Source of the DNA: an uncultured Candidatus Saccharibacteria bacterium
GTDB taxonomy: Bacteria > Patescibacteriota > Minisyncoccia > Phycocordibacterales > DATDWN01
Direction: 5' to 3'
DNA length: 64,000 nt
NCBI GenBank assembly: GCA_964426735.1
Contig: CAYRRP010000003.1
Location: 77,378-141,377 of the forward strand
Part shown: positions 1-64,000 of the stretch, in pieces
How positions within the stretch are numbered: the stretch's first letter is position 1
Layout: each line of letters begins with the position of its first letter
The notes under the pieces: generated by a model
The model's database searches: none
What the model was told of the DNA's origin: nothing
Seen by the model: the letters and a program-made list of their open reading frames with translations, nothing else
Program-made: the position numbers and the translations under genes

Positions 1-1075
1 CTTTCTCTCCTGTTGTTGAGTTATAGATATATGAACCTGATTCTACAGTACCTGAGTACACACGGAAGAATGTCAGCTGTCCTACGAATGGGTCTGTCTG
101 GAGTTTGAAGGCAAGCGCAGCAAACGGTTCTTCATCAGACGCTTTTCGAGTAATCTCATCACCGGTTACTGGATCTGTTCCATGTACTGGTGGAATATCG
201 AGTGGACAAGGGAGATAGTCTACCACTGCATCAAGTACGAGCTGTACACCTTTGTTTTTAAGTGCTGAACCAGTAAATACAGGGAAAAGTTTGTTTGCAA
301 TAACCGCTTTTCGAATCACCGCTTTCAATTCATCAATTGAAAATTCTTTTCCTTCGAGATATCCAGACATCATTGCATCATCAAACTCCACTGCTTTTTC
401 TACAAGCTCTGCTCGATATTTGGTTGCGTCTGCCATGTATTCAGCAGGAATTTCTGCTTCTCTAATAGAGTTACCCATATCACCTTCAAAGTAATATGCT
501 TTCATCTTCAAAAGATCGATTACCGCTTCAAAGTTTGATTCTTCTCCAATTGGAAGCTGCATTCGCACTGCGTTTTTGTTGAGTCGCTCTACGATTGATT
601 TAAATGATCGGTCAAACGATCCTCCTGTTCGGTCAAGTTTGTTGATGAAACAGATTCGAGGTACGTGATATTTATCAGCTTGTCGCCATACAGTCTCAGA
701 CTGAGGCTCCACACCTGCCACACCGTCAAATACTACCACTCCACCGTCAAGCACCTTCAATGATCGCTCCACCTCTACGGTAAAGTCCACGTGACCAGGA
801 GTGTCGATGATATTGAATCGCTGTTTCTTTGATGTATTCGTACCCATATATGTTGGATTCCAGAAACAGGTAATAGCCGCAGCAGTGATCGTAATACCAC
901 GCTCTTTTTCCTGTTCCATCCAGTCAGTGGTTGCTGCACCATCGTGCACCTCACCGATTTTGTGAGACATACCTGTGTAATACAGGATACGTTCTGATGT
1001 AGTAGTCTTACCTGCATCAATGTGAGCAATAATACCGAAGTTTCGTACTCTCTCGAGTGGATAATCGCGATTCAT
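1..1075 (-). CDS. fusA: Elongation factor G, N-terminal ~358 aa (gene continues beyond the left window edge)
   Basis: Absent from the ORF track because its stop lies outside the window. Manual translation from ATG 1075 gives [35 protein letters not shown]...[20 protein letters not shown] (GTPase G1 AHIDAGKT, G3 DTPGH). It follows rpsL-rpsG as in str operons. Confidence 0.95.
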
Positions 1076-1185
1076 ATATAAAATGATTAATGATTAAGTT
1101 GTACCTTATAAAAATCAACACGAAAAACCGTGAGATGATTTAATACCCCAAACTATATACTAAAAGTGCCCTGTGGGCAACTTAG

Positions 1186-1214
1186 TTGACATATATTTTG
1201 TACATGTTTAAATA
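1186..1214 (+). promoter_or_regulatory. Sigma70-like promoter TTGACA-17-TAAATA, antisense to the str operon
   Basis: TTGACA 1186-1191, 17-nt spacer, TAAATA 1209-1214. The expected start is about 6-7 nt downstream at A1221. Confidence 0.5.
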
Positions 1215-1220
1215 GTCTTC

Positions 1221-1503
1221 ATGCCTGTTCTTTCAACAACCACCCCCTCAGAGACAGTGTCTTTCGCTACAGACGAAGAAGCTTGGTACAATGGGAATCG
1301 CGTATTCATCGTCATGGAGGTAAGTCGCCGACTCAGACCCAACGAGCCCTCTTACAAAGTCCGCAAAGGACTCACCACCTTCACGGTCTCGCACAGCGAG
1401 CTCTCCCGGACAAGGCACTAGCACCTATTTCTCCAACCTCGCCTCCCCTTTACCGGGGAGGCGTCAACTTATACAAAAAGCACCCCGAGAAGGGTGTTTT
1501 TTT
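1221..1503 (+). ncRNA. Candidate ~280-nt structured RNA of unknown family (alternative: leaderless 66-aa ORF 1221..1421)
   Basis: Bounded by the promoter above and an intrinsic terminator. By eye it is clearly more GC-rich than its flanks. It has several perfect hairpins (GCCUCCCC/GGGGAGGC 1441-1462, GUCC/GGAC, CUCGC/GCGAG, GACGAAGAA/UUCAUCGUC). One G.U pair is tolerated only on the + strand. Confidence 0.4.
1475..1503 (+). terminator. Intrinsic terminator (usable in both directions)
   Basis: CACCC-cgagaa-GGGTG followed by T7 on the + strand. An A-run upstream gives CTTTTTGT on the minus strand after rpsG. Confidence 0.7.
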
Positions 1504-1630
1504 ATCTGGGTGAGGATTTTTGTTCGAGTTCGAAGGACGGAACTTTTCTCTTGACCAAGATGTAGATTGACTACTTCGCGGGAAAGAGAAAAGTGAGTAC
1601 CGAAGAAATCGGACAAAAAGACCAGCCAGA

Positions 1631-2101
1631 TTACCAGGCGAAGTGAGCAAACGCTTTGTTGGCTTCAGCCATCTTATGAGTGTTTTCTCGTTTCTTTACT
1701 GCTTCACCTTCATTTTTAGCTGCAAGCATGATTTCTTCCGCAAGCTTTTCTGCCATAGGAGAACCTTTTTTAGATCGAGCTGCTTCTACAATCCATTTCA
1801 TTGAAAGATAGTTTCGTCGCTCAGGTCGAACTTCTCGAGGGATTTGGTAGTTTGCACCTCCCACTCGTCGTGATCGTACTTCCATCAAAGGACCTGTGTT
1901 TTTGAGTGCTGTATCAAACACTTCCATAGGATCCTCTACCTTTGCCTTTTCTTTAATATTTTCGAGTGCACCGTATACGATACCTCGCGCAGTCTCCTTC
2001 TGACCTCGTTCCATTACATAGTTAATAAACTTAGAGATTTTCTCTGAGTTATATACGTGGTCGGGAGACACCATATTTCGATTTGTTACTTTTCGTCGCA
2101 T
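1631..2101 (-). CDS. rpsG: 30S ribosomal protein S7
   Basis: 156 aa, with ...RSRRVGGANYQIPREVRPERR...KKRENTHKMAEANKAFAHF typical of S7. Located in the str operon. Confidence 0.97.
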   Translation of the reverse strand: MRRKVTNRNMVSPDHVYNSEKISKFINYVMERGQKETARGIVYGALENIKEKAKVEDPMEVFDTALKNTGPLMEVRSRRVGGANYQIPREVRPERRNYLSMKWIVEAARSKKGSPMAEKLAEEIMLAAKNEGEAVKKRENTHKMAEANKAFAHFAW

Positions 2102-2181
2102 GTTTGTTTAGTCATTAGTCATTAGTTGATAGTCATGAGTTATTCTTCCTATGGACTGTCTACTATTGACTGTTATCTAGT

Positions 2182-2607
2182 TTATTTTTTAGCTGCTCCA
2201 CCTTTAGCTTTCTTAGCACCGTATCGACTTCGAGATTTACCTCGTTTGTCTACACCAGTCGCATCGAGTACACCTCGAACGATCTGATATCGAAGTCCTA
2301 CGTCTTTTACCTTTCCACCTCGGAGCATTACCACTGAGTGTTCCTGAAGTGTGTGACCCATACCTGGGATGTACGCAGTAACTTCCATACCGTTTGAAAG
2401 TCTTACTCGGGCAATCTTTCGAATCGCTGAGTTAGGCTTCTTTGGAGTCTTTGTGGTTACTTTTGTACAAACCCCTCGTTTAAAAGGTGATGAATAAAAA
2501 ATAGGTCGGTTCTTAAGTACGTTAAAACCGCGAGTAAGCGCAACAGAGCGCACTTTTCGCTTTACGTTTGAACGGCTTTTCTTTACTAATTGATTTATCG
2601 TTGACAT
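2182..2607 (-). CDS. rpsL: 30S ribosomal protein S12
   Basis: 141 aa, with [19 protein letters not shown]...[21 protein letters not shown], the S12 signature. Confidence 0.97.
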
Positions 2608-2695
2608 TGACCGTTATCCTAATACATTTGTACTAATATTGCAAGCTGTGTGCTTCTGGTACGTCCATATTTGACGAACTCCTTTATTGGACTGC

Positions 2696-2741
2696 AAAAA
2701 ATAATTTCCACCGTACAACGAGTACGTCTACAATTATTTTT
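2696..2741. repeat. Short member of the imperfect-palindrome intergenic element family
   Basis: AAAAATAATT..CCGTAC-AACGA-GTACG..AATTATTTTT. It has 10-bp outer arms and a GTAC apex with the same AACGA loop as the element at 46215-46320. Confidence 0.5.
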
Positions 2742-2796
2742 CTGGTCCGCCTCGGATTTCAATCAAATCTGAACATCCTCCGAGTTAAACTTATAC

Positions 2797-2843
2797 AAAA
2801 AAAGCCTTGTGCAGGAGGGAGCAAAGCTCCCTCCCACAACAAG
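2797..2843 (-). terminator. Intrinsic terminator downstream of the M50 protease gene
   Basis: Perfect 9-bp stem GGAGGGAGC-aaa-GCTCCCTCC (2813-2834), extended by CTTGTG/CACAAG. It is followed by T7 on the minus strand. Confidence 0.7.
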
Positions 2844-2915
2844 ACATCGATTTTTTCCGACCTTTAAGGGTCAGGCCTCCCGCAATCGTAGTTAGGAGGC
2901 TATTATAACATACAT

Positions 2916-2974
2916 AACCGAAGAACCGAAGAACCGAAGAACCGAAGAACCGAAGAACCGAAGAACCGATGAAC
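2916..2974. repeat. Tandem 8-bp repeat (AACCGAAG), 6 exact copies plus a degenerate seventh
   Basis: Direct reading: aaccgaag repeated from 2916 and ending aaccgatgaac. It produces the spurious ORF 2791..2979 (FGSSVLRFFGSSVLRF). Confidence 0.95.
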
Positions 2975-3050
2975 TGCACAGTGCAGACTGAGAGCTTCAG
3001 ATGAAGCTTTCTGCAAAGAATAGTACACCCCCCTCAAAATTTGTCAAGTG

Positions 3051-3671
3051 CTACATCCCTACTCCAGTAATCATCTTAAAAAAGAAACTTACCACCGGGG
3101 AAAGGAACTGAGACAAGAAAAACACAAAGAAAATGAGGATTGTGATACTGTAAGCTTCCATAGTAGTTCTGATATGTGCCATGTTGTAAGGCAAAAAGGC
3201 AAAAAGTATCTTTGATCCATCAAGTGGTGGGATAGGTACCAGGTTAAAACACGCAAGAACAAGGTTAATTATCGTGATAGTAGCTGATATATGAATAAAA
3301 TCACTCGATAGCGTCAAAATGCCAGTAGATGCAAGTCGGATAATAAGCCCGAAAAACACTGCAATACATATATTAATGAATGGCCCCGCAAAAGCGACAA
3401 TAGCTTCGCCCCATTTTTGATTCCTCAAGTTATAGGGATTAAACGGCACAGGCTTTGCCCAGCCGATGATGAATCCCCCAAGCTGATATGACAAGAATGG
3501 GAGAATCACAGACCCAAACCACTCTAAATGCTTAAGTGGATTGAGAGTGAGGCGTCCCTGGAAGCGAGCTGTATTGTCCCCTTGCAGATACGCTGCATAC
3601 CCATGAGCTACTTCATGGGCAACCACTGAAAACATTAGTATAAGTAATGAAAAGATAAAATCGATTTGCAT
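3051..3671 (-). CDS. Site-2 protease family (peptidase M50) membrane metalloprotease
   Basis: 206 aa and polytopic. It carries HEVAHG (HExxH) in the first TM region and NLVPIPPLDGSK (NxxPxxxLDG) later. Confidence 0.85.
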   Translation of the reverse strand: MQIDFIFSLLILMFSVVAHEVAHGYAAYLQGDNTARFQGRLTLNPLKHLEWFGSVILPFLSYQLGGFIIGWAKPVPFNPYNLRNQKWGEAIVAFAGPFINICIAVFFGLIIRLASTGILTLSSDFIHISATITIINLVLACFNLVPIPPLDGSKILFAFLPYNMAHIRTTMEAYSITILIFFVFFLSQFLSPVVSFFFKMITGVGM

Positions 3672-3711
3672 ATTGGTAAAATTATGCTACCATATTCCCA
3701 CATACAAATAT

Positions 3712-3954
3712 ATGGCTAAAGCATGTCCAATAACTAAAAAGAGTTCTCAGCTCCAGGGCGGATACTCAAACCGAACTCGTGCAACCAAGTTCAACCCAAC
3801 TGGTATCGTACGAAAATACGCAAATCTTCAGAAAAAGAAGATCTATATTCCTGAACTCAAAAAGAGTATCACTATGGAGCTCTCTACTCGAGCGATCAAG
3901 ACTATGCAGAAGAATGGCGTGTATGCGACCCTCAAAAAAGCTAACTTGGTGTAG
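3712..3954 (+). CDS. rpmB: 50S ribosomal protein L28
   Basis: MAKACPITKKSSQLQGGYSNRTRATKFNP...LQKKKIYIPE is L28-like. I prefer the in-frame ATG 3712 over the TTG at 3673 used by the track. Confidence 0.85.
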   Translation: MAKACPITKKSSQLQGGYSNRTRATKFNPTGIVRKYANLQKKKIYIPELKKSITMELSTRAIKTMQKNGVYATLKKANLV

Positions 3955-3968
3955 CAAATAACGGCTCT

Positions 3969-4081
3969 GGTCTTTTTCTCGCATCTCATCTTCTAAAATT
4001 GTAAAAATAATTCTCACCTGCGCACTCAGGCAGGTTCAAATTATTTTTAAATTTTATAAGCGACCTGCGCGAAAAATCCTC
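3969..4081. repeat. Imperfect-palindrome intergenic element (same subfamily as 46215-46320, opposite orientation)
   Basis: The reverse complement aligns with 46215-46320. Shared blocks are TTTCGC..AGGTCGCTTAT.AAATTT.AAAATA and AATTT.AGAAGATGAGAT. Confidence 0.5.
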
Positions 4082-4112
4082 AAAGATTCTTTATATGATA
4101 TAATATGCGCAT

Positions 4113-4349
4113 ATGAAGGAAAATAAGGCAAAAGAACAAATATTTTCTGTAATCTACGAACCTGCACCAGAAGGTGGTTTTGTTGTGTCTGTACCGAGTC
4201 TACCTGGTTGTTACTCTGAAGGAGAGACTTTAGAAGAAGCTCAGAAAAATATCCAAGAAGCTATTGAACTCTATATTGAAAATTCAAAAGAAATCACCAA
4301 CTCCCATCATATAAATCCTATTATTGGCACTGTTTCGGTATATGCCTAA
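4113..4349 (+). CDS. hicB: HicB-family antitoxin (UPF0150 fold)
   Basis: 78 aa. The segment YEPAPEGGFVVSVPSLPGCYSEGETLEEAQKNIQEAIELYIE is typical of HicB. It overlaps the downstream toxin gene by 8 nt. Confidence 0.8.
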   Translation: MKENKAKEQIFSVIYEPAPEGGFVVSVPSLPGCYSEGETLEEAQKNIQEAIELYIENSKEITNSHHINPIIGTVSVYA

Positions 4350-4548
4350 AATACCTCTTCTCACAGATAAAGAGATTATTAGTTTGATTGAAAAGCAAGG
4401 TTTCGTATTCCTCCGACAAAAAGGTAGTCATAAAATCTTTCGGAAAGAAGGAAAGAGTATTGTCGTACCTTGTCACAACAAACAGCTCAAACGAGGTCTT
4501 ACAGCAAAAATCTTAAAAGATGCAGGTATTGATCCGGAAAAACTCTGA
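4342..4548 (+). CDS. hicA: HicA-family mRNA interferase toxin
   Basis: MPKIPLLTDKEIISLIEKQGFVFLRQKGSHKIFRKEGKSIVVPCHNK matches the HicA/YcfA pattern. The start is moved to ATG 4342, in frame with track ORF 4324. Confidence 0.8.
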   Translation: MPKIPLLTDKEIISLIEKQGFVFLRQKGSHKIFRKEGKSIVVPCHNKQLKRGLTAKILKDAGIDPEKL

Positions 4549-4555
4549 AAGCACG

Positions 4556-5431
4556 CTACTTTCTTATAAATCTTTTTCCATCTGACTCAAACACAATCGT
4601 CCCCTCATCCATCGTCACTAAAATCTCCACGTTGTTACTTTTTAAGGTCTCAAGTGTGGCTTGTTTTGGATGTCCGTATGAATTATCTTTTCCAGCAGAA
4701 ATAATCGCAACCTCCGGACTGACTGCTTTTACAAACTCATCTCCTGTTGATGTGTCTGAACCATGATGCGCCACCTTGAGTATATCGGCATCTACATACT
4801 CTTTATATTGGCTTACAATATACTGCTCTATATTTTTTGTCGTATCACCTGTCAACATAATAGACGTATCTTTATACACAAGTCGTGCAACAAGAGAACC
4901 TTCGTTATGTGACACATCTTCGACATCTCTATCAGGGAAGATAATATCAATATATGCACCTCCTCCAAGCAAAATCTTTTGCCCTGTTCGCCCAATCAAC
5001 ACAGGAATCTCTTGTTCTACAAGAATACGCTTAAATTCTTGATATATTGGATTATTGTCAGCTTTCACACCAGGCTCAAGGACTGCTTCAACATCGTACC
5101 GCGACAGAAGCGGTATAAAACCTTCAAAATGATCCCTATCAGGATTAGTTACGATAATCATGTCTATACTTCTATCAATCAGTGGCATTTGTGTAGCAAC
5201 TTCAGAGACAAGCGCACTGCCTGGTCCACCATCAATCACAACCTGATTGCCTGTCGGTGACTCAATAAAAATAGCATCACCTTGTCCTACATCAAGAAAT
5301 GCAACTCGAAGTGGACGTTCTCGTGTTTGAAATACAAAAAATAATACTGCAATTACACACACAAAAAGTGTAAAGAGTGTATATATTTTCCAATAGGTAT
5401 GGATATTTTCTTTAATCCAGTTTTTATTCAT
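4556..5431 (-). CDS. Stand-alone ComEC/Rec2-type metallo-beta-lactamase domain protein with an N-terminal TM anchor
   Basis: 291 aa. It carries VAFLDVGQGDAIFIESPTGNQVVIDGG, TNPDRDHFEGF and KVAHHGS, as in the C-terminal MBL module of ComEC. Confidence 0.8.
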   Translation of the reverse strand: MNKNWIKENIHTYWKIYTLFTLFVCVIAVLFFVFQTRERPLRVAFLDVGQGDAIFIESPTGNQVVIDGGPGSALVSEVATQMPLIDRSIDMIIVTNPDRDHFEGFIPLLSRYDVEAVLEPGVKADNNPIYQEFKRILVEQEIPVLIGRTGQKILLGGGAYIDIIFPDRDVEDVSHNEGSLVARLVYKDTSIMLTGDTTKNIEQYIVSQYKEYVDADILKVAHHGSDTSTGDEFVKAVSPEVAIISAGKDNSYGHPKQATLETLKSNNVEILVTMDEGTIVFESDGKRFIRK

Positions 5432-5577
5432 AGCTATGATATAGTATAACAGTTCAATTAAATTACGGAATGAATCCTGTTAGAAATCACGGAAATCAAT
5501 ATAACGGGAAATAATATATTATTAGTTTAACTTTATAGGAAACATAAACCACTTTATGATTTCCTATTTCTAATGAG

Positions 5578-6171
5578 ATGAAAACATTTGAAGAAATGAA
5601 ATTTAATATCGGCGAGCTTATCGGTATTTCTACCGACTCAGTTACCGAACACCTCAAGCTCTACGCTGGATATGTAAAACATGCCAACCTTATCATTTCT
5701 AAAATCGAAGAAATGAGTAAAGATTCAGAAACAAATGCATATGCACTTGGCGAGCTTCAACGACGTTTTGGTTTTGAATTTGATGGTATGAGAAATCACG
5801 AATATTATTTCAAATCACTCGTTGGTGGTGCAACAGCAATCACCGAAGGTGGCGCGCTTCATACTGCAATCGTTGAAGAATTCGGTTCGTTTGATGCATG
5901 GTTTGCACGTTTTAAAGCAGTAGCACTCACTCGTGGTATTGGCTGGGCAATGCTCTACTACGATAAAACAACTGGACGACTTTTAAATGCATGGGTAGAC
6001 GAACAACACCTCGGACATCTCACCGGACTCTCACCTATTCTTGCGCTTGATGTATGGGAACATGCATTTGTACCTGACTACAAAGCATCTGGGAAAAAAG
6101 CATACGTTGAAGATTTTTTCAAAAATCTCAATTGGTCTGTGATTGAAGAAAATTTCAAAAACGCACAATAG
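5578..6171 (+). CDS. Fe/Mn superoxide dismutase family protein (divergent N-terminus)
   Basis: DVWEHAF and MRNHEYYF ligand motifs are present. Only one His lies in the usual HHxKHH region. Confidence 0.8.
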   Translation: MKTFEEMKFNIGELIGISTDSVTEHLKLYAGYVKHANLIISKIEEMSKDSETNAYALGELQRRFGFEFDGMRNHEYYFKSLVGGATAITEGGALHTAIVEEFGSFDAWFARFKAVALTRGIGWAMLYYDKTTGRLLNAWVDEQHLGHLTGLSPILALDVWEHAFVPDYKASGKKAYVEDFFKNLNWSVIEENFKNAQ

Positions 6172-6473
6172 TTGACTTGTGGCGTGTTTATATATAGTCT
6201 CTACTATAGACTATGCAGGATTTTCATTTTTACAACATCTTGCTCGAGTTTATGTTGAGAGGACCGGTAAATGTCGCAGCACCTTGTACACCTGTGGTCG
6301 ACCCTTTCTCGACTATCCTCGAGGATGCAGTCTCCGCAGTAAATACGTGCATCCAAAAAACCCCTCTTAACAAACAAGAAAAACAACATAACACATCCCG
6401 TCGACGAGCATTACGCGAAAGTCGAGGGAGGGTTTACAGAAAACTCTGACACATGATGTGTTGGAGTTTTTTC
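6172..6473 (+). ncRNA. Candidate ~270-nt RNA of unknown family (TAG-TTGACT promoter to intrinsic terminator)
   Basis: TTGACT 6172-6177 lies directly after the SOD stop, with -10 candidates TATAGT/TAGTCT at 6193-6200. A GC-richer structured interior ends at a strand-specific terminator. Confidence 0.35.
6444..6473 (+). terminator. Intrinsic terminator, + strand specific
   Basis: CUCUGACAC-augau-GUGUUGGAG is a 9-bp stem with two G.U pairs that would be C.A mismatches on the other strand. It is followed by UUUUUUCUU. Confidence 0.75.
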
Positions 6474-6520
6474 TTGCATATAGAAAATATTTTGATAGTG
6501 TGTAACAAGGAGTCACTACG

Positions 6521-6754
6521 ATGAAAGATAACGGTACTGAAGACTTAGAGATGTTCCCTGAAGATCTCGAGTCAGATATTTTCTCAATTATGGGCTACTT
6601 AGCTCAGGAGCTATCGCCACACACCACGCCTGAAGGATTGGTTGAGAATTGTGCACGCGCAACAGGTGTCAGCCCACACTTTGTTCGCGAACTTCTTGTG
6701 GATTGCAGACGTGAATTTTTTAGCAAACTGGTTGTAAAAACACAAGCACCTTAA
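6521..6754 (+). CDS. Hypothetical small acidic protein
   Basis: 77 aa. A canonical AAGGAG lies 8 nt upstream of the ATG. No recognisable domain. Confidence 0.55.
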   Translation: MKDNGTEDLEMFPEDLESDIFSIMGYLAQELSPHTTPEGLVENCARATGVSPHFVRELLVDCRREFFSKLVVKTQAP

Positions 6755-8307
6755 TATCCCACAACCGAATCATCCCCTGAGCGTGGCTCCGCCACACTCA
6801 GGTTTTGTTTTTTATGAAAACGATAGAGAATGAAACCAAAAACTACATAACATACAACTAACCAAAACACAGGAATGTATGGTACATGAATATTTGCAAA
6901 CGGAAGTTTTGAAACACTTTCCGCAATAAATATATCCCACGAGAGAAGAAGATATGTTGGTATTCCTGGAATCAATCCCAAAAAACGTGAGACGAAGCCA
7001 GCTATCGCCGTACAGAAACCGAGAAGCATGGTCAGTGGTACAAATGGAAGTACGACAAAGTTTGCAGGAAATGCAAACACTCCAAAATTTCCAGACATGT
7101 ACACAATATATGGAAGCACAGAAAACTGAGCTCCCAGTGTGGTTGCAGACAATTCCCTTAGTCCATATTTTTCAGTAATAAAAGAAATATGTTTTAAAAC
7201 AATCGGTGCAACATACATCACACCAATAGTTGCTAACACAGATAGATGGAATGATGGATCATATAACAATATAAATGGATTCCACATAACCATCCCCCAT
7301 ACCGCAAGCAGTAGTGCACGTGACACATTGTACGTCTTATGGAATTGCTTCCCTAAAAGCGCAATACTCGCCATAATACCTGCGCGCACTGCTGAAGCTC
7401 CACTCCCTGCCATCAATACAAAAAATATAACACCAAAAAGTGATGCTCCAAATGCAAAACGTACTGACACATATTTCATTACCACCAAAATACTTTCAGC
7501 AACAACTGTAATGTTATACCCTGACAATACGATAATATGCGAAAGTCCTGCCGTCCTAAACTGATCTGTAATAGTTTTTGGTAATGCATCAGTCCCCAAC
7601 AAAATTCCCGCCAAAAGCCCTGCTTCCGGCTCAGGAACCACATTTCTGATTGACTCTACAAATCGACGCTTTAAACCAAAAAGTATCGTAAGGATACTCT
7701 TGCCCTCTTCTCCTATTTTCTTAATTGATGCAAAAGAGAGTGTGTGCGTAATAGAGTCTTTAAATAGATACATTTGATAATCAAACATTCTTCCATCATC
7801 CGCCTCGATGCGCCCAGGCACACGAAGTGTCCCCGTAGCCACGACATAATCACCGTACGAAAATTCTGGAAATGCATGTGTACTTAAAAGAACACGAGTA
7901 TCGACTTGTTTAGTGGTGCTCCCAAAAGAAACTTTATCTACACGAAGCATGACTTTCTGCTTTTCTCCATCGGAGACCGGCTCACGCACCACCACTCCAT
8001 GAAGGGCTATATTTTTTGATTCTTGTGTAGGTAGATTTTTTATATCAGGATAGGAAATCATAAACACACGCAGCTGACCGACACACAACCCAATAAAAAA
8101 TATAATCAAAAGATGGGAAACTTTTCGGACATCTTCTGTCTTGGAAAATTTTGCATACACACCAAGTACACCCGCACACAAGAAACACGCTACACACAAA
8201 GCAACAGAGAGATGTATGAATGAAACAGCAACCCCTACCAAACTGGAAATAAAAAACAGTAACATACTGTTACCGTTTCTTAAACTCACTGATAATATTC
8301 TGCTCAT
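6751..8307 (-). CDS. comEC: ComEC/Rec2 DNA-uptake channel (OB/DUF4131-like N-terminus plus polytopic competence domain, no MBL domain)
   Basis: 518 aa. It has an N-terminal TM pair, then a soluble OB-like segment (HGVVVREPV...YVVATGTLRVP), then about 8 TM helices with LLGTDALP...FRTAGLSHIIVLSGYNI. The start may instead be the internal Met at 8265, which would remove the overlap with rnhA. Confidence 0.85.
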   Translation of the reverse strand: MSRILSVSLRNGNSMLLFFISSLVGVAVSFIHLSVALCVACFLCAGVLGVYAKFSKTEDVRKVSHLLIIFFIGLCVGQLRVFMISYPDIKNLPTQESKNIALHGVVVREPVSDGEKQKVMLRVDKVSFGSTTKQVDTRVLLSTHAFPEFSYGDYVVATGTLRVPGRIEADDGRMFDYQMYLFKDSITHTLSFASIKKIGEEGKSILTILFGLKRRFVESIRNVVPEPEAGLLAGILLGTDALPKTITDQFRTAGLSHIIVLSGYNITVVAESILVVMKYVSVRFAFGASLFGVIFFVLMAGSGASAVRAGIMASIALLGKQFHKTYNVSRALLLAVWGMVMWNPFILLYDPSFHLSVLATIGVMYVAPIVLKHISFITEKYGLRELSATTLGAQFSVLPYIVYMSGNFGVFAFPANFVVLPFVPLTMLLGFCTAIAGFVSRFLGLIPGIPTYLLLSWDIFIAESVSKLPFANIHVPYIPVFWLVVCYVVFGFILYRFHKKQNLSVAEPRSGDDSVVGY

Positions 8308-8962
8308 CCTCTGTGCTCACTGATTTTTTGAATAACGCACCTGACACACCGTTTACACGCGCTTTACACTCGTCCCAAGTTCTGTGTACCTCAACTACTC
8401 CTTTGACACAACTGACATATGAATATGCGGGGTGTGATTTTTTTGACGCACTCTTTTTTTCTTTAGACTCGATTGAACTTTCAACCTGCTCCACATCGAC
8501 ATCATACTGGTCGAGACTTCCTTCATATAGTTCCACAGGATTGTTATCTGCATATGAGGTAGCGATCACATCACATCGTTCATTTGCAGGCACACCAGCA
8601 TGCCCAGAAACTTTTCGAAACAACACTTCACGAGACGTGATTACCTGATCAAGTGCTTCCCACAAATCTCTGTTTAATACATCATCTTTAGTTTTTGTTT
8701 TCCAATTATTTTTTTTCCATCCTTCAATCCAAGAAGTGATACCTGAAATAAGGTAACTTGAATCGGTGTGCACAATCACCTCATCTGCTTTTGTGTATGT
8801 GAGTGCTTCGAGTACCGCAGTGAGTTCCATTCTGTTGTTGGTCGTATTTCCTTCACGACCACCGAGTTCGGTTACACGCTCACCTTCTACAATAACCGCA
8901 CCCCATCCCCCAAGTCCCGGATTTCCTCGTGACGAACCGTCTGTAAAAATAATTGCTTTCAT
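8270..8962 (-). CDS. rnhA: Ribonuclease HI with a C-terminal hybrid-binding (Cauli_VI-type) domain
   Basis: MKAIIFTDGSSRGNPGLGGWG...NNRMELTAVLEAL...HTDSSY...SGHAGVPANERCD carries the RNase HI D-E-D-D residues. The C-terminus YSYVSCVKGVVEVHRTWDECKARVNGVSGALFKKSVSTEDE matches the HBD pattern. The start is set at ATG 8962, because the track's longer N-terminus runs through a hairpin repeat. Confidence 0.85.
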   Translation of the reverse strand: MKAIIFTDGSSRGNPGLGGWGAVIVEGERVTELGGREGNTTNNRMELTAVLEALTYTKADEVIVHTDSSYLISGITSWIEGWKKNNWKTKTKDDVLNRDLWEALDQVITSREVLFRKVSGHAGVPANERCDVIATSYADNNPVELYEGSLDQYDVDVEQVESSIESKEKKSASKKSHPAYSYVSCVKGVVEVHRTWDECKARVNGVSGALFKKSVSTEDEQNIISEFKKR

Positions 8963-8991
8963 AAAGTGTATTATAGCAGAGTTTAGATATG

Positions 8992-9121
8992 AAACAGCAT
9001 TCAGAAGTTGGTGAATATTATATTTAAGCCGTGTCTCGCAGGCTGACGAGCCGAGAGTCAGCGCTGGGCGAGCACGCACAGACAGCGACGGCGAAAAGAT
9101 AATATTCACCAACTTCTGTTT
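8992..9121. repeat. Long hairpin element with 20-bp perfect arms
   Basis: CAGAAGTTGGTGAATATTAT (9002-9021) is the exact reverse complement of 9099-9118. The GC-rich interior has its own GGCTGAC/GTCAGC stem. Confidence 0.7.
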
Positions 9122-9128
9122 ATATGCC

Positions 9129-10874
9129 CTACTCAATCACATCCACTATTCTCAACCGCAATTCAGGGAAGTTGCGAAACATCGACTTTTCTATGTGCGC
9201 AACCAGATTGATTTTCTGTCCCGCTTCCAGTGCAACACTGTATTTACTTGGGTCAGAAAAGAATCCAATTGCTTGGATAGTTTTACCATTCTTCTTGTGA
9301 AACGTAAGTTCAAGATGATTTTTTTCTTTTCCAAATTGTTTCAAACTGCTGATTACCACATCAGAAATCAGAAAAAGAGGCTTTGGATTGTCGATACCAT
9401 ATGGTGCAAGCTTCTCGACATGAGAATAGACATTCCAATCCACATCATCGATTGATATTTCTTTATCCACCACAACAGGTACTGGTTCACTTAGTTCATT
9501 ACGAAGCGCTTTAAATGAATCATTCAATTTTTTCTCAAGCTCATGAACTGTAGCAAGTGATACCGAAAATCCACCCGCACCCGCGTGTCCACCAAAATCA
9601 AGAAATGCATCTTTTGCATGTCCCATCAACTTCATAATATTTGTATCTCCACCTGCTCGACATGAACCTTTCAAAATCACATGTCCGTCTTCATCTTTCA
9701 TTTCTTCACCTGATCGTCCCCAGAGAAATACCGGGCGATTATGTTCATCACCAAATGAATTTGCAACCAGTCCAAGAAGTGATGGTTTCCATTTTGGATT
9801 ACCGAGCACTATCACATCACCGAGCACATCTTCTCGTTCAGAAATTATTTTTTTAATTTCTTTTACCATACTTGCCACCACTCCTTTGCGTTCATTATTG
9901 ATTGTATCTAAATGTTCTGCCATGATTCCTGCTTGTACCGGATCAGTTTCTCCAAGCATCAAAAATGCATCACGAGGGACACCCATGCGAGATGCGGCAT
10001 TGATACGCGGAGTGATCATAAAACCAATATCTTCTTCAGTGAGATGTGCTTGATTCATTTTTAAAATCTGACAGAGTTTTTGAAGACCTGGTCGTGGAGA
10101 CTTTCGCATCACATACAAACCATATGATGCGAGCACGCGGTTTTCTCCACGAAGTGGCACCATGTCAGATAATGTCGCGAGACCAACCATATCAAGAAGC
10201 CACTTCTCCCACCCTTCCACCACAGAATATCTTTTTTTAAATTCTTCATGTTGCAACAGTGCACACACAACTTTCCAAATCACTCCAGACCCACATAACA
10301 TTTTTTCTGGATACTGACATCCTGGTTGTTTTGGATTTATAATTGCATATGCACTTGGAAGTACTTCGTGTGGCAAGTGGTGGTCAGTAACAATCACATT
10401 CAGACCCTCTGAGTTTGCATACTCCACTTCACTTACATCTGCAATCCCACAATCAATAGTGATCACAAGCGTCACTCCATTTTTCTTAAAGAGATCAGTT
10501 GCATCATGACTCATACCGTACCCTTCATCATTTCGATGTGGAATATAAACCTCAAAATTTTCATAACCAATTTTTTTAAAAAAATCATTCATCACCACTG
10601 CACCAGGGATACCGTCTGCATCATAATCAGAAAAGATTCCAATCCGCTCCCCTGCTTCTAGCGCCCGAAGAATTCTCTCCACCGCTTTTCCCATATCTTT
10701 CAGCAGGTAGGGATCGTGAATGTCCCGATTGAAATCAGGAGCGATAAAAAGCTCTGCATCAGCATGTTCGGTAATTCCGCGAGCATGAAGAAGTTCTTGT
10801 AATATCGGATGATACGCTTTGAGATTTTCTCTGACTGCATCCACCAGCTTCTCCCGGACAACATAGTTTTTCAT
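9129..10874 (-). CDS. recJ: Single-stranded-DNA-specific exonuclease RecJ
   Basis: 581 aa. DHH motifs are IFSDYDADG, ITIDCGI and VTDHH, with a DHHA1-like GGHAGAGG. Confidence 0.92.
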   Translation of the reverse strand: MKNYVVREKLVDAVRENLKAYHPILQELLHARGITEHADAELFIAPDFNRDIHDPYLLKDMGKAVERILRALEAGERIGIFSDYDADGIPGAVVMNDFFKKIGYENFEVYIPHRNDEGYGMSHDATDLFKKNGVTLVITIDCGIADVSEVEYANSEGLNVIVTDHHLPHEVLPSAYAIINPKQPGCQYPEKMLCGSGVIWKVVCALLQHEEFKKRYSVVEGWEKWLLDMVGLATLSDMVPLRGENRVLASYGLYVMRKSPRPGLQKLCQILKMNQAHLTEEDIGFMITPRINAASRMGVPRDAFLMLGETDPVQAGIMAEHLDTINNERKGVVASMVKEIKKIISEREDVLGDVIVLGNPKWKPSLLGLVANSFGDEHNRPVFLWGRSGEEMKDEDGHVILKGSCRAGGDTNIMKLMGHAKDAFLDFGGHAGAGGFSVSLATVHELEKKLNDSFKALRNELSEPVPVVVDKEISIDDVDWNVYSHVEKLAPYGIDNPKPLFLISDVVISSLKQFGKEKNHLELTFHKKNGKTIQAIGFFSDPSKYSVALEAGQKINLVAHIEKSMFRNFPELRLRIVDVIE

Positions 10875-10993
10875 TGGTTAATTTTAACACAGCAATACAA
10901 ACAACCTCATTGACACACCTCTTTTAAAAGTAGTATGCATACTTTGACATATAAATATAAATATGGTTAAATTAATTTCGGAGGATCTTTTAC

Positions 10994-11731
10994 ATGCCCA
11001 ACGAACTGGTGGTACGCGAGCAACTTGCACTTACGATTACCAACCCGAGAGTGGTCCATATAGCACACCACCTCAGATGGAAACCTGTCACCACTATTGC
11101 TCGCATCGAACGAGCACTGCCATCAATCCTGGAGCAACAGATTTATCTTGCTATTGCACCAATGGTTGGTGAATCCGGACTCCTTCCGGAATCCCTCGCC
11201 AAACTCCTCAGAATATTTCTAGGGTCAAAGGAGCTTCGACTTGAAGATTTGACACCTGGATACCCAACCCAAAAAAACTTCGATGAATTTATTGAGTTTC
11301 TCGGTGAGTGCATCACCATTCTCAAAGTGATCAAGCACGAATATATAACGCTTGGTTTAAGTATAAATGATGCGGCACTGATTGTGCTTCGTTATGGAAC
11401 AAATGACCCTGAACGTCTTATTGAGATGGTAGACAACAACCTCGAGCAACTATGCGAAGTTCTTGATATCAGCAACAACATTCCGTACGGAACTCGTATG
11501 CGAGTCTGTCTGAATGTTGTCATCACAAAAGTGATACCAGGAAATCAAAAGAGCGGTGCTCCCGATCTACTCGATTTTACTGATTTCATTGAAATGGATT
11601 CCGTCAGGCGTCACCATATTCGCAAATGTGTACACCAAGAAATTGATGACCATCTTGCTTGTGATTTCCAAACTCTGAGAGGATATGATTCTCTCAAAAT
11701 ACTAAAAGAAGAAGGGATTGGTATTCTATGA
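10994..11731 (+). CDS. Hypothetical protein (first gene of the J-domain operon)
   Basis: 245 aa with no recognisable motif. Its own TTGACA-17-TTAAAT promoter lies at 10944-10972, and GGAGG lies 9 nt upstream of the ATG. A 4-nt ATGA overlap links it to the next gene. Confidence 0.7.
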   Translation: MPNELVVREQLALTITNPRVVHIAHHLRWKPVTTIARIERALPSILEQQIYLAIAPMVGESGLLPESLAKLLRIFLGSKELRLEDLTPGYPTQKNFDEFIEFLGECITILKVIKHEYITLGLSINDAALIVLRYGTNDPERLIEMVDNNLEQLCEVLDISNNIPYGTRMRVCLNVVITKVIPGNQKSGAPDLLDFTDFIEMDSVRRHHIRKCVHQEIDDHLACDFQTLRGYDSLKILKEEGIGIL

Positions 11732-12876
11732 GTGGTTTTCTCTCTGATTTAAAGATGTCTATTGCTAAGTCGCGAGAAGGTCCAAAACCATGGGGGGATG
11801 TTAATCCCCTCCTGCTTATAGGACTTTCCGACACCATTCTTAACCTTGGCCTTGATGAACAACAGCTACACGCCGTTGTGAAAAGCTATGGTAGGCAACT
11901 AACTGCTCAGGTACACCCTGATCGTCAGACGGTCAATATCTCTGACGAAATTCGAAAGCGAATCTTTGAAGGGTTTAATGCTATTGATGACTTTGGTCAC
12001 TTTCAGCTTGCCTTGAAAGAATTCCGATCCCTTCGTGCAGAAGATCGGCGGGAAAACAGAATACTTCACGAGGCGATATCTGCATTACAGCATCGTATTT
12101 CTTCCATAGAAGGCGATGCTTCAAAAATCAAGGAGGCAGCTCTCAAGCTCGAATCTGAAAAACAAGAGTTCTTACGCCTTAAGCGAGAGGAAAGCTTGAA
12201 ATTACCTGACCTTCAGAGATACTGCGAAGTTGCTAACAAAAGAATCGACGAACTAATCAAGCAAACCGAATCAACCCGAAAAACAGGTAATGCATGGAAG
12301 AGTCGTTTTTCAACAGCAATGAAATATATGCTGAATTTAGGCAACTTAAATCAACCTCATAAACTCTTTTTTGATGCACAATGGGTTGCAGTAGTCTCTT
12401 TGTGGCACCACGAAGGAAAACCTCTTACACCAGACGACATGATGTGGCGTCTCTTACTTGCACAAGACAAGGAGGTCTGTTCATTAGGTATCCCTTTAGA
12501 GACAATCATTGATCAGTGGCGGATAGCCAAAAGTCATTTTGGCAAACCAGAATTAACAGAATCAAAAAAGCTTCCGCTTTCACTGAGTATACTTAAACTA
12601 GACAAAGGGGTTCCGAGTCTGATATCTGGCGACAGCTTGACGGTGCATGGCGGTAAAGTTATAGGTTCGATTGATGGAAACAGCCACAAAATCACACGAG
12701 AGAACCTGTTTCAAAAGATGGATATTCTAGATATTCCTCGTCTGCTTACACCAACTATCGTACCGAACGGATTACTGGTATCTGTATCGGAACTTAAGGG
12801 AGTTAAAGCTTCTTGGAGTACCACTTGCCCTGGCTACAGGTTCCATACAAAGCGAATCATTGTGGCGGCGGGATAA
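11728..12876 (+). CDS. J-domain (DnaJ-like, HPD motif) protein with coiled-coil and an unknown C-terminal domain
   Basis: 382 aa. LGLDEQQLHAVVKSYGRQLTAQVHPDRQ...IFEGFNAID fits the J-domain helix II-HPD-helix III layout. Residues ~95-190 are heptad-like and charged. Confidence 0.7.
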   Translation: MSGFLSDLKMSIAKSREGPKPWGDVNPLLLIGLSDTILNLGLDEQQLHAVVKSYGRQLTAQVHPDRQTVNISDEIRKRIFEGFNAIDDFGHFQLALKEFRSLRAEDRRENRILHEAISALQHRISSIEGDASKIKEAALKLESEKQEFLRLKREESLKLPDLQRYCEVANKRIDELIKQTESTRKTGNAWKSRFSTAMKYMLNLGNLNQPHKLFFDAQWVAVVSLWHHEGKPLTPDDMMWRLLLAQDKEVCSLGIPLETIIDQWRIAKSHFGKPELTESKKLPLSLSILKLDKGVPSLISGDSLTVHGGKVIGSIDGNSHKITRENLFQKMDILDIPRLLTPTIVPNGLLVSVSELKGVKASWSTTCPGYRFHTKRIIVAAG

Positions 12877-12882
12877 AATTCA

Positions 12883-12925
12883 CACACGTGAAGGATGTAA
12901 ATCCTCCACGTGTGTTTTGTTTTTT
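12883..12925 (+). terminator. Intrinsic terminator of the J-domain operon
   Basis: CACACGTGaAGGAT-gtaa-ATCCTcCACGTGTG followed by TTTTGTTTTTT. Confidence 0.8.
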
Positions 12926-12948
12926 ACAAGTGATATACTTTTACTATT

Positions 12949-13314
12949 ATGAATATGAATGATTGTATATTTTGCAAAATAGTTCGTGGAGAAATTCCTT
13001 CATACAAGGTGTATGAGGATGAACATTTTTTCGCCTTTTTGGATATTCACCCACAGTCCCCAGGACATGTACAAGTGATTCCCAAAAAGCACCACAGGTG
13101 GGTGTGGCAAGTTCCTAATGCTGGCGAGTACTTTGAGGTGGTACGGAAAATAGCTCTCGCCCAACAAAAAGCATTTAATACAGACTGGATACTTTCAAAA
13201 ATTGTCGGTGATGAAGTAGAGCATGCTCACATCTGGGTGTTTCCAAATAATGAAGTCTCTGGCGACCCGAAAGATTTTGAAGGAAACGTAAAGAAATTAA
13301 AAGATTATATATAA
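12949..13314 (+). CDS. HIT-family (histidine triad) nucleotide hydrolase
   Basis: 121 aa. It has CIFCKI at the N-terminus and HAHIWVFP (HxHxHxx). Confidence 0.88.
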   Translation: MNMNDCIFCKIVRGEIPSYKVYEDEHFFAFLDIHPQSPGHVQVIPKKHHRWVWQVPNAGEYFEVVRKIALAQQKAFNTDWILSKIVGDEVEHAHIWVFPNNEVSGDPKDFEGNVKKLKDYI

Positions 13315-13489
13315 AATGCTACCCTTTTGGGGTAGCATTGCTGGTGGAATGGTGGAGAAAGTTGAGAAGTAACAAAAGAAGAAAGAAAAGGTACACACCC
13401 CAAACTATCCTTTTAGTGCTCTTGAAAGACCTTTCCTCTTGAGGAGTCATCTTATAGACTCTTTTTTGCCACTGTAAATCGTACATATT

Positions 13490-13807
13490 CTAGTCCTTAA
13501 TACCTTTTTCCATCTTCCAGATGGCACAGTTTTCTGGGGATCGTTCAAACTCAACCACCATCTCGACAACAGGTTGAGTCCCATCAGATGCCGGTGACTT
13601 AATACCTGTAATCCGCCAGAGTCGCTTTCCATCATCGAAAAAAAGAAAAACTAGGTTACGACCGACATTATGTTTCGTGGTGAGATTGGTATTTCCACAT
13701 GGTGACCAATCCATTTTTTCTCGTTTTTTTAGCTGGGCCGAATACCATACAGATTGAGCCAAAAATAATACAGCAGCAATAACAGCGAGCGGGCCAAAAG
13801 TTTTCAC
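13490..13807 (-). CDS. Hypothetical membrane-anchored or secreted small protein
   Basis: 105 aa with an N-terminal hydrophobic helix. It uses a GTG start preceded by GGAGG at 6 nt. Confidence 0.55.
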   Translation of the reverse strand: MKTFGPLAVIAAVLFLAQSVWYSAQLKKREKMDWSPCGNTNLTTKHNVGRNLVFLFFDDGKRLWRITGIKSPASDGTQPVVEMVVEFERSPENCAIWKMEKGIKD

Positions 13808-13842
13808 AAGGTGCCTCCACAGCTAATATAATCACCCAGGAC

Positions 13843-14973
13843 TTACTTTGTCAAAGCATCAATTCCAGGCAGAGTTTCGTTGACCAAAAAGTCGAGCATT
13901 GCTCCACCTGCAGTAGATACAAACGAAAACTTATCCATCAATCCGAGCTTTTCGATGGATGCGAGTGTGTCCCCTCCTCCGACAATACTGGTCGCCTTAC
14001 TATCTGCAATAATCTGAGCAAGCTGTTCTGTCTTATCAAAAAATCCTGCTTCATAGTTCCCAAGTGGACCATTCCAAACGATCAGTGATGCTTTTTTTAC
14101 CAACTCTTCAAGATGCGCAATGGTCTTCGGCCCCACATCGCCAATATATTCATCAGCTTCTACCTGATGTGCATCCTTTAATGAAAGTGCTCCATTTTCT
14201 TTTTTAACCGTCACATCTACTGGTGCGACAAATTTTGGATTTAGCAACATATCACCGATACCAAAATCTCCCTCTGAAACAAGTGAAGTTCCCACCTCAA
14301 ACCCTTGTGTTTTATACACATTGTTTGCAAGTGCTCCCACTACTACCACATGATCTGCTTTATCCAAATATTTTTGTATCAATGGAAGTTTTGTATCAAA
14401 CTTCGCACCACCTAAGATAAAAAGAAATGGATGTGTCGGAGTAAATGCTTTCGAGAGATTTTCTACTTCATTTAAAAAGAGTGGTCCTACATATGAAGGC
14501 AAAAGCGATGGTATACCTACCACTGATGCGTGTTTTCGATGAGATACTGAAAAAGCATCGTTCACATACACATCACCATACTGAGCAAGTTTTTTTGCAA
14601 AAGATTCGTCATTTGCCTTTTCTCCTTCATCAGAACGAAGATTTTCAAGCATCACCACATCAGCGTCTTCCATATCAGCAATCATTTTAATCGTTTCAGC
14701 AGAAAAAAGATCTTTTGCAAATTGCACTTTCACAAAACCATTTAGATAATCAAACATTGGATACAAGCTCGTATTGCCTTTTGCCTCGGTATGAGCAAGA
14801 ATAATAATCTTTGCTTTCTTAAGACGAAGCATGTCGATAGTTGGAATCGCCTGATCAATACGATACGGATCAGCAACTTTCCCATCAACGATAGGTGTAT
14901 TTAAATCCAAACGAAGGAGTACGTGTTTTCCTGAAATATCTCCTGCATCTTCTATTGTCTGTAATGTTTTCAT
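13843..14973 (-). CDS. pgk: Phosphoglycerate kinase
   Basis: 376 aa. It carries RLDLNTP, NDAFSVSHRKHAS and STAGGAMLDFL. Confidence 0.95.
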   Translation of the reverse strand: MKTLQTIEDAGDISGKHVLLRLDLNTPIVDGKVADPYRIDQAIPTIDMLRLKKAKIIILAHTEAKGNTSLYPMFDYLNGFVKVQFAKDLFSAETIKMIADMEDADVVMLENLRSDEGEKANDESFAKKLAQYGDVYVNDAFSVSHRKHASVVGIPSLLPSYVGPLFLNEVENLSKAFTPTHPFLFILGGAKFDTKLPLIQKYLDKADHVVVVGALANNVYKTQGFEVGTSLVSEGDFGIGDMLLNPKFVAPVDVTVKKENGALSLKDAHQVEADEYIGDVGPKTIAHLEELVKKASLIVWNGPLGNYEAGFFDKTEQLAQIIADSKATSIVGGGDTLASIEKLGLMDKFSFVSTAGGAMLDFLVNETLPGIDALTK

Positions 14974-15053
14974 GGTAAATCAATTTTTGAGTAAAGATAC
15001 GAATTAAATACTTTTAACTTTCTTATTCGTAACTATGTGTATTATTCGTATAT

Positions 15054-15824
15054 TTATTTTATAAGGTCAACGTTATTGATAATGCCTACAAAATTTTCCA
15101 CTTTAAGAGACTCTCGACCAACCAAAAGTCCGTCAACATAACCTCTTTCGACAATTTCTCGTGCATTATCTGCTGTCACTGCGCCACCGTAGAGTACTTT
15201 TGGCAATGGAGCCATTGTGCCATACATTTCCTTAATACATTTCTGAATATATAACGACATTTCATGTACCTGGTGTGAATTCATCGCTTCTTTAGCGCCG
15301 ATAGCCCACACAGGCTCATATGCAATAACTACATCGGAAATAACACTCTTTGACACTCCCGCAAGACCTGATGCAAGCTGACTTTTAATTAACCCGAGGT
15401 ATTCTCCGTGTTCATCTCGAACTGACTCACCGATACATAATACAGGAATAAGCTTATTCTCAAGTGCTCGACTCACCTTTTTAGATACAGACGTGTCGCT
15501 TTCCCCACGAACTCGTCTTTCAGAATGCCCGATAATAACGTATGCAACTTTAAACTGAGAAAGATGTTGCGCTGAAACCTCACCTGTATATGACCCGGAT
15601 GTTTCTTCATGTATATTTTGTACACCCAACGCAACTTTTTTAGAGACCAATCCTTTAAGTTCAGAAACATATACAAATGGCGGACATACAACAACATCAG
15701 TATTTTTAGCTTTTACACTACCCTTTTTAATACCCTCAACTAACTTTTTAGCTTCCTTCGTGGTAAAAATATTCATTTTCCAATTACCAATAACAAGTTT
15801 TTTCTTTTTTAGTGCCATACGCAC
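15054..15824 (-). CDS. tpiA: Triosephosphate isomerase
   Basis: 256 aa. It carries IGNWKMN, IIGHSERR and AYEPVWAIG. Confidence 0.95.
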   Translation of the reverse strand: MRMALKKKKLVIGNWKMNIFTTKEAKKLVEGIKKGSVKAKNTDVVVCPPFVYVSELKGLVSKKVALGVQNIHEETSGSYTGEVSAQHLSQFKVAYVIIGHSERRVRGESDTSVSKKVSRALENKLIPVLCIGESVRDEHGEYLGLIKSQLASGLAGVSKSVISDVVIAYEPVWAIGAKEAMNSHQVHEMSLYIQKCIKEMYGTMAPLPKVLYGGAVTADNAREIVERGYVDGLLVGRESLKVENFVGIINNVDLIK

Positions 15825-15897
15825 ATAATATCATAAAATACATAAGCATCACGAATGGACGTCCAACAAAAAAGTAGATGAAGTGATTTTACTGATG

Positions 15898-17379
15898 TTA
15901 TCTTGTCTCTTCCCAAGAAATGATTTGGTATTGATCTGATGTCAATGGAAAACTCGGAGGCGGCCCGTACAATAAGTTGGCATCATAAATAATATCTCGA
16001 CTGTCGTATCCTGTACCGTCTGTGTATGCAAAACCGTATCGTAAACTACTTGCAATCATTCCGTACAGTGTCAATGAAGCTTTACTGTCATCCGAACATG
16101 ATGTTTCGTAATAATACCTTCCTGCACGTCCATTTTGTGCAACAAGTGCCGCATCTATACGAAGATTATTTGCTGAATACTGACCAACGTTTACGTTACC
16201 TTGCGATATAAGAGAGATTACATCTCGTCCATCATAATTTGTATATAATAAATTTGCATTGATTGTAATACTTGGTCGTGTTGCAGGGTTATCTGGGAAA
16301 CGTCCTACTGCAAGCGTCACACGAGCAGTATCAATCTGTCCATCTACCCACACATTATCTTCAAGGAAAATCAATCCATTCGAAGGAATCGCATAATTAC
16401 CGAGCAGTGTCTGCCCTCCTCCACCAGATGTTCGTATACTCCATGAACCCCACCCTGTTTGATTTTGCACATTAGAACAATTATTACCCACAGACTGAAG
16501 TGCAGTAACTCGATACAAATCAAACGTATCATTTGTTTTAAATACTACACGATACCCTTGATACCCTGATGCAGCAAAATATCTTCCTCCTGTTTGTGCA
16601 CCTGATTTAATTGACGCGAGATCAGTCGTCAATCCAACAAAATCAACCGCCGGAAGCGGAAATTGTCTACCTGATTCAAATACATCAGGTCGAGCAGGTA
16701 CACTATTTGGTGGTGCTTCGGCAGAACGAAACGTATCATTCACAGTACCACCTGGCAATGTTACGTGAGTATGCACTCCAAACTCATTGTTTCCTGAATG
16801 ATCAGGGTCATCATATACATCTCGCGAAGACGAAATAACGTTGTGAGCAAGTCCGTCAAAACGAATTCCACCGTTTGAGTGAATAGGGCCATAGACTTCA
16901 GTACCCTCTCCAAATCGAAGACTGTCATTGCTTACCACTGCATATTTTGCGAGAGATGGAATTGCAAAACGAGCAGTAATTGACCGCGCAACAGAAGGAT
17001 CATCGGTGATACGTCCAGTTGATTTTACAGTCACAATAGTAAACCCTGGTTGTGGTGGAGTAATCTCAAGAGTAAAGGAGCCAATCTGATTTCCATCTTT
17101 ATCATAAAATGGACGCACAGAAGGTGTGCTTGTACCAGTACCATCCTGATAGTCAGTCGGTGCATGTGCAAGATGCCATCGATAATAATCGACTCCAGAT
17201 TCTGCAATTTGAAGGGCTTGCTCTCTATACAATGCAAGACGTGACGCTTTAATATTTAATCCTGCCCAAGAAACCAGTCCTCCAATAATCACAACTGCAA
17301 TACTTCCAAACACAAGTGCTTGAACAAGAAGAGAACCTTTTTGTAGTTGGTATCCAGTAGTGGTGTGTATCTTTTTCAT
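15898..17379 (-). CDS. Pilus-associated protein with a PilX_N-like N-terminus
   Basis: 493 aa. It has an N-terminal TM segment plus ...REQALQIAESGVDYY. It is the last gene of the pil operon, with a 4-nt overlap to the upstream gene. Confidence 0.6.
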   Translation of the reverse strand: MKKIHTTTGYQLQKGSLLVQALVFGSIAVVIIGGLVSWAGLNIKASRLALYREQALQIAESGVDYYRWHLAHAPTDYQDGTGTSTPSVRPFYDKDGNQIGSFTLEITPPQPGFTIVTVKSTGRITDDPSVARSITARFAIPSLAKYAVVSNDSLRFGEGTEVYGPIHSNGGIRFDGLAHNVISSSRDVYDDPDHSGNNEFGVHTHVTLPGGTVNDTFRSAEAPPNSVPARPDVFESGRQFPLPAVDFVGLTTDLASIKSGAQTGGRYFAASGYQGYRVVFKTNDTFDLYRVTALQSVGNNCSNVQNQTGWGSWSIRTSGGGGQTLLGNYAIPSNGLIFLEDNVWVDGQIDTARVTLAVGRFPDNPATRPSITINANLLYTNYDGRDVISLISQGNVNVGQYSANNLRIDAALVAQNGRAGRYYYETSCSDDSKASLTLYGMIASSLRYGFAYTDGTGYDSRDIIYDANLLYGPPPSFPLTSDQYQIISWEETR

Positions 17380-17990
17380 AAATTATCTTTAAGATTACGC
17401 AGTGTTGCTGTGGTAGTCACTATAAGTGGTATTGGTGTTTTATTTGGATCTTTCTCAATAACCAACGTGATCTTTACCATGCGAATATTTGAAATCACTA
17501 CAGGTTGAGTAAGTGGTGATGTAGTTCCAGCAAATGTACTTGGATAATACGTAAACAAAGTTGTTGTTGCACTATTTGCAATATGCGAAACAACTGAAGA
17601 AACTTTTTCATTTGCCTCTACATATGCAAGTGGACTACCAGTTGGAGATAACTCTCCACGGCGAAGGGTTGTGCCGGACATAAAATACCGTATTCTTTCT
17701 TTATTCCCATCATTATTAATATCGCTATAAAAAGTTAACGCGGACGAACTTGCAACAGTTATAGGATATCCTCCAAGAGAAGATGGTGATGCTTCTCGCA
17801 ATTCAGCAACCATCTTTTTAATCACATGACGTGCATCAAGTTGTGCAGACAAACTATTTTGAGCAGAGAAATTTAAGGTAAAAATGTCACGCTGAAATGT
17901 TCCGACCGCAAGTGCAAGTAGGCCAATAATCGCAGAACTCACAACTATTTCAACAAGAGTGACACCTTGTGTATATTTCATATTATTCAC
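17376..17990 (-). CDS. Type IV pilin-like protein (pseudopilin)
   Basis: 204 aa with the prepilin-type N-terminus KYTQG/VTLVEIVVSSAIIGLLA. Confidence 0.8.
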   Translation of the reverse strand: MNNMKYTQGVTLVEIVVSSAIIGLLALAVGTFQRDIFTLNFSAQNSLSAQLDARHVIKKMVAELREASPSSLGGYPITVASSSALTFYSDINNDGNKERIRYFMSGTTLRRGELSPTGSPLAYVEANEKVSSVVSHIANSATTTLFTYYPSTFAGTTSPLTQPVVISNIRMVKITLVIEKDPNKTPIPLIVTTTATLRNLKDNL

Positions 17991-19782
17991 TTACCAGTAT
18001 AACATCTTGTAACTTCCAACTACTGTTAACAATGAGTGGAATCGTCTGAGTTTCATAACCTGTTTTAGTCACCCGAAGACTATATGTACCATCTGAAAGA
18101 CCTGTAAACACCACTTGACCTGGTGGAGTACATGAAGCGGTAAATGTAAATGCAATATCAGAAATATTCGGTGAACGACTCGTATCATCTGTATGGAGGT
18201 AGAGTTTGTATCTTAAATAACGTTTACCACTCGCCGATGAATGTATCGTACGGTTTGCAGTTGTGAAGTAGGTTGCATTTGTACCATCTGGCCCTACATA
18301 ATCCCATGTACCACCATCATCGTTTGTTGCAATCTGAAAACGTACAGCATTTGCACCCGTACTTGTCGCCTGATCCATCGGAGACCATACGATTTCTTGA
18401 AAATTTGAAACTCCGCCAGTATCAAAAGAAGATGATGTCAATGTTCCATCTGTTTGATACTGTCCGAGAATATATTTTAATGTTAAATCACCTGCTGGAT
18501 TATTGATTTCTATATTTCCATCACTACTTAAATACTGTGACATATTTGTTGATGTTGCTTGTCCTCCACCTGATGACCAGTTTGTTTGTACTAAAGAACC
18601 TTTACCGGTCACACGTGTTGCCAACACAGCACCACCAGAAGAAAGGAGTTCAACTGTAGCATCAGCAAGTGGTAGTGATGAAGCACTATCACGTACAGCC
18701 ACCAGTACTGTCTCTGGATCTTTTGGTGCAACAACAAGATCTACTTGTTGTGATGCGTCAGGGGAAAGCAAAAAAGAAATGAGAGGGTTTGCTCCAATCA
18801 AATCATACGTTCCTGATGTCATGGCGAGTGCGTAAGTATCCCACTCCATATTCGACAAAGAGACAGAACCTGAACCACCTGTTGAGTGACTCTGATCATA
18901 TTTAAGAATCACAGGGTTTGTTCCAATTGTTTTTGTGCCTGTTAAGGTGATTGGTATATTGGTTACTGTTGTACAGTTTGATGCGAAACTATTTACAGAT
19001 AATGTACTCAACTCATCAATAATAAAACTCTGCGCTGTTACTTGTTGCAACACCACGGTTGCATGAGGTTTGGTTGGGTTTGGGTTTGCAACCGTAATCG
19101 GATAGGTGCGTTCAGTAGAATACCCTGATTTAGTAACGGTAATTTCATATGCATTAATACCTGGAGGAGCGTCCACGATAGCGAGCAATCCATCATTATT
19201 GGTCACGTCATCAATCGAGATCGTACTTGTGGCACTATTGTTCTCTATATGCACACTTGCTTGTGGTACAGGATTGCCGTTTGCATCAAACACACGAATA
19301 AACAATGCTCCATTTGTTGATGCAGTTTCAAGACTTTTAGGAGCAACTCGTGATGTTACACTCACGGGTTTAAAATTACGACACAATACACATCCGATTT
19401 CTATTTCAACAACCTTAGAATCTGCGGGCGAAAGGTCATTTGGACTACCGCCAAGCGTTCCATCAAATGGATCATCAAAATTTCGTACTGTAGTCGTGGC
19501 GATAAATGTCGTCCCGTCTCGAACCAACGTCTGCACATGAGTCAACAAACCATCCGGAATACCTCCATCAATACCCACACTTGCATACGGAAGATTTTTT
19601 ACAATTTCCAACTGTTCGTTTGCCAAGTCGATAGCAGCAATCTTTTGTCGTGACACAGATACTGCTTGGTAAATAGAAGTATATGCATTGTATACACCAA
19701 CAATAATAATGGTAAACACAGAAACCCCCACCAGAAGCTCTATAAGCGTAAAACCTTTTTTATTTTTGATGTAATTTTGCAT
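17983..19782 (-). CDS. Large (599 aa) type IV pilin-like protein with carboxypeptidase-regulatory-like beta domains
   Basis: Prepilin N-terminus KKG/FTLIELLVGVSVF. Repeated beta-sandwich-like segments include VHIENNSATS...VTKSGYSTE, ATVELLSSGG and LRVTKTGYETQ. Confidence 0.8.
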   Translation of the reverse strand: MQNYIKNKKGFTLIELLVGVSVFTIIIVGVYNAYTSIYQAVSVSRQKIAAIDLANEQLEIVKNLPYASVGIDGGIPDGLLTHVQTLVRDGTTFIATTTVRNFDDPFDGTLGGSPNDLSPADSKVVEIEIGCVLCRNFKPVSVTSRVAPKSLETASTNGALFIRVFDANGNPVPQASVHIENNSATSTISIDDVTNNDGLLAIVDAPPGINAYEITVTKSGYSTERTYPITVANPNPTKPHATVVLQQVTAQSFIIDELSTLSVNSFASNCTTVTNIPITLTGTKTIGTNPVILKYDQSHSTGGSGSVSLSNMEWDTYALAMTSGTYDLIGANPLISFLLSPDASQQVDLVVAPKDPETVLVAVRDSASSLPLADATVELLSSGGAVLATRVTGKGSLVQTNWSSGGGQATSTNMSQYLSSDGNIEINNPAGDLTLKYILGQYQTDGTLTSSSFDTGGVSNFQEIVWSPMDQATSTGANAVRFQIATNDDGGTWDYVGPDGTNATYFTTANRTIHSSASGKRYLRYKLYLHTDDTSRSPNISDIAFTFTASCTPPGQVVFTGLSDGTYSLRVTKTGYETQTIPLIVNSSWKLQDVILVSE

Positions 19783-19810
19783 TTTTATCTTCTCGAATAA
19801 TTACGAACCA

Positions 19811-19920
19811 ATAAAATTGCTTTAGGTGCGCGGCGCAAGAAGGTTTTGGAGCGAGCCTTACTTGTCGTAAGGCAAGTGGCAAAACTTGAATTGCAACAAA
19901 GCAGATGAAGTGATTTTATT
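19811..19920. repeat. Imperfect-palindrome intergenic element (subfamily with 39031-39139 and 40303-40409)
   Basis: The apex is CCTTAC-TTGTC-GTAAGG (19856-19872). The arms are AAAATTGCTTTAGGTGCGCG.. and ..CAAAGCAGATGAAGTGATTTT. It lies between pilC and the pilin genes. Confidence 0.6.
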
Positions 19921-19930
19921 GTGTTCGCGG

Positions 19931-21145
19931 TTAGATTGCATCAGCAAGACTATACGTAGGAGCAAGCATTGAAATAGCAAATATTCCCACCGCTGCACCG
20001 ATCACAATCATAAGCACAGGTTCAATCACAGAAGACATGTCTTTTGTCTTCTGATCTACTTCATCCTCATAAAACTGAGCTACTCCAACCAACATATCCC
20101 CTATTTTTCCTGTTTCCTCACCTACCGAAACCATTTCTCCTACGAAAATAGGGTAAAGATCTTCATGTTTTAAAAAGATTGCAGACATTAATTCTCCTTT
20201 CTGAATCACCTGCTCAATATTATCAAGCACAGCTTTATAATAGGTATTTTGAATAACCTCTTTTGTGACAGAAATAGCGACCACAATATCCACACCTGAG
20301 CTAATAAGTGACGAGAGTGTACGTGCGGTACGTGCCGAATTAACTTGTTTTACAATATCTCCAATCACGGGAGTATGTAATGCAACATAATCAGATAATC
20401 GTTTTCCTTTTGTTGTTCTTAATCCATAATATACACCTGCACACAAAGCAATTACTCCACCAATCATCACGAGAAAATAGTCTTTCATGATATCACTGAT
20501 ACCAATAATGATTCGTGTAGACAACGGGAGCTTAATACCGAGACCTTTAAACGTTTCTGTGAGTGTTGGAACCATGTATACCATCATCAATACACCGATC
20601 ACCGCCATCAGAGAAAAAATAACTGCAGGATACATCATTGCTCCTTTGATTTTCTTATTCAACTGATATGTCTTTTCCATCTGGTTTGAAATATTCTTGA
20701 GTGCAAGAATAAGGTTTCCAGATTCTTCACCTGCACGCACCATTGAAATAAACAAGGTTGAAAATACCTCTGGATAGGCCTTCATTGCTTCAGAGAGAGT
20801 AACACCTTTACTGATTTCTTCTTCAAGAGAGGTGAGGATTTTTTTAAACTGACCTTTTGACTGCCTGCCCATAATAGATATTGCTCGAGTAATCGGAAGT
20901 CCTGCCTCAATCATAGAAGAAAGATTTCGTGCAAACACGATCTTGTCATGAGTTTTTACTTTTCCTGAAAATGGCATCGAAAAAGATCCTGAGAAAAACT
21001 TTTGAGTATGTACTTCGGATGACGAAAGCACCTGTCCCCCTTCTTTTTTTATATCTCTATATAAAGAAAATTTATCGGGAGCTTCTTTTACTCCTTCATA
21101 TTCTTTACCTTCTGCATCAATTGCTTTGTATTTATATTGTGACAT
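19931..21145 (-). CDS. pilC: Type IV pilus platform protein PilC (GspF family)
   Basis: 404 aa with two GspF-like repeats and 3 TM segments. It lies adjacent to pilB. Confidence 0.92.
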   Translation of the reverse strand: MSQYKYKAIDAEGKEYEGVKEAPDKFSLYRDIKKEGGQVLSSSEVHTQKFFSGSFSMPFSGKVKTHDKIVFARNLSSMIEAGLPITRAISIMGRQSKGQFKKILTSLEEEISKGVTLSEAMKAYPEVFSTLFISMVRAGEESGNLILALKNISNQMEKTYQLNKKIKGAMMYPAVIFSLMAVIGVLMMVYMVPTLTETFKGLGIKLPLSTRIIIGISDIMKDYFLVMIGGVIALCAGVYYGLRTTKGKRLSDYVALHTPVIGDIVKQVNSARTARTLSSLISSGVDIVVAISVTKEVIQNTYYKAVLDNIEQVIQKGELMSAIFLKHEDLYPIFVGEMVSVGEETGKIGDMLVGVAQFYEDEVDQKTKDMSSVIEPVLMIVIGAAVGIFAISMLAPTYSLADAI

Positions 21146-21188
21146 ATATATTAAAACTGATGATTTACAAATTTGTAAATCATATTAT

Positions 21189-22940
21189 TTATTCTGAAAT
21201 TACACGAAGCACCTCTTCTATTGTAGTTGTACCTTGTACAGCCTGAAAAATACCATCTTCAATCATAGTGAGCATACCTTCTTTTTCTGCCTGTTTTTGT
21301 ATTTCATCTGCAGTTCCACCTTTCATAATAATTTCCTTAATCGCTGGTGATACTTTTAATATTTCATGGATACCTGCTCGTCCACCATATCCATCAGCAT
21401 CAGCAGTACCCTTCTTTGGTCTAAAGAATGGTATTTTTTCCCAATTATCACTTTTGCCAATTATTTTTTCAGCACGAAGTGCCTCGGCGATTTTATCAAG
21501 ATTTACCGACTTACCAAGAGTGTCGACTTCAGACTTTGTAAGAAAATATTTTTCTTTTGATTCTTCAGTTAACCGTCGCACCAAACGCTGCGCAATAATA
21601 ATATTGATAGTCGACACAAGCAAAAATGGCTCAACTTTCATATCGATAAGACGAGGAATAGCTCCTGCAGCACTGTTGGTGTGCAAGGTTGAGAGCACCA
21701 CGTGTCCTGTCAGTGATGCATTGATTGCTAGAGACGCTGTTTCATTATCTCGAATCTCTCCCACCATAATAATATCCGGGTCTTGTCGTACAAGTGTTCG
21801 AAGTCCTGAAGAAAACGTAAACCCTATTTCTGGACGAACCTGTGTCTGATTAATACGTTTCATCTGATATTCCACCGGGTCCTCGATAGTTGAGATGTTT
21901 ACATCAGGAGTATTGAGCATATCGAGAATAGTATAGAGAGTTGTAGTTTTACCAGATCCTGTAGGACCTGTAGTCAAAATCATTCCTGTTGTTGATTTGA
22001 TTGCTTTATGAATACGCTCAAGACCTTCTCCATGAAAATGAAGTTTCTCGAGAGTAAAGCCTGATACGGTTTCTCGAAGTAAACGCATTACGGTCTTTTC
22101 TCCATAATATGTCGGGAGTGTTGAGACACGAAAAGATACTTTCTCACCGTTCATATCAATCTTAAAACGACCATCTTGAGGAAGACGCTTTTCATCGAGC
22201 TTGAGACTTGCGAGCACTTTTATACGAGCACTAATAGACGGCGCAACATTTTTAGGTAGCACCATCGCATCATGAAGCAGACCATCAATACGGTATCGTA
22301 CCAAAAGCTCTGTTTCCATCGGCTCAATATGAATATCGGATGCATCTTGCAAGATTGCATGTTTCAAAAGCGTATCAACAATACGCACCACTGGCACATC
22401 ATCTGCCAATTTTTTCAAATCACTTTCTGAAACATCTTCCTCTAAATCCTCAACTTTTTTAAGAGAAAGGGCGTCCTTTTGAATCAGATCACCAAACTCA
22501 GCCTTCAAACTTTTTTGATACTGCAACAGTGCTGATTTCATTGATTCCCCATCAGTAAGACGTGGAAGAATTTTAAGACCTACCTTCTTTTTAACGAAAT
22601 CAATAGCTGTCAAATCTTCAGTATCAAGCATCGCTACCTCAAGTGCAGTGTCTGTTTTTTTGAATGCAACAATATTATGGTTGCGTGCGATAGGTTCTGG
22701 GATCAATGAGAGGACTTCAAAATCAAGTTTTTCACCCTTCAAGTCAACAAAGGGGATACCGAGAATATATGCTTGCATTCGACGAAGGTCATCTTCCGTT
22801 AGTTTACCTTTACTCACCAATATCTTCCCCAACCCTTCACCTGATTCTTCACCTTCTTTGGCCGCAGCAGTAACCTCAGCACGAGATACAAGACCTGAGT
22901 CAATAATGAAATCTTTAAGTTGTGTTTCTTCAATGTGCAT
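21189..22940 (-). CDS. pilB: Type IV pilus assembly ATPase PilB (GspE family)
   Basis: 583 aa. It has Walker A GPTGSGKTTT, MVGEIRD, and an N-terminal GSPII_E_N-like domain. Confidence 0.93.
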   Translation of the reverse strand: MHIEETQLKDFIIDSGLVSRAEVTAAAKEGEESGEGLGKILVSKGKLTEDDLRRMQAYILGIPFVDLKGEKLDFEVLSLIPEPIARNHNIVAFKKTDTALEVAMLDTEDLTAIDFVKKKVGLKILPRLTDGESMKSALLQYQKSLKAEFGDLIQKDALSLKKVEDLEEDVSESDLKKLADDVPVVRIVDTLLKHAILQDASDIHIEPMETELLVRYRIDGLLHDAMVLPKNVAPSISARIKVLASLKLDEKRLPQDGRFKIDMNGEKVSFRVSTLPTYYGEKTVMRLLRETVSGFTLEKLHFHGEGLERIHKAIKSTTGMILTTGPTGSGKTTTLYTILDMLNTPDVNISTIEDPVEYQMKRINQTQVRPEIGFTFSSGLRTLVRQDPDIIMVGEIRDNETASLAINASLTGHVVLSTLHTNSAAGAIPRLIDMKVEPFLLVSTINIIIAQRLVRRLTEESKEKYFLTKSEVDTLGKSVNLDKIAEALRAEKIIGKSDNWEKIPFFRPKKGTADADGYGGRAGIHEILKVSPAIKEIIMKGGTADEIQKQAEKEGMLTMIEDGIFQAVQGTTTIEEVLRVISE

Positions 22941-23091
22941 AGGAAAGTAAAAAGTCCATAAAGTTGAAAGTCCTTAAAGTCGGAACTCAAACTTTGAATT
23001 ACATTTAGTATATCAAAAAAGTAGTTTTCTCTAGTGTAAAAATGTGTACAAGAAAAGCCGGCCTAACATCATTAAACCGGCTTTCAGATCT

Positions 23092-23382
23092 TCACCCCCA
23101 TCCAAATCCTTTGTGATTCATTAACCACAAACCTACCCCTAGAAAAATTAGCCCATCCAAGCATTTAAACCCAGTTGGCACATCAAGACCAAGTCGGTAT
23201 GCGGTCGCGGTTAGCCAAAGACAGGTGGCCACTTGGAATCCAACTTGCTGGTCGACAAAGTACACACAGACTATGGCAACCGCGGACAATAGAGCGCAGA
23301 GCTTTTCCTTCACATCTGCACCTTCTCTAAAGAAAAACCAACCCTGTAAAAACAAGGTAAAAAGCAGAACAATCTCAAGCAT
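23092..23382 (-). CDS. Hypothetical small membrane protein
   Basis: 96 aa with three hydrophobic helices. No motif recognised. Confidence 0.5.
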   Translation of the reverse strand: MLEIVLLFTLFLQGWFFFREGADVKEKLCALLSAVAIVCVYFVDQQVGFQVATCLWLTATAYRLGLDVPTGFKCLDGLIFLGVGLWLMNHKGFGWG

Positions 23383-23469
23383 CGTAAGAACTCCTTCCTT
23401 ATATAACTATACATAATTAGGTTGATTTGACAATTTTTACCACTACTGTATTATATATGTATCTGACAA

Positions 23470-23498
23470 GTCCGCCCGAAAGGCGGGCACGTTTTTTT
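23470..23498 (+). terminator. Promoter-proximal intrinsic terminator in the nusA leader
   Basis: GUCCGCC-cgaaa-GGCGGGC followed by U7. It sits about 10 nt downstream of a TTGACA(23427)-16-TATTAT(23449) promoter. Confidence 0.7.
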
Positions 23499-23529
23499 AA
23501 AAAATTATCAACATTCCAATTAATCACAA

Positions 23530-23648
23530 GCGGTTCAGATACGCCAGATTTCGAGGCAAAATTTGAAAAATCGAGGAGTCATACTTAATAGTACAGTGAC
23601 GAGCATTTTTTAAATTTTAACAAAGAAAGCTGGCAGTATATGAGACGC
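23530..23648. repeat. Imperfect-palindrome intergenic element in the nusA leader
   Basis: Arms GCGGTTCAGATACGCCAG...AAAATTTGAAAAAT and ATTTTTTAAATTTT...CTGGCAGTATATGAGACGC. The apex is CATAC-TTAATA-GTACAG. Confidence 0.5.
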
Positions 23649-23658
23649 GTAACATATT

Positions 23659-24870
23659 ATGTTTGATTTAAAAGTAATCCATTCAGTTTTAACACAACTC
23701 GAAGAAGAGCGAGGTATTCCTCAAGCAAAAATTATTGAGGCTATTGAGCTCGCACTCGCAACTGCATATAAAAAAGAATATGGCAAAAAAGGCCAGATTG
23801 TTCGCGCTAAATTTGATATAAACTCAGGTGCAGTTGAAATGTACCAAGTTAAAATCGTTGTTGATGAGTCAACAGTCGTTATGGAGCTTGCAGACGATGC
23901 TGATCTCCCAGAAGGCATGGAGCTCTACAACCCAGAACACCACATGTTACTCGCCGATGCCAAACTCATCAAAAAGGATGCGGTACTCGGTGAAGAAATA
24001 GTCTTTCCACTCGAAGATAAGGCTGATTATAGCCGTATCGCAGCACAAACCGCAAAACAGGTAATCATGCAGAAAATCCGTGAAGCAGAAAAAGTGTCTG
24101 TACTTGGTGAATACGGTAAACGAGAAGGTGAGATTGTCACTGGTACTGTACAACGTATTGAACGAGGAAATATCTTTGTCGACATGGGTCGTGCAACTGG
24201 TCTACTTTCATACGAAGAGCAAATCCCTGGAGAACGATATGGTCAAGGTGAACGTGTACGAGCATACATGTACAGAGTAGAAGACTCAGGAAAAGGTGTA
24301 TTTTTGCGACTTTCACGTTCACATCCAAAATTCCTCGAGAAACTCTTTGAAGCAGAAGCTCCAGAGCTTGCAACAGGTGCAGTCGTAGTAAAATCAATCG
24401 CACGTGAAGCAGGTTCACGAACCAAGATCGCTGTTGCTTCAACTGATGAACATATTGACCCTGTGGGTTCTATGGTAGGTCAGCGTGGAGTACGTGTGGC
24501 GACTGTAATGTCTGAGCTTGGTGGCGAAAAAATTGATATTATCGAATGGAATGCAGATGCGAAGAAATTTATCGAAGAAGCCCTCTCTCCTGCAAAAATC
24601 CTTTCGATTGAGATCAATGAAGCTGACAAGTCAGCTAAAGTAGCAGTATCTCCAGACCAACAGTCACTTGCTATCGGAAAAGGTGGACAAAATGTACGTT
24701 TGGCAGCAAAACTCACTGGTTGGAGAATCGACATCCAGTCAGATGGCTCTACAGAGCCATTAGTAAGCGCAAGTGCAGCTCCAGTAGAAGCAGTTGCTGA
24801 CTCAGATGAAGGTTTTGCAGATATCTCAAGCCTAAAAGCTGATGCTCAAGAGGCAGAGAAGCAAGATTAA
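23659..24870 (+). CDS. nusA: Transcription termination/antitermination factor NusA
   Basis: 403 aa with N-terminal, S1 (GEIVTGTVQRIERGNIFVDMG) and two KH domains (GQRGVRV, IGKGGQNVRLA). Confidence 0.95.
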   Translation: MFDLKVIHSVLTQLEEERGIPQAKIIEAIELALATAYKKEYGKKGQIVRAKFDINSGAVEMYQVKIVVDESTVVMELADDADLPEGMELYNPEHHMLLADAKLIKKDAVLGEEIVFPLEDKADYSRIAAQTAKQVIMQKIREAEKVSVLGEYGKREGEIVTGTVQRIERGNIFVDMGRATGLLSYEEQIPGERYGQGERVRAYMYRVEDSGKGVFLRLSRSHPKFLEKLFEAEAPELATGAVVVKSIAREAGSRTKIAVASTDEHIDPVGSMVGQRGVRVATVMSELGGEKIDIIEWNADAKKFIEEALSPAKILSIEINEADKSAKVAVSPDQQSLAIGKGGQNVRLAAKLTGWRIDIQSDGSTEPLVSASAAPVEAVADSDEGFADISSLKADAQEAEKQD

Positions 24871-24890
24871 AGATTAAGGAATAACTCAAA

Positions 24891-24914
24891 AAACCTCCCC
24901 TAAGGGAGGTTTTT
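24891..24914 (+). terminator. Intrinsic terminator after nusA
   Basis: CCTCCC-ctaa-GGGAGG followed by TTTTT. Confidence 0.8.
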
Positions 24915-24973
24915 GCATCAACTTATTTTTTCCTGTACTATTGACTATTATCTATTAACTAAAGACTACTCTC

Positions 24974-25483
24974 ATGAATTTAATCAAAGAAATCAGTGCG
25001 GGATCAGCCGAAGAGATGAATGTTATCGTCGAAATCCCTAAAGGCTCTAAAAATAAATACGAAATCGACAAAGAAACCGGTCTTATTGCCCTCGACCGAG
25101 TGATGCATACTTCTCAGGATATGCCCTTTGACTATGGTTTTGTACCTCAAACCCTCTGGGAAGACGGTGACCCGCTCGATGTAGTAATCCTCACTACATA
25201 CCCTCTCCATCCTGGTATTTTGGCTAAGGTTCGCCCTGTCGGTATGATGGATATGGTGGATGATGGTGAAAGTGATGTGAAAATCATCGCTGTACCAGTC
25301 AAAGACCCTCGTTTTTCTGAAATAAAAGACCTTTCTGACGTCAACAAACATACAATCAAGGAAATGGAGCACTACTTCACTACCTACAAGAAACTTCAGA
25401 ATAAAGAAGTTATAATCAAAGGTTTCGGCGACAAACAAGCAGCAATGGATGCATTCAACAAAGCGATCGCCGCATTCAAATAA
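24974..25483 (+). CDS. ppa: Inorganic pyrophosphatase (family I)
   Basis: 169 aa. It carries EIPKGSKNKYE, DGDPLDVV and the DDGESDVKIIAVP pattern. Confidence 0.95.
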   Translation: MNLIKEISAGSAEEMNVIVEIPKGSKNKYEIDKETGLIALDRVMHTSQDMPFDYGFVPQTLWEDGDPLDVVILTTYPLHPGILAKVRPVGMMDMVDDGESDVKIIAVPVKDPRFSEIKDLSDVNKHTIKEMEHYFTTYKKLQNKEVIIKGFGDKQAAMDAFNKAIAAFK

Positions 25484-25599
25484 TCACTTCATCACTAATC
25501 CCCAGAAAGACCTGTCTGTAAATATACAGCCAGGTCTTTTACTTATATAATATACAGATAGGTATATGTCGCATATATCTATCTAATCGTAATATACCA

Positions 25600-26361
25600 A
25601 TGAAAAAATACTTATATATATCAATCATAACCTGTGCTCTTGTCTGCGCACCATACGTGTACGCAGAAGATGGTACAACAGGAACAGCAGAAACCACTTC
25701 TGCTACCACACCGACAGGTGCACCAAAACCAAGACCACTCGCTCCTATACGAGAAGTTCGAAAAGAAATTCGAGAAGACCGTAAGGAAATGAATGAAGGG
25801 ATCAGAGAGGATAAAAAAGAGTTTAACGAACAAGTGCGTGAAGACAGAAAAGCACTTGCCTCAAGTACTGCCTCTACAACACCTGCAATGCGAAAAGAAT
25901 TTCGAGAAGGTGTAAAAGAAGATCGTAAAGAGCTTCGTGAAGAAAACAAAGATAAACGAGAAGAATTTCGTGAGGAAAACAAAGATAAACGAAAAAATGC
26001 TCGACTAGAAACTATGGTAACTATCGTAGTAAATCGTCTCAATGCAACAATTACTCGCCTTGAAAAACTTATTGAAAAGCTCGATATGCGTATCGCTAAG
26101 TTTAAAGAAAAAGGTGCTGATGTAACTACTGCAACAGCAGCTTCAACAGAAGCAAAAAATGCAATCGCAAATGCTAAAAGCAAAGTAAGTGGTATCACCG
26201 TACCGACAAGCTCAACTACCGCATCAAGTACTGCTGAAACAATCAAATCAACAGTTAAACTCGTGGAACAAGACCTCAAAATGGCTCGATCTGCTCTCGA
26301 AAAAGCATTAAAAAGTTTTAAAGGTTTAAGCTCTCAAGCAACAACCACACCAACTAATTAA
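25600..26361 (+). CDS. Secreted charged repeat/coiled-coil protein
   Basis: Signal peptide MKKYLYISIITCALVCAPYVYA. It has repeated REDRKE/REENKDKREEF units. Confidence 0.7.
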   Translation: MKKYLYISIITCALVCAPYVYAEDGTTGTAETTSATTPTGAPKPRPLAPIREVRKEIREDRKEMNEGIREDKKEFNEQVREDRKALASSTASTTPAMRKEFREGVKEDRKELREENKDKREEFREENKDKRKNARLETMVTIVVNRLNATITRLEKLIEKLDMRIAKFKEKGADVTTATAASTEAKNAIANAKSKVSGITVPTSSTTASSTAETIKSTVKLVEQDLKMARSALEKALKSFKGLSSQATTTPTN

Positions 26362-26369
26362 TAGTCTCT

Positions 26370-26693
26370 ATGGAAAACGAAACAACAAATCAATTTCAAG
26401 CACCACAAACACCTGCTGAACAGGCTCCGGTAACAATGGTGCCTGAAAAATCTTCAACTAGTGGTATCATCGGCACAATTATTATTATTGCCCTTATTAT
26501 CCTCGGTGGATTATATTTCTGGGGTAAACGTATCAGTACTCAACAAGAAACAGCATCCCTTATCAATCAAGAACAAGTTGCTGCTCAGGAAGCGGCGGCG
26601 ATCCAGGCGGTAAGTACAAGTGATGAGGTAGATACGCTTCAAGCAGAACTTGATGCAACCATCACCTCTGATCTTGGTGCCGAACTCGAATAG
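26370..26693 (+). CDS. Hypothetical single-pass membrane protein
   Basis: 107 aa with the TM helix GIIGTIIIIALIILGGLYFWG. Confidence 0.6.
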   Translation: MENETTNQFQAPQTPAEQAPVTMVPEKSSTSGIIGTIIIIALIILGGLYFWGKRISTQQETASLINQEQVAAQEAAAIQAVSTSDEVDTLQAELDATITSDLGAELE

Positions 26694-26754
26694 AGCACAA
26701 TCACTCTATAATACTTTTGTAAAAACCTCGTGTAACGAGGTTTTTACTTGCTTT

Positions 26755-26803
26755 ATTCGTAAAAATTCGTATCATTCGTATATTCGTTAATTCGTATATT
26801 TAT
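26755..26803 (+). promoter_or_regulatory. Array of five ATTCGT(A) heptamers ending in the 14-mer ATTCGTATATTTAT, upstream of tig
   Basis: ATTCGT starts at 26755, 26765, 26774, 26782 and 26790, giving spacings of 10, 9, 8 and 8. The 14-mer at 26790-26803 lies 4 nt before the ATG. Confidence 0.5.
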
Positions 26804-26807
26804 AACT

Positions 26808-27878
26808 ATGGCTAAAAAAGATTACACAAACATTGTAGTGCACAAACTCCCCCAACAAGAAGTAGAAATTACTGGTGAAATTACTGTAGAAAAAATGGAT
26901 TCGATGCGAAAAAAAGCAATCGAATCACTTAAGAAAGAAATCACTCTTCCTGGATTTCGAAAAGGTACTGCACCTGAAAACCTTGTAATACAGCAGATTG
27001 GTGAAGTGAAAATACTTGAGGAAGCAGGAGAGCTTGCACTCGGTGAAGTATATCCTGATATTCTCGAAGATGAGAAACTTGATCCTCTTGGTAAACCAGA
27101 GGTAACTATCACGAAGATTGGTGTTGGTAGTGCCCTTGGTTTTAAGATCAAAACAGCACTGATGCCTGAAGTGAAAATCGGTAATTATAAAAAAATCGCC
27201 CAGAAAGTCTATGCAAAAGAAGTAGCTGTAGAAGTCACAGATAAAGATATTGAGGACGTCATCCTCAATCTTCGAAAAAATGTTGCTCATGCAAAACTCC
27301 ATGAAGAAGGTGGATATGATGAACACGATCACTCTCACGGAGAAATCAAAGATGAAGATTTACCAGAAGTAAATGATGATTTCTTAAAACAGATTGGTGA
27401 GTTTGCATCAGTTGAAGATTTAAAAGAAAAAATAAAAGAAAATCTCCTTAAAGAAAAAACTTTTAAAGCAAAAGATAAAAAACGAACAGAAACACTTGAA
27501 GAAATTATTAATGCATCAACAATTGAAATTCCCCAGATCTTGATTGATGGAGAGCTTGATCGAATGAAAGCTCAGTTTGAGGATGATTTGGCACAATCAG
27601 GTATTACACTTACAAACTACCTCTCATACGCAAAGAAAACAGAGGACGACCTCAAGGCTGATTGGAAAGATACGGCAATCAAACGAGCAAAATCTCAAAT
27701 CATTCTTAATACTATTGCAAAAGAAGAGAGCATCACACCTGACGAAGCGATGATAAAAACGGAAATGGAAAAAATCCTCGCACACCACAAAGATGCAGAA
27801 CGTTTCCGTGTACGAATGTATGTGGAAACATTTCTCACCAATGATTTGGTGTTTAAGTTTCTTGAGGAGCAGAAATAG
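26808..27878 (+). CDS. tig: Trigger factor lacking the FKBP/PPIase domain
   Basis: 356 aa. It has the ribosome-binding signature LPGFRKGTAP and TF N- and C-domains. A short His-rich linker (HEEGGYDEHDHSHGEIKDED) sits where the PPIase domain belongs. Confidence 0.85.
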   Translation: MAKKDYTNIVVHKLPQQEVEITGEITVEKMDSMRKKAIESLKKEITLPGFRKGTAPENLVIQQIGEVKILEEAGELALGEVYPDILEDEKLDPLGKPEVTITKIGVGSALGFKIKTALMPEVKIGNYKKIAQKVYAKEVAVEVTDKDIEDVILNLRKNVAHAKLHEEGGYDEHDHSHGEIKDEDLPEVNDDFLKQIGEFASVEDLKEKIKENLLKEKTFKAKDKKRTETLEEIINASTIEIPQILIDGELDRMKAQFEDDLAQSGITLTNYLSYAKKTEDDLKADWKDTAIKRAKSQIILNTIAKEESITPDEAMIKTEMEKILAHHKDAERFRVRMYVETFLTNDLVFKFLEEQK

Positions 27879-28038
27879 TTGACGAAAAAGTAAGAGTATC
27901 TTATTCTTAGTTTAGACTTGCTCCCGCAGAGTAAGACCGCTTGATTCAGGAGGTGAAGAGGAAGAGACGCAAAAATAGCGAGCCCCTATTGGACGTGGGG
28001 GTGAAAAAGCGAAGGATGTTATGAACCCTTCGCTTTTT
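27879..28038 (+). ncRNA. Candidate ~125-nt sRNA (TAG-TTGACG promoter to intrinsic terminator)
   Basis: TTGACG 27879-27884, 17-nt spacer, TATTCT 27902-27907. The terminator is AAGCGAAGG-loop-CCTTCGCTT + TTT (28007-28038). The interior contains AGGAGGUGA. Confidence 0.35.
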
Positions 28039-28091
28039 ATATTGACTTATTTTTACCACTCGAGTAACCCTGGAGCTTACTACCTTTTATA

Positions 28092-28799
28092 TTACATTCC
28101 CAAAAGCACAGCTCCAGCGATTGCTGCTGTCTCTGCTCGCAAAATACGAGGTCCAAGTGCAAACCCTGCAACATTGTATTGTCTAAAGAGTGCGATTTCT
28201 TCATCACTAAAACCTCCTTCTGGACCAATAAAATAAGCAAATGAATACTGGTTTGTGTGTGCAGATAGATATTGCTGTATCGGAGGAAACTCGGGATGAA
28301 AAAATATTTTTTCTTGAGGAAGCACACCACGTTCAAACAGTTTTGGTAGTGTAGTCAGTTCATGTACTGTGAGCAATTCCCCTCTTCCCGACTGTTCTGT
28401 TGCCTCTTGAACAATCTTTTGCAATCGCTCCATATTGAGTTTTTTCTTTTCACTTCGTTCACCAACAATAGGAACAATATGACTCACACCGAGCTCCACT
28501 GCTTTTTGTACCACCAATTCAACATTATCTTTTTTAATAAGCGAAAGGCATAGCCAAATATTTTTTATAGGCGCTGCGATTTCTTTTGTTTCAAGGATTG
28601 AAAGTTCTGCTTCAGACGGAGAAACTTTTGCAATCACTGCTCGACACTCAATACCTGAACCATCAAATACAATCACCTGACTTCCTACATTATATCGAAA
28701 GACCTTTCGCCATTGGTGAATCAGGTCTCTGTTAGAGATATGTATACTTTTTTCCTTTTCAACTATTTTTTCAGTTATATAAAATCGATGGAGTCTCAT
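28092..28799 (-). CDS. rsmE: 16S rRNA (uracil1498-N3)-methyltransferase RsmE
   Basis: It starts MRLHRFY, with HIVPIVGERSE and GPEGGFSDEE motifs. The start is set at ATG 28799, which is internal to the track ORF. Confidence 0.85.
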   Translation of the reverse strand: MRLHRFYITEKIVEKEKSIHISNRDLIHQWRKVFRYNVGSQVIVFDGSGIECRAVIAKVSPSEAELSILETKEIAAPIKNIWLCLSLIKKDNVELVVQKAVELGVSHIVPIVGERSEKKKLNMERLQKIVQEATEQSGRGELLTVHELTTLPKLFERGVLPQEKIFFHPEFPPIQQYLSAHTNQYSFAYFIGPEGGFSDEEIALFRQYNVAGFALGPRILRAETAAIAGAVLLGM

Positions 28800-28899
28800 A
28801 TACCAATATTGTGCAACAAAGAGTGTAAAAATGAAAGGTCTAGCATAATTCGTTTCTTTTGCTATAATAGTTAACACATTAACAATCAATATTGAATAT

Positions 28900-29475
28900 A
28901 TGAGCTATTTAGTACCAACAGTAATTGAAAAAACAAACATGGGTGAGCGAGCATACGATATCTACTCTCGCCTACTCAAAGACAATATTATCTTTTTAGG
29001 TGGGCCGATTGACGACACCGTTGCAAACCTCGTCATTGCCCAGCTTCTTTTCCTCCAGTCTGAGGATCCAAAAAAGGATATCTCTATTTATATCAACTCA
29101 CCAGGAGGGTCCGCTTCTGCTACGTTGGCGATGATTGACACAATGAATCATATTAAAAATGATGTTTCTACTGTATGTATCGGTATGGCCGCTTCAGGTG
29201 GTGCATGGATGCTCTCTGCAGGGACAAAAGGTAAACGTTTTGCACTTCCTAATGCTGAGATTATGATTCACCAGCCACTCGGAGGTGCTGAGGGTCAGGC
29301 TACCGATATTGAGATTCGAGCAAAACAAATCCTCAAACTCCGTGAAAACCTCACAAAAATCATGGCAAAAAATACTGGTCAAACTGTAGCAAAAGTGGCT
29401 CAAGACATTGACCGTGACTTCTGGATGAATTCTGAAGAAGCCAAAAAATACGGAATTATTGACAAAGTGTTGTAA
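28900..29475 (+). CDS. clpP: ATP-dependent Clp protease proteolytic subunit
   Basis: 191 aa. It carries [15 protein letters not shown] and MIHQP (Ser-His-Asp context). Confidence 0.96.
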
Positions 29476-29507
29476 TAAAATATAGTAATTACAGAAAGGG
29501 CATTTAT

Positions 29508-29717
29508 ATGGTAATCATCGTAGTTGTAGGTCATTTGGGTGAAGAAAAATTGTTCTACGCCAAAACAACAGAAGAGGCGGAAAACACTTTACTCTTAAAA
29601 GGTTTTACGCTCTCAACAAAAAATGAGTCGGTTTTTTGGGAAGACACCTATCGTGGATGCCGAGCGAAAATCAAAAGACCTGAGGCATCTATCCCGCACA
29701 TCTCGGATCTTTGTTAA
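29508..29717 (+). CDS. Hypothetical small protein
   Basis: 69 aa with no motif. It is followed directly by a terminator. Confidence 0.5.
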   Translation: MVIIVVVGHLGEEKLFYAKTTEEAENTLLLKGFTLSTKNESVFWEDTYRGCRAKIKRPEASIPHISDLC

Positions 29718-29749
29718 ACCACCACCGAATACCACGGGTGGTGGTTTTT
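29717..29749 (+). terminator. Intrinsic terminator
   Basis: AACCACCACC (29717-29726) pairs with GGTGGTGGTT (29737-29746), followed by TTT. Confidence 0.8.
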
Positions 29750-29927
29750 CGGTTAAATTAGACAAAGTTAAGTAATTAATGTATCGTGTAAGTATTACCC
29801 ATTTAAATTTGTGTAACTGACTGCTCCACCACTACTGCCCTGACCGACAACCAGCAATTCCCCCTTGTACTGACACCATAAAACTTTTTTAGGCTTCCGT
29901 GTAAGGCAGTAAGTTACTGCGTATAAT

Positions 29928-31457
29928 ATGTCATTAAAAATAGTAGCAGCCCTTTTGGCTGGAGCATCCGTCATCGGACTTGCTTTAGGTTATTACCTAC
30001 GACTGATCATTTCTCTCGGAAAACGTGGCTCTATGGAGCTTGAGCTCAAACAAATGGAGCTTGCCGCAAAAGACCGTGAAAAAGAAATCATCGAAGGTGC
30101 AGAACAAAAAGCAGAAAAAATCCTTGAAGAAGCTCGAAGTGAAATAAAAGAGAAAGAAGAAAAAGCAAAGAAAACAGAGGAGCGTTTGATCAAAAAAGAA
30201 GAAATGCTCGACAAACGGCAGATCGATATCGACTCTGAAGTTGATATGATTAAGGAAAAGATTGCTGAAGTGAAAGAAGTGCGAGATAAGGCGGATAAAC
30301 TTAAAGAGGAACGCCAAAAAGAACTCGAGCGTGTCAGCAGACTTACTCCAGAGGAAGCAAAGAAGGAAATTCTTGAAAATACCGAACGTACATATGAGGC
30401 GGATATTTTGGCGCGTATGCAAAAGCTCGAACGCAATGGTGAGGAGCAACTTTTGAAGAAGGCTCAGGATATTCTCGCTACATCGATTCAACGTCTTGCA
30501 AACTCAGTAACCGCAGACATGCTCACTACAAACGTACCGATTCCTTCAGATGAAATCAAAGGAAAGATCATCGGTAAAGAGGGGCGAAATATCAAAGCGT
30601 TTGAACGTATGAGCGGTGTGGAAATTATCGTAGATGACACCCCAGGCTCTATTACCATCTCATCATTTGACCCTGTACGCCGACAAGTTGCGAAAGTAGC
30701 TTTGGAAAAACTCATCGCCGATGGACGTATTCAACCTGCAAAAATCGAGGAGATGATCCAAAAAGCTCAAGAAGATATCAATAAAATGATAAAAGAAAAA
30801 GGTGAAGAAGCGGTGTATGAGTGTGGAATTTTGAACCTTGATCCAAAAGTTGTTGCTATTCTTGGTCGTCTCCACTATAGAACAAGCTACGGACAAAACG
30901 TCCTTGCTCACTCAGTAGAGATGGCACATATTGCAGGAATGCTTGCAGAAGAGCTCGGTGCAAATGTACAAGTAGCGAAAGCTGGTGCACTCCTCCATGA
31001 CCTCGGAAAAGCACTCGACCACGAAGTAGCAGGAACTCATGTAGAAATCGGACGCCGAATCTTGCAGAAATTCAATGTTGATGAAGCGGTAATCAAGGCA
31101 ATGCAGGCACACCATGAAGAATACCCATATGAAACTATCGAATCTATTATCGTGCAGTGTGCTGACGCTATTTCAGGAAGCCGTCCTGGTGCTCGCCGAG
31201 ACTCAGTAGAAAACTACTTGAAACGACTCGCAGACCTCGAAGGTGTCGCAACATCATTTAAAGGTGTTGAGAAAGCATATGCACTTCAGGCAGGACGAGA
31301 AATCAGAATCTTTGTGACTCCACAAGAAGTGACTGACTTGGAAGCAAAGAAAATGGCTCGTGATATAGCGACTCGTATTGAAAATGAATTGAAATACCCA
31401 GGAGAAATAAAAGTAAACGTAATTCGCGAAAGCAGAACGATTGAATACGCCCGATAA
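29928..31457 (+). CDS. rny: Ribonuclease Y
   Basis: 509 aa. It has an N-terminal TM segment, a K/E-rich coiled coil, a KH domain (IIGKEGRNIKAFE) and an HD domain (LLHDLGKA). Confidence 0.95.
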   Translation: MSLKIVAALLAGASVIGLALGYYLRLIISLGKRGSMELELKQMELAAKDREKEIIEGAEQKAEKILEEARSEIKEKEEKAKKTEERLIKKEEMLDKRQIDIDSEVDMIKEKIAEVKEVRDKADKLKEERQKELERVSRLTPEEAKKEILENTERTYEADILARMQKLERNGEEQLLKKAQDILATSIQRLANSVTADMLTTNVPIPSDEIKGKIIGKEGRNIKAFERMSGVEIIVDDTPGSITISSFDPVRRQVAKVALEKLIADGRIQPAKIEEMIQKAQEDINKMIKEKGEEAVYECGILNLDPKVVAILGRLHYRTSYGQNVLAHSVEMAHIAGMLAEELGANVQVAKAGALLHDLGKALDHEVAGTHVEIGRRILQKFNVDEAVIKAMQAHHEEYPYETIESIIVQCADAISGSRPGARRDSVENYLKRLADLEGVATSFKGVEKAYALQAGREIRIFVTPQEVTDLEAKKMARDIATRIENELKYPGEIKVNVIRESRTIEYAR

Positions 31458-31465
31458 TAGTTAAC

Positions 31466-31544
31466 AGTAGACAGTCAATAGTCTTTAGTAAAAACAAAAA
31501 ATCACCTTTCGGTGATTTTTTGTTAATAACTTCGACTGTCTACT
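31466..31544 (+). terminator. rny terminator embedded in a long imperfect palindrome
   Basis: The core is AAAAAATCACC-tttc-GGTGATTTTTT (31495-31520). The outer arms are AGTAGACAGTC (31466-31476) and GACTGTCTACT (31534-31544). The 11-mer GACTGTCTACT recurs at 2154-2164. Confidence 0.7.
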
Positions 31545-31669
31545 CATGACTTATGACTACACACTTCCTTGTCCGTCAACCCCTTGCACTCGAAAACCCT
31601 TGGTATATAATAGCTATATAGTAGATAGGGTGAGTCTTGAAAGATTACAAATTTAGTTTTACAACATCC

Positions 31670-31942
31670 ATGAATAAAGCATCATTGGTAGACGCAGTAT
31701 ATGCAGAGCTCGGTGGTACAAAAGTACAGGCTGAGAAAGTGGTTGATATTATTATCGACAACATTGTTGCTACTTTGAAAAAAGGTGGTGAAGTGTCTAT
31801 CGCGGGTCTTGGTATCTTTTCAACAAAAACTCGAGCGGCTCGACAGGCTCGAAACCCACGAACAGGTGAATCAATCTCTGTTCCTGCAATGAAAGTTCCT
31901 AAATTCCGCGCAGCTAAGGGTCTTAAGGACGCCGTAAAATAA
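31670..31942 (+). CDS. hup: DNA-binding protein HU
   Basis: MNKASLVDAVYAELGG...GLGIFSTKTRAARQARNPRTGESISVPAMKVPKFRAAKGLKDAV. The start is set at ATG 31670. Confidence 0.92.
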   Translation: MNKASLVDAVYAELGGTKVQAEKVVDIIIDNIVATLKKGGEVSIAGLGIFSTKTRAARQARNPRTGESISVPAMKVPKFRAAKGLKDAVK

Positions 31943-32158
31943 TAAAATCCATATTTGGTGAATTTCTTTGTTGCTTCACCTTTTTCTCTCCCGCGCAGTA
32001 CTCTTGTACAACTTGGTCAAGAAAAAGGTTTGTGCCTCAAACTTCACTCAAATCTGAAATTTTCTTACGTTTTATTCTCTAGAGAATATCAAAAAACACT
32101 CCAACCGGGGTGTTTTTTGATTACAAAAAGCCCACCAACATGGCTCTTTGTTGGTGGG

Positions 32159-32512
32159 TTATACATTGTAATGTGCCCTGATGTCTGCGACTACTGTGTC
32201 TATGTACGACACTGGGTAATCCTGTCTGGTATTAACACAATAGACATACTCGACCACCAAAAACCACTGCCCTAGTTTTTTCTCAAGCGTGACCATGCAC
32301 AAACAGGTTGTTTTCCCATAGAGATACAGGGGAAATTTTTCACCTCTGTAAATACTCACGCCTCGCATGCCGCGCTGCGTCCAAAAATCATTCTCAAGAT
32401 CAAAAATGCAAAGCTCTTCATGGAGTTCGGATAGAGTATCATGGACAAAATTATTTTCTTCATGATTCTCTTTCCACCACGCCTCAATCCATTGCAATAT
32501 TCTGGACATCAA
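32159..32512 (-). CDS. Hypothetical protein
   Basis: 117 aa with no motif. It has its own terminator (CCCACCAACA/TGTTGGTGGG plus a T-run on the minus strand at about 32125-32160). Confidence 0.55.
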   Translation of the reverse strand: MMSRILQWIEAWWKENHEENNFVHDTLSELHEELCIFDLENDFWTQRGMRGVSIYRGEKFPLYLYGKTTCLCMVTLEKKLGQWFLVVEYVYCVNTRQDYPVSYIDTVVADIRAHYNV

Positions 32513-32545
32513 TCCTCCTTCTTCCAGACTACCATAGGTAAAAAA

Positions 32546-33094
32546 CTAATCAATAGAACTATTCAATATTTTCAAAAATAACTCATCCCCCTCAGATTCC
32601 TCAACAAAATTCTCCGGATGAAATTGAAAACCATATAGAGGTAAATTTTTATGTTTAATAATTTCAGGACCATCATTTGATATACCCAATACATCAAAAG
32701 TCTCTGGCAACATATCTACTACCCATCGATGACTCTCAAATACCCGTACTATCCCCTCTCCCAAACTTTTATCTAAAAGTCGAACTTCATACATTCCCTT
32801 TTTGTCCTGTGATAGTTCCTTTAGAGTACCTCCAAACGCAGTAACGATAAGTTCATACCCAAAACAAATCCCAATGACCGGAATTTTTGCATTTTTAATA
32901 AAATCTATTTCTTTTTTAAATATGTCCTCATTACCCACCAATTGATATTTACTTCCTCCCGACAAAATAACCACATCAAAATCTGTCGTATCTGTATCAA
33001 AATCAGCAAAAGAATGCACTATTTCTTTTCCAGGAATAAGTACTTTAAGTTTATTTAAAAGGGTTGTTCCATTGTCGATAAGTAAAATTTTCAT
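32546..33094 (-). CDS. Class I glutamine amidotransferase-like protein (stand-alone GATase1 domain)
   Basis: 182 aa. The nucleophile elbow GICFGYE and the FQFHPE His/Glu pair are present. An extended -10 TGgTATACT lies 6 nt before the ATG. Confidence 0.8.
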   Translation of the reverse strand: MKILLIDNGTTLLNKLKVLIPGKEIVHSFADFDTDTTDFDVVILSGGSKYQLVGNEDIFKKEIDFIKNAKIPVIGICFGYELIVTAFGGTLKELSQDKKGMYEVRLLDKSLGEGIVRVFESHRWVVDMLPETFDVLGISNDGPEIIKHKNLPLYGFQFHPENFVEESEGDELFLKILNSSID

Positions 33095-33153
33095 GTGGTA
33101 AGTATACCAAATTATTTAGCCAAATTAGTAGGAAGAAAGTTAGAAATTTCCAC

Positions 33154-33301
33154 TGGTGCGGGTGGGGAGAATCGGTCACGAGTAATTCTGGTTCCGTCGA
33201 ACCAGAATTCTCTCGACCCCGACTCGCGACCCACTCTGGTGAGCGGGTGCCCCCGCTCCGTCTTTCGATTCCCCATGCAAAGCTCTGCTTTGCTCACCCG
33301 C
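33154..33301 (-). ncRNA. tRNA-flanking structured element, copy R4 (unknown family), with tRNA-Gly-like acceptor ends and an encoded CCA
   Basis: 5' GCGGGUG and 3' CACCCGCA-CCA pair like the neighbouring tRNA-Gly acceptor stem. The interior is homologous to 37390-37496 and 37148-37275, with covarying hairpins. Confidence 0.6.
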
Positions 33302-33353
33302 ACACATATCAAAAAACCGGCATAAAACCGGTTTTTTGATATGTGTGCGGGTG
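33295..33353. repeat. 26-bp perfect inverted repeat joining the tRNA-Gly 3' end to element R4
   Basis: CACCCGCACACATATCAAAAAACCGG (33295-33320), a 7-nt loop, then the exact reverse complement (33328-33353). The inner part is an A6CCGG/CCGGT6 terminator-like hairpin. Confidence 0.95.
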
Positions 33354-33416
33354 GGGAGAATCGAACTCCCGTATACTGCTTGGAAGGCAGTCATTCTACC
33401 ACTAAATTACACCCGC
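33346..33416 (-). tRNA. tRNA-Gly (anticodon UCC)
   Basis: GCGGGTGTAATTTAGTGGTAGAATGACTGCCTTCCAAGCAGTATACGGGAGTTCGATTCTCCCCACCCGCA. This is a 71-nt cloverleaf with anticodon loop CTTCCAA. Confidence 0.95.
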
Positions 33417-33479
33417 GATTGAAATACTCTAGCAGAAAAACAAGTATTCGGCAATTAAAAATGTTATATACTTATACGT

Positions 33480-34607
33480 ATGCTCAGACATCTTTTTACA
33501 AAAATCATTCTTTTCCTTAGCCTGTCTTTCTTTATACACCCCAACCCGGTAGTTATTTCAAACATGCCCACACTTCCCCATTCCACAACCACATCAGAAG
33601 CGAAAGCAACTTCCACTCAATCTGCGATCACATCAACGCCGTCAACACCAAAAAAAGAAACAACAAAGCCAACTGGTACAAAAAATACCTCAAAAGTCAG
33701 CGAAACACAGTCTGTAGCATCATCCACTACTCCCGTAGTAGTCCCAGAACCAACTATTCCCTTTGAGACAATCAACGAAAATGCTCGTAAAGCAGTGGTA
33801 AATATTTTATGTACTGTACAAAACTCTAGCTCACTTTCGACGATTACTGGAAGCGGTATTGTTTTAAGTAGTGATGGTTTGATTTTGACCAACGCTCATG
33901 TAGCACAATATTTCCTCTTTAAAAACTTTAACAATCAAAAAGATTTTATCTCATGCGTAATCCGTACTGGAAACCCTGCCTACCCTACGTATACCGCAGA
34001 GCTCGCATACATTTCTCCACAATGGATAGCGGAACACAAAGGCGATATTGTCCTTGAGAGTCCAAAAGGTACCGGTGAATATGATTATGCTTTTTTACGT
34101 ATTACCGGAAAAACAGATGGCACTATAGCACCCACAACACTTCCGTTTATTCCCATAAATCTGATTGAATTTACAGAAATAGGTACACCAGCAGTACTCG
34201 TCTCATATCCTGCTGGTTTTCTCGGAGGGCAAAGTATTATTCAAAATCTGTATCAAAGTAGTGCAGTGATCAATGTTACTGATCGATTTACATTTGGTGA
34301 GAATACTGTAGACCGACTGTCTCTCGGAGGAAGTGTGGTGGCACAAAAAGGCTCTTCAGGAGGAGCTGTGGTAGATAGCAGAGGTACCCTCATTGGATTG
34401 ATTTCTATTAGCTCAGACGGAAATACCACGGGAGAACGAGACCTTAGTGCCATTACCCTCTCCTACATCAACCGCGATCTTATTAAAAATGCAAACACTA
34501 CTATTTCCTCTATCGCTTCGAATAGCGCTGTCTTTGCCGCAACATTTAATGAAAAATTAGCTCCTGGACTGACTAAAGCATTGAGTGATGTGATTTTGAA
34601 GAAATAA
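33480..34607 (+). CDS. Secreted trypsin-like (S1/HtrA-like, no PDZ) serine protease
   Basis: 375 aa. It has an N-terminal anchor, an S/T-rich linker, LILTNAHV (His) and KGSSGGAVVDSRGTLIGL (Ser). Confidence 0.8.
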   Translation: MLRHLFTKIILFLSLSFFIHPNPVVISNMPTLPHSTTTSEAKATSTQSAITSTPSTPKKETTKPTGTKNTSKVSETQSVASSTTPVVVPEPTIPFETINENARKAVVNILCTVQNSSSLSTITGSGIVLSSDGLILTNAHVAQYFLFKNFNNQKDFISCVIRTGNPAYPTYTAELAYISPQWIAEHKGDIVLESPKGTGEYDYAFLRITGKTDGTIAPTTLPFIPINLIEFTEIGTPAVLVSYPAGFLGGQSIIQNLYQSSAVINVTDRFTFGENTVDRLSLGGSVVAQKGSSGGAVVDSRGTLIGLISISSDGNTTGERDLSAITLSYINRDLIKNANTTISSIASNSAVFAATFNEKLAPGLTKALSDVILKK

Positions 34608-34632
34608 AAGGTATTGTTACAATATACAGATT

Positions 34633-35145
34633 ATGAAAAAAATCTGGAACTCTTTTTGGAATTGGTACGATAGTCACCCAACACTCACCCTTGGTATAAC
34701 CCTCGGGCTCTTTAGTTTACAAATTATTCACCTGATTTGGCTCTTAACTAGTGTTATTTGGACTAAAGCATTTGGTCACGCACTCTTTGCACCACATGAA
34801 GCTTTTGAGCGCATTCTTGTTCTTGTAGATTATACTGAAATACCAGCACTCATCAGTGCCTCTCTTGTATATATTGACGATTTACGTAAAAAAATAAGCC
34901 CAAAAGCTATCATGTACCTCATCTTCCTCAACACTCAATGGCTTCACCTTTTCTGGATCACTGATGAATATGTAGTAAGTCAATTTACACAAACTGTTCT
35001 TATCCCCTCATGGCTCGCATGGATTGCTATTCTTATAGACTATCTCGAACTTCCAGTGATACTTGATACGCTCAAAAAATTTATTTCATCGCTTCATAAA
35101 GGAGAAGTGAAGCAGGCTTTCCAAGCTATTTCTGAACGAGACTAG
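34633..35145 (+). CDS. Hypothetical polytopic membrane protein
   Basis: 170 aa with about 4 hydrophobic helices. Confidence 0.6.
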   Translation: MKKIWNSFWNWYDSHPTLTLGITLGLFSLQIIHLIWLLTSVIWTKAFGHALFAPHEAFERILVLVDYTEIPALISASLVYIDDLRKKISPKAIMYLIFLNTQWLHLFWITDEYVVSQFTQTVLIPSWLAWIAILIDYLELPVILDTLKKFISSLHKGEVKQAFQAISERD

Positions 35146-35202
35146 TTACCCTAAAACATTCTTCCTGAAGAATGTTCGGGCGAACATTTTAGTAAAAATG
35201 TT

Positions 35203-35499
35203 TTAGCCGGCTTTTTCAGCAGCAATTTGTAACACCATATCAAAATTATCTTCTTTTTGTGCTTTATTCGCTCGTGTAAAACCACACTTTTCACATACTT
35301 GAATAATATTGTATTCACTCCCCTTCTTTTGTATTTCCGTTGGACGCATCAGTCCTCCACATGTTTCCGCTCGATCACCTGGGTCAATATCAACATGTTT
35401 AGACCACAAACACTGTGGGCAATGATTCGTAAAACCATTCCCTACCACAGTTTCTCCGCAGTGTTCACAGACAAAATCTTCAATAGTTCGTTTGAACAT
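35203..35499 (-). CDS. RNHCP-domain zinc-ribbon protein
   Basis: CEHCGETV...TNHCPQCLWSKHVD...CEKCG. The start is set at the internal ATG 35499. Confidence 0.65.
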   Translation of the reverse strand: MFKRTIEDFVCEHCGETVVGNGFTNHCPQCLWSKHVDIDPGDRAETCGGLMRPTEIQKKGSEYNIIQVCEKCGFTRANKAQKEDNFDMVLQIAAEKAG

Positions 35500-35539
35500 A
35501 CACCATGTATAGTAACACAATCAATCCAAAAAAAGCCCC

Positions 35540-36061
35540 TCACAAGGAGGGGACTTCTAGTGTCTGTACATCAAATGAAAGTGGATGTCCTGCAGGTGTA
35601 GAAAACACCGCACAGGGAACTGCCAGAAATTGATAGCTGCGCATTGGCGTGTAAACGGGGTCAGAATAAGCATGGTTAAATAAAACAACATAACGCACCT
35701 TTTCATAATCTACTTCCCTACCTACACCAACAGAAGATTGCATGAACTTTTTTTCCGCTTGATTAATCCATGTAGGAAAACTGATAGCAGTTCCTACATG
35801 AAAACCAATAACATCAAAAAGGAAGTATGGAACCGGATAGTTTGCTAAAAATGAGTCAAGTACATGATTTAGCATCCTTCCTTGAAACATCTCGACAGCA
35901 CGCTCTTTGGTGATAATTTTTGGACAATCTGATGTGAAGTATTCAGAAAAACCATTCTGATACAAACCTCTCAACAGTTTCACGTCACCCGAACACAAAA
36001 CAATCTTCAATGAACTCCTCGGTGGATCCTCTAAAACTTTTTTCCAATTTACATACATCAT
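35540..36061 (-). CDS. Hypothetical protein
   Basis: 174 aa from ATGATG at 36061, preceded by GAGGAGG 7 nt upstream. No recognisable motif. Confidence 0.6.
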   Translation of the reverse strand: MMYVNWKKVLEDPPRSSLKIVLCSGDVKLLRGLYQNGFSEYFTSDCPKIITKERAVEMFQGRMLNHVLDSFLANYPVPYFLFDVIGFHVGTAISFPTWINQAEKKFMQSSVGVGREVDYEKVRYVVLFNHAYSDPVYTPMRSYQFLAVPCAVFSTPAGHPLSFDVQTLEVPSL

Positions 36062-36153
36062 CACAACACCTCCTCGTCTAAATACTAAACTTATTGAATT
36101 AATTGTCAAAATTGTAATTTAGCACTTTTATGTTACACTAGTTGAGTATTATA

Positions 36154-36226
36154 CGGGGTGTGGTGTAACGGCTAACATGCTTGATTTGGGATCAAGTGAC
36201 TCCGGGTTCGAATCCCGGCACCCCGA
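36154..36226 (+). tRNA. tRNA-Pro (anticodon UGG)
   Basis: CGGGGTG...CTTGATTTGGGATCAAG...CCGGGTTCGAATCCCGGCACCCCGA. This is a 73-nt cloverleaf. Confidence 0.93.
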
Positions 36227-36247
36227 CAATAGATTTTCTAAATACAC

Positions 36248-36673
36248 CTAAAGTATTATATCTTCCAGCATCTTTACCCTACATACTCGTTTTTCTTGAT
36301 CCACATACACCGTAGCTACATCAAACTGCCACTCCGTATCATCTGAGACATTTTTATCAAGCAAATACGACTGTATAGTCCGAGCAAGCCTCTGGAGTTT
36401 CCATGGGTGCATATTATCCTCTGGCCGATACCTATTATTCGTTTCACGTGGCACATCTTCAAACTTTCTCGATACACTCTTCACCTCAACAAAGTGAATT
36501 TTTTTGTCCTTTATAGCTACCACATCCAATTCTCCCCACTTTTTTAAATAGTTACGATCAGTCACCTTAAAACCTTTTCTCTTAAGATACGTACACACCG
36601 CTTCTTCCCCAATTGCACCCAATATCTGTTTTTGGGTTTTAGTATGAACCTTCAATGCAGCTTTTTCTCTCAT
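36248..36673 (-). CDS. YraN-family (UPF0102) endonuclease-like protein
   Basis: GEEAVCTYLKRKGFKVTDRNY...GELDVVA...HFVEVKS. The start is set at ATG 36673 (TATACT lies 8 nt upstream). Confidence 0.8.
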   Translation of the reverse strand: MREKAALKVHTKTQKQILGAIGEEAVCTYLKRKGFKVTDRNYLKKWGELDVVAIKDKKIHFVEVKSVSRKFEDVPRETNNRYRPEDNMHPWKLQRLARTIQSYLLDKNVSDDTEWQFDVATVYVDQEKRVCRVKMLEDIIL

Positions 36674-36713
36674 ACATATATAGTATACAAGCTTAATCCT
36701 TTCACGTGTAACT

Positions 36714-36745
36714 ATATTATATGTTACATATGTAACATATAATAT
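36714..36745. repeat. 32-bp perfect AT-rich palindrome
   Basis: ATATTATATGTTACAT|ATGTAACATATAATAT, verified base by base. It lies upstream of the yraN-like gene. Confidence 0.95.
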
Positions 36746-36870
36746 TTGAGTAGGTACAGGAGGATTCGTAGTATAAAGTACACAATTTCCTTTGTATAAA
36801 GCCATTTTTGGAGACTTTTGGACACAAAGTCTTATACTTTGAAGCCTGTCAAAGACTGTCTCTAATACAC

Positions 36871-36891
36871 ATGTCCACAGACTTATCCACA
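36871..36891 (+). promoter_or_regulatory. DnaA-box-like sites (one consensus TTATCCACA plus an adjacent ATGTCCACA)
   Basis: TTATCCACA at 36883-36891 and ATGTCCACA at 36871-36879. A related TTGTCCCACA lies at 36936-36945. Confidence 0.4.
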
Positions 36892-37027
36892 GTTTTCAAC
36901 ATATTTTGTGTAAAACTGACTTTAATTTAAAGACTTTGTCCCACAGAATAGGGGTTTAATGGAGACAGTCCGTGATCAAATAGACAAAACTTGGCAAAAG
37001 CTAGAAAAAAGGTATGATACATATATT

Positions 37028-37101
37028 GCACCCGTAGCTCAATTGGATAGAGTATTTGTCTTCGGAACAAAGGGTTGCAGGTTCGAGTCCTGCCGGGTGC
37101 A
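37028..37101 (+). tRNA. tRNA-Arg (anticodon UCG)
   Basis: GCACCCGTAGCTCAATTGGATAGAGT...TTTGTCTTCGGAACAAA...GCAGGTTCGAGTCCTGCCGGGTGCA, 74 nt. A TTGGCA-16-TATGAT promoter lies upstream, and an A6TCCCAA/TTGGGAT6 terminator lies downstream. Confidence 0.95.
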
Positions 37102-37147
37102 CACGACAAAAAATCCCAACTGCTTGGGATTTTTTGCTACGTGTGCA

Positions 37148-37275
37148 CAACGGAGACATGTTTTTTCAGCAGAAAAAAAGGTCGAGTTGTGGACCGAAGG
37201 AAATTTCAATTCGACGGAATTGAAATTATCCGAAGTGTACAAGACAAAACCCTATGTATTTGAATTTCTCCCCAC
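37148..37275 (+). ncRNA. tRNA-flanking structured element, copy R6 (AT-shifted paralog)
   Basis: CGGAG (37151-37155). P3 is TTTTTTC[AGCA]GAAAAAA (37161-37178). GGTCGAG (37180-37186). P4 is AAATTTCAATTC[GACG]GAATTGAAATT (37201-37227). The tail is ATTTCTCCCCAC (37264-37275). Confidence 0.5.
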
Positions 37276-37296
37276 TTTGTGTAAAATGAAGGGGAA

Positions 37297-37367
37297 GCGG
37301 CTATGGTTTAGTGGTAGAACACGTCCTTGCCAAGGATGAGATTCGGGTTCGATTCCCGGTAGCCGCA
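37297..37367 (+). tRNA. tRNA-Gly (anticodon GCC)
   Basis: GCGGCTATGGTTTAGTGGTAGAACACGTCCTTGCCAAGGATGAGATTCGGGTTCGATTCCCGGTAGCCGCA, 71 nt. Confidence 0.95.
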
Positions 37368-37389
37368 CAGAAAAATCGGAGATTTTTAT

Positions 37390-37496
37390 CCGGGAATCGA
37401 AAGCCGGAGCGAGGGTTCCCGTCAGCAGACGGGACCGCGAGGCCGGGTCGGGAAATTTTACGAGTGGCGACGAGTAAAATATTCCTGACCGATTCC
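37390..37496 (+). ncRNA. tRNA-flanking structured element, copy R5
   Basis: CCGGGAATCGAAAGCCGGAGCGAGGG..CCCGTC[AGCA]GACGGG..GCGAGGCCGGGTCGGG..TTTTACGAGT[GGCG]ACGAGTAAAA..GACCGATTCC. The closing helix is GGAATCG/CGATTCC. Confidence 0.6.
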
Positions 37497-37545
37497 AGTG
37501 CCCATACTCATAAATAAGGCCTCCAAAAGCCTTAAAATCACTCAT

Positions 37546-39018
37546 ATGAATACAAACTTCACTATCCCTGTCGAAGTGTCACGTGTAACACAAACCCTCG
37601 AAAATGCCGGTTTTGAGGCTTTTTTGGTTGGTGGATGTGTACGAGATCTTATCCTCAACAAAAAACCAAAAGATTGGGATGTTACTACCAACGCAACACC
37701 TGAGCAAATCATTGCTTTGTTTCCACATACCTTTTACGAAAACAACTTTGGAACAGTTGGTGTTGTTTCAGATGAAACAGAAGATGACACTCTTAAAACT
37801 ATTGAAGTTACGCCATACCGTCTTGAATCAGAGTATTCTGACAATCGACGCCCAGACGCTGTTACTTTTTCACAAAATCTCACAGATGACTTAAGGCGAC
37901 GCGACTTCACCATTAACGCCCTTGCATACTCAGTATCTAAAGGACAACTCACTGATGTCTTTAATGGACAAGCTGATATTTCTGCTCAAACTATACAAAC
38001 AGTAGGGAATGCGGTCGAAAGACTCACTGAAGATGCCCTTCGTATCATGCGAGCAGTGCGGTTTCATGTGGAACTTGGCTTTATCCTTTCACGTGAAACG
38101 GAAAAAGCGGTACTTGAACACGGTCATTTACTACAAAACATCTCAAAGGAACGCATTCGTGACGAATTTACAAAGATTATTATGTCTCCGCAGCCAATGA
38201 ATGGCTTACTCATGCTGAAAAAGCTGAATTTACTTCAGTATATTGTACCAGAACTGGAAAAAACTATTGGGGTAGAGCAGAACCGGGCACATTCATACGA
38301 TGTATGGGAACATTTACTTCGAAGCCTCCAGACTGCAGCAGATAAGAACTGGCCTCTTGATATTAGACTTACCGCTTTATTTCACGATATTTCAAAACCT
38401 GAGACACGTCGATGGGGAAAAGAGCAGAATACGTGGACATTTTACGGTCATGAAGTAGTTGGTTCACGTGTAACACGGAAAATACTTACTGATTTGCGAT
38501 ATCCGAATAAACTAATTGATAAAGTGGTGACAATGGTGCGATGGCATATGTTTTTTTCTGACACAGAACAGATAAGCCTCTCTGCGGTCCGTAGAATGAT
38601 CGTAAATGTTGGACGAGAGAATATCTGGGATTTGATGAATGTACGCATCTGCGACCGTGTAGGAACTGGTAGACCCAAAGAAGATCCGTACCGCCTCCGC
38701 AAATACCATGCAATGATAGAGGAGGCTCTTCGTGACCCGATTACTGTAGGAATGTTGAAAATAGATGGTAAACGTTTAATCGATGTTACACAGGGAACAC
38801 CTGGTCCTAAAATAGGGTATACACTTCATGCATTACTCGAAGAGGTACTCGAAGATCCAACTAAAAACACTGTGGAATATTTAGAAAAACGCTCTGTTGA
38901 GCTCTATACTATGGATGAGATCGAATTAAAAAAGCTCGGTGAACAAGGTAAACAAACGAAAGAAGAAATAGATCAGCAGGAAATCTCAAAAATTCGTAAA
39001 GGACACAAAGTAAAGTAG
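37546..39018 (+). CDS. cca: CCA-adding enzyme / tRNA nucleotidyltransferase with HD domain
   Basis: GGCVRDLIL...DWDV, RRDFTINA, and an HD region (LFHDISKP). The start is set at ATG 37546 (TAAAAT lies 7 nt upstream). Confidence 0.9.
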   Translation: MNTNFTIPVEVSRVTQTLENAGFEAFLVGGCVRDLILNKKPKDWDVTTNATPEQIIALFPHTFYENNFGTVGVVSDETEDDTLKTIEVTPYRLESEYSDNRRPDAVTFSQNLTDDLRRRDFTINALAYSVSKGQLTDVFNGQADISAQTIQTVGNAVERLTEDALRIMRAVRFHVELGFILSRETEKAVLEHGHLLQNISKERIRDEFTKIIMSPQPMNGLLMLKKLNLLQYIVPELEKTIGVEQNRAHSYDVWEHLLRSLQTAADKNWPLDIRLTALFHDISKPETRRWGKEQNTWTFYGHEVVGSRVTRKILTDLRYPNKLIDKVVTMVRWHMFFSDTEQISLSAVRRMIVNVGRENIWDLMNVRICDRVGTGRPKEDPYRLRKYHAMIEEALRDPITVGMLKIDGKRLIDVTQGTPGPKIGYTLHALLEEVLEDPTKNTVEYLEKRSVELYTMDEIELKKLGEQGKQTKEEIDQQEISKIRKGHKVK

Positions 39019-39030
39019 TTCTGCAAATAA

Positions 39031-39139
39031 GTTAAACTGCTTCAGATGCTAGGCGCGAGAGAATTTGTGAGTGAGTTGTACTTGTCGTACGGTGAGCGAA
39101 CAAATTTGAATCGCAACAACGCAGATGGAGTAATTTAAC
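39031..39139. repeat. Imperfect-palindrome intergenic element (close copy of 40303-40409)
   Basis: GTTAAACTGCTTCAGATGCTAGGCGCGAGAG...TTGTAC-TTGTC-GTACGG...CAACGCAGATGGAGTAATTTAAC. Confidence 0.7.
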
Positions 39140-39497
39140 TTATTTAACAACAAAAAACCGCCCAAGGTGGCGTCATTTGTCGCAAAGACGGCTCACGGGC
39201 GGCTAAAGAAGTATTTCCCAGCAAGAATAAGGATTTGATAAATATCTCAATCTTAAAATATATAGTAGATAGTGTAGATATGTATATCTCTTGTCCTATC
39301 GAACCAAGAAACCTTCATGGGGGAGAACCTGCAGATTCTCAAATGTACAAACGCACAACTTTATGTGTAAAGAACTTTAAACGACAGAATTGTTTGTTTC
39401 TTTTTTGATGAAACTCTCGATCCTGTTCTGGAGTAACTATATCAGACAGATAAAAGTCATGTAAAGGACTATGCTGTGGATAACTTTGTCTTATTAA

Positions 39498-40268
39498 TTA
39501 TATAGCAATGTCCAATTGAAGAGGACAGTGGTCTGACCCTAAAATATCATTGTGTATAGTCATATTTTTCACATTTGAAAGAAGTGATGTGTCAACAAAA
39601 AAATAATCGATTCTCCATCCAACATTTCTACTTCGTGCAAATGTTTTCATATCCCAGTATGTGTATATATCTTTTGCATCAGGATTTTTTTCTCTCCATA
39701 CATCAACAAAATTATTTTGCACCACTTCATCAATCCATGCTCGTTCGATAGGGAGGAAGCCTGTATTTTTCTCATTTTCTTTTGGTCGAGCAAGATCAAC
39801 AGCGGTATGTGCAGTATTTACATCTCCACAGAAAATCACCTTCATACCTTTTTTACGAAGCTTAAGAATAAACACAAGAAAGTGTTTATAAAACTCGAGT
39901 TTATATGCAAGACGCTCTGGACCACCTCCTCCGTTAGGGAAATAGCAGTTCAGTAACACAAATTCATCAAAATACGCAACGATGAGACGCCCTTCTTGAT
40001 CCATTTCGGGAATACCCATACCATACTCGACTTTATTTGGTTCAATCTTTGAGTAAATAGCGACACCGCTGTACCCCTTACGTGTTTTTGAGGAATTAAA
40101 ATATGAAAAATACCCTAAAGGAGAGCGTACTTCATCTGGAAGTTGATGTGATTCTGATTTAGTTTCCTGTATACAAAAAATATCCGGACTTTGGTCAATA
40201 AGCCACTGAAACGCACCTTTTTTAAAAGATGCCCGTGCACCATTTACATTCCATGAGATTATTTTCAT
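39498..40268 (-). CDS. xthA: Exodeoxyribonuclease III
   Basis: 256 aa. It carries MKIISWNVNG, QETK, GDVNTAH and SDHCP. Confidence 0.93.
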   Translation of the reverse strand: MKIISWNVNGARASFKKGAFQWLIDQSPDIFCIQETKSESHQLPDEVRSPLGYFSYFNSSKTRKGYSGVAIYSKIEPNKVEYGMGIPEMDQEGRLIVAYFDEFVLLNCYFPNGGGGPERLAYKLEFYKHFLVFILKLRKKGMKVIFCGDVNTAHTAVDLARPKENEKNTGFLPIERAWIDEVVQNNFVDVWREKNPDAKDIYTYWDMKTFARSRNVGWRIDYFFVDTSLLSNVKNMTIHNDILGSDHCPLQLDIAI

Positions 40269-40302
40269 TACTAAAAGATATTACCACACCTTGAATGAAG
40301 AA

Positions 40303-40409
40303 GTTAAATTGCTCCAGATGCTAGGCGCGAGAAAATTTATGAGTGAACCGTACTTGTAGTACGGTGAATGAATAAATTTGAATCGTAACAACGCAGATGG
40401 AGTAATTTA
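40303..40409. repeat. Imperfect-palindrome intergenic element (close copy of 39031-39139)
   Basis: It is in the same orientation as 39031-39139. I counted 12 mismatches over about 107 aligned nt by hand. Its right end overlaps the stop codon of the recombinase gene. Confidence 0.7.
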
Positions 40410-41393
40410 CTTCTTTCCGTGAAATTTCTTGTGAATGTCACGCAGGTGCTTGTCGGTTACGTGTGTATAAATCTGGGTCGTAATAATGCTCGAATGACCC
40501 AACAAAGCCTGAACTGAGCGAATATCTGCTCCGTTTGAAAGTAAATCAGTCGCAAAGAGATGACGCATGGTGTGCGGTGTTACACGTTTTGAAATACCTG
40601 CTTTGATTGCATATTGTTTGATGATGCGCTCTATTGTCCGTTTGGTCAGGGGACTTGCTTCTTTACTAGTAATTTCTCGCCCTACCTGCACAAAAAGAGC
40701 ATCATTCATATCTTTACGGAGAGACAAGTACGCCTTGAGACAATTTTTTGCAGTATCTGAAAGAAATACTACTCGCACCTTTCCTCCTTTTCCTCGAATA
40801 GAAAGTTCATCGGAAGTCAGATCAATATCAGACGTGAGGGAACAGAGCTCAGAAACACGCAAACCTGTTGAAAATAATAATTCGAGAATTGCTTTGTCAC
40901 GAACTGTCTTCAAATCACTACCTTTAGGAGCATCGAGAAGGCGAGCGAGCTCATTTTCTGTAATAAGATCAAGAAGACGCTCTCCAGTTTTTGCAAGGTC
41001 GATACGCTCAGGCGCAAGAGAAGTGACACCTTCTCGAGCAAGAAACTTGAGAAACGCCCGGAGTGCAATCAGGTGATAGTTTTGAGTTTTTTTAGAAAGA
41101 GTATTTTTTTTGGCTTTATCAAGTCCTGAAAGTTGTCTGTTGAGCCACAAACGAAACTCTCGTACCACCATATCGGTGATATCTCCTGGTTTTGAAGCTT
41201 TTGTTTGCTCAAGAAAGCGTACAAGGTAATGTAAATAGTTTTGCCGAGTCTGGATAGATCGCCCTCTTTCTATTTCAAGATAGTTGAGAAAATCACGAAG
41301 AAAACGCCCTAAGGGGGTTTTCGGTATTCTTTCTTCTTCTGTCAAAGCAGGTTTGCGTTTAGACGTCTCTTTTTTAATCTTTTCCTCTGCCAT
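40407..41393 (-). CDS. Tyrosine recombinase, XerC/XerD-like
   Basis: 328 aa. It carries TGLRVSEL, HTMRHLFAT and LGHSSIITTQIYTHV (R-H-R-Y catalytic set). Confidence 0.9.
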   Translation of the reverse strand: MAEEKIKKETSKRKPALTEEERIPKTPLGRFLRDFLNYLEIERGRSIQTRQNYLHYLVRFLEQTKASKPGDITDMVVREFRLWLNRQLSGLDKAKKNTLSKKTQNYHLIALRAFLKFLAREGVTSLAPERIDLAKTGERLLDLITENELARLLDAPKGSDLKTVRDKAILELLFSTGLRVSELCSLTSDIDLTSDELSIRGKGGKVRVVFLSDTAKNCLKAYLSLRKDMNDALFVQVGREITSKEASPLTKRTIERIIKQYAIKAGISKRVTPHTMRHLFATDLLSNGADIRSVQALLGHSSIITTQIYTHVTDKHLRDIHKKFHGKK

Positions 41394-41492
41394 TTGTATA
41401 ATTCTAACATAGCTTCACGTCGCACAATAACAGAACAATCGCGCGCTAAAGCACTTGCATTATGGTTTTATTTGTGATATCTTATAAAAACA

Positions 41493-41759
41493 ATGTTAAC
41501 CAAGACAAAAAAGGCAAAAGTTATCGATACCGTGAAAATTCACGATACAGACACTGGATCTCCAGAGGTTCAGATTTCTATACTCTCAAAACGAATCGAC
41601 GAGCTTGCTTCACACCTCAAGAAAAACAATAAAGATAACCACTCACGACGTGGACTTCTCCAGATGGTGGCTGACCGAAAAGCTCACATGAAATACCTCG
41701 AGAAGAAATCTCCAAAACGATACGCTTCACTCATCAAAAAACTCGGTTTGAAAAAATAG
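41493..41759 (+). CDS. rpsO: 30S ribosomal protein S15
   Basis: 88 aa. It carries DTGSPEVQISILSKRIDELASHLKKNNKDNHSRRGLLQMV. Confidence 0.96.
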   Translation: MLTKTKKAKVIDTVKIHDTDTGSPEVQISILSKRIDELASHLKKNNKDNHSRRGLLQMVADRKAHMKYLEKKSPKRYASLIKKLGLKK

Positions 41760-41858
41760 CAAACAGAAAAACTACCCGAAAGGGTATTTTTCTTATGCTA
41801 TACTTAGTATGTTCCATTTTTTCATAAAGCATTGCAATTAATTTTTTAATACAAAAAC

Positions 41859-42455
41859 ATGTCAGTCATTAAACATAAAAATCAACGAGTCGGTATCTTC
41901 ATCGACACCCAAAATCTTTATCACACCGCTAAAAACCTCTATGGTTGCAAAGTAAATTTTGACCAAGTGGTCAAAGACGGTCTTGCAGGACGTTCTCTTA
42001 TCCGTGCTGTGGCATATGTCATCACCACTGAAGCAGGAGATGAAAAGGGTTTTTTTGATGCGCTTGAAAAAGTAGGTATCGAAACAAAAACAAAAAATCT
42101 CCAAATTTTCTCTGGCGGAGCAAAGAAAGGGGACTGGGATGTAGGGATGGCGGTAGATGCTATCAAGCTTGCACCAAAGCTTGATGCGGTAATCCTTGTT
42201 ACCGGAGACGGGGATTTTGTACCACTTGCAGAGTATCTCCGTACAAACCAAGGTTGTCAGGTAGAAGCAATCTCTTTTGGAAAATCTTCATCTTCAAAAC
42301 TTATTGAAGCTGTGGATGACTTTATCGATCTCGACACAAACCCAGCAAAATACCTGATCGGATATCGATCGAGACGACCTCATGCTCGAAATTTTCGTAA
42401 ACAATCCAGAGTAGACCAGGCGCCAGATCAATCAGTTGACAATCAGACTGAATAA
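41859..42455 (+). CDS. NYN-domain (LabA/DUF88-like) putative RNase
   Basis: VGIFIDTQNLYH, GDWDVGMAVDA and ILVTGDGDFVPL. Confidence 0.85.
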   Translation: MSVIKHKNQRVGIFIDTQNLYHTAKNLYGCKVNFDQVVKDGLAGRSLIRAVAYVITTEAGDEKGFFDALEKVGIETKTKNLQIFSGGAKKGDWDVGMAVDAIKLAPKLDAVILVTGDGDFVPLAEYLRTNQGCQVEAISFGKSSSSKLIEAVDDFIDLDTNPAKYLIGYRSRRPHARNFRKQSRVDQAPDQSVDNQTE

Positions 42456-42698
42456 TTCTATTCTAAGAACAGAGTCTTGTGTGTACTTCCGCATCCCCCC
42501 GACACATAAGAACACCTCATGAGGGGCCATAGGGCGGAGCCCCTCCTGCACTTATTCATATATTGTTTTTTAGACTGTCTCTATCTTCTCCAGTGGTGGA
42601 AATGTATCGAGATAGTCCTTATGAGGATCCATGCTCTGCACAGCATTGTATTGATCCTCTTTTTTTATATACAGAAATACTGATATACTTATATACAA

Positions 42699-43649
42699 AT
42701 GCCCCCTCTCCCTGACAACAAAAAAAATAGTTTGCAGTCTGTGGTTGACACGATTCAATCACAAATAAGCTCTTCTTCTAAAAACCAGCCGACACCGGGA
42801 TACATTCCAAACCCTCAATTAAAATCACTGCGAACATTTCAAGGTGATGTGCAGGAACATATCGAAACAAAAAAAGAAACAATAGCCACCATCGCACTAG
42901 CTGAACAGAAGAAGAAAATTGAACATAATGAACCTACATACACCGAACGCCCAACGCATTCTTTTACTGCAGGTATTTTGGTTACCATTAGTATTATTTT
43001 TCTTGCAGTAGGCGGAATGATTATAGGGGGAATATATTTTTTTAAAACCACCGCCGAACCCACCTCTTCTCTTACTACTGAACAAACAATAATCACATAC
43101 ACTGATAAAAAAGATGTTGTTCTTCCTGGAATAACACATGAATATTTGGCAGCAGCACTACGGAATGAAAAAACATCATTTACTACAGAAGTAGATCGTA
43201 TTCTCCATACAACTTTTTCATATGGAACAAGCAGTCTCACCACAACTGAGCTGATACCTCTTATCGCACCAAACGCGGGAGATGCATTGCAAAGAAATAT
43301 CACTTCTGTGATGGTTGGTGTCTACTCATATGACACTCATGAGGTATTTTTCTTATTACGTCCCGATGATTTTGGTATTGTATATTCTGGAATGTTGAAT
43401 TGGGAAAGTGCACTTGGAAATGATATGGCTGATTTTTTCCCAGCACTACAAAACCATCTCATCACAAACCCTTCAATCTTTACTGACGAAACATATAAAA
43501 ACAAAGATGTACGTGTAATCAAAGATACAAATGGAAATGTTGTTCTTCTGTATGGATTTATTGATAAAAACACACTCGTGATCACTGCTAATGAGAAAAT
43601 ATTTGAAGCTATTTTGAATCGCTACCTACAAAGTAAACTCTCTCGCTAG
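42699..43649 (+). CDS. Hypothetical single-pass membrane protein
   Basis: 316 aa with one TM helix (GILVTISIIFLAVGGMIIGGIYFF). Confidence 0.6.
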   Translation: MPPLPDNKKNSLQSVVDTIQSQISSSSKNQPTPGYIPNPQLKSLRTFQGDVQEHIETKKETIATIALAEQKKKIEHNEPTYTERPTHSFTAGILVTISIIFLAVGGMIIGGIYFFKTTAEPTSSLTTEQTIITYTDKKDVVLPGITHEYLAAALRNEKTSFTTEVDRILHTTFSYGTSSLTTTELIPLIAPNAGDALQRNITSVMVGVYSYDTHEVFFLLRPDDFGIVYSGMLNWESALGNDMADFFPALQNHLITNPSIFTDETYKNKDVRVIKDTNGNVVLLYGFIDKNTLVITANEKIFEAILNRYLQSKLSR

Positions 43650-43714
43650 TAAAAATTTATCAAGTTCGCAATGTTGAATGTACATACTTGATATATTTCT
43701 GACTTGATAGGCTT

Positions 43715-43749
43715 TTGACTTGATGGACTTGATGGACTATCATGTACAT
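43715..43749 (+). promoter_or_regulatory. Promoter TTGACT-17-TATCAT placed 6 nt before the ATG (leaderless geometry)
   Basis: TTGACT 43715-43720, TATCAT 43738-43743, ATG 43750. It is embedded in GACTTGATRG repeats. Confidence 0.55.
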
Positions 43750-44109
43750 ATGATTAATACTGAATATTTTAAAGAAAAACTTGAGGCAGAATTAAAAACC
43801 GTCGAGGCTGAATTGCATACAGTGGGAAGAAAAAACCCATCAAACCCTTTGGATTGGGAAGCAAAAGAGGGTGAAATGAACACCGATACTGCAGAGGAAG
43901 CTGAAGTTGCAGAAGGTATTGAAGAGTATGAAAATAACTCAGCAATCTTGAAGCAACTAGAAATTCGATATAATGAAATAAAAGACGCTCTCGCAAAGAT
44001 AGATATGGGTACATATGGTATCTGTGAAGTTTCTGGCTTGCCGATTGAAGAAGATAGACTTGAAGCCAACCCCGCAGCACGCACCTGCAAAGCTCACATG
44101 AATTCATAA
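43750..44109 (+). CDS. DksA/TraR-family protein with a degenerate zinc finger
   Basis: It has a coiled-coil N-terminus. The C-terminus reads GICEVSG...ARTCKAH (CxxS...CxxH instead of CxxC...CxxC). The start is set at ATG 43750. Confidence 0.75.
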   Translation: MINTEYFKEKLEAELKTVEAELHTVGRKNPSNPLDWEAKEGEMNTDTAEEAEVAEGIEEYENNSAILKQLEIRYNEIKDALAKIDMGTYGICEVSGLPIEEDRLEANPAARTCKAHMNS

Positions 44110-44165
44110 CCACAAACCCATCAGAGCTACTGTAAATACGAAAAGCATTTCTGACTTGATAGACT

Positions 44166-44201
44166 TTGGACTTTATAGACTTGATGGACTAAAATAGACA
44201 T
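44166..44201 (+). promoter_or_regulatory. Promoter TTGGAC-18-TAAAAT placed 6 nt before the comM ATG
   Basis: TTGGAC 44166-44171, TAAAAT 44190-44195, ATG 44202. It shares the 17-mer ATTTCTGACTTGATAG with the upstream promoter region. Confidence 0.55.
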
Positions 44202-45758
44202 ATGTCTATTTCTCAAATATACAGCGCTCAGACAAACCTCCTCGATGCCTCCATAGTGACTATAGAAGTGGACCTCTCAAAGGGGCTCCACTCTTTTTCT
44301 ATAGTAGGACTTGCAGGGAAAGCGGTGGATGAAGCAAAAGACCGCGTATCTTCTGCAATTAAAAATACCGGTTTTACTTCACCAAAAAGTAAAAACCAAA
44401 AAGTTGTTGTATCACTTGCTCCCGCTGATATCAAAAAAGAAGGACCTGCATTTGATCTCGGTATTGCTGTCGGATATTTGTGTGCCTCAGGAGACATTCA
44501 AGCGGATATGAAGAAGACTGTGTGTATTGGTGAACTTTCACTCGATGGAAGTATTCGAAAAGTGAAGGGTATTATCCCGATGATTATCGAGGCTCGAAAA
44601 AGAGGTTTTACTGATTGTATTATTCCAAAAGAAAATAGTATTGAGGCATCAGTGATACCTGACATCACCATATATCCCGCAGAAACATTACGTGAAGTGA
44701 TTGGTCATATTCACACAAACCCTCATGGAGAAAAATGGCCTGGAATAGAAAGTACTCCTATACCAACTCTTGAAATACACACTCCTGAAATCCACCTCGC
44801 GCACAATGATGTCGATATGCAGGATGTCGCGGGACAAGAGGTAGCAAAGCGCGCACTCGAAATAGCGGCGGCAGGTGGACATAATATTATTATGTATGGC
44901 CCACCAGGAACAGGAAAAACGATGCTCGCTAAAGCATGCAAAGGATTACTTCCTGAACTTTCTTTTGATGATATGCTCGAAGTTACATCGATTCACTCAC
45001 TTCACAATGGAGGAGGGGATTTGATAACCGCTGCACCGTTTCGTGCACCACACCATACTGCATCATATGTATCAGTGGTCGGAGGTGGTTCAAGCCCACG
45101 ACCAGGAGAAGTAACTCTGGCGCACAAAGGAGTACTTTTTTTGGATGAGATGCCCGAGTTTAGTACACAAGTACTCGAAACACTTCGTGAACCACTCGAA
45201 GAAAAGAAGGTGCGTATCAGTCGAGCAAAAGGAAGTGTAGTATACCCTGCACAATTTATCCTCGTGGGAGCAATGAATCCGTGTCCCTGTGGATACTATG
45301 GAGTGAAGGGAAAGGAATGTATTTGTTCACCGATTCATATTCAAAAATACAAACGAAAACTTTCGGGACCAATCGCTGATCGTATTGATATATGGGTTGA
45401 AGTAAATACAGTCGAACACTCAGAGCTTACAAAAAAGGGGACAGGTGAAACAACGGCCGATATTAAAAAACGTGTTCAAGCAGCTCGAAATATCCAAAAA
45501 AATCGATATATCGAAAAAGGAATCAGTCTCAACAGCGAACTCTCCGGCAAACAGCTTGTTGAAATGATTCACCTCTCTCCTGAAGCAAAAGGAATACTGG
45601 AAGCATCAGCAAAAAAGTTTGATATTTCAGCACGTGCATATCATCGAATCATCAAAACCGCACAAACAATTGCCGACCTTGCAGAAAGTGTACATATCCA
45701 ACCAGAGCATATTCTCGAAGCATTACAATATCGCCCAAAAGCGTATCAGATTATTTAA
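44202..45758 (+). CDS. comM: ComM/YifB Mg-chelatase-like AAA+ protein (competence helicase family)
   Basis: 518 aa. It has a Lon-like N-domain, Walker A GPPGTGKTM and Walker B VLFLDEMPEF. Confidence 0.92.
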   Translation: MSISQIYSAQTNLLDASIVTIEVDLSKGLHSFSIVGLAGKAVDEAKDRVSSAIKNTGFTSPKSKNQKVVVSLAPADIKKEGPAFDLGIAVGYLCASGDIQADMKKTVCIGELSLDGSIRKVKGIIPMIIEARKRGFTDCIIPKENSIEASVIPDITIYPAETLREVIGHIHTNPHGEKWPGIESTPIPTLEIHTPEIHLAHNDVDMQDVAGQEVAKRALEIAAAGGHNIIMYGPPGTGKTMLAKACKGLLPELSFDDMLEVTSIHSLHNGGGDLITAAPFRAPHHTASYVSVVGGGSSPRPGEVTLAHKGVLFLDEMPEFSTQVLETLREPLEEKKVRISRAKGSVVYPAQFILVGAMNPCPCGYYGVKGKECICSPIHIQKYKRKLSGPIADRIDIWVEVNTVEHSELTKKGTGETTADIKKRVQAARNIQKNRYIEKGISLNSELSGKQLVEMIHLSPEAKGILEASAKKFDISARAYHRIIKTAQTIADLAESVHIQPEHILEALQYRPKAYQII

Positions 45759-45837
45759 ATTGATACTGGATTAAAAGATTAAGGATTAAAGGAAAAGGCG
45801 CATCCACAGGATGCGCCTCTTTAGAACACATAATCTG

Positions 45838-46131
45838 TCAGCCAGCAGGGAAGTAGCGAGCAAGTACAGCACCCACTGTCACACAGGTCATGTATATCCC
45901 CACAAACCCAGGAACCCCTAAGGTAATCTTCCATTTCTGGAGACCTTGAGAATAGTTATGGTAAGTGACAAGCACTCCCAACATCTGGTTGAAAGCCAAC
46001 ATCAAAAGCAAAACAAACACCGCTCCGAGAACATTGGCAGATGTTAGTGGTATGGAAAAAAAGACCCATGCCCCTAAAACAACAATAACCCACAGCACAA
46101 CCGAGATCTGATAGAACCGAGATACTTTCAT
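45838..46131 (-). CDS. Hypothetical small membrane protein
   Basis: 97 aa with three hydrophobic helices. Confidence 0.55.
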   Translation of the reverse strand: MKVSRFYQISVVLWVIVVLGAWVFFSIPLTSANVLGAVFVLLLMLAFNQMLGVLVTYHNYSQGLQKWKITLGVPGFVGIYMTCVTVGAVLARYFPAG

Positions 46132-46214
46132 TGGTTACTCCTAAGTAACATTATACAATAATTATGTAAATTAAGCAATAAAAATGTTTTTGGCTTTTAA
46201 AAGTATAAAACTTT

Positions 46215-46320
46215 CACAATTTCGCCAAGGTCGCTTATGAAATTTTAAAATATTCCTCACCTTACAACGAGTAAGGTTCGTCATATTTTAAAATTTCAGA
46301 AGATGAGATTGGTGAAATTT
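46215..46320. repeat. Imperfect-palindrome intergenic element
   Basis: The arms include a 16-bp perfect TGAAATTTTAAAATAT pairing. The apex is CCTTAC-AACGA-GTAAGG. It abuts the stop of the M23 peptidase gene. Confidence 0.55.
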
Positions 46321-46327
46321 GGAAGTT

Positions 46328-47506
46328 TTAGAATGGGTTTCGGGCACCTCGTACTTCGAAATGGAGATGAGTCCCCGTCGACTTTCCTGTCGATCCCATG
46401 TTTCCAATTACCTGACCTTGAGATACATTTTGCCCTACTGAGACTTGCACACCTGAAAGGTGAGCATAGAGGGTTTGTGTACCATTTCCATGTTTAATAA
46501 CCACATACGAACCGTATCCTCCATTGTACCCACTACTTTTAGCAACAATCACTTCTCCATCTGCAGCAGCAAGAATATCTGAACCAAAATGAGAAACGAG
46601 GTCAACACCATTGTGTCCATGTATACCCTGACTCTTCACTCCACCCACAATCGGACGAATATAATATCCACTATATGAAGGTGCAGAAAGATACTGTTGA
46701 ACTTTCTTCACAGATGTTGATGTGGTTGTTTTTGTCGTAGAATGCCCAGAGAACATTTCTCCATCAGGGATAATAACAACATCACCCACTGAAAGTTTTT
46801 CACCGGCAGTAAGATCATTAAACTGAGTGATTTCTTCAAGATCCCCACTGTATTTCTTGGCGATAGATTGTAGCGTATCTCCTTTTTTAACCACATGACG
46901 TACTCCAGAAACAGGAAGAATAACCAATCGATCACCAGGGGATACTGTATTTCCTGAAATATCGTTTGACCATACAATTGTATTTGTTGTCACATTAAAC
47001 ATCTTGGCGATTCCAGAAAGAGTGTCTCCTTTTCGTACCACATAAATAGTAATCTGATCTGACGACAGATGATCTTTTGCTGTTGCAGCAACACCAGAAG
47101 TCTCAGCAAGCAATGATGAGTCATCAACAATAGCAATATCACCACCACCAAGAGGTTGGTTTGATGGTGCAGTAGCCGCTTGAAGTAAAGCCATATTTTG
47201 TGAATTTTGGACAAATTCAACATCAGCCGATGCATCTTTAAACATACCAAACACAAAAGATCTGATCCCTGCAGAGGCAACAAAAGGGATAGCGATAAGC
47301 AGACATGCAAAAATAAACTTTGTGAAAAGTTTTATTATAGATTCTTTGTCCGCACCCTTATCGTATGACCCAACTCGACTTCTCCGTACTTTACGGACTG
47401 TCTTGTTTTTTAGACCATTTTGATGAGGAGCTTCTTGTGAGTTTCCCCTAATACGCGTTATGTTAGTTTCAATTCTGCATTTCTGTAAATGGCTCTGTTG
47501 AGCCAT
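46328..47506 (-). CDS. LysM-repeat M23 family peptidoglycan endopeptidase
   Basis: 392 aa. It has LysM units (YVVRKGDTLSGIAKMF, HVVKKGDTLQSIAKKY) and an M23 core (HNGVDL...GSTGKSTGTHLHFEV). Confidence 0.88.
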   Translation of the reverse strand: MAQQSHLQKCRIETNITRIRGNSQEAPHQNGLKNKTVRKVRRSRVGSYDKGADKESIIKLFTKFIFACLLIAIPFVASAGIRSFVFGMFKDASADVEFVQNSQNMALLQAATAPSNQPLGGGDIAIVDDSSLLAETSGVAATAKDHLSSDQITIYVVRKGDTLSGIAKMFNVTTNTIVWSNDISGNTVSPGDRLVILPVSGVRHVVKKGDTLQSIAKKYSGDLEEITQFNDLTAGEKLSVGDVVIIPDGEMFSGHSTTKTTTSTSVKKVQQYLSAPSYSGYYIRPIVGGVKSQGIHGHNGVDLVSHFGSDILAAADGEVIVAKSSGYNGGYGSYVVIKHGNGTQTLYAHLSGVQVSVGQNVSQGQVIGNMGSTGKSTGTHLHFEVRGARNPF

Positions 47507-47617
47507 TTTTTACGACTGTATTTCTGAAGAACTTCTTAAGTATACCTAAAGGGATACATCGGTCAACTAGACCTATCCACACAAACTATGGTCAGACTTT
47601 ATGATATAGTAAGCCCC

Positions 47618-49585
47618 ATGGACGCAACGAAAGACTACCTTTCAGGATTGAATGCTAAACAAAAATCTGCGGTACTTACCACAGAAGGCCCGGTACTTAT
47701 CGTAGCAGGCGCAGGAGCAGGGAAAACCAAGACTATAACTCACAGAATACTCCATCTTATAAAAAACGGGGTACACCCCCACAATATTCTCGCGATTACG
47801 TTTACAAATAAAGCAGGAAAGGAAATGCGTGAGCGAGTGGAGCATTTACTTGCCGCTGACCCTATGCTCCGTGCCCAGCACCACAATGCAGCACCTTTTG
47901 TGAGCACGTTCCACTCACTCGGGGTATTTATCATCAAACAATGGGCTGACCGATTGGGACTTCCGAGACATTTTGGTATTTTTGATAAAACAGATTCAAA
48001 AAAAGCACTGAAAAAGGCACTCGAATCACTGAATGTAGAACCAAAAGAACATCTCGATAAAGTAGCAAGTATTATCTCTCGAGAAAAAGGACTTGGAGTA
48101 TCGTACCAAGAATTTGCTTCACGTCAGAGTTATGATTTTACATCTGATATCACTGCTCGTGCATGGAATATATATGAATCAACACTCAAGAAAGAAAAAG
48201 CTCTCGATTTTGATGACCTGCTTCTCAAATCACTCGAACTTCTTGAACAACACCTTGACATACGTACGTATTATCAAAACCTGTGGCACTATGTACATAT
48301 TGATGAATACCAAGATACAAATAAAGTACAAAATAAAATTGCCGAACTGATCTCTGAAAAACATCGTAATATTTGTGTAGTAGGGGATACAGATCAAAAT
48401 ATTTATAGTTGGCGAGGAGCTGAGATCAAGAACATGCTCTCGTTTGAAAAAAAATATACTGATGCTCACGTCATACTGCTTGAGCAAAATTATCGTTCAA
48501 CAAAAATGATTTTGGATGTTGCAAATGATATTATTTCAAAAAATAAATGGCGTATTCCCAAAAAACTTTTCACTGAAAACACCAAAGGGGAAAAGGTGAG
48601 TGTGTATGAAGCATTCAATGAAGTAGACGAGGCTCATTTCATAGCACAAAAAAGTAAAGAGTTAATCGACCAAGGAACATCATCAGATGAAATCGCTGTT
48701 CTTTTTCGCGCGAACTTCCAATCACGAATCCTTGAAGAAGCATTTCTCGCATATGGAGTGTCGTACCAAATGCTTGGGACAAAATTCTTTGAACGTAAAG
48801 AAATTAAAGATATGCTTTCGTATATTAAATCCGCACTCAACCCAGAAAGTAGTATTGATTTGGCACGCATTATCAATGTGCCGCCACGTGGTATTGGTAA
48901 AGTCACACTTGATAAAATAGAAGCTGGCGAATTTGATTCTCTTCCCACTAAAACTCAGGAAAAAATAAGATTATTTAAAGAAATGCTTGCTCGTATTAAA
49001 GATTTTATCCTGAGTCATAAAACCTCCGAATCAATTCGTTTTATTGTGGAAATTTCAGGAATAGCGAAAGCGTACACAGAAGGAAATGACGAGGATCAGG
49101 AACGTCTCGAAAACATTATGGAGCTTGTCACACTTGCAACAGGATATGATGAATTACTTCCAGAAGAAGGTATCGAGATGCTCCTTACTGATGCTGCGCT
49201 TGTATCGGATCAAGACTCTCTTAAAAAAGAAACTTCTGGGGTTAAACTTATGACTGTCCACTCATCCAAAGGACTTGAATTTGATACTGTGTTCATTTCA
49301 GGTATGGAGGAAGGTTTATTTCCTCATCAACGCCTTGGCGAAAAGAAAAAAGAAGGTGAGGATAGCGAAGAAGAACGACGCCTCTTTTATGTAGCAGTCA
49401 CCCGTGCTCGAAAAAAACTCTATCTCACACTCGCTCAAATGCGTACGATTTTTGGAAACAAACAGATTAACACCCCATCTCATTTTATCGGAGATATCAA
49501 TGAAGATTTTCTTGATCATGAAAAGAAAAGTATGCTGGGGCCTATGGGTAATGCAGGCGGGAAGTATTTTAGTATTGATTTCTAG
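47618..49585 (+). CDS. pcrA: UvrD/PcrA-type ATP-dependent DNA helicase
   Basis: It carries AGAGAGKTKT, DEYQDTN, VGDTDQNIYSWRGA, TVHSSKGLEF and VAVTRAR. I prefer ATG 47618 (TATAGT lies 7 nt upstream), and ATG 47588 is the alternative. Confidence 0.93.
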   Translation: MDATKDYLSGLNAKQKSAVLTTEGPVLIVAGAGAGKTKTITHRILHLIKNGVHPHNILAITFTNKAGKEMRERVEHLLAADPMLRAQHHNAAPFVSTFHSLGVFIIKQWADRLGLPRHFGIFDKTDSKKALKKALESLNVEPKEHLDKVASIISREKGLGVSYQEFASRQSYDFTSDITARAWNIYESTLKKEKALDFDDLLLKSLELLEQHLDIRTYYQNLWHYVHIDEYQDTNKVQNKIAELISEKHRNICVVGDTDQNIYSWRGAEIKNMLSFEKKYTDAHVILLEQNYRSTKMILDVANDIISKNKWRIPKKLFTENTKGEKVSVYEAFNEVDEAHFIAQKSKELIDQGTSSDEIAVLFRANFQSRILEEAFLAYGVSYQMLGTKFFERKEIKDMLSYIKSALNPESSIDLARIINVPPRGIGKVTLDKIEAGEFDSLPTKTQEKIRLFKEMLARIKDFILSHKTSESIRFIVEISGIAKAYTEGNDEDQERLENIMELVTLATGYDELLPEEGIEMLLTDAALVSDQDSLKKETSGVKLMTVHSSKGLEFDTVFISGMEEGLFPHQRLGEKKKEGEDSEEERRLFYVAVTRARKKLYLTLAQMRTIFGNKQINTPSHFIGDINEDFLDHEKKSMLGPMGNAGGKYFSIDF

Positions 49586-49664
49586 TCTACCTAGAAATTT
49601 TCTCAGATTAAGAACTCTCAAAAACTCATTCGCCAAGCTATGTATGCTGTGTTAGATTAAACTT

Positions 49665-50450
49665 ATGAAAGCTAAAAAGTCACTCGGGCAACATTTCCTC
49701 ACTTCAGAAGCAGCGGTGCATCATATAGTCACCGCATCAGGTGCTAAAAAAGGAGATACGATCCTTGAAATTGGCCCCGGGAAAGGTGTGCTCACTAAGG
49801 CATTACTCGCTACTGGTGCATCTGTCGCAGTGGTAGAAAAAGATGATCGCATGGTACCAGTTTTGTCGGAGACTTTTGTACAAGAAATCAAAGATGGTCA
49901 ACTCACTATTATTCATGGAGATATCTTAACAACCAACATTGAAAAGATACTAAGTGAACCATACTCTGTTGTGGCAAATATTCCGTATTACATTACAGGG
50001 GAAATAATGCGTCTCTTTTTGGAACACAACCACCAACCAAAAAGTATGACATTACTTGTTCAAAAAGAAGTTGCGGAGCGTATTGTTGCTCGCGACAAAA
50101 AAGAAAGTGTACTTTCACTTTCAGTAAAAGCATTTGGCGCACCATCTCTTATATCGGTAGTAAAAAAGGGATCATTTTTTCCAATACCAAACGTTGATTC
50201 TGCCATTATTCATATCGCAGATATTTCGCGAACAAAACTTGGCACAGTATCACCTGAACATTTTTTCGCTGTGGTGAAAACAGGTCTTGCGCATAAGCGA
50301 AAAATTCTTATTTCAAATCTGAAGGACTTATACACAAAAGACACGCTTTCACGTGTCTTTGCAGAACTTTCTTTATCTGAAGATGTACGGGGAGAAGACC
50401 TTGATGTTTCTACATGGATCAACCTTTCCCGTATACTCCAACAGTATTAA
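49665..50450 (+). CDS. rsmA: 16S rRNA dimethyladenosine transferase RsmA/KsgA
   Basis: KSLGQHFL, EIGPGKGVLT and ANIPYYIT. Confidence 0.94.
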   Translation: MKAKKSLGQHFLTSEAAVHHIVTASGAKKGDTILEIGPGKGVLTKALLATGASVAVVEKDDRMVPVLSETFVQEIKDGQLTIIHGDILTTNIEKILSEPYSVVANIPYYITGEIMRLFLEHNHQPKSMTLLVQKEVAERIVARDKKESVLSLSVKAFGAPSLISVVKKGSFFPIPNVDSAIIHIADISRTKLGTVSPEHFFAVVKTGLAHKRKILISNLKDLYTKDTLSRVFAELSLSEDVRGEDLDVSTWINLSRILQQY

Positions 50451-51745
50451 TTGCAAGGTTTTGTCAATGCATCCCAATCATAGTATGCATTGTTGAATGA
50501 TCCGAAAAGGTTTGCATACTCTGTGTTTCCTCCTGCTGTTCCCGGGAGAGATTGTAAATAATTAAACTTTCCTTGATTTTGCCGATTGAGGTCAAGCGCA
50601 TTTGTTGCTGTAAATGAGAAAAGTGGGGGAACATAATACGGATCACTCGGAGTACTGTATGCAAGATTGTTTAACGTAACAGTCCATGTGTTATCGCTGT
50701 TTTTCTTAAACATATATACATATTTACCATTCTTCATACCTGATCGTGGGGCAGAACATGATGAGGTTGAAGTTTGTGTGGTGGTTACTATTGCTGAAGC
50801 AGGCACAATACATGCTGAATTTAGGTATGCTCGAGTTTTTTCTCCCACTACGCCAGTACCTTGAGTAAGTCCGAGGATACTGAGTATTTCAGTTGCATGC
50901 GCCTCCTGGAATCTTTTCACTGCAGTCATTACTGTAGAGTCAAACGTTGATGTAGTTTGATTTAAAAACCCACCCTGCTTAAGCGCATAACTCAATGCAA
51001 ACACATCGTTTCCAGAATTACCAAAAGACAGGTTGTTAGAAAAAGAGTAACACTGAGAGTTTGAGGTTATGTTTATATTTGTTCCGTTTGTTTCCGAAGA
51101 AGTTGCTCTTCTTGTCACAAAACTCCCAATATCAATACCGTATGTATTTTTATACGTATTCACCAAATTAGCATAGAGAGAATTTAATGCGCTTAATAAT
51201 GCAGAAGATGCTCGCGTTGTTACATCTGCTGCAGAAGATTCTTGGTTTTTTGTTGAGCCAACAGAAGATGCTGGCACAGGAAGAGCGCCCTCTGGAGCAG
51301 TACACGTATATGCACCATTTACATAATATGGTGCTTTGCCTCCACACTGAGCAAATGCTTTTCCATAAGCAAGTTCTGTTTTTAAAATATCCCAACCAGG
51401 ATTTACACTCTGGATAATAGCATTTGAACCTGGTGCAGCTGTAAACCCAGCAAGTAAATACGCACCATGTCCTGTAGAACCATTGACTGTACATACTCCA
51501 TTAAGAATATAGTCTTTCCCTGATGTAGGGTCGACAAATCCTGCAAGACCAAGTTGTTCCACCTTACAACTCATATCATACCCAAGCGCCTCTCCCTGAG
51601 CTATAGCTTTATTAACACAATCTTGTGCTGCTACTGGATCTGTACGTATCTCACCTGTACAAGTGCCTGTTGTACTTTGTGCATTAGATAAAGATGGTGC
51701 ACACATCCATACCATTAAAAAACCAAAAAGAAGTATTTTTTTCAT
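50447..51745 (-). CDS. Secreted Cys-rich protein with a peptidoglycan-binding (PG_binding_1-like) domain
   Basis: 432 aa with a signal peptide. It carries DVFALSYALKQGGFLNQTTSTFDSTVMTAVKRFQEAH. Confidence 0.65.
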   Translation of the reverse strand: MKKILLFGFLMVWMCAPSLSNAQSTTGTCTGEIRTDPVAAQDCVNKAIAQGEALGYDMSCKVEQLGLAGFVDPTSGKDYILNGVCTVNGSTGHGAYLLAGFTAAPGSNAIIQSVNPGWDILKTELAYGKAFAQCGGKAPYYVNGAYTCTAPEGALPVPASSVGSTKNQESSAADVTTRASSALLSALNSLYANLVNTYKNTYGIDIGSFVTRRATSSETNGTNINITSNSQCYSFSNNLSFGNSGNDVFALSYALKQGGFLNQTTSTFDSTVMTAVKRFQEAHATEILSILGLTQGTGVVGEKTRAYLNSACIVPASAIVTTTQTSTSSCSAPRSGMKNGKYVYMFKKNSDNTWTVTLNNLAYSTPSDPYYVPPLFSFTATNALDLNRQNQGKFNYLQSLPGTAGGNTEYANLFGSFNNAYYDWDALTKPCN

Positions 51746-51802
51746 AATTTCTGTGAATAATAATTACTGTTGATTATACCACTGTGTTATACTAAAAACA
51801 CC

Positions 51803-52723
51803 ATGACACATCAAAAAGTGTTAGTAACTCTCATTCTATGTGCAGGTCTTATTACCTCTGTTTTCCTTATATCAAAAACAGAAAAATCTAATGAAAAGAG
51901 TGTAAAAAATGATTCTACTCAACAAAACATAAACCTTTTAGCTACAATTGATAAAAAAGCTGATTCTGATACTGACGGAGATGGTTTAAAGGATTGGGAG
52001 GAAAGTCTGATTAACACCAACCCTCAACTCAAAGATACTGATGATGATGGTACGTCAGACGGAGATGAAGTGGTTCAAAACCGAGATCCTCGAAAAAAAG
52101 CTCCAAATGACAAAAATATCACTCAAAACACAATAACAGAATCCACCTTAACAGATGAAACTCTTACCGAAAGGGTGTCGAGAGACTTTTTTAGTCGATA
52201 TTTAATCGCAAAACAACAAAACATAGATATTACGCCGGAGGAAGCATCTGTGATTGCACAACAAGTAGTCGCAAATATTCCAGGCACTATTGAGGTAAAA
52301 GCATACGGAATAAAAGATATTGTGATTACACCTAACAACTCAGAACAAAGCAGGCTTGCATATGCAAAACAAATGAGTGACATATTGGTTAATAACTCAC
52401 CTCAATTCACAGAAAATAGCTTGGAAATTGTCGGGCGTATCATACAAAACCCTACCGAAAACGACAAAAAGAAACTTGCAACTATCCTCGCAAGCTATAA
52501 AACAATTCTTTCTAAGACGCTTGCGATAGCTGTACCAAGTACAGTTGTACCTGAGCACCTTGTATATATCAACACATTATCTTCAATTTATTCAAACTTG
52601 GCTGAAATAGAGCAAATGACGGTTGATCCAATCAAAGGATATGTAGCATACTCACATTATTCCAATTTTCTCATCAAAATATCAATTGCATTTGAAAATC
52701 TCAAGAAAGCTTCAGGTGTCTAG
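51803..52723 (+). CDS. Membrane-anchored protein with thrombospondin-type-3-like Ca-binding repeats
   Basis: DSDTDGDGLKDWEE and DTDDDGTSDGDE. The start is set at ATG 51803. Confidence 0.6.
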   Translation: MTHQKVLVTLILCAGLITSVFLISKTEKSNEKSVKNDSTQQNINLLATIDKKADSDTDGDGLKDWEESLINTNPQLKDTDDDGTSDGDEVVQNRDPRKKAPNDKNITQNTITESTLTDETLTERVSRDFFSRYLIAKQQNIDITPEEASVIAQQVVANIPGTIEVKAYGIKDIVITPNNSEQSRLAYAKQMSDILVNNSPQFTENSLEIVGRIIQNPTENDKKKLATILASYKTILSKTLAIAVPSTVVPEHLVYINTLSSIYSNLAEIEQMTVDPIKGYVAYSHYSNFLIKISIAFENLKKASGV

Positions 52724-52800
52724 TACGGGTGTAATTGTTTTCAACAGATAAGAGACTAGAGGGGTAGCACCATACCTCACTCGTACTATATACTATATAT

Positions 52801-54114
52801 ATGTTGTACCCCTCATTTTTCTCAAAAAAAGTACTGTCAAGTGTTTTAATGCTCTGCCTCATATTACCCTTTGGTTTTCTCTTTAATCCAACAACAGCAA
52901 ATGCCCAATGGGTAGTATGGGATCCAGGTAATAATGCAACTGCAGTAGCAGGATGGGCATCAATGATCCCAAACACAACTGCAAACGTAATTAACACAGT
53001 CAAAGAACAAGGTCTTGATGCAATCGGGTATATTATTGCAAAGGCAGTATTAAGTAAAATGACTGCATCCACTGTAAACTGGATTAACACAGGCTTTCAA
53101 GGTAACCCAAGTTTCCTTACAGACCCCGAGAGATTTTTTGGAAATATTGGAGACCAAGTCGCTACTCAGTATTTATTAGGAGCAAATTCTCCATTAAACC
53201 AACTCTGTAGCCCTTTTAAAGCAGAGGTGCGTCTTGCATTGGTTAAAAACTATCTTCAAGAAAACACTTTTCAGTCACAATGTACCTTTTCTGCAATCGG
53301 GGCAAATTTTGAAAGTTTTACCCGAGACTTTACTCAAGGAGGGTGGGATGCTTGGTTTACCATGACCCAGCAAGATCAAAACAACCCCTATGGTGCATAT
53401 CTACAAGCAAAACAACAGCTTTCATTACAAATTGGAACTCAACAAAATAAATATCAAACACAAGTTGCAAATGGTAATGGCTTTCTTTCTTATGAACGTT
53501 GCCGTCGGGACTACATACCTCCGGCAAATGTTGCAAATAGACAATGTATAAAATATGAACCTCTTACTGTAGGAGGAGGAGAGCCAAAGTGTCTGGCATA
53601 CGAGATAGCTGATCCGAATGGTCTTGGTTATGATGACTGCCCTGCATCAGAAAAAGAAGTAGTGACCCCAGGAAGTGTAATCAATGAACAACTTGGTAAA
53701 GCTCTTGGTTCGAGTTTTGCCCAACTCGAAGCTGCAGATGAGCTTAATGAAATTGTAAATGCACTGATGGTACAACTTGTGAATAAAACATTTAGTAGTA
53801 TAGGAAATGGTCTTCGTGGTTTGAGCTCTTCAAATTCTACAAATACAAAAAGTGCAACTCAACAACTCCAAGATGCTGTTAATACTTCCAGCTCTGAACT
53901 TGGATTAGATACAGTAGTAACTACAACACAAGCACTACAGAATGCAGCTAATACAATCCCTACAGAATTTCAACCTGGATCAACTTCCCAAACTCCTGAC
54001 CCTGCAGCAATACAAAGGGCAGTAGATGAAGAGACTGAACGTTTTAGACAGCAATACTGCGCCCAAAATCCAGCAAATTGTCCCTCAAATACAAACGGTA
54101 ACGAAAATCCTTAG
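52801..54114 (+). CDS. Secreted protein, first gene of the T4SS-like cluster (function unknown)
   Basis: 437 aa with a signal peptide ending ANAQ. TATACT lies 6 nt before the ATG. It is Q/N-rich with a helical C-terminus. Confidence 0.6.
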   Translation: MLYPSFFSKKVLSSVLMLCLILPFGFLFNPTTANAQWVVWDPGNNATAVAGWASMIPNTTANVINTVKEQGLDAIGYIIAKAVLSKMTASTVNWINTGFQGNPSFLTDPERFFGNIGDQVATQYLLGANSPLNQLCSPFKAEVRLALVKNYLQENTFQSQCTFSAIGANFESFTRDFTQGGWDAWFTMTQQDQNNPYGAYLQAKQQLSLQIGTQQNKYQTQVANGNGFLSYERCRRDYIPPANVANRQCIKYEPLTVGGGEPKCLAYEIADPNGLGYDDCPASEKEVVTPGSVINEQLGKALGSSFAQLEAADELNEIVNALMVQLVNKTFSSIGNGLRGLSSSNSTNTKSATQQLQDAVNTSSSELGLDTVVTTTQALQNAANTIPTEFQPGSTSQTPDPAAIQRAVDEETERFRQQYCAQNPANCPSNTNGNENP

Positions 54115-54120
54115 TATTCC

Positions 54121-56484
54121 ATGAAATCTGTCGCACAAAAAATCCTTATAACATTTGGTTTTATCACACTTATAACACTAAGTGTGATTCCTGTTTCTGT
54201 ATCAGCTGATCGTGCTGCGTATGAAGCGTGTGCCGCAAATGCAGGAGATGATCCTTCAGTATGTAATCATTTATTAACAGAAAATGAGGCTCAAACAGGA
54301 AAATCAAATCTCTCAGTAGGTGGAGTTGTTGGTGGTGCGATAAGTGGATTGTTTGATATACAAGGAGCTTTTTTGCGCGTACCACTCTTTCTCATCATGA
54401 AGATTGCTGCTGCACTACTCGGGATGGCTGGACTTTTACTCGATGAAGTGATGGTACGTACAGTAGTACACATGTCTGATGAAATCGGGAAAATTACCGC
54501 CATCAATGATGTATGGAGGATTATCAGGGATCTTGTAAACATGTCTTTTATTTTTATCCTCTTGTACCACGGTATTCGTATGGTACTCGGCCTCAGTGAC
54601 GCTGGTGTAAAGAAAATCATCGCAGGTATTGTTACCACTGCAATACTTATAAACTTTAGTCTATTGTTTACTAAAGTTATTATTGACGCATCAAACGTCG
54701 TTACGCTTGGTTTTTATAATTCAATTAGCGCAGCAGGAGGGACAGCAAAAGGGGATGAGTTTGCTGGAAAATACAATTTTGGTTTTTCAGGAGCTTTTAT
54801 GAAACCTCTTGGTATCACTGGTGCTTTCGACCCCTCAGGGCTTTCTCAAGCTACAAACTTCACGTTTGGAGAAAATGGAAACATGGTGATTATCTACCTT
54901 GGCAGTATTGTATTTATGCTTATTACCATTTTTATTTTTATGGCTGTAAGCGTATTCTTTATCATTCGTTTTGTTGCCTTCATCATACTCCTTATTATGT
55001 CACCAGTGGCATTCCTTTTTATTGCTCTTCCTGGTTTAGACAATCTGAAATCAAAATATTGGGGCACACTTTCTGGTCAAGCTCTTTTTGGACCATTGTA
55101 TATGTTTTACTCATGGCTTGTTTTACGACTCATGGGTCCTGGAGGTCTTGGTTCTTCAGATTATACCTTGGGGTATGCTTTAATGAACCCGAATAAAGAT
55201 ACGATATCGGTGATTATTAACTTTATTATACTTATCGGACTTCTTGTTACATCAGTTATTGAAGCAAAAAAACAAGCAACAAGCGGAGGCATAATCAGCA
55301 CAAAAATACTCGATAAAGGAACAGGTTATTTGGGAAGTGCTATTTTTGGAGGAGCTTCTATGCTCGGAAGGTCAACATTGGGTAGAGTTGGTCAAAAAAT
55401 ATCAGAAAATGATGATTTAAAGAAAAGAGCTGCCGATGGTGGAAAGTGGGCTCGCCTACAACTACTTGCAGGGAACAAACTAGCGTCATCGTCTTTTGAC
55501 GCGCGAAACACTAAAGTGATGGAGCTAGCTAGTAAAGATGTTACTGGTTTAGGAGCAATTGCTAATTTTGGTAAAGCAATTAATACAAAAGGGTATCGAG
55601 GGTATGTTGAAGAAAAACTAAAAGCTGACGCGGAATCAGACAAAGCAAGAAATGCTCAATTTAAAATGTCTGATGAACAAAAAAACATAAATAAACAAAA
55701 ATTAAAAGACTATGAAGCCAGTGGAGATGAAGCAAAGAAGAAGAAAGAACATATCGAAGCACTTACTGCCCAAATCGAAGCCGAGGAAAATGCTCTTGGT
55801 ATACCTGCATTAAATAAAAAAATTACTGAACTTACAGAGACAAAGAAAGCCACAGATGAGCAGAAAAAGAAAACTGATCAAGAAATTACTAACCTTGAAA
55901 AACAAATAAAAGAAACTATTCTTCCCGAAGAGCAGCAGCGCCTCAAAAACATTCTTCTTGAAAAGAAAAAAGTTGCTGATGATATTGAAAATACTGCAAA
56001 AGAAATAGCTACTCAACTTGTTCAAGAAAATGCCAAATATGAAGAAATTAAGAAAACAAGTGATTACAGAGATATTCAGGAAAAAATTAAAAATCGCACA
56101 GAGGAAGAAAAGTTCTACATATCTTCTGAATATGAAAAGCTTATTAGTTTAGCAGATGACAAGAAGGGTAATAAAAACCCAAGAATCAACGCTATTGAAA
56201 GAGAAGGCGATAGACGAATTAAAGCATACGCAAATAGGTTGGAGAAAAAAAGTGGTGTATTGAGTGGATTTCCAAATATTATTATTGATAAAGATTACAC
56301 TAAACGTAGAGCTAGTGTAATACGCAAACTTGCAAATGCTGAAAGACCTGAGGCTAATCTAAAAAAAGCATTAAAAGAATTTAAATTTATCGATGAGGAA
56401 GAAAATGAAGAGAAGTCTAAAGAAAAAAAAGATGATGATAAAAAAGAAGAATCAAAAACAACCCCTCCACCTTCAACACCTTAA
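54121..56484 (+). CDS. Polytopic membrane protein, VirB6/TrbL-like by topology and context, with a long K/E-rich coiled-coil tail
   Basis: 787 aa with at least 6 TM helices in residues ~60-390, followed by a ~350-aa charged coiled coil. The assignment rests on architecture and neighbourhood only. Confidence 0.55.
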   Translation: MKSVAQKILITFGFITLITLSVIPVSVSADRAAYEACAANAGDDPSVCNHLLTENEAQTGKSNLSVGGVVGGAISGLFDIQGAFLRVPLFLIMKIAAALLGMAGLLLDEVMVRTVVHMSDEIGKITAINDVWRIIRDLVNMSFIFILLYHGIRMVLGLSDAGVKKIIAGIVTTAILINFSLLFTKVIIDASNVVTLGFYNSISAAGGTAKGDEFAGKYNFGFSGAFMKPLGITGAFDPSGLSQATNFTFGENGNMVIIYLGSIVFMLITIFIFMAVSVFFIIRFVAFIILLIMSPVAFLFIALPGLDNLKSKYWGTLSGQALFGPLYMFYSWLVLRLMGPGGLGSSDYTLGYALMNPNKDTISVIINFIILIGLLVTSVIEAKKQATSGGIISTKILDKGTGYLGSAIFGGASMLGRSTLGRVGQKISENDDLKKRAADGGKWARLQLLAGNKLASSSFDARNTKVMELASKDVTGLGAIANFGKAINTKGYRGYVEEKLKADAESDKARNAQFKMSDEQKNINKQKLKDYEASGDEAKKKKEHIEALTAQIEAEENALGIPALNKKITELTETKKATDEQKKKTDQEITNLEKQIKETILPEEQQRLKNILLEKKKVADDIENTAKEIATQLVQENAKYEEIKKTSDYRDIQEKIKNRTEEEKFYISSEYEKLISLADDKKGNKNPRINAIEREGDRRIKAYANRLEKKSGVLSGFPNIIIDKDYTKRRASVIRKLANAERPEANLKKALKEFKFIDEEENEEKSKEKKDDDKKEESKTTPPPSTP

Positions 56485-56493
56485 TTAATTACC

Positions 56494-57159
56494 ATGGAAG
56501 AAGCACTTCAAGAAATAAAAGAATCACTCAAGACACTCCCTTCACATATACGTGAGGTTGTTACTCAAACAAACTGGGAGCCAAAAATAGAAGAGCTTGC
56601 TTTGAAGTATTCACTCACCAACGAACAAAAGCGTGCGTTATTTATTGAGGTATTACTTGTCCTTGTTGCAATAAACCCAGAAGAGGAGATTGTGGAAAAT
56701 ATCGAAAATGAACTCGGTGTTTCTACAATACTTGCTGAACAACTCGCCGAAGAAGTGGGGGAGCGTGTATTTTCTTGGATATATAAACTATATACAGAAA
56801 AAGCAGAGCAACACACACACAACGGAGCGCCTAAACAACCAATCAACACCCTTGATACTCCTCCACCAAACCTTCCAGGGGAAATAATCGAGGATCTTCC
56901 ACTTCCTCCAGTGGATCAAGAACCTTTATTTGCAAAAACTCAACAACGCCCACTACGAGACACTGTTGCGGACTTTTTTGCAAAACCAGAACCTATCGAG
57001 ACTCCAGTTATAGAACCAACCTCTCTACCAAAACCAGAGTCCGCAAACACAACTTCGACATTTATTAGTAAAAAACTAAGTCAACCAAGCACCATATCTA
57101 CACCGTCACGTACACCACAATCATATACTGTTGATCCGTATCGAGAACCGGTTGAATAG
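56494..57159 (+). CDS. Hypothetical protein with a Pro-rich C-terminus
   Basis: 221 aa with no motif. Confidence 0.55.
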   Translation: MEEALQEIKESLKTLPSHIREVVTQTNWEPKIEELALKYSLTNEQKRALFIEVLLVLVAINPEEEIVENIENELGVSTILAEQLAEEVGERVFSWIYKLYTEKAEQHTHNGAPKQPINTLDTPPPNLPGEIIEDLPLPPVDQEPLFAKTQQRPLRDTVADFFAKPEPIETPVIEPTSLPKPESANTTSTFISKKLSQPSTISTPSRTPQSYTVDPYREPVE

Positions 57160-57175
57160 ATTTACCATTATATTT

Positions 57176-57607
57176 ATGAGATTCCAAGTACCACAATTTA
57201 TTGAAATAGAAGATAAAATCGTAGGACCACTGACGCTTAAGCAGTTTTTGTATCTCGCTGGATCAGTAGGTATGTCAATTATTGCATATCGTTTTCTTCC
57301 ACTTATTGTAGCGATTATTGTGATTGCATGTGTTGGTTCACTTGGTATAGCTCTCGCATTTTTTAAGTACAATAACAAACCTTTTATCGACCTTCTTGAA
57401 TCAGGTGTACAGTATTACTTGGGAGAAAAACTATACATTTGGAAAAAAAGGGAGCGGGTTGTTGAAAAACAAAATACTGCTGATAAAAATCCTGCTCAAG
57501 TATATGTACCTCGTTTATCTGACAGTAAACTTAAAGAGCTCACCTGGAGCTTAGATATTAAAGAAAATCAAAACCCAGTTACTCGGGAAGAAAGTAGATT
57601 AAAGTAA
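57176..57607 (+). CDS. PrgI-family (VirB3-like) small membrane protein
   Basis: MRFQVPQFIEIEDKIVGPLTLKQFLYLAGSVG followed by two TM helices matches the PrgI pattern. The start is set at ATG 57176. Confidence 0.7.
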   Translation: MRFQVPQFIEIEDKIVGPLTLKQFLYLAGSVGMSIIAYRFLPLIVAIIVIACVGSLGIALAFFKYNNKPFIDLLESGVQYYLGEKLYIWKKRERVVEKQNTADKNPAQVYVPRLSDSKLKELTWSLDIKENQNPVTREESRLK

Positions 57608-57679
57608 AAGGATTACAGAATAATTCTTATTCATTAATCCTACTACCTTAATCATTAATCAATCTGGTATACTATTCTT

Positions 57680-58318
57680 ATGGCTATTCCTTCTAAAGCA
57701 ACACAAGATTTTGTACCTATCAAAGAAATACGTGATGGGGTAGTACTGCTCAAAGATAATTCTATGCGTGCCGTACTCCTCGCATCTTCTTTAAACTTTT
57801 CTCTTAAATCAGAAGATGAGCGAAAAGGTATTTTATACCAATTTCAAGATTTTCTTAACTCACTTGATTTTCCACTTCAAATCTTTATCCAGTCACGAAG
57901 ACTTGATATTAGACCATATATTGCTCTTCTTGAAGGTCGGTATAAAGAACAGATGAATGATTTGATGAAAATTCAAACTCAAGAATACATTGAATTTATT
58001 AAAAAGTTTACTGAGTCGACCAATATTATGACAAAAAGTTTCTTTGTGGTTGTTCCATACACTCCCGCACTGATCCAAGGAAAAGGTATAGATCCTACAA
58101 GTTTTTTTGGCAAGAAAGATGCGGATGATGCTGTAAAAAAACGCATGGTGAATTTTGAAGAAAACAAGACTCAGCTCGAACAAAGAATGGCAATCGTGGA
58201 ACAAGGACTTGTACGTTGTGGAATCAGAGTGGCACGTCTTGGAACAGAAGAAGTGGTAGAATTATTTTATAAAATATTTAATCCAGGAGAAACAGAAAAA
58301 CCAATCCAAGTGAGCTAA
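57680..58318 (+). CDS. Stand-alone VirB4 N-terminal-region homolog (first part of a split Gram-positive-type VirB4)
   Basis: TQDFVPIKEIRDGVVLLKDNSMRAVLLASSLNFSLKSEDERKGILYQFQDFLNSL resembles the extreme N-terminus of PrgJ/Tn916-Orf16-type VirB4 proteins. This is from my recollection and was not searched. Confidence 0.6.
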   Translation: MAIPSKATQDFVPIKEIRDGVVLLKDNSMRAVLLASSLNFSLKSEDERKGILYQFQDFLNSLDFPLQIFIQSRRLDIRPYIALLEGRYKEQMNDLMKIQTQEYIEFIKKFTESTNIMTKSFFVVVPYTPALIQGKGIDPTSFFGKKDADDAVKKRMVNFEENKTQLEQRMAIVEQGLVRCGIRVARLGTEEVVELFYKIFNPGETEKPIQVS

Positions 58319-58440
58319 CTATACGAATATGCGAATGAAAAACTTACGAATAACCACGAATACAGAAAATCAAAATGTTTTTTATTCGTATACATTCGTA
58401 GATTCGAATTATTTGTATATTCGTATATTTATTTAAAACT
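58319..58440. repeat. Imperfect palindrome built from 4 ACGAAT and 4 ATTCG(T) units, ending in the 14-mer ATTCGTATATTTAT
   Basis: TATACGAATAT...CTTACGAAT...ACGAATA faces TATTCGTATACATTCGTAGATTCGAAT...ATATTCGTATA. The 14-mer lies at 58419-58432, 8 nt before the ATG. Confidence 0.7.
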
Positions 58441-60246
58441 ATGGGACTATTTGATTTTTTACAAAAAAAAGAAGAGCCGTCAATATCTTCTATCATCCCT
58501 CAGGAGATTTACCAAGCAGGTACACTTGAACTGCAGGATATTATCGCACCAAGTGCGTTAAAAATTTCACCAAAAGAAATAAATCTTGGGGAAAAGGTGC
58601 TTCGTAGTTTTTTTGTAATCTCTTATCCTCGATTTCTTGGAGAAAACTGGTTCTCTCCAATCATTAACCTCGATAAAGTATTTGATATTGCTATTTTTGT
58701 ACACCCTATTGAAACATCCGATGTACTTCGTACATTTCAAAAAAAAGTAGCTGAGGTACAAAGTCAGATTATGGAACGTGAGAGTAGGGGACAAGTACGA
58801 AACCCGATGCTTGATACCGCATATCAAGATCTTGAAAACCTCCGTGACCAACTTCAACAAGCACAAGAGAAACTTTTTGATGTTGGTTTATATATCACCA
58901 TGTATGGAGATAATGAAGCGGAGCTTGATAAGATGGAATCAGAAATAAAATCTATTCTTGAATCAAAGCTTGTATATGTAAAACCAGCTCTCTTCCAACA
59001 AGAACAAGCGTTTAAAACAGTACTTCCTTTAGGAACTGATCAGCTTGAGGTTCATAGTAAGCTAAATTCTTCTCCACTCTCAAGCCTTTTTCCTTTCATA
59101 TCTTTCGACCTTACCTCAGATAAAGGTATCTTATATGGGATTAACCGACACAACTCATCACTTGTATTATTTGACCGTTTTTCACTTGAAAACTATAACT
59201 CAATTACTTTTGCAAAATCAGGTTCGGGTAAATCATATGCAACAAAACTCGAAATCCTTCGAACACTTATGTTTGATACATCAGTAATGGTTATCGACCC
59301 TGAAAATGAGTACGAGTACATGGCTGAAGCAGTAGGGGGAAGATACTTTAAAATATCGTTAAACTCAGAGCATCATATAAACCCTTTTGATCTTCCTATA
59401 CCCAATGAAGATGAATCTGCTGCGAGTGTTCTTCGAAGCAATATTATAAACTTGGTAGGGCTTTTCCGTATTATGCTTGGGGGGCTCACACCAGAAGAAG
59501 ATGCGATTGTAGATCGAGCTATCACCGAAACATACGCGCTCAAGGACATAACTCCGGACTCAGACTTCAAAAATATCGAGCCGCCACTTCTTTCTGATTT
59601 TGAAATGGTACTCTCTGGTATGGAAGGTGGAGAATCTCTTGCTCAACGTCTTACAAAATATACCAAAGGTACATGGGCTGGTTTTATCAACCGACCAACC
59701 AACATTGATATTAATAAAAAATTCATCGTCTTCTCAGTGCGAGATATGGAAGACGAGCTTAAGCCGATTGCAATGTATATTATTATGCATTATATCTGGG
59801 CTGCAATCAGAAAGGAACTAAAAAAACGTCTTCTTGTTATTGATGAAGCGTGGTGGATGATGAAATCTGAAGATACTGCTTCATTCCTTTTGTCGTTGGC
59901 AAAACGAGGACGAAAATACTTCCTCGGACTAGCGACAATCACTCAAGACGTGGATGACTTCCTTAAATCTCCGTACGGAATGCCGATTATTACAAACTCT
60001 TCTATACAAATACTTCTCAAACAATCACCGACTTCAATGGATAAACTCCAGCAAACATTTAACCTCACTGATGAAGAAAAATATCTACTCCTTGAGTCTG
60101 ATGTAGGGGAGGGAATCTTCTTTGCAGGACTCAAACACGTAGCAATCAAGATTATTGCTTCATATACTGAAGACCAGATCATCACTTCAGATCCATCTCA
60201 GATCCTTGCTATCAAAAAAGCAAAAAACGACTTACTTTCTTCTTGA
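58441..60246 (+). CDS. virB4: VirB4/TrbE-family T4SS ATPase
   Basis: 601 aa. It has Walker A FAKSGSGKSY, Walker B LLVIDEAWWMM, and a conserved pre-ATPase region (FFVISYPRFL...). Confidence 0.88.
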   Translation: MGLFDFLQKKEEPSISSIIPQEIYQAGTLELQDIIAPSALKISPKEINLGEKVLRSFFVISYPRFLGENWFSPIINLDKVFDIAIFVHPIETSDVLRTFQKKVAEVQSQIMERESRGQVRNPMLDTAYQDLENLRDQLQQAQEKLFDVGLYITMYGDNEAELDKMESEIKSILESKLVYVKPALFQQEQAFKTVLPLGTDQLEVHSKLNSSPLSSLFPFISFDLTSDKGILYGINRHNSSLVLFDRFSLENYNSITFAKSGSGKSYATKLEILRTLMFDTSVMVIDPENEYEYMAEAVGGRYFKISLNSEHHINPFDLPIPNEDESAASVLRSNIINLVGLFRIMLGGLTPEEDAIVDRAITETYALKDITPDSDFKNIEPPLLSDFEMVLSGMEGGESLAQRLTKYTKGTWAGFINRPTNIDINKKFIVFSVRDMEDELKPIAMYIIMHYIWAAIRKELKKRLLVIDEAWWMMKSEDTASFLLSLAKRGRKYFLGLATITQDVDDFLKSPYGMPIITNSSIQILLKQSPTSMDKLQQTFNLTDEEKYLLLESDVGEGIFFAGLKHVAIKIIASYTEDQIITSDPSQILAIKKAKNDLLSS

Positions 60247-60363
60247 GATACGAGGCGAGAGATTTGAGATAAGAGATATGAAAGATACACCGCTTTTTTC
60301 TCATATCCCTTCGTAAGGTTCAACCTTTACTCAACCACGTAACTTCTATACCATTATCTATAT

Positions 60364-60741
60364 ATGGATACTGAACTCGAACAAATACGCGAACAAAACA
60401 GATATAAACCAAACGATACCAATCAACAATATACTCCTCCCACAAATATACCTCCCAATACAGCAACGTGGATGTTGGCAACTGCTGGTTTTATCGACGG
60501 ATTACAAGCACTAATCACTCTTACTGGAGTAGGTGCTATTATTAACCCTTTTGTGAGTATATTTGCAGCGATTTTATTTTGGTTCTGGTTTAAGATATAT
60601 AATGTATCTTTACTTACATGGCAAAGAATGCTTACGTTTATGTTTGGTGGTGTACTTGAAGCAATACCTGTTGTTGATGCATTACCTGGTTGGTATGGAA
60701 TAGTGTGGAGAATTATACAAACTACAAAAACATCTTCGTAA
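60364..60741 (+). CDS. Hypothetical small membrane protein
   Basis: 125 aa with 2-3 TM helices. Confidence 0.55.
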   Translation: MDTELEQIREQNRYKPNDTNQQYTPPTNIPPNTATWMLATAGFIDGLQALITLTGVGAIINPFVSIFAAILFWFWFKIYNVSLLTWQRMLTFMFGGVLEAIPVVDALPGWYGIVWRIIQTTKTSS

Positions 60742-60799
60742 CCTTTACTGTTAACAACCGTTACCTCTTTTCTATACGGTTTATGATAAAATATGTGTA

Positions 60800-61810
60800 A
60801 TGATTTTTCGTTATATTACACAATTATCTTTTTTATGTTTACTATTTTTTTGTGTACCATTTATAGGAAATACACAATTGATTGGTATAACAAACAACGA
60901 TGTTTCTATTGGAGTTTCTCCAGAAAACCCGGGGCCATATAGTGTAGTTTCTGTAACAATAGAAACGTATTCGTTCGACCTTGATAACTCGAATACACGA
61001 TGGTATGTAAATGATGTTTTAGCACAAGAAGGTAAGGGGCTCAAAACGCTTACATTCGATACCGGCAAACTTGGCAAACCTATGGTAATAAAAGTTGTTA
61101 TAGATTCCACTAAAGGAACACTTACCAAAGACCTCACTATTGTCCCAAGTACAGTAAATATTCTTTGGGAAGCACAAACATATACTCCACCATTCTTTAA
61201 AGGTAAATCTTTATTTTCACATCAAAGTAGCGTCGTATTTTTTGCCCAACCGGAACTTATTTCAAATGGGAAAGTTTTAAATTCATCGAACCTTGTATAC
61301 ACATGGAGTAAAGACGGGGTTGTACTTGGTAGTGCAAGTGGGTACGGAAAACAAAGTCTCACCCTTACAGGTTCTGTTATTTCTCGTCCACTCCGTATAT
61401 TCGTAGACGTAACTGATCCAAATACCAATATTTCTGGTTCAGGTGTTATTACAGTAAATCCTATAGAACCTGAAATTCTTACGTATGTTGTACATCCATT
61501 ATATGGTATCCAATACGAAAAAGTGATAACAAAAACCCTCCCTTTGTCCGGAAAAGAGGTTACTCTTCGAGCAGAACCTTATTATTTCAACTCTGTAGAT
61601 AAAAATACATTAGGTAAATTAGCGTACAACTGGTCTATTAATGGCAACGTTATTTCTGACGGACAAAATACACAGACACGAGTTTTCAGAAAGGTAGGGG
61701 ATGTGTTTGGTTTATCAAATATAGGCATTACTGTAAATAACGATTCCAAACTATTACAATTTGCATCATACCAGCTCGCTATTGATTTTCTAAAAGATCG
61801 ATCTGAATAA
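60800..61810 (+). CDS. Secreted beta-rich protein
   Basis: 336 aa with an N-terminal signal or anchor. TAAAAT lies 7 nt before the ATG. Confidence 0.6.
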   Translation: MIFRYITQLSFLCLLFFCVPFIGNTQLIGITNNDVSIGVSPENPGPYSVVSVTIETYSFDLDNSNTRWYVNDVLAQEGKGLKTLTFDTGKLGKPMVIKVVIDSTKGTLTKDLTIVPSTVNILWEAQTYTPPFFKGKSLFSHQSSVVFFAQPELISNGKVLNSSNLVYTWSKDGVVLGSASGYGKQSLTLTGSVISRPLRIFVDVTDPNTNISGSGVITVNPIEPEILTYVVHPLYGIQYEKVITKTLPLSGKEVTLRAEPYYFNSVDKNTLGKLAYNWSINGNVISDGQNTQTRVFRKVGDVFGLSNIGITVNNDSKLLQFASYQLAIDFLKDRSE

Positions 61811-61813
61811 TTT

Positions 61814-62746
61814 ATGAAAAAAATTTTTTATACATCACTTCTTATATGCACCGCTCTCGTTGGTACTTTTGTGTATGCACAAACACCTTCAACTACCGAA
61901 CCAATCACCGGAGAATACACCGTTCTTGCCCCTATACCTGGCACAACAAAAACTTGTACCGGAAGTGGTGCAGATGAAAAATGTACTGCCGATATAAATT
62001 CTTACTTAAACGGTTTTCTTGGTGTGATAATTAGTATTGGAGCAATTATTGCTATGCTTTATATTGCATATTATGGCTTCCAGTATGCTATCTCAGACAG
62101 CGCTTCTTTGAAAATGGAATCTAAAGGAAAATTATTTGAAATTATGGGTGGTCTAGTTCTTATTATTTCTGCATACGCAATTGTATACACTATTAACCCC
62201 AAAATACTTCCAGAAGGTGGCTTATCTCTTGATATTAGCGTTCCTCGTATAAACTCTCAAACACCGATGGTTTCTGGTGGTAATGGTGGTATGCGAACCA
62301 CATTTACAACAAATCCTGATCCTGCAGGAGATAAAGTGGTGCGCGATAGATTAATAAACAATACAGGTATATCAATTAACAGAACAAACCCTTGTACACC
62401 AACTCAACGCACAGGTTGTACTTCTTTAACTGCTTTACCTGAAGTCGCTATCACAGGAGTTCTTACCTTAAACAAAGAGTGCCAGTGTAATTTAATAATA
62501 ACAGGAGGTACAGAGACACTCCCTCATAACGGTGGAGTTAATACTGAACACGGCCCAGGTTTATCTGTTGTCGATCTCAACCCTTCAGCAAAACTAAATT
62601 CATACCTTGGAAAACCAAACCCTCAAGAAAGAGACAGGGTTTCAAAAACTATCAATGGTAGAGAGGTAATCTTTATTTTTGAAAAAGCTGGTGGGAATGC
62701 ATCTCATTCATCAACAGGAGATCATTGGCATGTTCAATTTAAATAA
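61814..62746 (+). CDS. T4SS-pilin-like (VirB2/TrbC-type two-helix) N-domain fused to a LAS/M15-like metallopeptidase C-domain
   Basis: It has a signal peptide, then two hydrophobic helices (FLGVIISIGAIIAMLYIAYYG, LFEIMGGLVLIISAYAIVY). The C-terminus carries TEHGPGLSVVDL (HxxGxxxD) and GDHWHVQF. Confidence 0.6.
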   Translation: MKKIFYTSLLICTALVGTFVYAQTPSTTEPITGEYTVLAPIPGTTKTCTGSGADEKCTADINSYLNGFLGVIISIGAIIAMLYIAYYGFQYAISDSASLKMESKGKLFEIMGGLVLIISAYAIVYTINPKILPEGGLSLDISVPRINSQTPMVSGGNGGMRTTFTTNPDPAGDKVVRDRLINNTGISINRTNPCTPTQRTGCTSLTALPEVAITGVLTLNKECQCNLIITGGTETLPHNGGVNTEHGPGLSVVDLNPSAKLNSYLGKPNPQERDRVSKTINGREVIFIFEKAGGNASHSSTGDHWHVQFK

Positions 62747-62748
62747 TT

Positions 62749-63954
62749 ATGATAAAAAAAATCCTTAAAATAAGCGCATATGTACTTATTGCACTTGCAT
62801 GTGCACTTCTTGGGTATTATTTTATAATTTCAACAAATGATGGTGGTGGGGCAAATAAAAAACCTTTTTTTGCTAATCTATTTCCTTTTGGAAACAACCC
62901 AACAGTAGTATCTGAACTCCCATTTGCAACAACTACAGAAACCACTTCTGATGAGCCATCTACAGGTAATGTAGATCAAGTGATGCGTTTAATATCAAAC
63001 GAACCTGTAGCAGGAAGTGTTTTTATAGAAACACAAAGAGGGGACATTGTTCGTTATATAGAGAAGGCAACTGGTCATATTTACGATGTTCCTACATTTG
63101 AAAACACAGTTTCTCGTATTTCAAATACAACGATTCCTCAATTATATACAGCAAAATTTACTGAAAACGGATCTGGTTTTATCACTCAATATATAAAAGA
63201 TGATAATTCTCTCGAAACATTGTACGGAAAAATAATAAGTACCTCTACAGAACAAACAGTTACAGGGACGATTCTTTCTAAAAAGATTATGTCTTTTGAT
63301 ATATCTCCAAACGGAAAAACTGTCTTTACGTTAGAAACTACACAAAATGGGAGTGAGGGATATATATCAACTCCTAATGGGACAAACAAAAAACTTATAT
63401 GGACATCACCTCTACGAGAACTTATTCCTCAATATACTTCAGATACCCATATTGGATTACAAACAAAACCTCATTCTTCTGCCTATGGTATATTATTTGA
63501 TGTTGATACGAACACCTCAGCAAAAAAAATACTTGTGTCAAACCATAAAAATCTCACGACACTGCCATATATAAACAAGAATTATATTTTGTATTCAAAT
63601 ACAATCGGATTATTTACCATAAATACCACTACGGGTGTTTCAGAAGAACTTTCTCCAAACACATTTGCTGAAAAATGCGTATGGGCACACACCAAAGCAT
63701 TTGTATACTGTGCAGTTCCGCAAACAACATTAAATTCTAATTCACTGTATGCGTGGTACAAAGGAGAATTATCTTACTCTGACACTATTTGGGAATATGA
63801 TATAGAGAAAAATACCGCTCGAGAGTTGGTAAATCCTGTAGATGTCGGTGGAAGAGCTGTTGATATATCTTCTATCTCTATAAATAAAAGTGGCACACTA
63901 CTTTTAATTCAAAGTAAAACCGATGGAAGTTTGTGGACAATTAAAGTTAATTAA
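62749..63954 (+). CDS. Membrane-anchored beta-rich (propeller-like) protein
   Basis: 401 aa with an N-terminal TM segment and repeated beta-strand-rich segments. Confidence 0.6.
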   Translation: MIKKILKISAYVLIALACALLGYYFIISTNDGGGANKKPFFANLFPFGNNPTVVSELPFATTTETTSDEPSTGNVDQVMRLISNEPVAGSVFIETQRGDIVRYIEKATGHIYDVPTFENTVSRISNTTIPQLYTAKFTENGSGFITQYIKDDNSLETLYGKIISTSTEQTVTGTILSKKIMSFDISPNGKTVFTLETTQNGSEGYISTPNGTNKKLIWTSPLRELIPQYTSDTHIGLQTKPHSSAYGILFDVDTNTSAKKILVSNHKNLTTLPYINKNYILYSNTIGLFTINTTTGVSEELSPNTFAEKCVWAHTKAFVYCAVPQTTLNSNSLYAWYKGELSYSDTIWEYDIEKNTARELVNPVDVGGRAVDISSISINKSGTLLLIQSKTDGSLWTIKVN

Positions 63955-63979
63955 AAAAACGACATATGTCGTTTTTTAA
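63953..63979 (+). terminator. Intrinsic terminator closing the T4SS-like cluster
   Basis: AAAAAACGACAT|ATGTCGTTTTTT is a perfect palindrome. Confidence 0.8.
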
Positions 63980-64000
63980 TTAACTTTTTCGTATATGTTT

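Follow-up and report, generated by a model that had tools for sequence, protein, structure and literature searches.

The question raised by this locus is what three segments that lie behind tRNA genes, designated R4, R5 and R6, represent and how they came to be there. An initial annotation of the 64-kb stretch of DNA analysed here (the window) had described them as three related copies of a structured RNA, each adjacent to a tRNA gene. A covariance model built from 25 homologues (R1), run unfiltered over the whole 64 kb, returned exactly these three copies (Table 1) and nothing else near their scores, the next-best match after R6 reaching 11.8 bits (E 0.5). ARAGORN and Rfam placed the neighbouring tRNA genes as described. 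The block GGAATCGAAAGNCGGAGCG, common to R4 and R5, occurs twice in the window against 0.03 occurrences expected, and all three elements fold far better than shuffled sequences (z = -7.8, -4.1 and -5.3). The GC-richness that had been noted for all but R6 was also borne out, with a GC fraction of 0.59 in R4 and R5, 0.41 in R6 and 0.39 in the window. No ORF was found inside any of the elements.

The core of the element is a three-way junction with variable P3 and P4 arms, in which about 30 junction and internal-loop bases are near-invariant and one G.U pair is invariant. In the type-1 core the conserved strands read AAAG-NCGGAGCG, CGCGAGN'C-GGGUCG and GUGACC, and they are accompanied by tandem G.A motifs (GAGC..GCGA) in P2b and at the P4 apex. 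The P3, P4 and closing helices proposed from the three copies proved to be the helices backed by comparative data: compensatory changes were seen at 24 of 35 pairs among 25 sequences, and double changes at all 35 pairs among 139 homologues in Patescibacteria MAGs, which supplies covariation well beyond the three copies. In the larger set 93.9% of cells are paired, compared with 67% after shuffling and at most 46% after sliding. Wobble pairs are distributed asymmetrically between the strands (241 G.U versus 39 A.C cells), in agreement with the earlier argument from G.U pairs that only one strand fits. These data show that this is a genuine, strand-specific, covarying structured element, and its core is clearly under purifying selection.

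Judged by their sequences, R4 and R5 are intact members of one family and R6 is a degenerate copy undergoing deletion in relatives. R6 was thought to have drifted in sequence while keeping its structure; its P3 and upper P4 are preserved, but canonical P1 and the base of P4 are mispaired in the R1 alignment, and R6 is better described as a decaying remnant. Two further details of the initial annotation did not hold. The GUCGCGAGU/ACUCGUGAC helix proposed in R4 is not a conserved pairing, and ACUCGUGACC has GGUCGAGAG as its partner instead, at the base of P4. The AUU(U)CUCCCCAC sequence listed as common to R4 and R6 is not homologous in the two: in R4 it is a copy of the 3' end of tRNA-Gly-UCC, and in R6 it is the -35 element and spacer of the tRNA-Gly-GCC promoter, which is kept in relatives that have no R6.

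Table 1. Positions in the window of R4, R5, R6 and their host genes, with the parts of each element.
Feature	Position	Strand	Basis
tRNA-Gly(UCC), host gene of R4	33345..33416	-	ARAGORN; Rfam tRNA 73.7 bits
H1, perfect 26-bp palindrome behind tRNA-Gly(UCC)	33295..33353	-	sequence
R4 left flank	33275..33305	-	predicted fold
R4 core, three-way junction	33168-33272	-	CM R1 99.5 bits, E 1e-25
R4 P1 5' strand GGAAUCG	33272-33266	-	consensus structure
R4 P2/P2b/P3 arm	33262-33221	-	consensus structure
R4 P4 arm	33218-33174	-	consensus structure
R4 P1 3' strand CGAUUCU	33174-33168	-	consensus structure
R4 right arm, direct copy of tRNA-Gly-UCC C56-A73 (18/18 identical), then CCA	33154..33174	-	
tRNA-Arg(UCG), host gene of R6	37028..37102	+	ARAGORN, Rfam
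Hairpin behind tRNA-Arg, AAAAAAUCCCAACUGCUUGGGAUUUUUU, flanked by inverted tRNA 3'-end copy GUGCAC	37103..37147	+	
R6, degenerate copy	37143-37240	+	CM R1 29.6 bits, E 5e-6
tRNA-Gly(GCC), host gene of R5	37297..37368	+	ARAGORN, Rfam
R5 spacer: small hairpin AAAAAUC-GGA-GAUUUUU at 37371-37387, then start of left arm	37369..37392	+	
R5 left arm CCGGGAAUCGAA, reverse complement of tRNA positions 54-65 (contiguous 12)	37390-37401	+	
R5 core, three-way junction	37393-37496	+	CM R1 101 bits, E 4e-26
R5 P1 5' strand	37393-37399	+	consensus structure
R5 P2/P3 arm, P3 = CCCGUC[AGCA]GACGGG	37403-37443	+	consensus structure
R5 P4 arm	37446-37490	+	consensus structure
R5 P1 3' strand CGAUUCC	37490-37496	+	consensus structure
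R5 right-arm remainder, decayed: AGUGCCCAUAC vs tRNA CGGUAGCCGCA, 9/18	37497..37507	+	

The folded RNA module apparently belongs to an undescribed family, as had been supposed. Rfam 15, searched at the gathering threshold and up to E of 10 in the window region, assigned none of the elements to a family; at the gathering threshold, 15 homologous loci returned tRNA and tmRNA with no family over the element; and the literature searched yielded no description of it. A pattern scan of genome contigs gave at least 119 loci, almost all in Patescibacteria MAGs, and model R1 gave 139 copies in 100 sources, the minimal members being 77 nt long. The elements are not tRNAs or tRNA-like RNAs by ARAGORN and Rfam (RF00005), which find four true tRNAs and nothing on R4, R5 or R6. 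A resemblance of the P4 apex to the 5' end of tmRNA had also been suggested. The apex is just the variable GACG/GGCG/AGCA loop, and among the tmRNA models compared (RF00023, RF04321) the sole Rfam match was to the permuted-tmRNA model at 18.7 bits (gathering threshold 47, E 0.8), covering a tRNA 3' end and a hairpin. ARAGORN found no tmRNA in the window, and the acceptor-like stem of R4 has G3-C70 rather than the G3:U70 of tmRNA. Hammerhead, hairpin and twister ribozymes, kink-turn or box C/D RNA, 5S rRNA and the T-box were rejected on missing defining motifs and lack of Rfam support. TIGR-type guides have a kink-turn and a guide flanked by a C box (RUGAUGA) and a D box (CUGA), in tandem arrays beside the gene for a Nop-domain protein (PMC12045711); a box C/D- or TIGR-type guide RNA was rejected here, as the C box, a 36-nt array and a neighbouring Tas gene are all absent. 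The tRNA group I introns of Patescibacteria were likewise set aside, as the published case concerns tRNA position 35/36.

The physical tie to tRNA genes noted in the window extends across the family. A same-strand tRNA ends 20-93 nt upstream in 96 of 140 copies, and these tRNAs represent 31 anticodon types. Further copies sit behind tmRNA genes, so that true tmRNA genes are hosts of the family. Relatives of the element run to hundreds, and nearly all copies have either a co-oriented tRNA at this distance or tmRNA in front of them. About 26% of the non-index tRNAs in the homologue loci carry a copy. The "three paralogues" are one family as proposed, but a far wider one, with members behind roughly a quarter or more of the tRNA genes of these genomes.

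The closing helix is drawn from the neighbouring gene. On its 5' side the helix carries the T-loop and T-stem of that gene in reverse complement; on its 3' side it repeats the gene, in direct orientation, from C56 to the 3' end. In 41 of 96 copies the 13 nt past CGATTC agree completely with the tRNA, and in 60 of 96 they match it at 10 positions or more; the 5' strand of P1 follows variants of the T-loop (GGATTCG, GGACTCG, GGACTTG, GGAATTG). The reverse complement of positions 54-65, with at most two mismatches, was found downstream of 84 of 97 element-bearing tRNAs compared with 7 of 184 control flanks. Contiguous pairing between left arm and tRNA reaches 18-28 in five loci (L056, L020, L014, L068 and L011) and 26 bp in R4. 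When the right arm departs from the tRNA sequence, pairing of the left arm is confined to the tRNA in 25 cases and to the right arm in 2. Past P1, the left and right arms show no mutual covariation, and because of this the arms are copies and not selected pairs. Other core types are enclosed by arms of the same kind.

R4 was said to lack an acceptor. It does contain one, GCGGGUG/CACCCGC followed by A and CCA; its host gene, which has no encoded CCA, reads ...CACCCGC-A-CAC. Behind this gene, one arm of H1 is formed by the tRNA acceptor 3' strand and trailer (33353-33328) and the other by their inverted copy (33320-33295), with the loop UUUUAUG between them; the inner part of H1, with its A-tract, CCGG and U-tract, looks like a bidirectional terminator. 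The left flank of R4 is predicted to hold the acceptor-5'-like strand GCGGGUG (33301-33295), extended to 33305 against the trailer, and then the HP hairpin GCAAAGC-AGA-GCUUUGC (33293-33277). The combination of acceptor stem, discriminator and CCA is found in R4 and a subset of homologues and is absent from R5 and R6. An acceptor-like strand is present at a fixed offset in 28 of 74 homologues compared with 10.9 +/- 2.8 in permuted controls, and its pairing with the right arm (13 compared with 7.5 +/- 2.4 permuted) is weakly above controls. Significance is reached solely when the offset is fixed and the partner is the tRNA's own strand; the idea of a general acceptor-like stem involving the right arm was rejected, a free search being indistinguishable from permuted controls. 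An encoded CCA as a general trait, of the kind expected if the 3' end were tRNA-like or the element a retro-copy of mature tRNA, was also rejected, since CC/CCA is barely enriched after the copy.

Promoter-like sites were found upstream of tRNA-Arg and of tRNA-Gly-GCC, the latter being TTGAAT-16-TAAAAT at 37260-37287 (TTGAAT 37260-65, TAAAAT 37282-87). The intervals that separate the tRNAs from R4, R5 and R6 in the window are free of promoter-like sites, and none belongs to the elements; the absence of a promoter-like site of their own suggests that they would be expressed and released through the tRNA pathway. The R5 spacer holds neither a promoter-like nor a terminator-like site between tRNA and element. 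Among homologues, a terminator-like hairpin with a T-run, similar to H1, stands between tRNA and element in about 40% of spacers (36 of 90), and co-transcription there would need read-through. A terminator invariably placed behind the element was rejected, one being present on the same strand in only 26 of 118 cases. Also rejected was a DnaA-box cluster upstream of tRNA-Arg, such boxes not being enriched (30 compared with 21 expected).

Comparison of close relatives shows, from the sequences, that tRNA loci acquire, lose and exchange cores. R5 is kept in the window and in L120, L124 and L125, with compensatory changes in the orthologues of L120, L124/L093 and L125, and is absent from L123 and L126. 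At the R5 site of L121 the core has been lost and the arms are left, the right arm being better preserved (CGATTCCCTGTACCGCCA). L124 retains only the first ~18 nt of R6 and L121 a fuller copy, and the R6 site of L120, L123 and L126 holds a different (type-2) core. R4 is absent from L123, where the empty orthologous site has a plain terminator hairpin only. The core behind tRNA-Arg in L121 shares 39 of its first 42 nt, and 69 of 87 in all, with that behind tRNA-Gly-UCC in L122; between the two cores at the orthologous Gly-UCC site, only 57 of 104 positions agree. Strict co-inheritance of core with tRNA type was rejected on a weak signal (nearest neighbour of the same type in 13 of 95 compared with 4.1 expected). 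Recent intragenomic spread was rejected as well: copies from one genome resemble each other no more (identity 0.45) than copies taken from different genomes do (0.44), and spread must therefore be slow.

Of the readings offered by the initial annotation, a tRNA-linked mobile RNA element comes closest to these comparative data. We tentatively favour a modular, non-coding family that is spread by recombination behind genes with a T-arm and piggy-backs, as RNA, on tRNA transcripts. Each element consists of a left arm (complementary to the T-loop and to the 3' strand of the T-stem, often also to the acceptor 3' strand and trailer), the core, and a right arm; the locally copied arms would supply just the 7-bp P1 clamp that closes the core. 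Transcription in the tRNA sense would occur by read-through, as a 3'-trailer extension of the tRNA transcript, and release from the tRNA would be carried out by the normal tRNA 3'-end nucleases, with R4-like copies perhaps also released via their acceptor-like end. The freed core would then work as an RNA, most probably as a protein-binding module, although the same strand may instead act as single-stranded DNA. New copies and the exchange of cores would arise through recombination or template switching at the near-universal T-loop sequence. A bolder variant, in which the element is an RNA-level parasite or symbiont whose core, a catalytic or protein-guiding RNA, recognises the T-loop of a tRNA or tmRNA gene or transcript through its anti-T-loop strand and directs its own copying behind the gene, thereby producing the inverted and direct target copies, seems to us unlikely.

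The strongest challenge to the favoured recombination-spread family, although we consider it unlikely, is a miniature integrative DNA element, present in integrated form, whose attachment site contains the 3' segment of the tRNA or tmRNA and which is moved in trans by a tyrosine recombinase through T-loop recombination, its arms being the target-mimicking stem of a folded, single-stranded attP. Williams reportedly described in Nucleic Acids Res in 2002 that phages and islands integrate in tRNA and tmRNA genes, with the T-loop as a sublocation. The elements share with such att duplications this classical set of targets, a position downstream of an intact gene and a direct repeat of the 3' portion of the gene beginning within the T-loop; the duplicated segment, which bounds the element, extends from a fixed point (C56) to slightly beyond the end of the gene. 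The order T, inverted T, T is that expected from an integrating circle with an inverted repeat, and presence/absence polymorphism, the arms-only site in L121 and tandem or partial units in L004, L027, L054 and L099 fit as well. The elements differ, however, in being 100-250 bp long, without genes or a linked integrase, nearby integrase genes being syntenic, Xer-like housekeeping genes several kb off. They add an inverted copy of the segment, the type-1 core pattern had 0 matches in a viral contig collection, and recent near-identical copies within a genome are lacking. The arms fit many tRNAs, and a separate attP specificity would be needed for each; the covarying fold, with its ~30 conserved junction bases, invariant G.U and strand-specific wobbles, looks like a selected RNA. 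Folded single-strand recombination sites are known from CTX phage, attP(+), and from integrons, attC. There too, two inverted, target-like copies ~75-110 nt apart can fold into a target-mimicking stem with strand-specific structure; here there is no recombinase or cargo, the "loop" is highly conserved with RNA-like covariation, and the elements always share the orientation of a transcribed tRNA. Among bacterial non-autonomous repeats with an RNA fold are MITEs (such as the Neisseria Correia elements) and REP/BIME, which are likewise short, non-coding, multi-copy, intergenic and polymorphic for presence, with an inverted-repeat stem. A MITE or transposon-derived repeat was nevertheless rejected: the terminal repeats here are not intrinsic but copied from the local tRNA, and so differ per locus, the copies within a genome are old and as dissimilar as those between genomes, and the interior is conserved rather than the ends.

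The remaining explanations keep the element as an RNA and give it a different task. It might be a cis-acting switch, in which the left arm, in read-through transcripts, pairs with the 3' half of the upstream tRNA and blocks its folding or makes an RNase III site, until the right arm and core compete for the left arm and free the tRNA. The left arm is complementary to positions 54-65 and, in many loci, up to the discriminator and trailer, and it extends in every case to U54, with two A residues for which the right arm offers no partner. At positions 63-65, however, only 74% complementarity is seen, in R5-type copies the core is retained and both extended arms are decaying, and the tRNA would be expected to fold before the arms are transcribed; the right arm resembles the tRNA without covarying with the left arm, which copying explains and a need for pairing does not. 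We regard such a switch as improbable. Equally doubtful is a new self-cleaving or self-ligating ribozyme that trims tRNA trailers or serves its own propagation. Conserved junction strands in a three-way junction with variable, insertion-tolerant stems are the pattern of small ribozymes, and there are many copies per genome in varied contexts, but Rfam ribozyme similarity is absent even at E up to 10, several core types occupy the same position and no cleavage site can be inferred from the sequences. Finally, a cis-regulator of the downstream genes had been proposed, and the window itself invites a 5' leader or riboswitch: R5 ends 50 nt before the start codon (37546) of cca, identified by Pfam, R4 lies ~60 nt upstream of a class-I glutamine amidotransferase (GATase) gene, both genes are on the same strand as their element, and the order tRNA-Gly-R5-cca is conserved in several Zambryskibacteria. 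Across the family, however, the next feature downstream is mixed: ORFs on the same strand account for 47 cases, ORFs on the opposite strand for 32 and further tRNAs for 22. In L121, L123 and L126, cca is kept without R5. The leader reading is largely refuted, and we give it next to no weight.

For the favoured recombination-spread family, the closest parallels in arrangement are structured small RNAs placed directly behind a tRNA or tRNA-like unit, namely tRNA-snoRNA genes, mascRNA/MALAT1 and the tRNA-miRNA units of gammaherpesviruses. These are single genes of eukaryotes or viruses, whereas the present family is bacterial and multi-copy, and its closing helix is copied from the neighbouring tRNA. 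Plant dicistronic tRNA-snoRNA genes are among the cases touched on in PMC12045711 (refs 66-67).

If the core acts as an RNA with a cellular role, it would represent a major unannotated part of tRNA biology in much of the bacterial tree; as a selfish module, it would instead be a new way for non-coding sequence to persist and move, with the universally conserved T-loop as a handle. Were the RNA-parasite reading true, it would amount to a new, target-templated mobility free of protein genes and confined to Patescibacteria. Patescibacteria genomes are among the smallest and most streamlined in bacteria, and despite this streamlining about a quarter or more of their tRNA genes, and the tmRNA gene, carry a GC-rich structured appendix of 100-250 nt. 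The covariance model is ready for use, and the 77-nt minimal members, together with R4 and R5, offer an experimental system. The family also explains the tRNA 3'-fragment "pseudogenes" and the long palindromes beside tRNA genes in these MAGs. The hairpin behind tRNA-Arg carries the loop CAACUGCUUG, which recurs in the HP hairpins of many homologues.

Three of the four tRNA genes in the window carry a copy of the RNA element 3' on their own strand (R4, R5 and the degenerate R6), which bears out the adjacency to tRNAs reported in the initial annotation. All three copies fold far better than shuffles (z = -7.8, -4.1 and -5.3), and the block described there as common to R4 and R5 is 19 nt long and occurs twice against 0.03 occurrences expected. 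The window has a GC content of 39%. Its cca gene shares 72-93% identity with those of Candidatus Zambryskibacteria and other Paceibacteria MAGs. R1, a covariance model of the type-1 core built from 25 homologues, was run unfiltered over the window and scored R5 at 101 bits, R4 at 99.5 bits and R6 at 29.6 bits, with no further match above 12 bits. Rfam searches, both at the gathering threshold and with E allowed to reach 10, matched none of R4, R5 and R6; the sole tmRNA-related line was the permuted-tmRNA model (18.7 bits, E 0.8), lying over the tRNA-Gly 3' end and the next hairpin.

Positions of tRNA genes, elements and neighbouring features in the window and at loci from other MAGs
Feature	Source	Position	Strand
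R4	window	33168-33272	-
tRNA-Gly-UCC	window	33345-33416	-
R4-R6 interval, part syntenic with L121-L126	window	35203-35520	-
tRNA-Pro-UGG	window	36154-36227	+
R4-R6 interval, part syntenic with L121-L126	window	36248-36805	-
AT-rich palindrome (TATATTATATGTTACATATGTAACATATAATAT)	window	36700-36745	
Non-coding stretch before tRNA-Arg	window	36806-37027	
DnaA box (TTATCCACA)	window	36883-36891	
tRNA-Arg-UCG	window	37028-37102	+
R6 (degenerate)	window	37143-37240	+
tRNA-Gly-GCC	window	37297-37368	+
R5	window	37393-37496	+
Type 2 core behind tRNA-Arg-UCG	L120	75-180	
Type 2 core behind tRNA-Arg-UCG	L123	4341-4442	
Type 2 core behind tRNA-Arg-UCG	L126	~5230-5330	
Element downstream of tRNA-Ile duplication	L032	7468-7648	-

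A scan with the pattern GGAATCGAAAGNCGGAGCG, using one genome per species, returned at least 119 loci, nearly all in Patescibacteria MAGs. The matches listed include Zambryski-, Kaiser-, Taylor-, Nomura-, Adler-, Campbell-, Niyogi-, Yanofsky- and Moranbacteria and 'Paceibacterota', as well as many TPA assemblies labelled Saccharibacteria; about 12 of them are evidently spurious, arising by chance in GC-rich genomes. When 59 members were folded singly, they gave one common structure: P1 (GGAAUCG/CGAUUCC); J1/2, (G)AAA; a 3-bp P2 (G-N-C/G-N'-C, with all four Watson-Crick forms at the middle pair); a GGA/GA internal loop; P2b (GCG/CGC); a variable hairpin, P3; a GG linker; and P4, a long helix (GGUCG.../...UGACC) that includes an invariant G.U and often has GAGYGRCGRCGA at its apex. 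Elements range from 75 nt to more than 230 nt, with insertions in P3, P4 and the P1 3' strand. RNAalifold found compensatory changes in 24 of 35 pairs among 25 sequences. R1 recovered 139 copies in 100 sources; in their alignment, whose fitting to R1 favours the structure, 93.9% of cells are paired compared to 67.3% after shuffling (none of 500 shuffles reached 93.9%) and at most 46% when partners are slid, and double changes occur at all 35 pairs. The independent MAFFT alignment of the 25 sequences agrees on the structure. The stems that keep pairing while their sequence changes, first noted in the window, have strong covariation support across the type-1 family, and the comparative support for a large family is overwhelming. 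Cells with G.U or U.G number 241 versus 39 with A.C or C.A, indicating that the folding strand is the tRNA-sense strand. Members were also seen on contigs binned in Elusimicrobia, Bdellovibrionales or Gammaproteobacteria MAGs (L027, L031, L039, L049 and L053), which are either mis-binned Patescibacteria or lie outside the phylum.

Linkage to tRNA genes is the defining property of the family, and it extends to tmRNA. For 96 of 140 copies a same-strand tRNA, of 31 anticodon types overall, ends 20-93 nt upstream; 8 more copies come after another copy, 10 are at contig ends, most of the remainder sit behind a tmRNA gene (Rfam-confirmed in L024, L035, L063 and L077) and others behind tRNAs that ARAGORN did not call. 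When the count was restricted to tRNAs that had not been the reason for fetching a locus, which removes ascertainment bias, an R1-detectable copy stood behind 25 of 97 (26%). The next downstream feature is unremarkable (a same-strand ORF in 47 cases, an opposite-strand ORF in 32 and a tRNA in 22), which rules out a leader of downstream genes and, with it, the cis-regulatory role that was one of the possibilities in the initial annotation. The sequence before the element in L036 and L061 ends ...AGGTTCGAGC..GTATA(A/G)(T/G)GTCA and drew no ARAGORN tRNA call; this could be a tRNA-Glu gene that is aberrant or contains an intron.

Both arms that flank the core resemble the host gene. From the P1 3' strand onward, the right arm directly repeats the upstream gene from T-loop C56 to the discriminator. 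Its 18 nt are identical to the tRNA in 23 of 71 cases. Past the constant CGATTC, all 13 nt agree with the tRNA in 41 of 96 cases and at least 10 do so in 60 of 96; in several loci (L004, L020, L027, L039, L097 and L098) the copy runs on into the trailer. The left arm varies in sequence, being the reverse complement of positions 54-65 of the neighbouring tRNA, and tracks T-loop variants, so that T-loops TTCGAATCC, TTCGAGTCC, TTCAAGTCC and TTCAATTCC accompany left arms GGATTCGAA, GGACTCGAA, GGACTTGAA and GGAATTGAA, respectively. Of 97 element-bearing tRNAs, 84 have such an inverted copy (at most 2 mismatches) downstream, compared to 7 of 184 control flanks. About 40% of units, R4 included, have an acceptor-5'-like strand at a fixed offset further upstream, and a GC-rich hairpin with an apex that is often CAACUGCUUG lies between it and the T-stem-like strand. 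Complementarity of the acceptor-5'-like strand to the 3' strand of the tRNA acceptor was found in 28 of 74 units versus 10.9 +/- 2.8 in permuted controls. R4, which reads GCGGGUG, hairpin, GGGG-AAUCG, core, CGAUU-CUCCC-CACCCGC-A-CCA, looks like a tRNA 'top half'; the arms of R5 have the T-stem-like part alone, with no acceptor-like strand. A CCA after the right-arm copy, seen in R4, L047, L086 and others, was rejected as a general feature. Where the right arm has diverged at tRNA positions 63-65, there are 25 cases in which the left arm pairs with the tRNA base but not with the right-arm base and 2 in which the reverse holds, so each arm is tRNA-like independently, without mutual compensation. 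As judged from these counts, the arms are host-gene copies decaying separately, and P1 alone is maintained.

Orthologous loci were fetched through cca homologues of 81-93% identity. R5, behind tRNA-Gly-GCC, is present in the window, L120/L054 (93%), L124/L093 (88%) and L125 (84%), with compensatory P3 changes among intact orthologues. L121 (90%) has lost the core and keeps both arms as GAGATCGAAA-ATCGATTCCCTGTACCGCCA, and R5 is absent from L126 (89%), L122 (87%) and L123 (81%). L123 and L126 carry a different tRNA-Gly allele, and L122 is rearranged, with tRNA-Arg and tRNA-Gly-GCC on the other strand and neither R5 nor R6. R5-less alleles continue after the tRNA with sequence homologous to that beyond the right arm of filled alleles; the spacer, both arms and the core therefore behave as a single insertion. 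Behind tRNA-Arg, R6 is degenerate in the window, fuller in L121 and reduced to its first ~18 nt in L124/L093; L120/L054, L126 and L123 have a type 2 core there. R4, behind tRNA-Gly-UCC, is present in the window, L120/L054, L121 and L122 and absent from L123, where an ordinary terminator hairpin alone follows the tRNA. The first 42 nt of the tRNA-Arg core of L121 and of the tRNA-Gly-UCC core of L122 agree at 39 positions, and these cores in full agree at 69 of 87; the two cores at the orthologous Gly-UCC site match at just 57 of 104. Read from such alignments, cores move between tRNA loci. A core's nearest relative is behind the same tRNA type in only 13 of 95 cases versus 4.1 expected.

Some tRNAs with no R1 match have an inverted T-loop copy and a different core between like arms; compared in this way, the elements form a modular superfamily. 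Type 2 (CAGAUUC...GAAUCUG) is laid out as CGGAUUG/CAGAUUC..GGUCUACG..hairpin..CAAUCC/GAAUCUG plus a P4-like arm, with a conserved AC bulge in P1. It fills the site held by degenerate R6 in the window, and its P1 tracks the T-loop difference among relatives (GAUUC in L123, GAGUC in L120 and L126). Type 3 (AAGGUU..hairpin..AACCUGUACUGA, small GUAA hairpin, AUUCC) is undetected by the type-1 model and stands behind Tyr, Leu, Val and Trp tRNAs (L003, tRNA-Tyr; L010, tRNA-Leu-UAG; L011, tRNA-Val-UAC; L100, tRNA-Trp and tRNA-Tyr; also L076). There are at least two further core forms. Sub-modules recur between types and within one element, namely a GAGC...GCGA hairpin with tandem G.A, the P4 apex, and a small GUAA/GUAC hairpin in the P1 3' strand.

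Sequence comparison establishes a strand-specific element that is structurally selected and tied to T-arm genes (tRNA and tmRNA genes), with host-derived arms and modular cores that are slowly gained, lost and exchanged; its molecular function and mode of spread we offer as hypotheses. In the window, promoter-like sites lie upstream of tRNA-Arg and tRNA-Gly-GCC and none was found between tRNAs and elements, so the element would most simply be expressed as an extension of the tRNA transcript. Terminator-like hairpins occupy ~40% of family spacers, and read-through would be needed in those. P1 and the core would be the selected part. About 30 bases at junction and internal-loop positions are near-invariant, tandem-G.A hairpins are repeated and peripheral insertions are tolerated, a pattern that fits a protein-binding RNA or small ribozyme. 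The lack of co-variation between the arms counts against a switch that acts on the upstream tRNA.

The near-universal T-loop sequence occurs in every tRNA, inverted in every left arm and direct in every right arm, and through this homology elements could spread by illegitimate recombination or template switching. The expected products would be arms matching the local gene and core swaps with arms in place, which is what the arm comparison and the orthologous loci show. The main rival, a miniature integrative DNA element that crosses over in the T-loop, accounts well for the target set and repeat architecture. However, it lacks a recombinase link, a viral copy (the type-1 core pattern had no match in the viral contig collection) or recent copies, and it leaves the RNA-type conservation unexplained. 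No sign of recent bursts was found, copies within a locus or genome being as unlike as those between genomes (0.45 vs 0.44). tRNA-targeting islands, tRNA-linked small-RNA genes, MITEs and folded attachment sites each share single features with the element, but it fails their defining tests. No description of it was found among Rfam families or in the literature searched, and the element is real and apparently new in kind. It is abundant in a major bacterial lineage, and its host-derived clamp is unusual.

In L004, L027, L099, L054, L121 and L122 the first element is succeeded by second units, tandem or partial, some being a P4-like hairpin alone (AAAUAUGUGAGCGACGGCGAACAUAUU) and then another TTCGATTC copy. 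They suggest repeated events at one T-loop-like site or unequal crossing-over between repeats. Upstream of the L032 element, ~45 nt of the tRNA-Ile 3' half (AATGACGAGGTCTCAGGTTCGATTCCTGATACGCCCACA) are tandemly duplicated ~60 nt apart, resembling the classical attL/attR pair of an integrated element that adjoins a family member. The R4-R6 interval varies among relatives, with RNHCP-domain and UPF0102/NERD genes kept and NUDIX, YafQ/RelB toxin-antitoxin, TrmB and Exo_endo_phos genes variably present; on gene content, this neighbourhood is recombinationally active as a whole. The window shows no enrichment of DnaA-like boxes (30 vs 21 expected); one perfect box lies in the 220-nt non-coding stretch before tRNA-Arg, which is conserved in L126. 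The palindrome in the interval is perfect and overlaps the 5' end of the UPF0102/NERD gene.

Follow-up and report, generated by a model that had tools for sequence, protein, structure and literature searches.

A chromosomal gene cluster beside dnaA that is probably the Paceibacteria version of the Patescibacteria-clade T4SS

Few host-facing machines are conserved across the huge and largely uncultured Patescibacteria radiation; the T4SS is among them, and it is the leading candidate for how these cells obtain what they need from their hosts. Systems of this kind were described between 2023 and 2025. A Patescibacteria-clade T4SS that has no relaxase and lies close to dnaA was reported by Quinonero-Coronel et al. 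(2025, Microb Genom; PMC12102498), and non-conjugative host interaction has already been concluded for Patescibacteria (PMC12102498; PMC10633639). Epibiotic growth of S. epibionticum requires its T4SS genes, among them those for TrsD, PrgI, VirB6 and pilins (Wang et al, 2023; PMC10633639), a result that was obtained in Saccharimonadia, a class different from Paceibacteria and with different accessory genes. Tubular host-penetrating structures and RNA uptake have been reported in a cultured member (bioRxiv 10.64898/2026.06.21.733656). The locus described here belongs to this kind of origin-adjacent system, which nearly all Paceibacteria carry. The earlier reading of it is supported but is not new.

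The window is a 64,000-nt stretch of DNA, of which a first-pass annotation had described the segment 52801-63954 as eleven co-oriented genes with 2-120-nt spacers, ending at a strong terminator. The ORFs lie where they had been placed, all on the + strand and with spacers of 2-122 nt, but there are ten of them (g1 to g10); the count of eleven holds if the upstream gene g0 (51770-52723, + strand) is included. Because it is co-oriented and conserved just upstream, g0 is probably the first gene of the cluster, and its true start is probably the ATG near 51804. The terminator was also recovered, as a near-perfect palindrome with a 10-pair stem, flanking A and T runs and a terminal T-run at 63943-63988 (inverted repeats I9 and I21). 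Beyond it, on the contig that continues the window (L001), yidC lies on the minus strand and is convergent with g10, and we read the hairpin as a predicted bidirectional terminator between the two genes. A hydropathy scan agreed with the proposed topology in finding signal peptides or anchors on g0, g1, g8, g9 and g10; it also showed g2 to be polytopic, with a tail rich in K and E, and g4 to have two TM segments.

The most recognizable part of the cluster is its predicted motor. g6 (58441-60246, 601 aa) matches the VirB4 CD1110 family NF045971 (E = 2.4e-112, 376.6 bits against a cutoff of 325) and P-loop_TraG PF19044 (E = 8.6e-28). Its Walker A motif (GSGKS at residue 258) and Walker B motif (VIDEAW at 464) are conserved in 86/88 copies. 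At least 8000 homologs exist, and those listed are all about 600 aa long. Among the 120 homologs in the matches listed, the closest share 94-100% identity with g6 and the rest 84-89%, and the named records are almost all labelled Parcubacteria, Paceibacteria, Minisyncoccota or Patescibacteria, with two labelled Nitrospira. From the profile matches, g6 is predicted to be a VirB4 ATPase of the CD1110/MPF-FATA type and the motor of the system. Directly upstream lies g5 (57680-58318, 212 aa), which matches NF045975 (E = 1.7e-12) and TrsD NF041427 (E = 3.5e-5), both under the curated cutoffs. Its orthologs match the TraC-like PF26593, and its median identity is 66% in 78 loci. A single CD1110 VirB4 model spans both pieces, with g5 covering positions 2-117 and g6 positions 179-733, and g5 is accordingly assigned by homology as a stand-alone, TrsD/TraC-like VirB4 N-terminal domain. 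The split VirB4 of the first-pass annotation is thus backed by profile matches on both sides, and since it is present in all 78 loci in which both pieces could be located, it is natural and not a lesion.

The two VirB4 genes are separated by 122 nt in the window (58319-58440, + strand), against mostly -4 to +16 nt in related genomes. This spacer carries ATTCGTA/TACGAAT repeats and the inverted repeat I8, and could possibly be an internal promoter or operator. The window holds 10 copies of TTCGTATA, where 2.1 would be expected. The repeat block of the spacer is also found upstream of trigger factor, at 26750-26807.

PrgI/VirB3-type proteins anchor VirB4 to the membrane in known systems. The gene that had been called PrgI/VirB3-like, g4 (57131-57607 or 57176-57607, 158 or 143 aa depending on the start), matches PrgI PF12666 above cutoff (E = 2.7e-9, 37.9 bits against 27), with TcpE as a weak match. 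Its orthologs are 142-144 aa long and bear PF12666, and their median identity is 53% in 76 loci. The candidate channel subunit is g2 (54121-56484, 787 aa), in which the hydropathy scan placed six to seven hydrophobic segments in residues 8-380 and K+E at 17%; the K/E-rich tail of ~390 aa is predicted to be cytoplasmic. Profile searches gave no Pfam match for the window copy, and a PDB profile search returned coiled-coil noise and nothing else. TrbL/VirB6 was matched by 3/36 orthologs (best E = 6e-5) and TrbL_4 by one, and a weak precomputed TrbL_3 match is present on the ortholog of locus L003. These weak matches in a minority of orthologs, with a topology that fits, suggest an extended VirB6-like subunit.

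Between the two, g3 (56494-57159, 221 aa) begins with a helical domain of ~110 aa, continues with a Pro-rich linker that varies between orthologs, and ends in DPYRE(P), which is invariant in the ortholog alignment. In 71 loci the ORF at the g3 position has DPYRE among its last 6 residues, and the motif was found in-frame nowhere else in the window. Profile searches with g3 gave no family match, and the hydropathy scan found no convincing TM segment. The protein is probably cytoplasmic and is a candidate docking or adaptor protein.

g9 (61814-62746, 310 aa) had been described as a pilin-like/peptidase fusion, and only the first half of that description is confirmed. A signal peptide is followed by a pilin hairpin (residues ~58-127), which a linker joins to a globular, extracellular domain (~170-310). 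The window copy falls below cutoff for TrbC (E = 4e-4, 21 bits), T4SS_pilin (E = 0.011) and the Mbov_0395 pilin-like family (E = 4.1e-8, 32.8 bits against 40). The pilin family PF18895 is found in 44/47 orthologs (best E = 3.8e-12) and in 68/91 relatives of a wider set. An AF2 model has an overall pLDDT of 80, with the two-helix hairpin and the C-domain at ~90 or above. Residues ~58-127 are assigned by family and fold prediction to a VirB2/TrbC-type T4SS pilin module.

The peptidase label is unconfirmed. Eight residues of the g9 C-domain are invariant in the alignment (C194, C202, E234, H238, H246, D254, H304 and H306), four of which (H246, D254, H304, H306) fit the zinc-ligand motifs H-x(3-7)-D and H-x-H that LAS/M15 peptidases carry in a Hedgehog/DD-peptidase fold. 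Peptidase_M15_4 matches on relatives are weak (2/13 and 3/91, best E = 0.0015). Three fold searches were uninformative on this point and returned helical-hairpin matches but no hydrolase fold, and PDB profile searches and hhalign comparisons with E. coli DdpX and MepK were negative. We retain the domain as a candidate metal-dependent wall hydrolase. Across loci it is window-like in 23, of another type in 34 and missing in 4, and relatives carry Glucosaminidase in place of the window-type domain or SLT in addition to it. From these comparisons the C-terminal domain appears to be swappable between lineages. The lineage-specific outer domain may be of the window Cys/His/Asp type, a glucosaminidase, SLT-containing or other, and may be enzymatic or binding.

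The remaining genes encode mainly envelope or surface proteins. g0 has an N-terminal hydrophobic anchor (residues 17-35) and matches the calcium-binding repeat TSP3_bac PF18884 (30.7 bits against a cutoff of 25); BLAST orthologs stand at the same position in 43/80 loci. The secreted protein g1 (52801-54114, 437 aa), directly upstream of the VirB6-like g2, has a conserved core of ~300 aa with a DUF4141-like N-terminus (27.4 bits, under the cutoff of 30). DUF4141 is found in 4/41 orthologs, others of which carry Ig-like, F5/8-C, InlB-repeat or metallophosphatase modules, the C-terminal surface or adhesin modules being variable. All 249 homologs are from Patescibacteria-type sources, and the AF2 model is poor (pLDDT 60). 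DUF4141 proteins adjoin traJ in Bacteroides conjugative transposons, and a VirB5-like or adhesin role is possible for g1. The small membrane protein g7 (60364-60741, 125 aa) has 2-3 hydrophobic segments by hydropathy scan, gave no family match in profile searches with the window copy and three orthologs, and is poorly conserved (BLAST orthologs in about 23-29 loci, 32% identity). The secreted, beta-rich g8 (60800-61810, 336 aa) is present in 76/80 loci and has a signal-like N-terminus and invariant W68, W169 and W278 in the alignment. Its matches are weak (BiPBP_C in 5/41 orthologs, Ig_3, PKD_3, and Hoc Ig domains at E = 0.0057), and it is probably built of three repeats of Ig/PKD-like type, with the motif Y-x-W-x-x-(N)G recurring in each. 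The last gene, g10 (62749-63954, 401 aa), had been annotated as membrane-anchored and propeller-like. The TM anchor is clear (residues 8-26), and the propeller is suggested by weak ortholog matches to PD40, DPPIV_N and DUF5050 and by TolB at E = 0.17. Full-length orthologs occur in 61-64 loci at ~29% identity, and g10 is probably an N-terminally anchored extracellular beta-propeller.

The contig that continues the window matches it with 0 mismatches over 4163 nt, and directly downstream of the cluster it carries yidC, rnpA, rpmH, dnaA, dnaN, PBP, a class-I tRNA synthetase, ruvC, yebC and ruvB; uvrD and ksgA are the upstream neighbours. The flanks are therefore chromosomal housekeeping genes, as had been claimed. 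Two wall-related neighbours lie upstream, PG_binding_1 at 50447-51745 and M23+LysM at 46328-47506. The whole block keeps its synteny and its chromosomal site in 80 further Paceibacteria genomes at species level, essentially all of which show the order uvrD-ksgA-...-cluster-yidC-rnpA-dnaA-dnaN where the fetched DNA reaches. Because of this shared order, the locus is taken to be vertically inherited beside the replication origin and is not an ICE. Median identity of g6 across these loci is 81.8%, against 63% for DnaA, 54% for UvrD, 50% for DnaN, 49% for KsgA and 48% for YidC, a contrast that is somewhat inflated as the 80 loci (MAGs) were picked by VirB4 similarity. Flanking housekeeping proteins other than DnaA show 32-55% identity, and the surface proteins g0, g1, g8, g9 and g10 show 26-34%. 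The alignments point to strong purifying selection on the motor, which in these VirB4-selected loci is more conserved than DnaA, and to surface parts that are fast-evolving and modular, as expected for host contact.

No relaxase or VirD4/TcpA was found among the cluster ORFs, in twenty other large ORFs of the window or in the 10 kb downstream, and a repeat search around the cluster gave no flanking direct repeats or oriT-like structure. ORF scans and repeat search thus agree with the first-pass annotation, which had seen no relaxase, coupling ATPase or oriT-like repeat in view and had named a relaxase and coupling protein with ICE boundaries immediately downstream as a finding that would overturn it; origin-region housekeeping genes stand there instead. 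The statement on the coupling protein holds for the neighbourhood only, because most Patescibacteria genomes are reported to carry VirD4-like genes at a distance from virB4 (PMC12102498), and a coupling protein encoded elsewhere in the genome may work with this machine. That the cluster is an ordinary ICE or integrated plasmid, with relaxase, coupling protein and boundaries just outside the window, is extremely unlikely. The CD1110 family of g6 is named for conjugative transfer, the GC content over the cluster is slightly lower (0.35-0.38 against ~0.40), and a tyrosine recombinase gene, the sole recombinase, lies at 40407-41393. However, housekeeping genes including uvrD and ksgA stand between this recombinase and the cluster, the site is identical in the 80 genomes, flanking repeats are absent, and VirB4 is more conserved than DnaA, where a mobile element would be expected to show the reverse. 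We give next to no credence to a decaying conjugation remnant, in which a frameshift would have split VirB4 and the ORFs that defy assignment would be junk. Such a reading could appeal to a VirB4 in two ORFs that lie in different frames and 122 nt apart, and to the lack of a family match for more than half of the proteins. It was rejected on the conservation data: the split is found in all 78 loci, usually with translational coupling; g5 and g6 are strongly conserved (66% and 82%), and g6 keeps both Walker motifs; and dozens of species carry full-length orthologs of each accessory ORF.

The cluster encodes together a two-piece VirB4 (g5 and g6), PrgI/VirB3 (g4), a putative VirB6-like protein (g2) and a pilin-module protein (g9), alongside six further conserved genes (g0, g1, g3, g7, g8 and g10), four of them for envelope or surface proteins. 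It is probably the Paceibacteria version of the chromosomal Patescibacteria-clade T4SS, an MPF-FATA derivative that is fixed beside the origin and no longer serves plasmid or ICE transfer. Its function is likely to be contact-dependent, non-conjugative host interaction; the proposal of a host-interaction or exchange apparatus in place of conjugation is supported by the absence of a relaxase from the ORFs scanned, the fixed site and the published conclusion for Patescibacteria. Within host interaction, import of host cytoplasmic material (nucleic acids) is a tentative reading, export of effectors or hydrolases is somewhat unlikely, and attachment or pilus function only is improbable. By analogy with known T4SSs, VirB4 would dock on VirB3 and VirB6 in the membrane and drive extraction of the pilin-module protein and its assembly into a stalk or pilus-like conduit, and the exposed domains of g9, g1, g8, g10 and g0 would bind and locally open the host wall. 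Judging from the literature on relatives, the machine would be needed for host-attached growth and would move macromolecules between host and epibiont. Rather unlikely is a joint reading of g9 and g3, in which the pilin carries an exchangeable outer domain so that a stalk or pilus cuts the host wall, and DPYRE(P) marks a docking or recruitment factor that replaces the coupling protein missing from the cluster.

Two other functions were weighed against host interaction. A competence-type DNA-uptake T4SS, similar to H. pylori ComB or archaeal Ced and feeding ComEC for nucleotide scavenging, has a low probability and is in fact a sub-case of import and not a true alternative. The idea of import has been raised in the literature (PMC12102498), and the absence of a relaxase or coupling protein nearby is compatible with it. 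The T4P/ComEC uptake genes noted earlier are indeed present (ComEC, PilB, PilC and a pseudopilin), and RecJ and ComM share the window with them. The match to CedB is weak and partial, being confined to the P-loop (NF041017, 33.5 bits against a cutoff of 700), and no ComB7-10 or CedA homologs were seen. In S. epibionticum, moreover, comEC is dispensable (PMC12857230) and the T4SS is essential, which argues against obligatory coupling of the two. A housekeeping envelope machine acting on the cell's own surface, in protein secretion or assembly or in wall remodelling at division, is very unlikely, although placement beside yidC and the origin, the wall-related neighbours and universal presence would all fit it. 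We know of no T4SS that acts in this way, and fast-evolving, modular, adhesin-like surface parts fit partner recognition better. Essentiality in Saccharibacteria does not separate housekeeping from host dependence, because it was shown in co-culture, the sole growth condition of the organism.

Among known systems, archaeal Ced combines the ATPase CedB with CedA/A1/A2, whereas the window locus missed the CedB cutoff and has no CedA-like match. H. pylori ComB shares the absence of relaxase and coupling protein and the repurposing from conjugation, and is the cited precedent for import, but it has a diderm VirB2-4, 6-10 set and no sequence relationship was seen beyond the VirB4/VirB3/VirB6 family level. 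The Gram-positive MPF-FATA T4SSs (pGO1/pSK41 Trs, pCF10 Prg/Pcf, CTn2/CD1110) share VirB4 family CD1110, PrgI and the lack of an outer-membrane core, with g2 as the putative counterpart of their VirB6-like subunit, and pGO1 also shares the split TrsD and VirB4 layout. These systems reside on plasmids or ICEs with relaxase, T4CP and oriT and have surface adhesins instead of VirB2-type pilins, whereas the window locus is chromosomally fixed, has no transfer genes in view and has a pilin module. The T4SS of Southlakia epibionticum ML1 (SEML1_0006-0019; PMC10633639) shares a monoderm-type subunit set with pilins, a cluster free of any recognizable relaxase or coupling protein, a position at the chromosome start and wall-hydrolase functions associated with virB4. 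It differs in class (Saccharimonadia) and in its pilins, an array of six that are small and divergent in sequence, and it encodes peptidase and lysozyme in genes of their own, where the window locus has a single pilin-module gene whose product bears a fused domain; the essentiality result comes from ML1.

The passages of PMC12102498 that were consulted contain no mention of a pilin module fused to variable C-terminal domains, of the g3 DPYRE(P) tail or of conserved g0, g1, g8 and g10 surface proteins. The pilin-module fusion with its swappable outer domain and the invariant tail offer two experimental handles. Otherwise the Patescibacteria-clade T4SS shows no essential difference from the window locus. 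Both have a VirB4 of MPF-FATA ancestry with an adjacent, separate TrsD-like piece, and close to virB4 both have PrgI/VirB3 and a VirB2-like pilin, with g2 as the putative counterpart of the VirB6-like protein. In both, the neighbourhood is free of relaxase and T4CP genes and the site is near dnaA, dnaN, rnpA, rpmH and ksgA. The locus adds no new kind of system; it serves as a Paceibacteria reference that is clean and fully syntenic and comes with an exact list of parts.

The T4SS-like cluster comprises ten ORFs of 125-787 aa on the + strand between 52801 and 63954, with spacers of 2-122 nt. The first-pass annotation, made from the sequence alone, had counted eleven genes, which holds if the co-oriented ORF at 51770-52723 (+ strand; g0) is included but not within 52801-63954. 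As it had proposed, the run ends at a terminator, whose palindromic hairpin and T-run span 63943-63988. Family scans confirmed that the cluster is real and that its PrgI, VirB4 and pilin-like parts had been correctly recognized: g4 (57131/57176-57607) is PrgI (PF12666, 37.9 bits vs a cutoff of 27), g6 (58441-60246) is a CD1110-family VirB4 (NF045971, 376.6 bits vs a cutoff of 325) with intact Walker A and B motifs, and g5 (57680-58318) has matches to TrsD and to the N-terminal part of VirB4 models. T4SS pilin models match residues 58-127 of g9 (61814-62746), below threshold in the window copy, and PF18895 matches 44 of 47 g9 orthologs. The window copy of the VirB6-like g2 (54121-56484) had no match in the family scans; some of its orthologs matched TrbL/VirB6, TrbL_3 weakly. 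The earlier topology calls were backed by a hydropathy scan. PDB profile searches with g1, g2, g8, g9, g10, and the g9 C-terminal domain returned nothing significant, and an Rfam search of the cluster found no RNA element.

A homolog search with g6 gave at least 8000 candidates, all with E <= 1e-10. The 120 matches listed were about 600 aa long (one partial) and 84-100% identical, and carried almost only the names Parcubacteria, Paceibacteria, Minisyncoccota, and Patescibacteria; two records were labelled Nitrospira. Scanning a single genome per species yielded 577 confirmed relatives, and the best 80 of these 577 loci were taken with 10-kb flanks. Wherever the contig was long enough, these 80 loci shared the order uvrD-ksgA-(PG-binding gene)-g0-g1-g2-g3-g4-g5-g6, followed by (g7)-g8-g9-g10-yidC(-)-rnpA(-)-dnaA-dnaN-PBP(-). 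VirB4 is split in all 78 loci in which both pieces were located, and the g5-g6 spacer in relatives is usually -4 to +16 nt; the split is therefore an ancestral two-gene arrangement, not a frameshift. Given this conservation, we rejected a pseudogenised VirB4.

The g5-g6 spacer in the window is unusual in being 122 nt long (most relatives, < 20 nt). ATTCGTA/TACGAAT repeat blocks lie at 58319-58440 and 26750-26807 (the repeat is also present at 15045 and 63988), directly preceding the VirB4 body gene and the trigger factor gene, respectively, and TTCGTATA occurs in 10 copies in the window vs 2.1 expected. The blocks may represent a shared promoter or operator element.

Median identity to the window protein was 81.8% for g6, the C-terminal VirB4 piece, 66% for g5, and 53% for g4, compared with 63% for DnaA, 50% for DnaN, 48% for YidC, 54% for UvrD, 49% for KsgA, 55% for PBP, and 32% for RnpA; g0, g1, g2, g3, g7, g8, g9, and g10 reached only 26-34%. 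The VirB4 body (58441-60246) is thus more conserved than DnaA, DnaN, and YidC of the same genomes (loci L009-L088), a gap that is partly selection bias because the loci were picked by VirB4 similarity. Despite this bias the pattern is clear, and these identities point to a very strongly constrained motor and to fast-evolving surface parts. Many of the related MAG records (L012, L013, L016, and others) bear the title "uncultured Candidatus Saccharibacteria". In VirB4 they are 80-85% identical to Zambryskibacteria/Paceibacteria-type genomes, with which they share full synteny, and on this VirB4 identity the record titles look unreliable.

The alternative that the cluster belongs to an integrative conjugative element (ICE) was weighed against its surroundings. 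UvrD/PcrA (47588-49585) and KsgA (49665-50450) are encoded upstream. Downstream, a Logan contig that encodes exactly g10 shares 59838-64000 with the window without a mismatch and continues past the window edge with yidC(-), rnpA(-), rpmH(-), dnaA, dnaN, PBP, class-I tRNA synthetase, ruvC, yebC, and ruvB. The DNA downstream of the cluster is the chromosomal origin region, in line with the housekeeping flanks described in the first-pass annotation. We detected neither a relaxase nor a coupling ATPase in that downstream contig stretch, and neither VirD4 nor a relaxase among twenty large window ORFs scanned outside the cluster, in agreement with the earlier reading. These ORFs encode ComEC, RecJ, PilB, PilC, a pseudopilin, RNase Y, CCA-adding enzyme, ComM, NusA, trigger factor, PGK, TIM, a trypsin-like protease, an M23+LysM peptidase, and an XerC/D-like recombinase; three had no Pfam match. 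The surroundings of the cluster showed neither boundary repeats nor oriT-like structures, so the arrangement that had been named as speaking for an ordinary conjugative element, a relaxase and coupling protein immediately downstream with ICE boundaries, is not what lies there. The XerC/XerD-like tyrosine recombinase (40407-41393, - strand) is not an ICE integrase for this locus, since ComM, the M23 peptidase, UvrD, and KsgA lie between it and the cluster. Synteny and flanks together led us to reject the ICE reading.

As the first-pass annotation had pointed out, T4P/ComEC genes co-occur with the cluster. ComEC (6751-8307), RecJ (9129-10874), a type IV pilus block (17983-22940; a pseudopilin with a CarboxypepD_reg domain, PilC, and PilB), and ComM (44202-45758) place a competence/T4P toolkit within 50 kb of the T4SS. 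The LysM + Peptidase_M23 wall hydrolase (46328-47506, - strand) is encoded on the far side of uvrD, 5 kb upstream of the cluster; the same two domains are reported together in some VirB1-like Patescibacteria proteins. A gene at 50447-51745 (- strand), divergent from the cluster, encodes a secreted Cys-rich 432-aa protein with PG_binding_1 (E = 1e-4). BLAST matches to it occur in only about 14 of 80 loci, and locus L006 has a related gene (TIG + PG_binding_1) at the same place.

Among the less conserved genes, g0 encodes an anchored protein in which a bacterial TSP3 repeat scored above threshold. The g1 protein (52801-54114) has a conserved core and an N-terminus that resembles DUF4141 (27.4 bits vs a cutoff of 30), the mark of a protein encoded beside the VirB6-like traJ in Bacteroides conjugative transposons; g1 likewise adjoins the VirB6-like g2. 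Its orthologs carry variable C-terminal modules (Ig-like, discoidin, InlB-repeat, phosphatase), and its AF2 model is poor (pLDDT 60, pTM 0.34). g8 (60800-61810) looks like three Ig/PKD-like repeats. For g10 (62749-63954), previously called propeller-like, weak beta-propeller signals were all that could be recovered, and g7 (60364-60741) received no assignment. The g3 protein (56494-57159) consists of a helical N-domain, a Pro-rich linker, and an invariant C-terminal DPYRE(P) located in the final six residues in 71 loci (orthologs L003-L086), while the length of the linker ahead of it varies freely. There is no second in-frame copy of DPYRE(P) in the window, and the motif resembles a short docking peptide.

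Among the unassigned genes, g9 gave the most information. In its AF2 model (pLDDT 80 overall), a two-helix pilin-type hairpin and a compact C-terminal domain each exceed 90. A profile of the C-terminal domain recovered 2307 clusters (50% identity) in 1.84 billion proteins, and in nearly all of the best matches the domain came after about 150 aa of N-terminal sequence; of 91 sampled relatives, 68 have PF18895, two also have SLT, and three weakly match Peptidase_M15_4. C194, C202, E234, H238, H246, D254, H304, and H306 are invariant, and the His/Asp spacing is compatible with a LAS/M15 zinc peptidase. Three fold searches, all with the full-length model, gave generic helical-hairpin matches only; hhalign of the domain profile against E. 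coli DdpX and MepK, a weak test with single-sequence templates, was negative; and tblastn of the domain against phage genomes gave no match. Because the LAS/M15 assignment is backed by no PDB profile, hhalign, or fold search, we call the domain only a candidate wall hydrolase. Of the pilin-like/peptidase fusion originally proposed, the pilin part stands and the peptidase part is unconfirmed. Among 61 positional orthologs, 23 end in an H-x-[HDS] strand like that of the window copy, 34 are extended in other ways, and four consist of the pilin alone; in two close relatives, a Glucosaminidase domain takes the place of the window-type domain. The pilin module is thus found with C-terminal domains that differ by lineage (g9 and the related proteins P0250, P0265, P0254, P0262, and P0266): the window-type Cys/His/Asp domain, Glucosaminidase (PF01832), 'EAWPP...HFS', coiled-coil or Cys-rich tails, or none.

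The system itself is already described. A survey of 3,035 Patescibacteria genomes (Quinonero-Coronel et al, 2025; PMC12102498) places their VirB4 in a monophyletic clade nested in MPF-FATA, with TrsD adjoining virB4 and PrgI/VirB3, VirB6, and VirB2-like pilins close by. It also found relaxases in just 103 genomes, VirD4-like genes to be common though seldom near virB4, and the Paceibacteria system to lie close to dnaA, dnaN, rnpA, rpmH, and ksgA. In S. epibionticum, a T4SS cluster without recognisable coupling and relaxase proteins is essential in co-culture (Wang et al, 2023; PMC10633639), and reviews and a 2026 preprint discuss host nucleic acid import and T4SS-like tubes penetrating the host. 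Two details, the swappable outer domain attached to the pilin module and the DPYRE(P) tail of g3, may be new and deserve follow-up. The first-pass view of a T4SS-like, non-conjugative apparatus for host interaction or exchange is supported by the flanks, the synteny, and the match to the described Patescibacteria system. We consider it likely that the locus works in host interaction and not in conjugation, and it is best explained as a non-conjugative T4SS, fixed near the origin, for exchange that depends on host contact. The defining features of a conjugative element fail at this locus, whereas all features compared with the Patescibacteria T4SS agree, the VirB6 call aside; the locus is very likely a Patescibacteria-type T4SS as published.

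Follow-up and report, generated by a model that had tools for sequence, protein, structure and literature searches.

Two-gene VirB4 in a chromosomal T4SS cluster of a Paceibacteria bacterium and a dispersed palindromic element in the gap between its genes

In the pGO1/pSK41-type MPF-FATA systems, with TrsD/TraD and TrsE, and in the TrsD-VirB4 loci of Patescibacteria (PMC12102498), the genes follow one another in the same order as in the locus described here: a VirB3-like protein, a protein of approximately 200-230 aa, and VirB4. For Patescibacteria the order VirB3-like, TrsD-like, VirB4 has been published together with 2,272 TrsD homologues, identified with the CONJScan/MacSyFinder TrsD profile, of which 1,664 adjoin VirB4 (PMC12102498). 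In both groups of pairs the small protein is remotely homologous to the N-terminus of VirB4, and the VirB4 protein comprises 600-670 aa; the same was found for the pair studied in this work.

The Correia repeats of Neisseria and the palindromes of the MITE/REP/BIME/ERIC type are approximately 100-150 nt long, contain no ORF, have inverted-repeat arms and occur as dispersed intergenic copies. Presence or absence of such repeats differs between close strains. The ends of Correia elements can carry promoters, and Correia hairpins are substrates of RNase III.

The window, i.e. the whole 64-kb stretch of DNA that was analysed, contains a chromosomal T4SS cluster of a Paceibacteria (CPR/Patescibacteria) bacterium. 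The cluster adjoins dnaA, dnaN, rnpA and ksgA. In it, the VirB3-like gene prgI is directly adjoined by ORF A, which is followed, after a spacer, by ORF B. The features of the locus are as follows:

57176..57607, + strand: PrgI/VirB3-like gene (Pfam PrgI, E = 2.7e-9)
57665..57673, + strand: TGGTATACT, box resembling an extended -10, 6 nt upstream of the start codon of A (from the sequence)
57680..58318, + strand: ORF A, 212 aa, TrsD-like, corresponding to a detached VirB4 N-terminal module (NCBIfam, homologues, fused relative P0217)
58319..58440, + strand: imperfect palindrome, copy of a ~120-nt dispersed element, no ORF (fold, homologous copies, absence in relatives)
58419..58432, + strand: 14-mer ATTCGTATATTTAT, right-hand end of the element, conserved (three exact occurrences in the window; copies in the relatives L085, L086 and L082)
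58441..60246, + strand: ORF B, 601 aa, VirB4/TrsE-type ATPase (NCBIfam, Pfam, PDB 4ag5, alignment with pGO1 TrsE)

The likely true start of prgI is MRFQVPQF at 57176, which is conserved in relatives; the mechanical start of this ORF is at 57131. Positions and sizes of A, B and the 122-nt spacer agreed with those given in an earlier description of the locus made from the letters alone (the sequence-only reading).

In that description the 212-aa product was taken for the N-terminal region of VirB4, and the 601-aa product for the region that follows, including the ATPase. Both assignments were borne out by profile searches and by alignment to full-length VirB4 homologues. In the NCBIfam CD1110-type VirB4 profile (752 positions), A covers positions 2-117 (E = 3.8e-6) and B covers positions 179-733. 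ORF B scored 376.6 bits (E = 2.4e-112) with NF045971 conju_CD1110, passing the cut-off of 325, and matched the Pfam families P-loop_TraG (97.5 bits, cut-off 25.8), AAA_10 and DUF87. Its Walker A (AKSGSGKS) and Walker B (LLVIDEAW) motifs align with the VirB4 C-terminal domain in PDB 4ag5 (E = 1.2e-40), which is the best PDB relative of B and a construct of the C-terminal domain only. ORF A matched NCBIfam VirB4_plasma (E = 1.7e-12) and, over model positions 14-142, TrsD NF041427; with E = 3.5e-5, but 23.7 bits and thus below the cut-off of 200, the latter match indicates homology, not membership of the subfamily. At least 7965 stand-alone homologues of A, of approximately 212 aa, were found, with precomputed Pfam PF26593 (TraC-like). 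The Pfam scan of ORF A, performed with a set apparently without PF26593, gave no match, and phmmer comparison of A with PDB sequences yielded chance matches only. TrwK was the first match in a fold search with a model of A.

Relatives in which both parts are joined into one chain of 775-807 aa form more than 115 clusters. One of them, the 797-aa P0217, consists of A (residues 1-214, 43% identity) and B (residues 225-791, 56% identity) in collinear arrangement; its linker residues 215-224 are replaced in the split pair by the C-terminus of A and approximately 25 N-terminal residues of B. Residues 253-549 of B match residues 446-735 of TrwK, and the part located N-terminal to this match amounts to approximately 445 residues in TrwK and to 212 + 252 residues in A + B. 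The possibility, mentioned in the sequence-only reading, that the 601-aa protein contains the complete N-terminal domain did not hold, as B starts at position 179 of the 752; B lacks the complete N-terminal domain of one-piece VirB4 proteins, the first ~180 positions of which come from A. The N-terminal module of VirB4 is represented by A, and the remainder, i.e. the rest of the N-terminal domain and the P-loop domain, by B. It could be argued that A is a paralogue or an unrelated accessory protein and that B by itself is a short but complete VirB4: the length of B is close to that of short monoderm VirB4 proteins, the 4ag5 match concerns only a C-terminal domain construct, and hhalign comparison of the A profile with pGO1 TrsD stayed below significance (E = 0.11). 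We regard this explanation as very improbable in view of the positions of the two proteins in the CD1110 profile, where B begins only after A has ended, the collinearity of the fused relatives, in which no region is duplicated, and the first rank of TrwK in the search with the model of A.

The presence of VirB4 in two ORFs had been ascribed to insertion of the palindrome into a once-continuous gene, the palindrome also bringing a promoter for the distal part. Of this proposal, the two proteins tiling one VirB4 stand, as does the spacer being a lineage-specific insert, but the insertion as the cause of the split is refuted by relatives in which the junction is empty. In all 84 related Paceibacteria loci with both genes, A and B are separate ORFs with the same cut point, and every locus has a stop after A and the same start of B. 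The A-B gap is mostly 1-10 nt, and is at most 25 nt in 65 of these loci. Among the closest relatives without the spacer, whose A is 92-96% identical, it measures 5, 5, 10, 12 and 20 nt, and the spacer-free junctions, found in L003, L082, L084 and L086, keep the stop of A and the start of B 5-20 nt later. No uninterrupted A-B gene was found in the close relatives lacking the element. The same gene order and the same split point are present in Bacillota plasmids, namely in a Geobacillus plasmid (PrgI / A-like / DUF87) and in pGO1 (TrsC / TrsD / TrsE), and the N-terminus of B aligns with that of the staphylococcal pGO1 TrsE, from residue 6. Taking into account also that a conserved stop and a conserved start belong to each of the two ORFs, that the arrangement has already been published as TrsD + VirB4 (PMC12102498), and that secondary precise excision in at least 65 species is implausible, we give practically no credence to a split by insertion.

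Relative to A, B is in the three possible frames in 38, 29 and 17 of the 84 loci. This rules out recoding, i.e. a frameshift or read-through joining A and B. An alignment of 31 sequences of A contains approximately 90 invariant columns. The two-gene VirB4 is ancient, is under purifying selection, and is an already described arrangement of a TrsD-like protein and VirB4.

The spacer contains three exact ACGAAT units (58323, 58346 and 58356), three exact ATTCGT units (58384, 58394 and 58419) and three units with one mismatch (GCGAAT at 58332, ATTCGA at 58403 and ATTTGT at 58412), so that the earlier count of eight units was about right. It is predicted to form a hairpin with one long stem, reaching from the stop codon of A to approximately 10 nt before the ATG of B (-34.4 kcal/mol, z = -6.9; none of 200 shuffled sequences was as stable). 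The left arm, with the ACGAAT units, would extend from ~58316 to 58370, the loop from 58371 to 58376 and the right arm, with the ATTCGT units, from 58377 to 58431, leaving an unpaired tail (58432-58440) in front of the ATG. A role of the hairpin as intrinsic terminator was ruled out by the lack of a terminator-like site on the + strand and of a U-tract. The identical spacer is present in a contig of an independent Logan assembly (L001), which makes an assembly artefact unlikely. An Rfam search with the spacer and other intergenic repeats revealed no family, only four tRNAs.

The 14-mer ATTCGTATATTTAT at the right end of the element was found three times in exact form in the window (at 15044, 26790 and 58419), against 0.05 expected. 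The occurrence at 58419 is separated by 8 nt from the ATG of B and includes TATATT, which ends 11 nt before this ATG. The presence of the 14-mer before tig, noticed in the sequence-only reading, was confirmed: the copy at 26790 is located 4 nt before ORF 26808-27878, which encodes trigger factor (Pfam Trigger_N + Trigger_C). Clusters of ATTCGT/ACGAAT units are found at only three places in the 64 kb; those outside the T4SS cluster are:

26751..26807, + strand: solo right arm, five direct ATTCGT units and the 14-mer (nhmmer model positions 64-116, E = 0.004)
14974..15057, - strand: degenerate palindromic copy between tpiA and pgk (unit and 14-mer match, alignment A3)

In the array before tig the units are spaced by 8-10 bp, and the array is bordered by a terminator-like hairpin (26719-26747) on one side and by the ATG of tig (26808) on the other. 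The degenerate copy is flipped with respect to its neighbours tpiA (15054-15824, - strand) and pgk (13843-14973, - strand), and the reverse complement of its 14-mer overlaps the TAA stop of tpiA; the nhmmer score of this copy was below significance and its fold was weak (z = -0.8).

Close relatives contain homologous copies of approximately 120 nt: L085 and L086 each have one that separates prgI from a gene for a 221-aa protein (nhmmer E ~1e-34), and L085 has another one after dnaN (E = 3e-9). Remnants are present in L082 and L085, the one in L082 comprising the right end only, next to prgI. For the three full copies the predicted folds have z = -6.9, -7.6 and -9.2, and the 14-mer end is conserved in the copies of L085, L086 and L082. 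In L002 the flanking DNA is ~96-97% identical to that of the window, yet the A-B spacer is an unrelated sequence of 97 nt. The element is shorter than 300 nt, has no ORF, possesses terminal inverted repeats, occurs in several homologous copies at non-orthologous sites and is polymorphic for presence and absence. With homologous copies elsewhere and the same junction free in the closest relatives, the view of the spacer as an inserted repeat element was upheld: it arose recently, by mobility or duplication, as a copy of a small hairpin-forming family with dispersed members, and landed in an existing gap. The family was recovered in the window and in three close relatives only. When metagenomes were scanned for the terminus TATTCGTATATTTATTTAA of the element, 50 matches were obtained; every one had one unit, lacked arms and was due to chance. 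Neither the window nor the loci of the relatives contained a transposase or another gene for mobility, and the element copies have no clear target-site duplication. TAA flanks both ends of several copies; TAA is also a stop codon, and the DNA is AT-rich. There is a small residual chance that the array was not inserted but grew at the site itself, with slippage or gene conversion extending a short seed; the 20-nt A-B junction of L085, ACATACGAATATGCAAAAAT, could be such a seed.

In this genome, gene starts showed no enrichment of Shine-Dalgarno sequences in the window. A -10-like box is located 4-10 nt before 31 of the 58 starts (p = 6e-9), and an extended -10 of the class TGnTAnnnT occurs 2-12 nt before 14 of the 58, A among them, where fewer than one is expected. 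The box TGGTATACT before A suggests that A has its own leaderless-type promoter. It is conceivable, though doubtful, that the element, or at least its right arm, functions chiefly as a portable cassette for gene expression, in which the phased ATTCGT array and TATATTTAT would serve as candidate promoter/operator; it would then provide a leaderless or short-leader mRNA for B, for tig and, in relatives, for prgI, and would be kept for this selected role rather than as a selfish repeat. Such a function is consistent with the conserved GTATATTTAT end located 3-8 nt before the downstream ATG in five copies, with the distance of 4-10 nt typical for -10-like boxes in this genome, with the unit spacing of 8-10 bp, which is about one helical turn, with the array being the sole DNA between the terminator-like hairpin and the start codon at tig, and with the L082 remnant, which keeps just the right end beside prgI. 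On the other hand, the 14-mer region has bare TATATT/TATTTA only, without the TGnTAnnnT of this genome, and TATATT ends farther from the ATG of B than the usual 4-10 nt. A scan with the sigma-70 consensus detected no + strand promoter in the spacer, and TGNTANNNT was absent both from the spacer and from the region before tig. Furthermore, the flipped copy between tpiA and pgk directs its 14-mer toward the 3' end of tpiA, the relatives express B with a gap of 5-10 nt and no cassette, and the left arm with the hairpin would be superfluous for a promoter.

The A-B junction has received other inserts as well. In six genomes (L006, L012, L018, L060, L067 and L081) a gene for a four-helix-bundle protein of the 23S rRNA intervening-sequence (IVS) family 23S_rRNA_IVP (IVP; PF05635, E = 1e-16 to 1e-39), enclosed in inverted unit arrays, is located exactly at this junction, and at least ten genomes have IVP genes at neighbouring junctions; 16 of 18 such IVP genes have significant flanking inverted repeats. 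ORF-less palindromes built of other units occupy the A-B junction in L002, L004, L022, L034, L044 and L054. The segment 60247-60363 of the window resembles an internally deleted IVS-like cassette. In tblastn searches with IVP proteins no IVP gene was detected in the window or in close relatives; a weak match at 1251-1400 of the window is not an IVP ORF.

By analogy, the spacer may be an ORF-less relative of these IVS-like cassettes, whose stem would be cut from the transcript by RNase III, separating the mRNAs of A and B. The IVP genes and unrelated palindromes at and near the junction, the inverted repeats around them and the cassette-like segment after B are compatible with this, and IVP genes as well as RNase III-cleaved IVSs have been reported in CPR rRNA genes. 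We consider it rather unlikely, since the similarity is one of architecture and not of sequence, no IVP gene was seen in the window or its close relatives, and none of the IVP cassettes found has ACGAAT arms. A broader version, to which we assign a low probability, would have stop-start junctions of Paceibacteria recurrently colonised by one class of IVS-like cassettes, with or without an IVP gene, the 122-nt element being a non-autonomous member. Such cassettes, with inverted arrays of short element-specific units, might be transcribed as parts of operons, and RNase III might then excise or cut them at the stems, as it does with rRNA IVSs; the downstream mRNAs would be left translatable in these Shine-Dalgarno-poor, leaderless-type organisms, and the IVP protein would spread or maintain the cassettes.

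As a whole, the locus is very probably an ancient two-gene VirB4 into whose existing stop-start gap a dispersed palindrome of ~120 nt was recently placed. VirB4 would be made as two polypeptides, the 212-aa TrsD-like protein and the 601-aa ATPase, which presumably assemble non-covalently into a VirB4-like unit. In an ancestor of the window genome the A-B gap of 5-10 nt would have been invaded by the ORF-less element, a putative member of a small MITE/REP/Correia-like family in whose arms ACGAAT/ATTCGT units are arrayed. Most likely the element is transcribed together with the operon, and it would fold as a long hairpin. For the expression of B two routes are conceivable: read-through of this hairpin of -34 kcal/mol, possibly with processing, or use of a weak outward promoter in the conserved right end of the element (TATATT/TATTTA near the ATG).

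For annotation, these results mean that the 212-aa ORF should be named a TrsD-like VirB4 N-terminal module and that the pair is not a disrupted or pseudogenised virB4. The T4SS probably has an important part in the epibiotic life of these organisms, and therefore a false 'broken gene' call would mislead. In a tiny CPR genome, even gaps of a few nucleotides inside an essential operon close to the origin have been repeatedly invaded by hairpin-forming repeats, and in sister genomes by cassettes whose protein is known elsewhere from rRNA intervening sequences. Should such cassettes be processed out of mRNA in the same way as out of rRNA, the rRNA IVSs would be linked to a wider mobile intergenic class, and the uncharacterised IVP family would gain a testable role.

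Compared with known systems, the element shares with the 23S rRNA IVSs a long stem formed from both ends, and sister genomes have the IVP ORF between inverted arms at the same junction. The IVSs, with their PF05635 four-helix-bundle ORF, are located in rRNA helices, whereas the window element lies between protein genes and has no ORF; its arms resemble the IVP cassettes in architecture, not in sequence. Like the Correia/MITE/REP-type repeats, it is ORF-less, intergenic, co-oriented with operons and likely co-transcribed as a hairpin. It differs from them in its arms, which are arrays of 6-nt units with a period of ~9 bp, in the small number of copies seen, in the lack of an identified TA duplication or cognate transposase, and in its host, a CPR bacterium whose gene starts are of the leaderless type. 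With the one-piece VirB4/TraC/TrwK proteins (~790-830 aa), including fused ones of the Colwellbacteria type, A + B are collinear over the full length and both Walker motifs are kept, but here two polypeptides are encoded. The pGO1/pSK41 systems are carried by conjugative plasmids, in contrast to the chromosomal cluster of an epibiont-type lineage studied here, and relative to their TrsD the score of A (23.7 bits, cut-off 200) and the hhalign result are low. Against TrsD-VirB4 pairs in general, the locus is distinguished by the 122-nt palindrome between the two genes. B, however, aligns with pGO1 TrsE from the very N-terminus, and the TrsD-VirB4 cluster of Patescibacteria lies by dnaA, dnaN, rnpA and ksgA (PMC12102498), as it does here.

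The VirB4 region of the window comprises the following features:

57680-58318, plus strand: ORF A, 212 aa, TrsD-like VirB4 N-terminal module
58319-58440: the spacer, 122 nt
58441-60246, same strand as A: ORF B, 601 aa, VirB4/TrsE-type ATPase, starting 122 nt after A

A domain scan placed P-loop_TraG, AAA_10 and DUF87 in B, which also matched the crystallised C-terminal domain of Thermoanaerobacter VirB4 (E = 1.2e-40) and TrwK residues 446-735. Among the NCBIfam profiles, B scored above the curated threshold for the CD1110 VirB4 family, its match being confined to positions 179-733 of the 752 in the profile; positions 2-117 were matched by A (E = 3.8e-6), which also matched mycoplasma ICE VirB4 (E = 1.7e-12) and TrsD (E = 3.5e-5). 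An exhaustive profile search with A as query retrieved P0217, a fused VirB4 relative of 797 aa, whose residues 1-214 are 43% identical to A and residues 225-791 56% identical to B. Fused proteins of this type (775-807 aa) form more than 115 clusters, many labelled Candidatus Colwellbacteria. With the CD1110 profile shared out between the two ORFs and P0217 aligning with both, the proposal of the sequence-only reading that A and B are two pieces of VirB4 was borne out.

The further proposal, that a repeat had cut one virB4 gene in two, could not be upheld. At least 7,965 homologues of A were found in the database, and each of the best 120 is a stand-alone protein about 212 aa long (72-100% identity). 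When 86 related loci were compared, both A and B were present in 84, and in all 84 a stop codon closes A and the N-terminus of B is identically placed. In 65 of the 84 loci at most 25 nt, mostly 1-10 nt, separate A from B; 13 loci have a gap of 26-130 nt and six have one exceeding 400 nt. The spacer-free closest relatives (L003 and L082-L086, A 92-96% identical) have gaps of 12, 10, 10, 5, 20 and 5 nt. The three-gene order of the window recurs on a Geobacillus plasmid (PrgI, A-like protein, DUF87 ATPase) and on staphylococcal pGO1 (TrsC, TrsD, TrsE); since the alignment with pGO1 TrsE starts at TrsE residue 5 and B residue 6, near the N-terminus, the break point itself is common to both. A 2025 survey (PMC12102498) ranked TrsD first in abundance among the T4SS components of Patescibacteria and described it as 'remotely homologous to the N-terminal portion of VirB4'; 1,664 of 2,272 TrsD copies adjoin virB4, and Southlakia has a copy recorded as essential. 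The split in all 84 loci, in the spacer-free relatives, on the Geobacillus plasmid and on pGO1, together with the survey, shows that the arrangement is ancient, selected and already known. In the suggested comparison of fused with split forms only the split was found in the 84 loci, fused forms occurring elsewhere, as in the P0217-type clusters. Thus, 'split VirB4' is right as homology, yet it denotes the old, published TrsD-like/VirB4 arrangement and no disruption.

A conserved recoding event joining A and B was ruled out, because across the 84 loci B uses all three frames relative to A (38, 29 and 17 loci). In one locus (L036, 4627-5166) the B orthologue is apparently frameshifted near its start, which reflects a pseudogene or else an error of assembly. 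In three related genomes the VirB4 ATPase gene contains an intein that includes a LAGLIDADG homing endonuclease (Intein_splicing, LAGLIDADG_3), at L003 4652-8446 and also in the B orthologues of L023 and L034 (1264-1267 aa); the A protein of one of these genomes is 92% identical to that of the window. In three 20-kb loci (L082, L084, L085) the T4SS cluster is syntenic and is bordered by yidC, rnpA, rpmH, dnaA and dnaN at one end and by ksgA and a UvrD-type helicase at the opposite end, which makes it origin-proximal, as reported for Patescibacteria.

The ORF sizes, the 122-nt spacer, its ACGAAT/ATTCGT palindrome and the 14-mer before B and tig (trigger factor) were all present as first described. 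The spacer, identical in an independent Logan assembly, contains three exact ACGAAT units, then three exact ATTCGT units, and three units with one mismatch. As RNA, the spacer forms one long hairpin (-34.4 kcal/mol, z = -6.9), which begins at the stop codon of A and stops about 10 nt short of the ATG of B. The 14-mer ATTCGTATATTTAT occurs three times in the window (0.05 expected); 8 nt separate the end of the spacer copy from the ATG of B, and another copy lies 4 nt upstream of the tig start.

That the spacer is an inserted repeat element was confirmed by homologous copies at other junctions and by relatives whose A-B junctions lack it. In L002, with flanking coding DNA about 96-97% identical to the window, the spacer is 97 nt long, has ATCAAA/TTTGAT units and shows no meaningful similarity. 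Clearly homologous copies of about 120 nt stand in L085 and L086 between a 221-aa gene and prgI (VirB3-like), a junction of only 16 nt in the window. An nhmmer model built from three copies detected these two (E ~1e-34). Its further matches were a copy that follows dnaN in L085 (E = 3e-9) and, in the window, the right arm upstream of tig (E = 0.004); in L082 the right terminus alone remains before prgI. The three full copies form long hairpins (z = -6.9, -7.6 and -9.2) with an invariant 18-bp outer stem in common. Between tpiA and pgk the window holds a degenerate copy in flipped orientation, where the 14-mer, as its reverse complement, overlaps the tpiA stop codon. The 14-mer is the conserved terminus of this small dispersed palindromic element, which explains its recurrence, and that element ends abut stop and start codons is expected from survivorship, as intergenic gaps in this genome are a few nt. 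The A-B junction of L085, ACATACGAATATGCAAAAAT, resembles the left terminus of the element joined to its last bases. L084 and L085 encode an identical A protein with gaps of 5 nt (ACATC, 10640-10644) and 20 nt (ACATACGAATATGCAAAAAT, 10640-10659); even inside a species-level group, the junction is an indel hot spot. The spacer is a copy of a small palindrome of MITE/REP/Correia-like type, recently inserted into a pre-existing A-B gap.

Unrelated imperfect palindromes with other short units occupy the A-B junction in L002, L004, L022, L034, L044 and L054, and spacers without repeated units still form hairpins in L030 and L061 (z = -2.5 and -10.4). In further genomes the A-B junction, or a neighbouring one, carries a cassette with a gene for the four-helix-bundle protein 23S_rRNA_IVP (IVP, PF05635).

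IVP cassettes, bounded by inverted arrays of short tandem units that differ from element to element
A-B junction: L006 4628-5091; L012 4640-5060; L018 4640-5086
A-B junction: L060 1498-1978; L067 4640-5105; L081 4646-5118
Neighbouring cluster junctions, ~2250-3930: L008, L030, L034, L036, L038, L042, L043, L048, L060, L067

Neighbouring T4SS-cluster junctions are filled in at least 10 genomes, and flanking inverted repeats are significant in 16 of 18 cassettes. The window gap after B (60247-60363) measures 117 nt, compared with 20-24 nt in close relatives; its GAGAT-unit palindrome resembles the left arm and start codon of the L006 cassette, and it is probably an internally deleted IVP cassette. 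No IVP gene was found in the window or its close relatives, and the tie between the ORF-less element and the cassettes is one of architecture only. IVP ORFs and probable RNase III-type intervening sequences have been reported in CPR rRNA genes; in the collection of papers searched, no description of IVP cassettes between protein genes was found. What stands out most from the analysis is that palindromes and IVP cassettes have colonised stop-start junctions again and again.

The intergenic DNA of this small genome is repeat-rich, with further families in the window:

19820-19930, 39019-39140, 40300-40406; weaker trace 15860-15897: separate ~100-nt family downstream of genes, sharing ...GCTAGGCGCGAGA...GTACTTGT.GTACGG...GCAGATGRAGT...
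~2690-2750, 4010-4070, 46260-46320; 31458-31560: hairpin/unit-array sites
22941-22990, 36806-36958, 44150-44201: unit arrays
near 2920-2980: tandem AACCGAAG, seven copies

The ~100-nt family (first three sites) had no Rfam match; it may represent a structured RNA or else a further palindromic element. GACTTT/TAGAC-type units precede several genes, and inverted TAGACAGTC arrays enclose a terminator.

Among the 58 gene starts examined in the window, Shine-Dalgarno cores were not enriched (7/58, compared with 11% of control ATGs). In 31 genes (19% of controls, p = 6e-9) the start codon is preceded by a -10-like hexamer whose end is 4-10 nt away, and 14 starts (<1 expected) have an extended -10, TGnTAnnnT, at a distance of 2-12 nt upstream, the start of A (TGGTATACT, 57665-57673) being one of them. 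Such boxes near starts, without Shine-Dalgarno enrichment, suggest that most transcripts are leaderless. Within A, the codons for the invariant EEV[IV]ELFY include TGGTAGAAT (58254-58262), which fits the same extended pattern and, in relatives whose junction is tight, would lie about 60 nt ahead of B; this could be an internal promoter or a coincidence.

The spacer element may supply a promoter for the downstream gene. At tig, nothing but the ATTCGT array separates the ATG from a terminator-like hairpin (26719-26747), and GTATATTTAT stands 3-8 nt ahead of the start codon in five element copies. However, the 14-mer offers a bare TATATT/TATTTA without TG, TATATT ends 11 nt from the ATG of B, and a consensus promoter scan of the spacer plus strand found none. 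These observations would be reconciled if the mobile element had a weak promoter that faces outward; outward-facing promoters are known from Correia elements.
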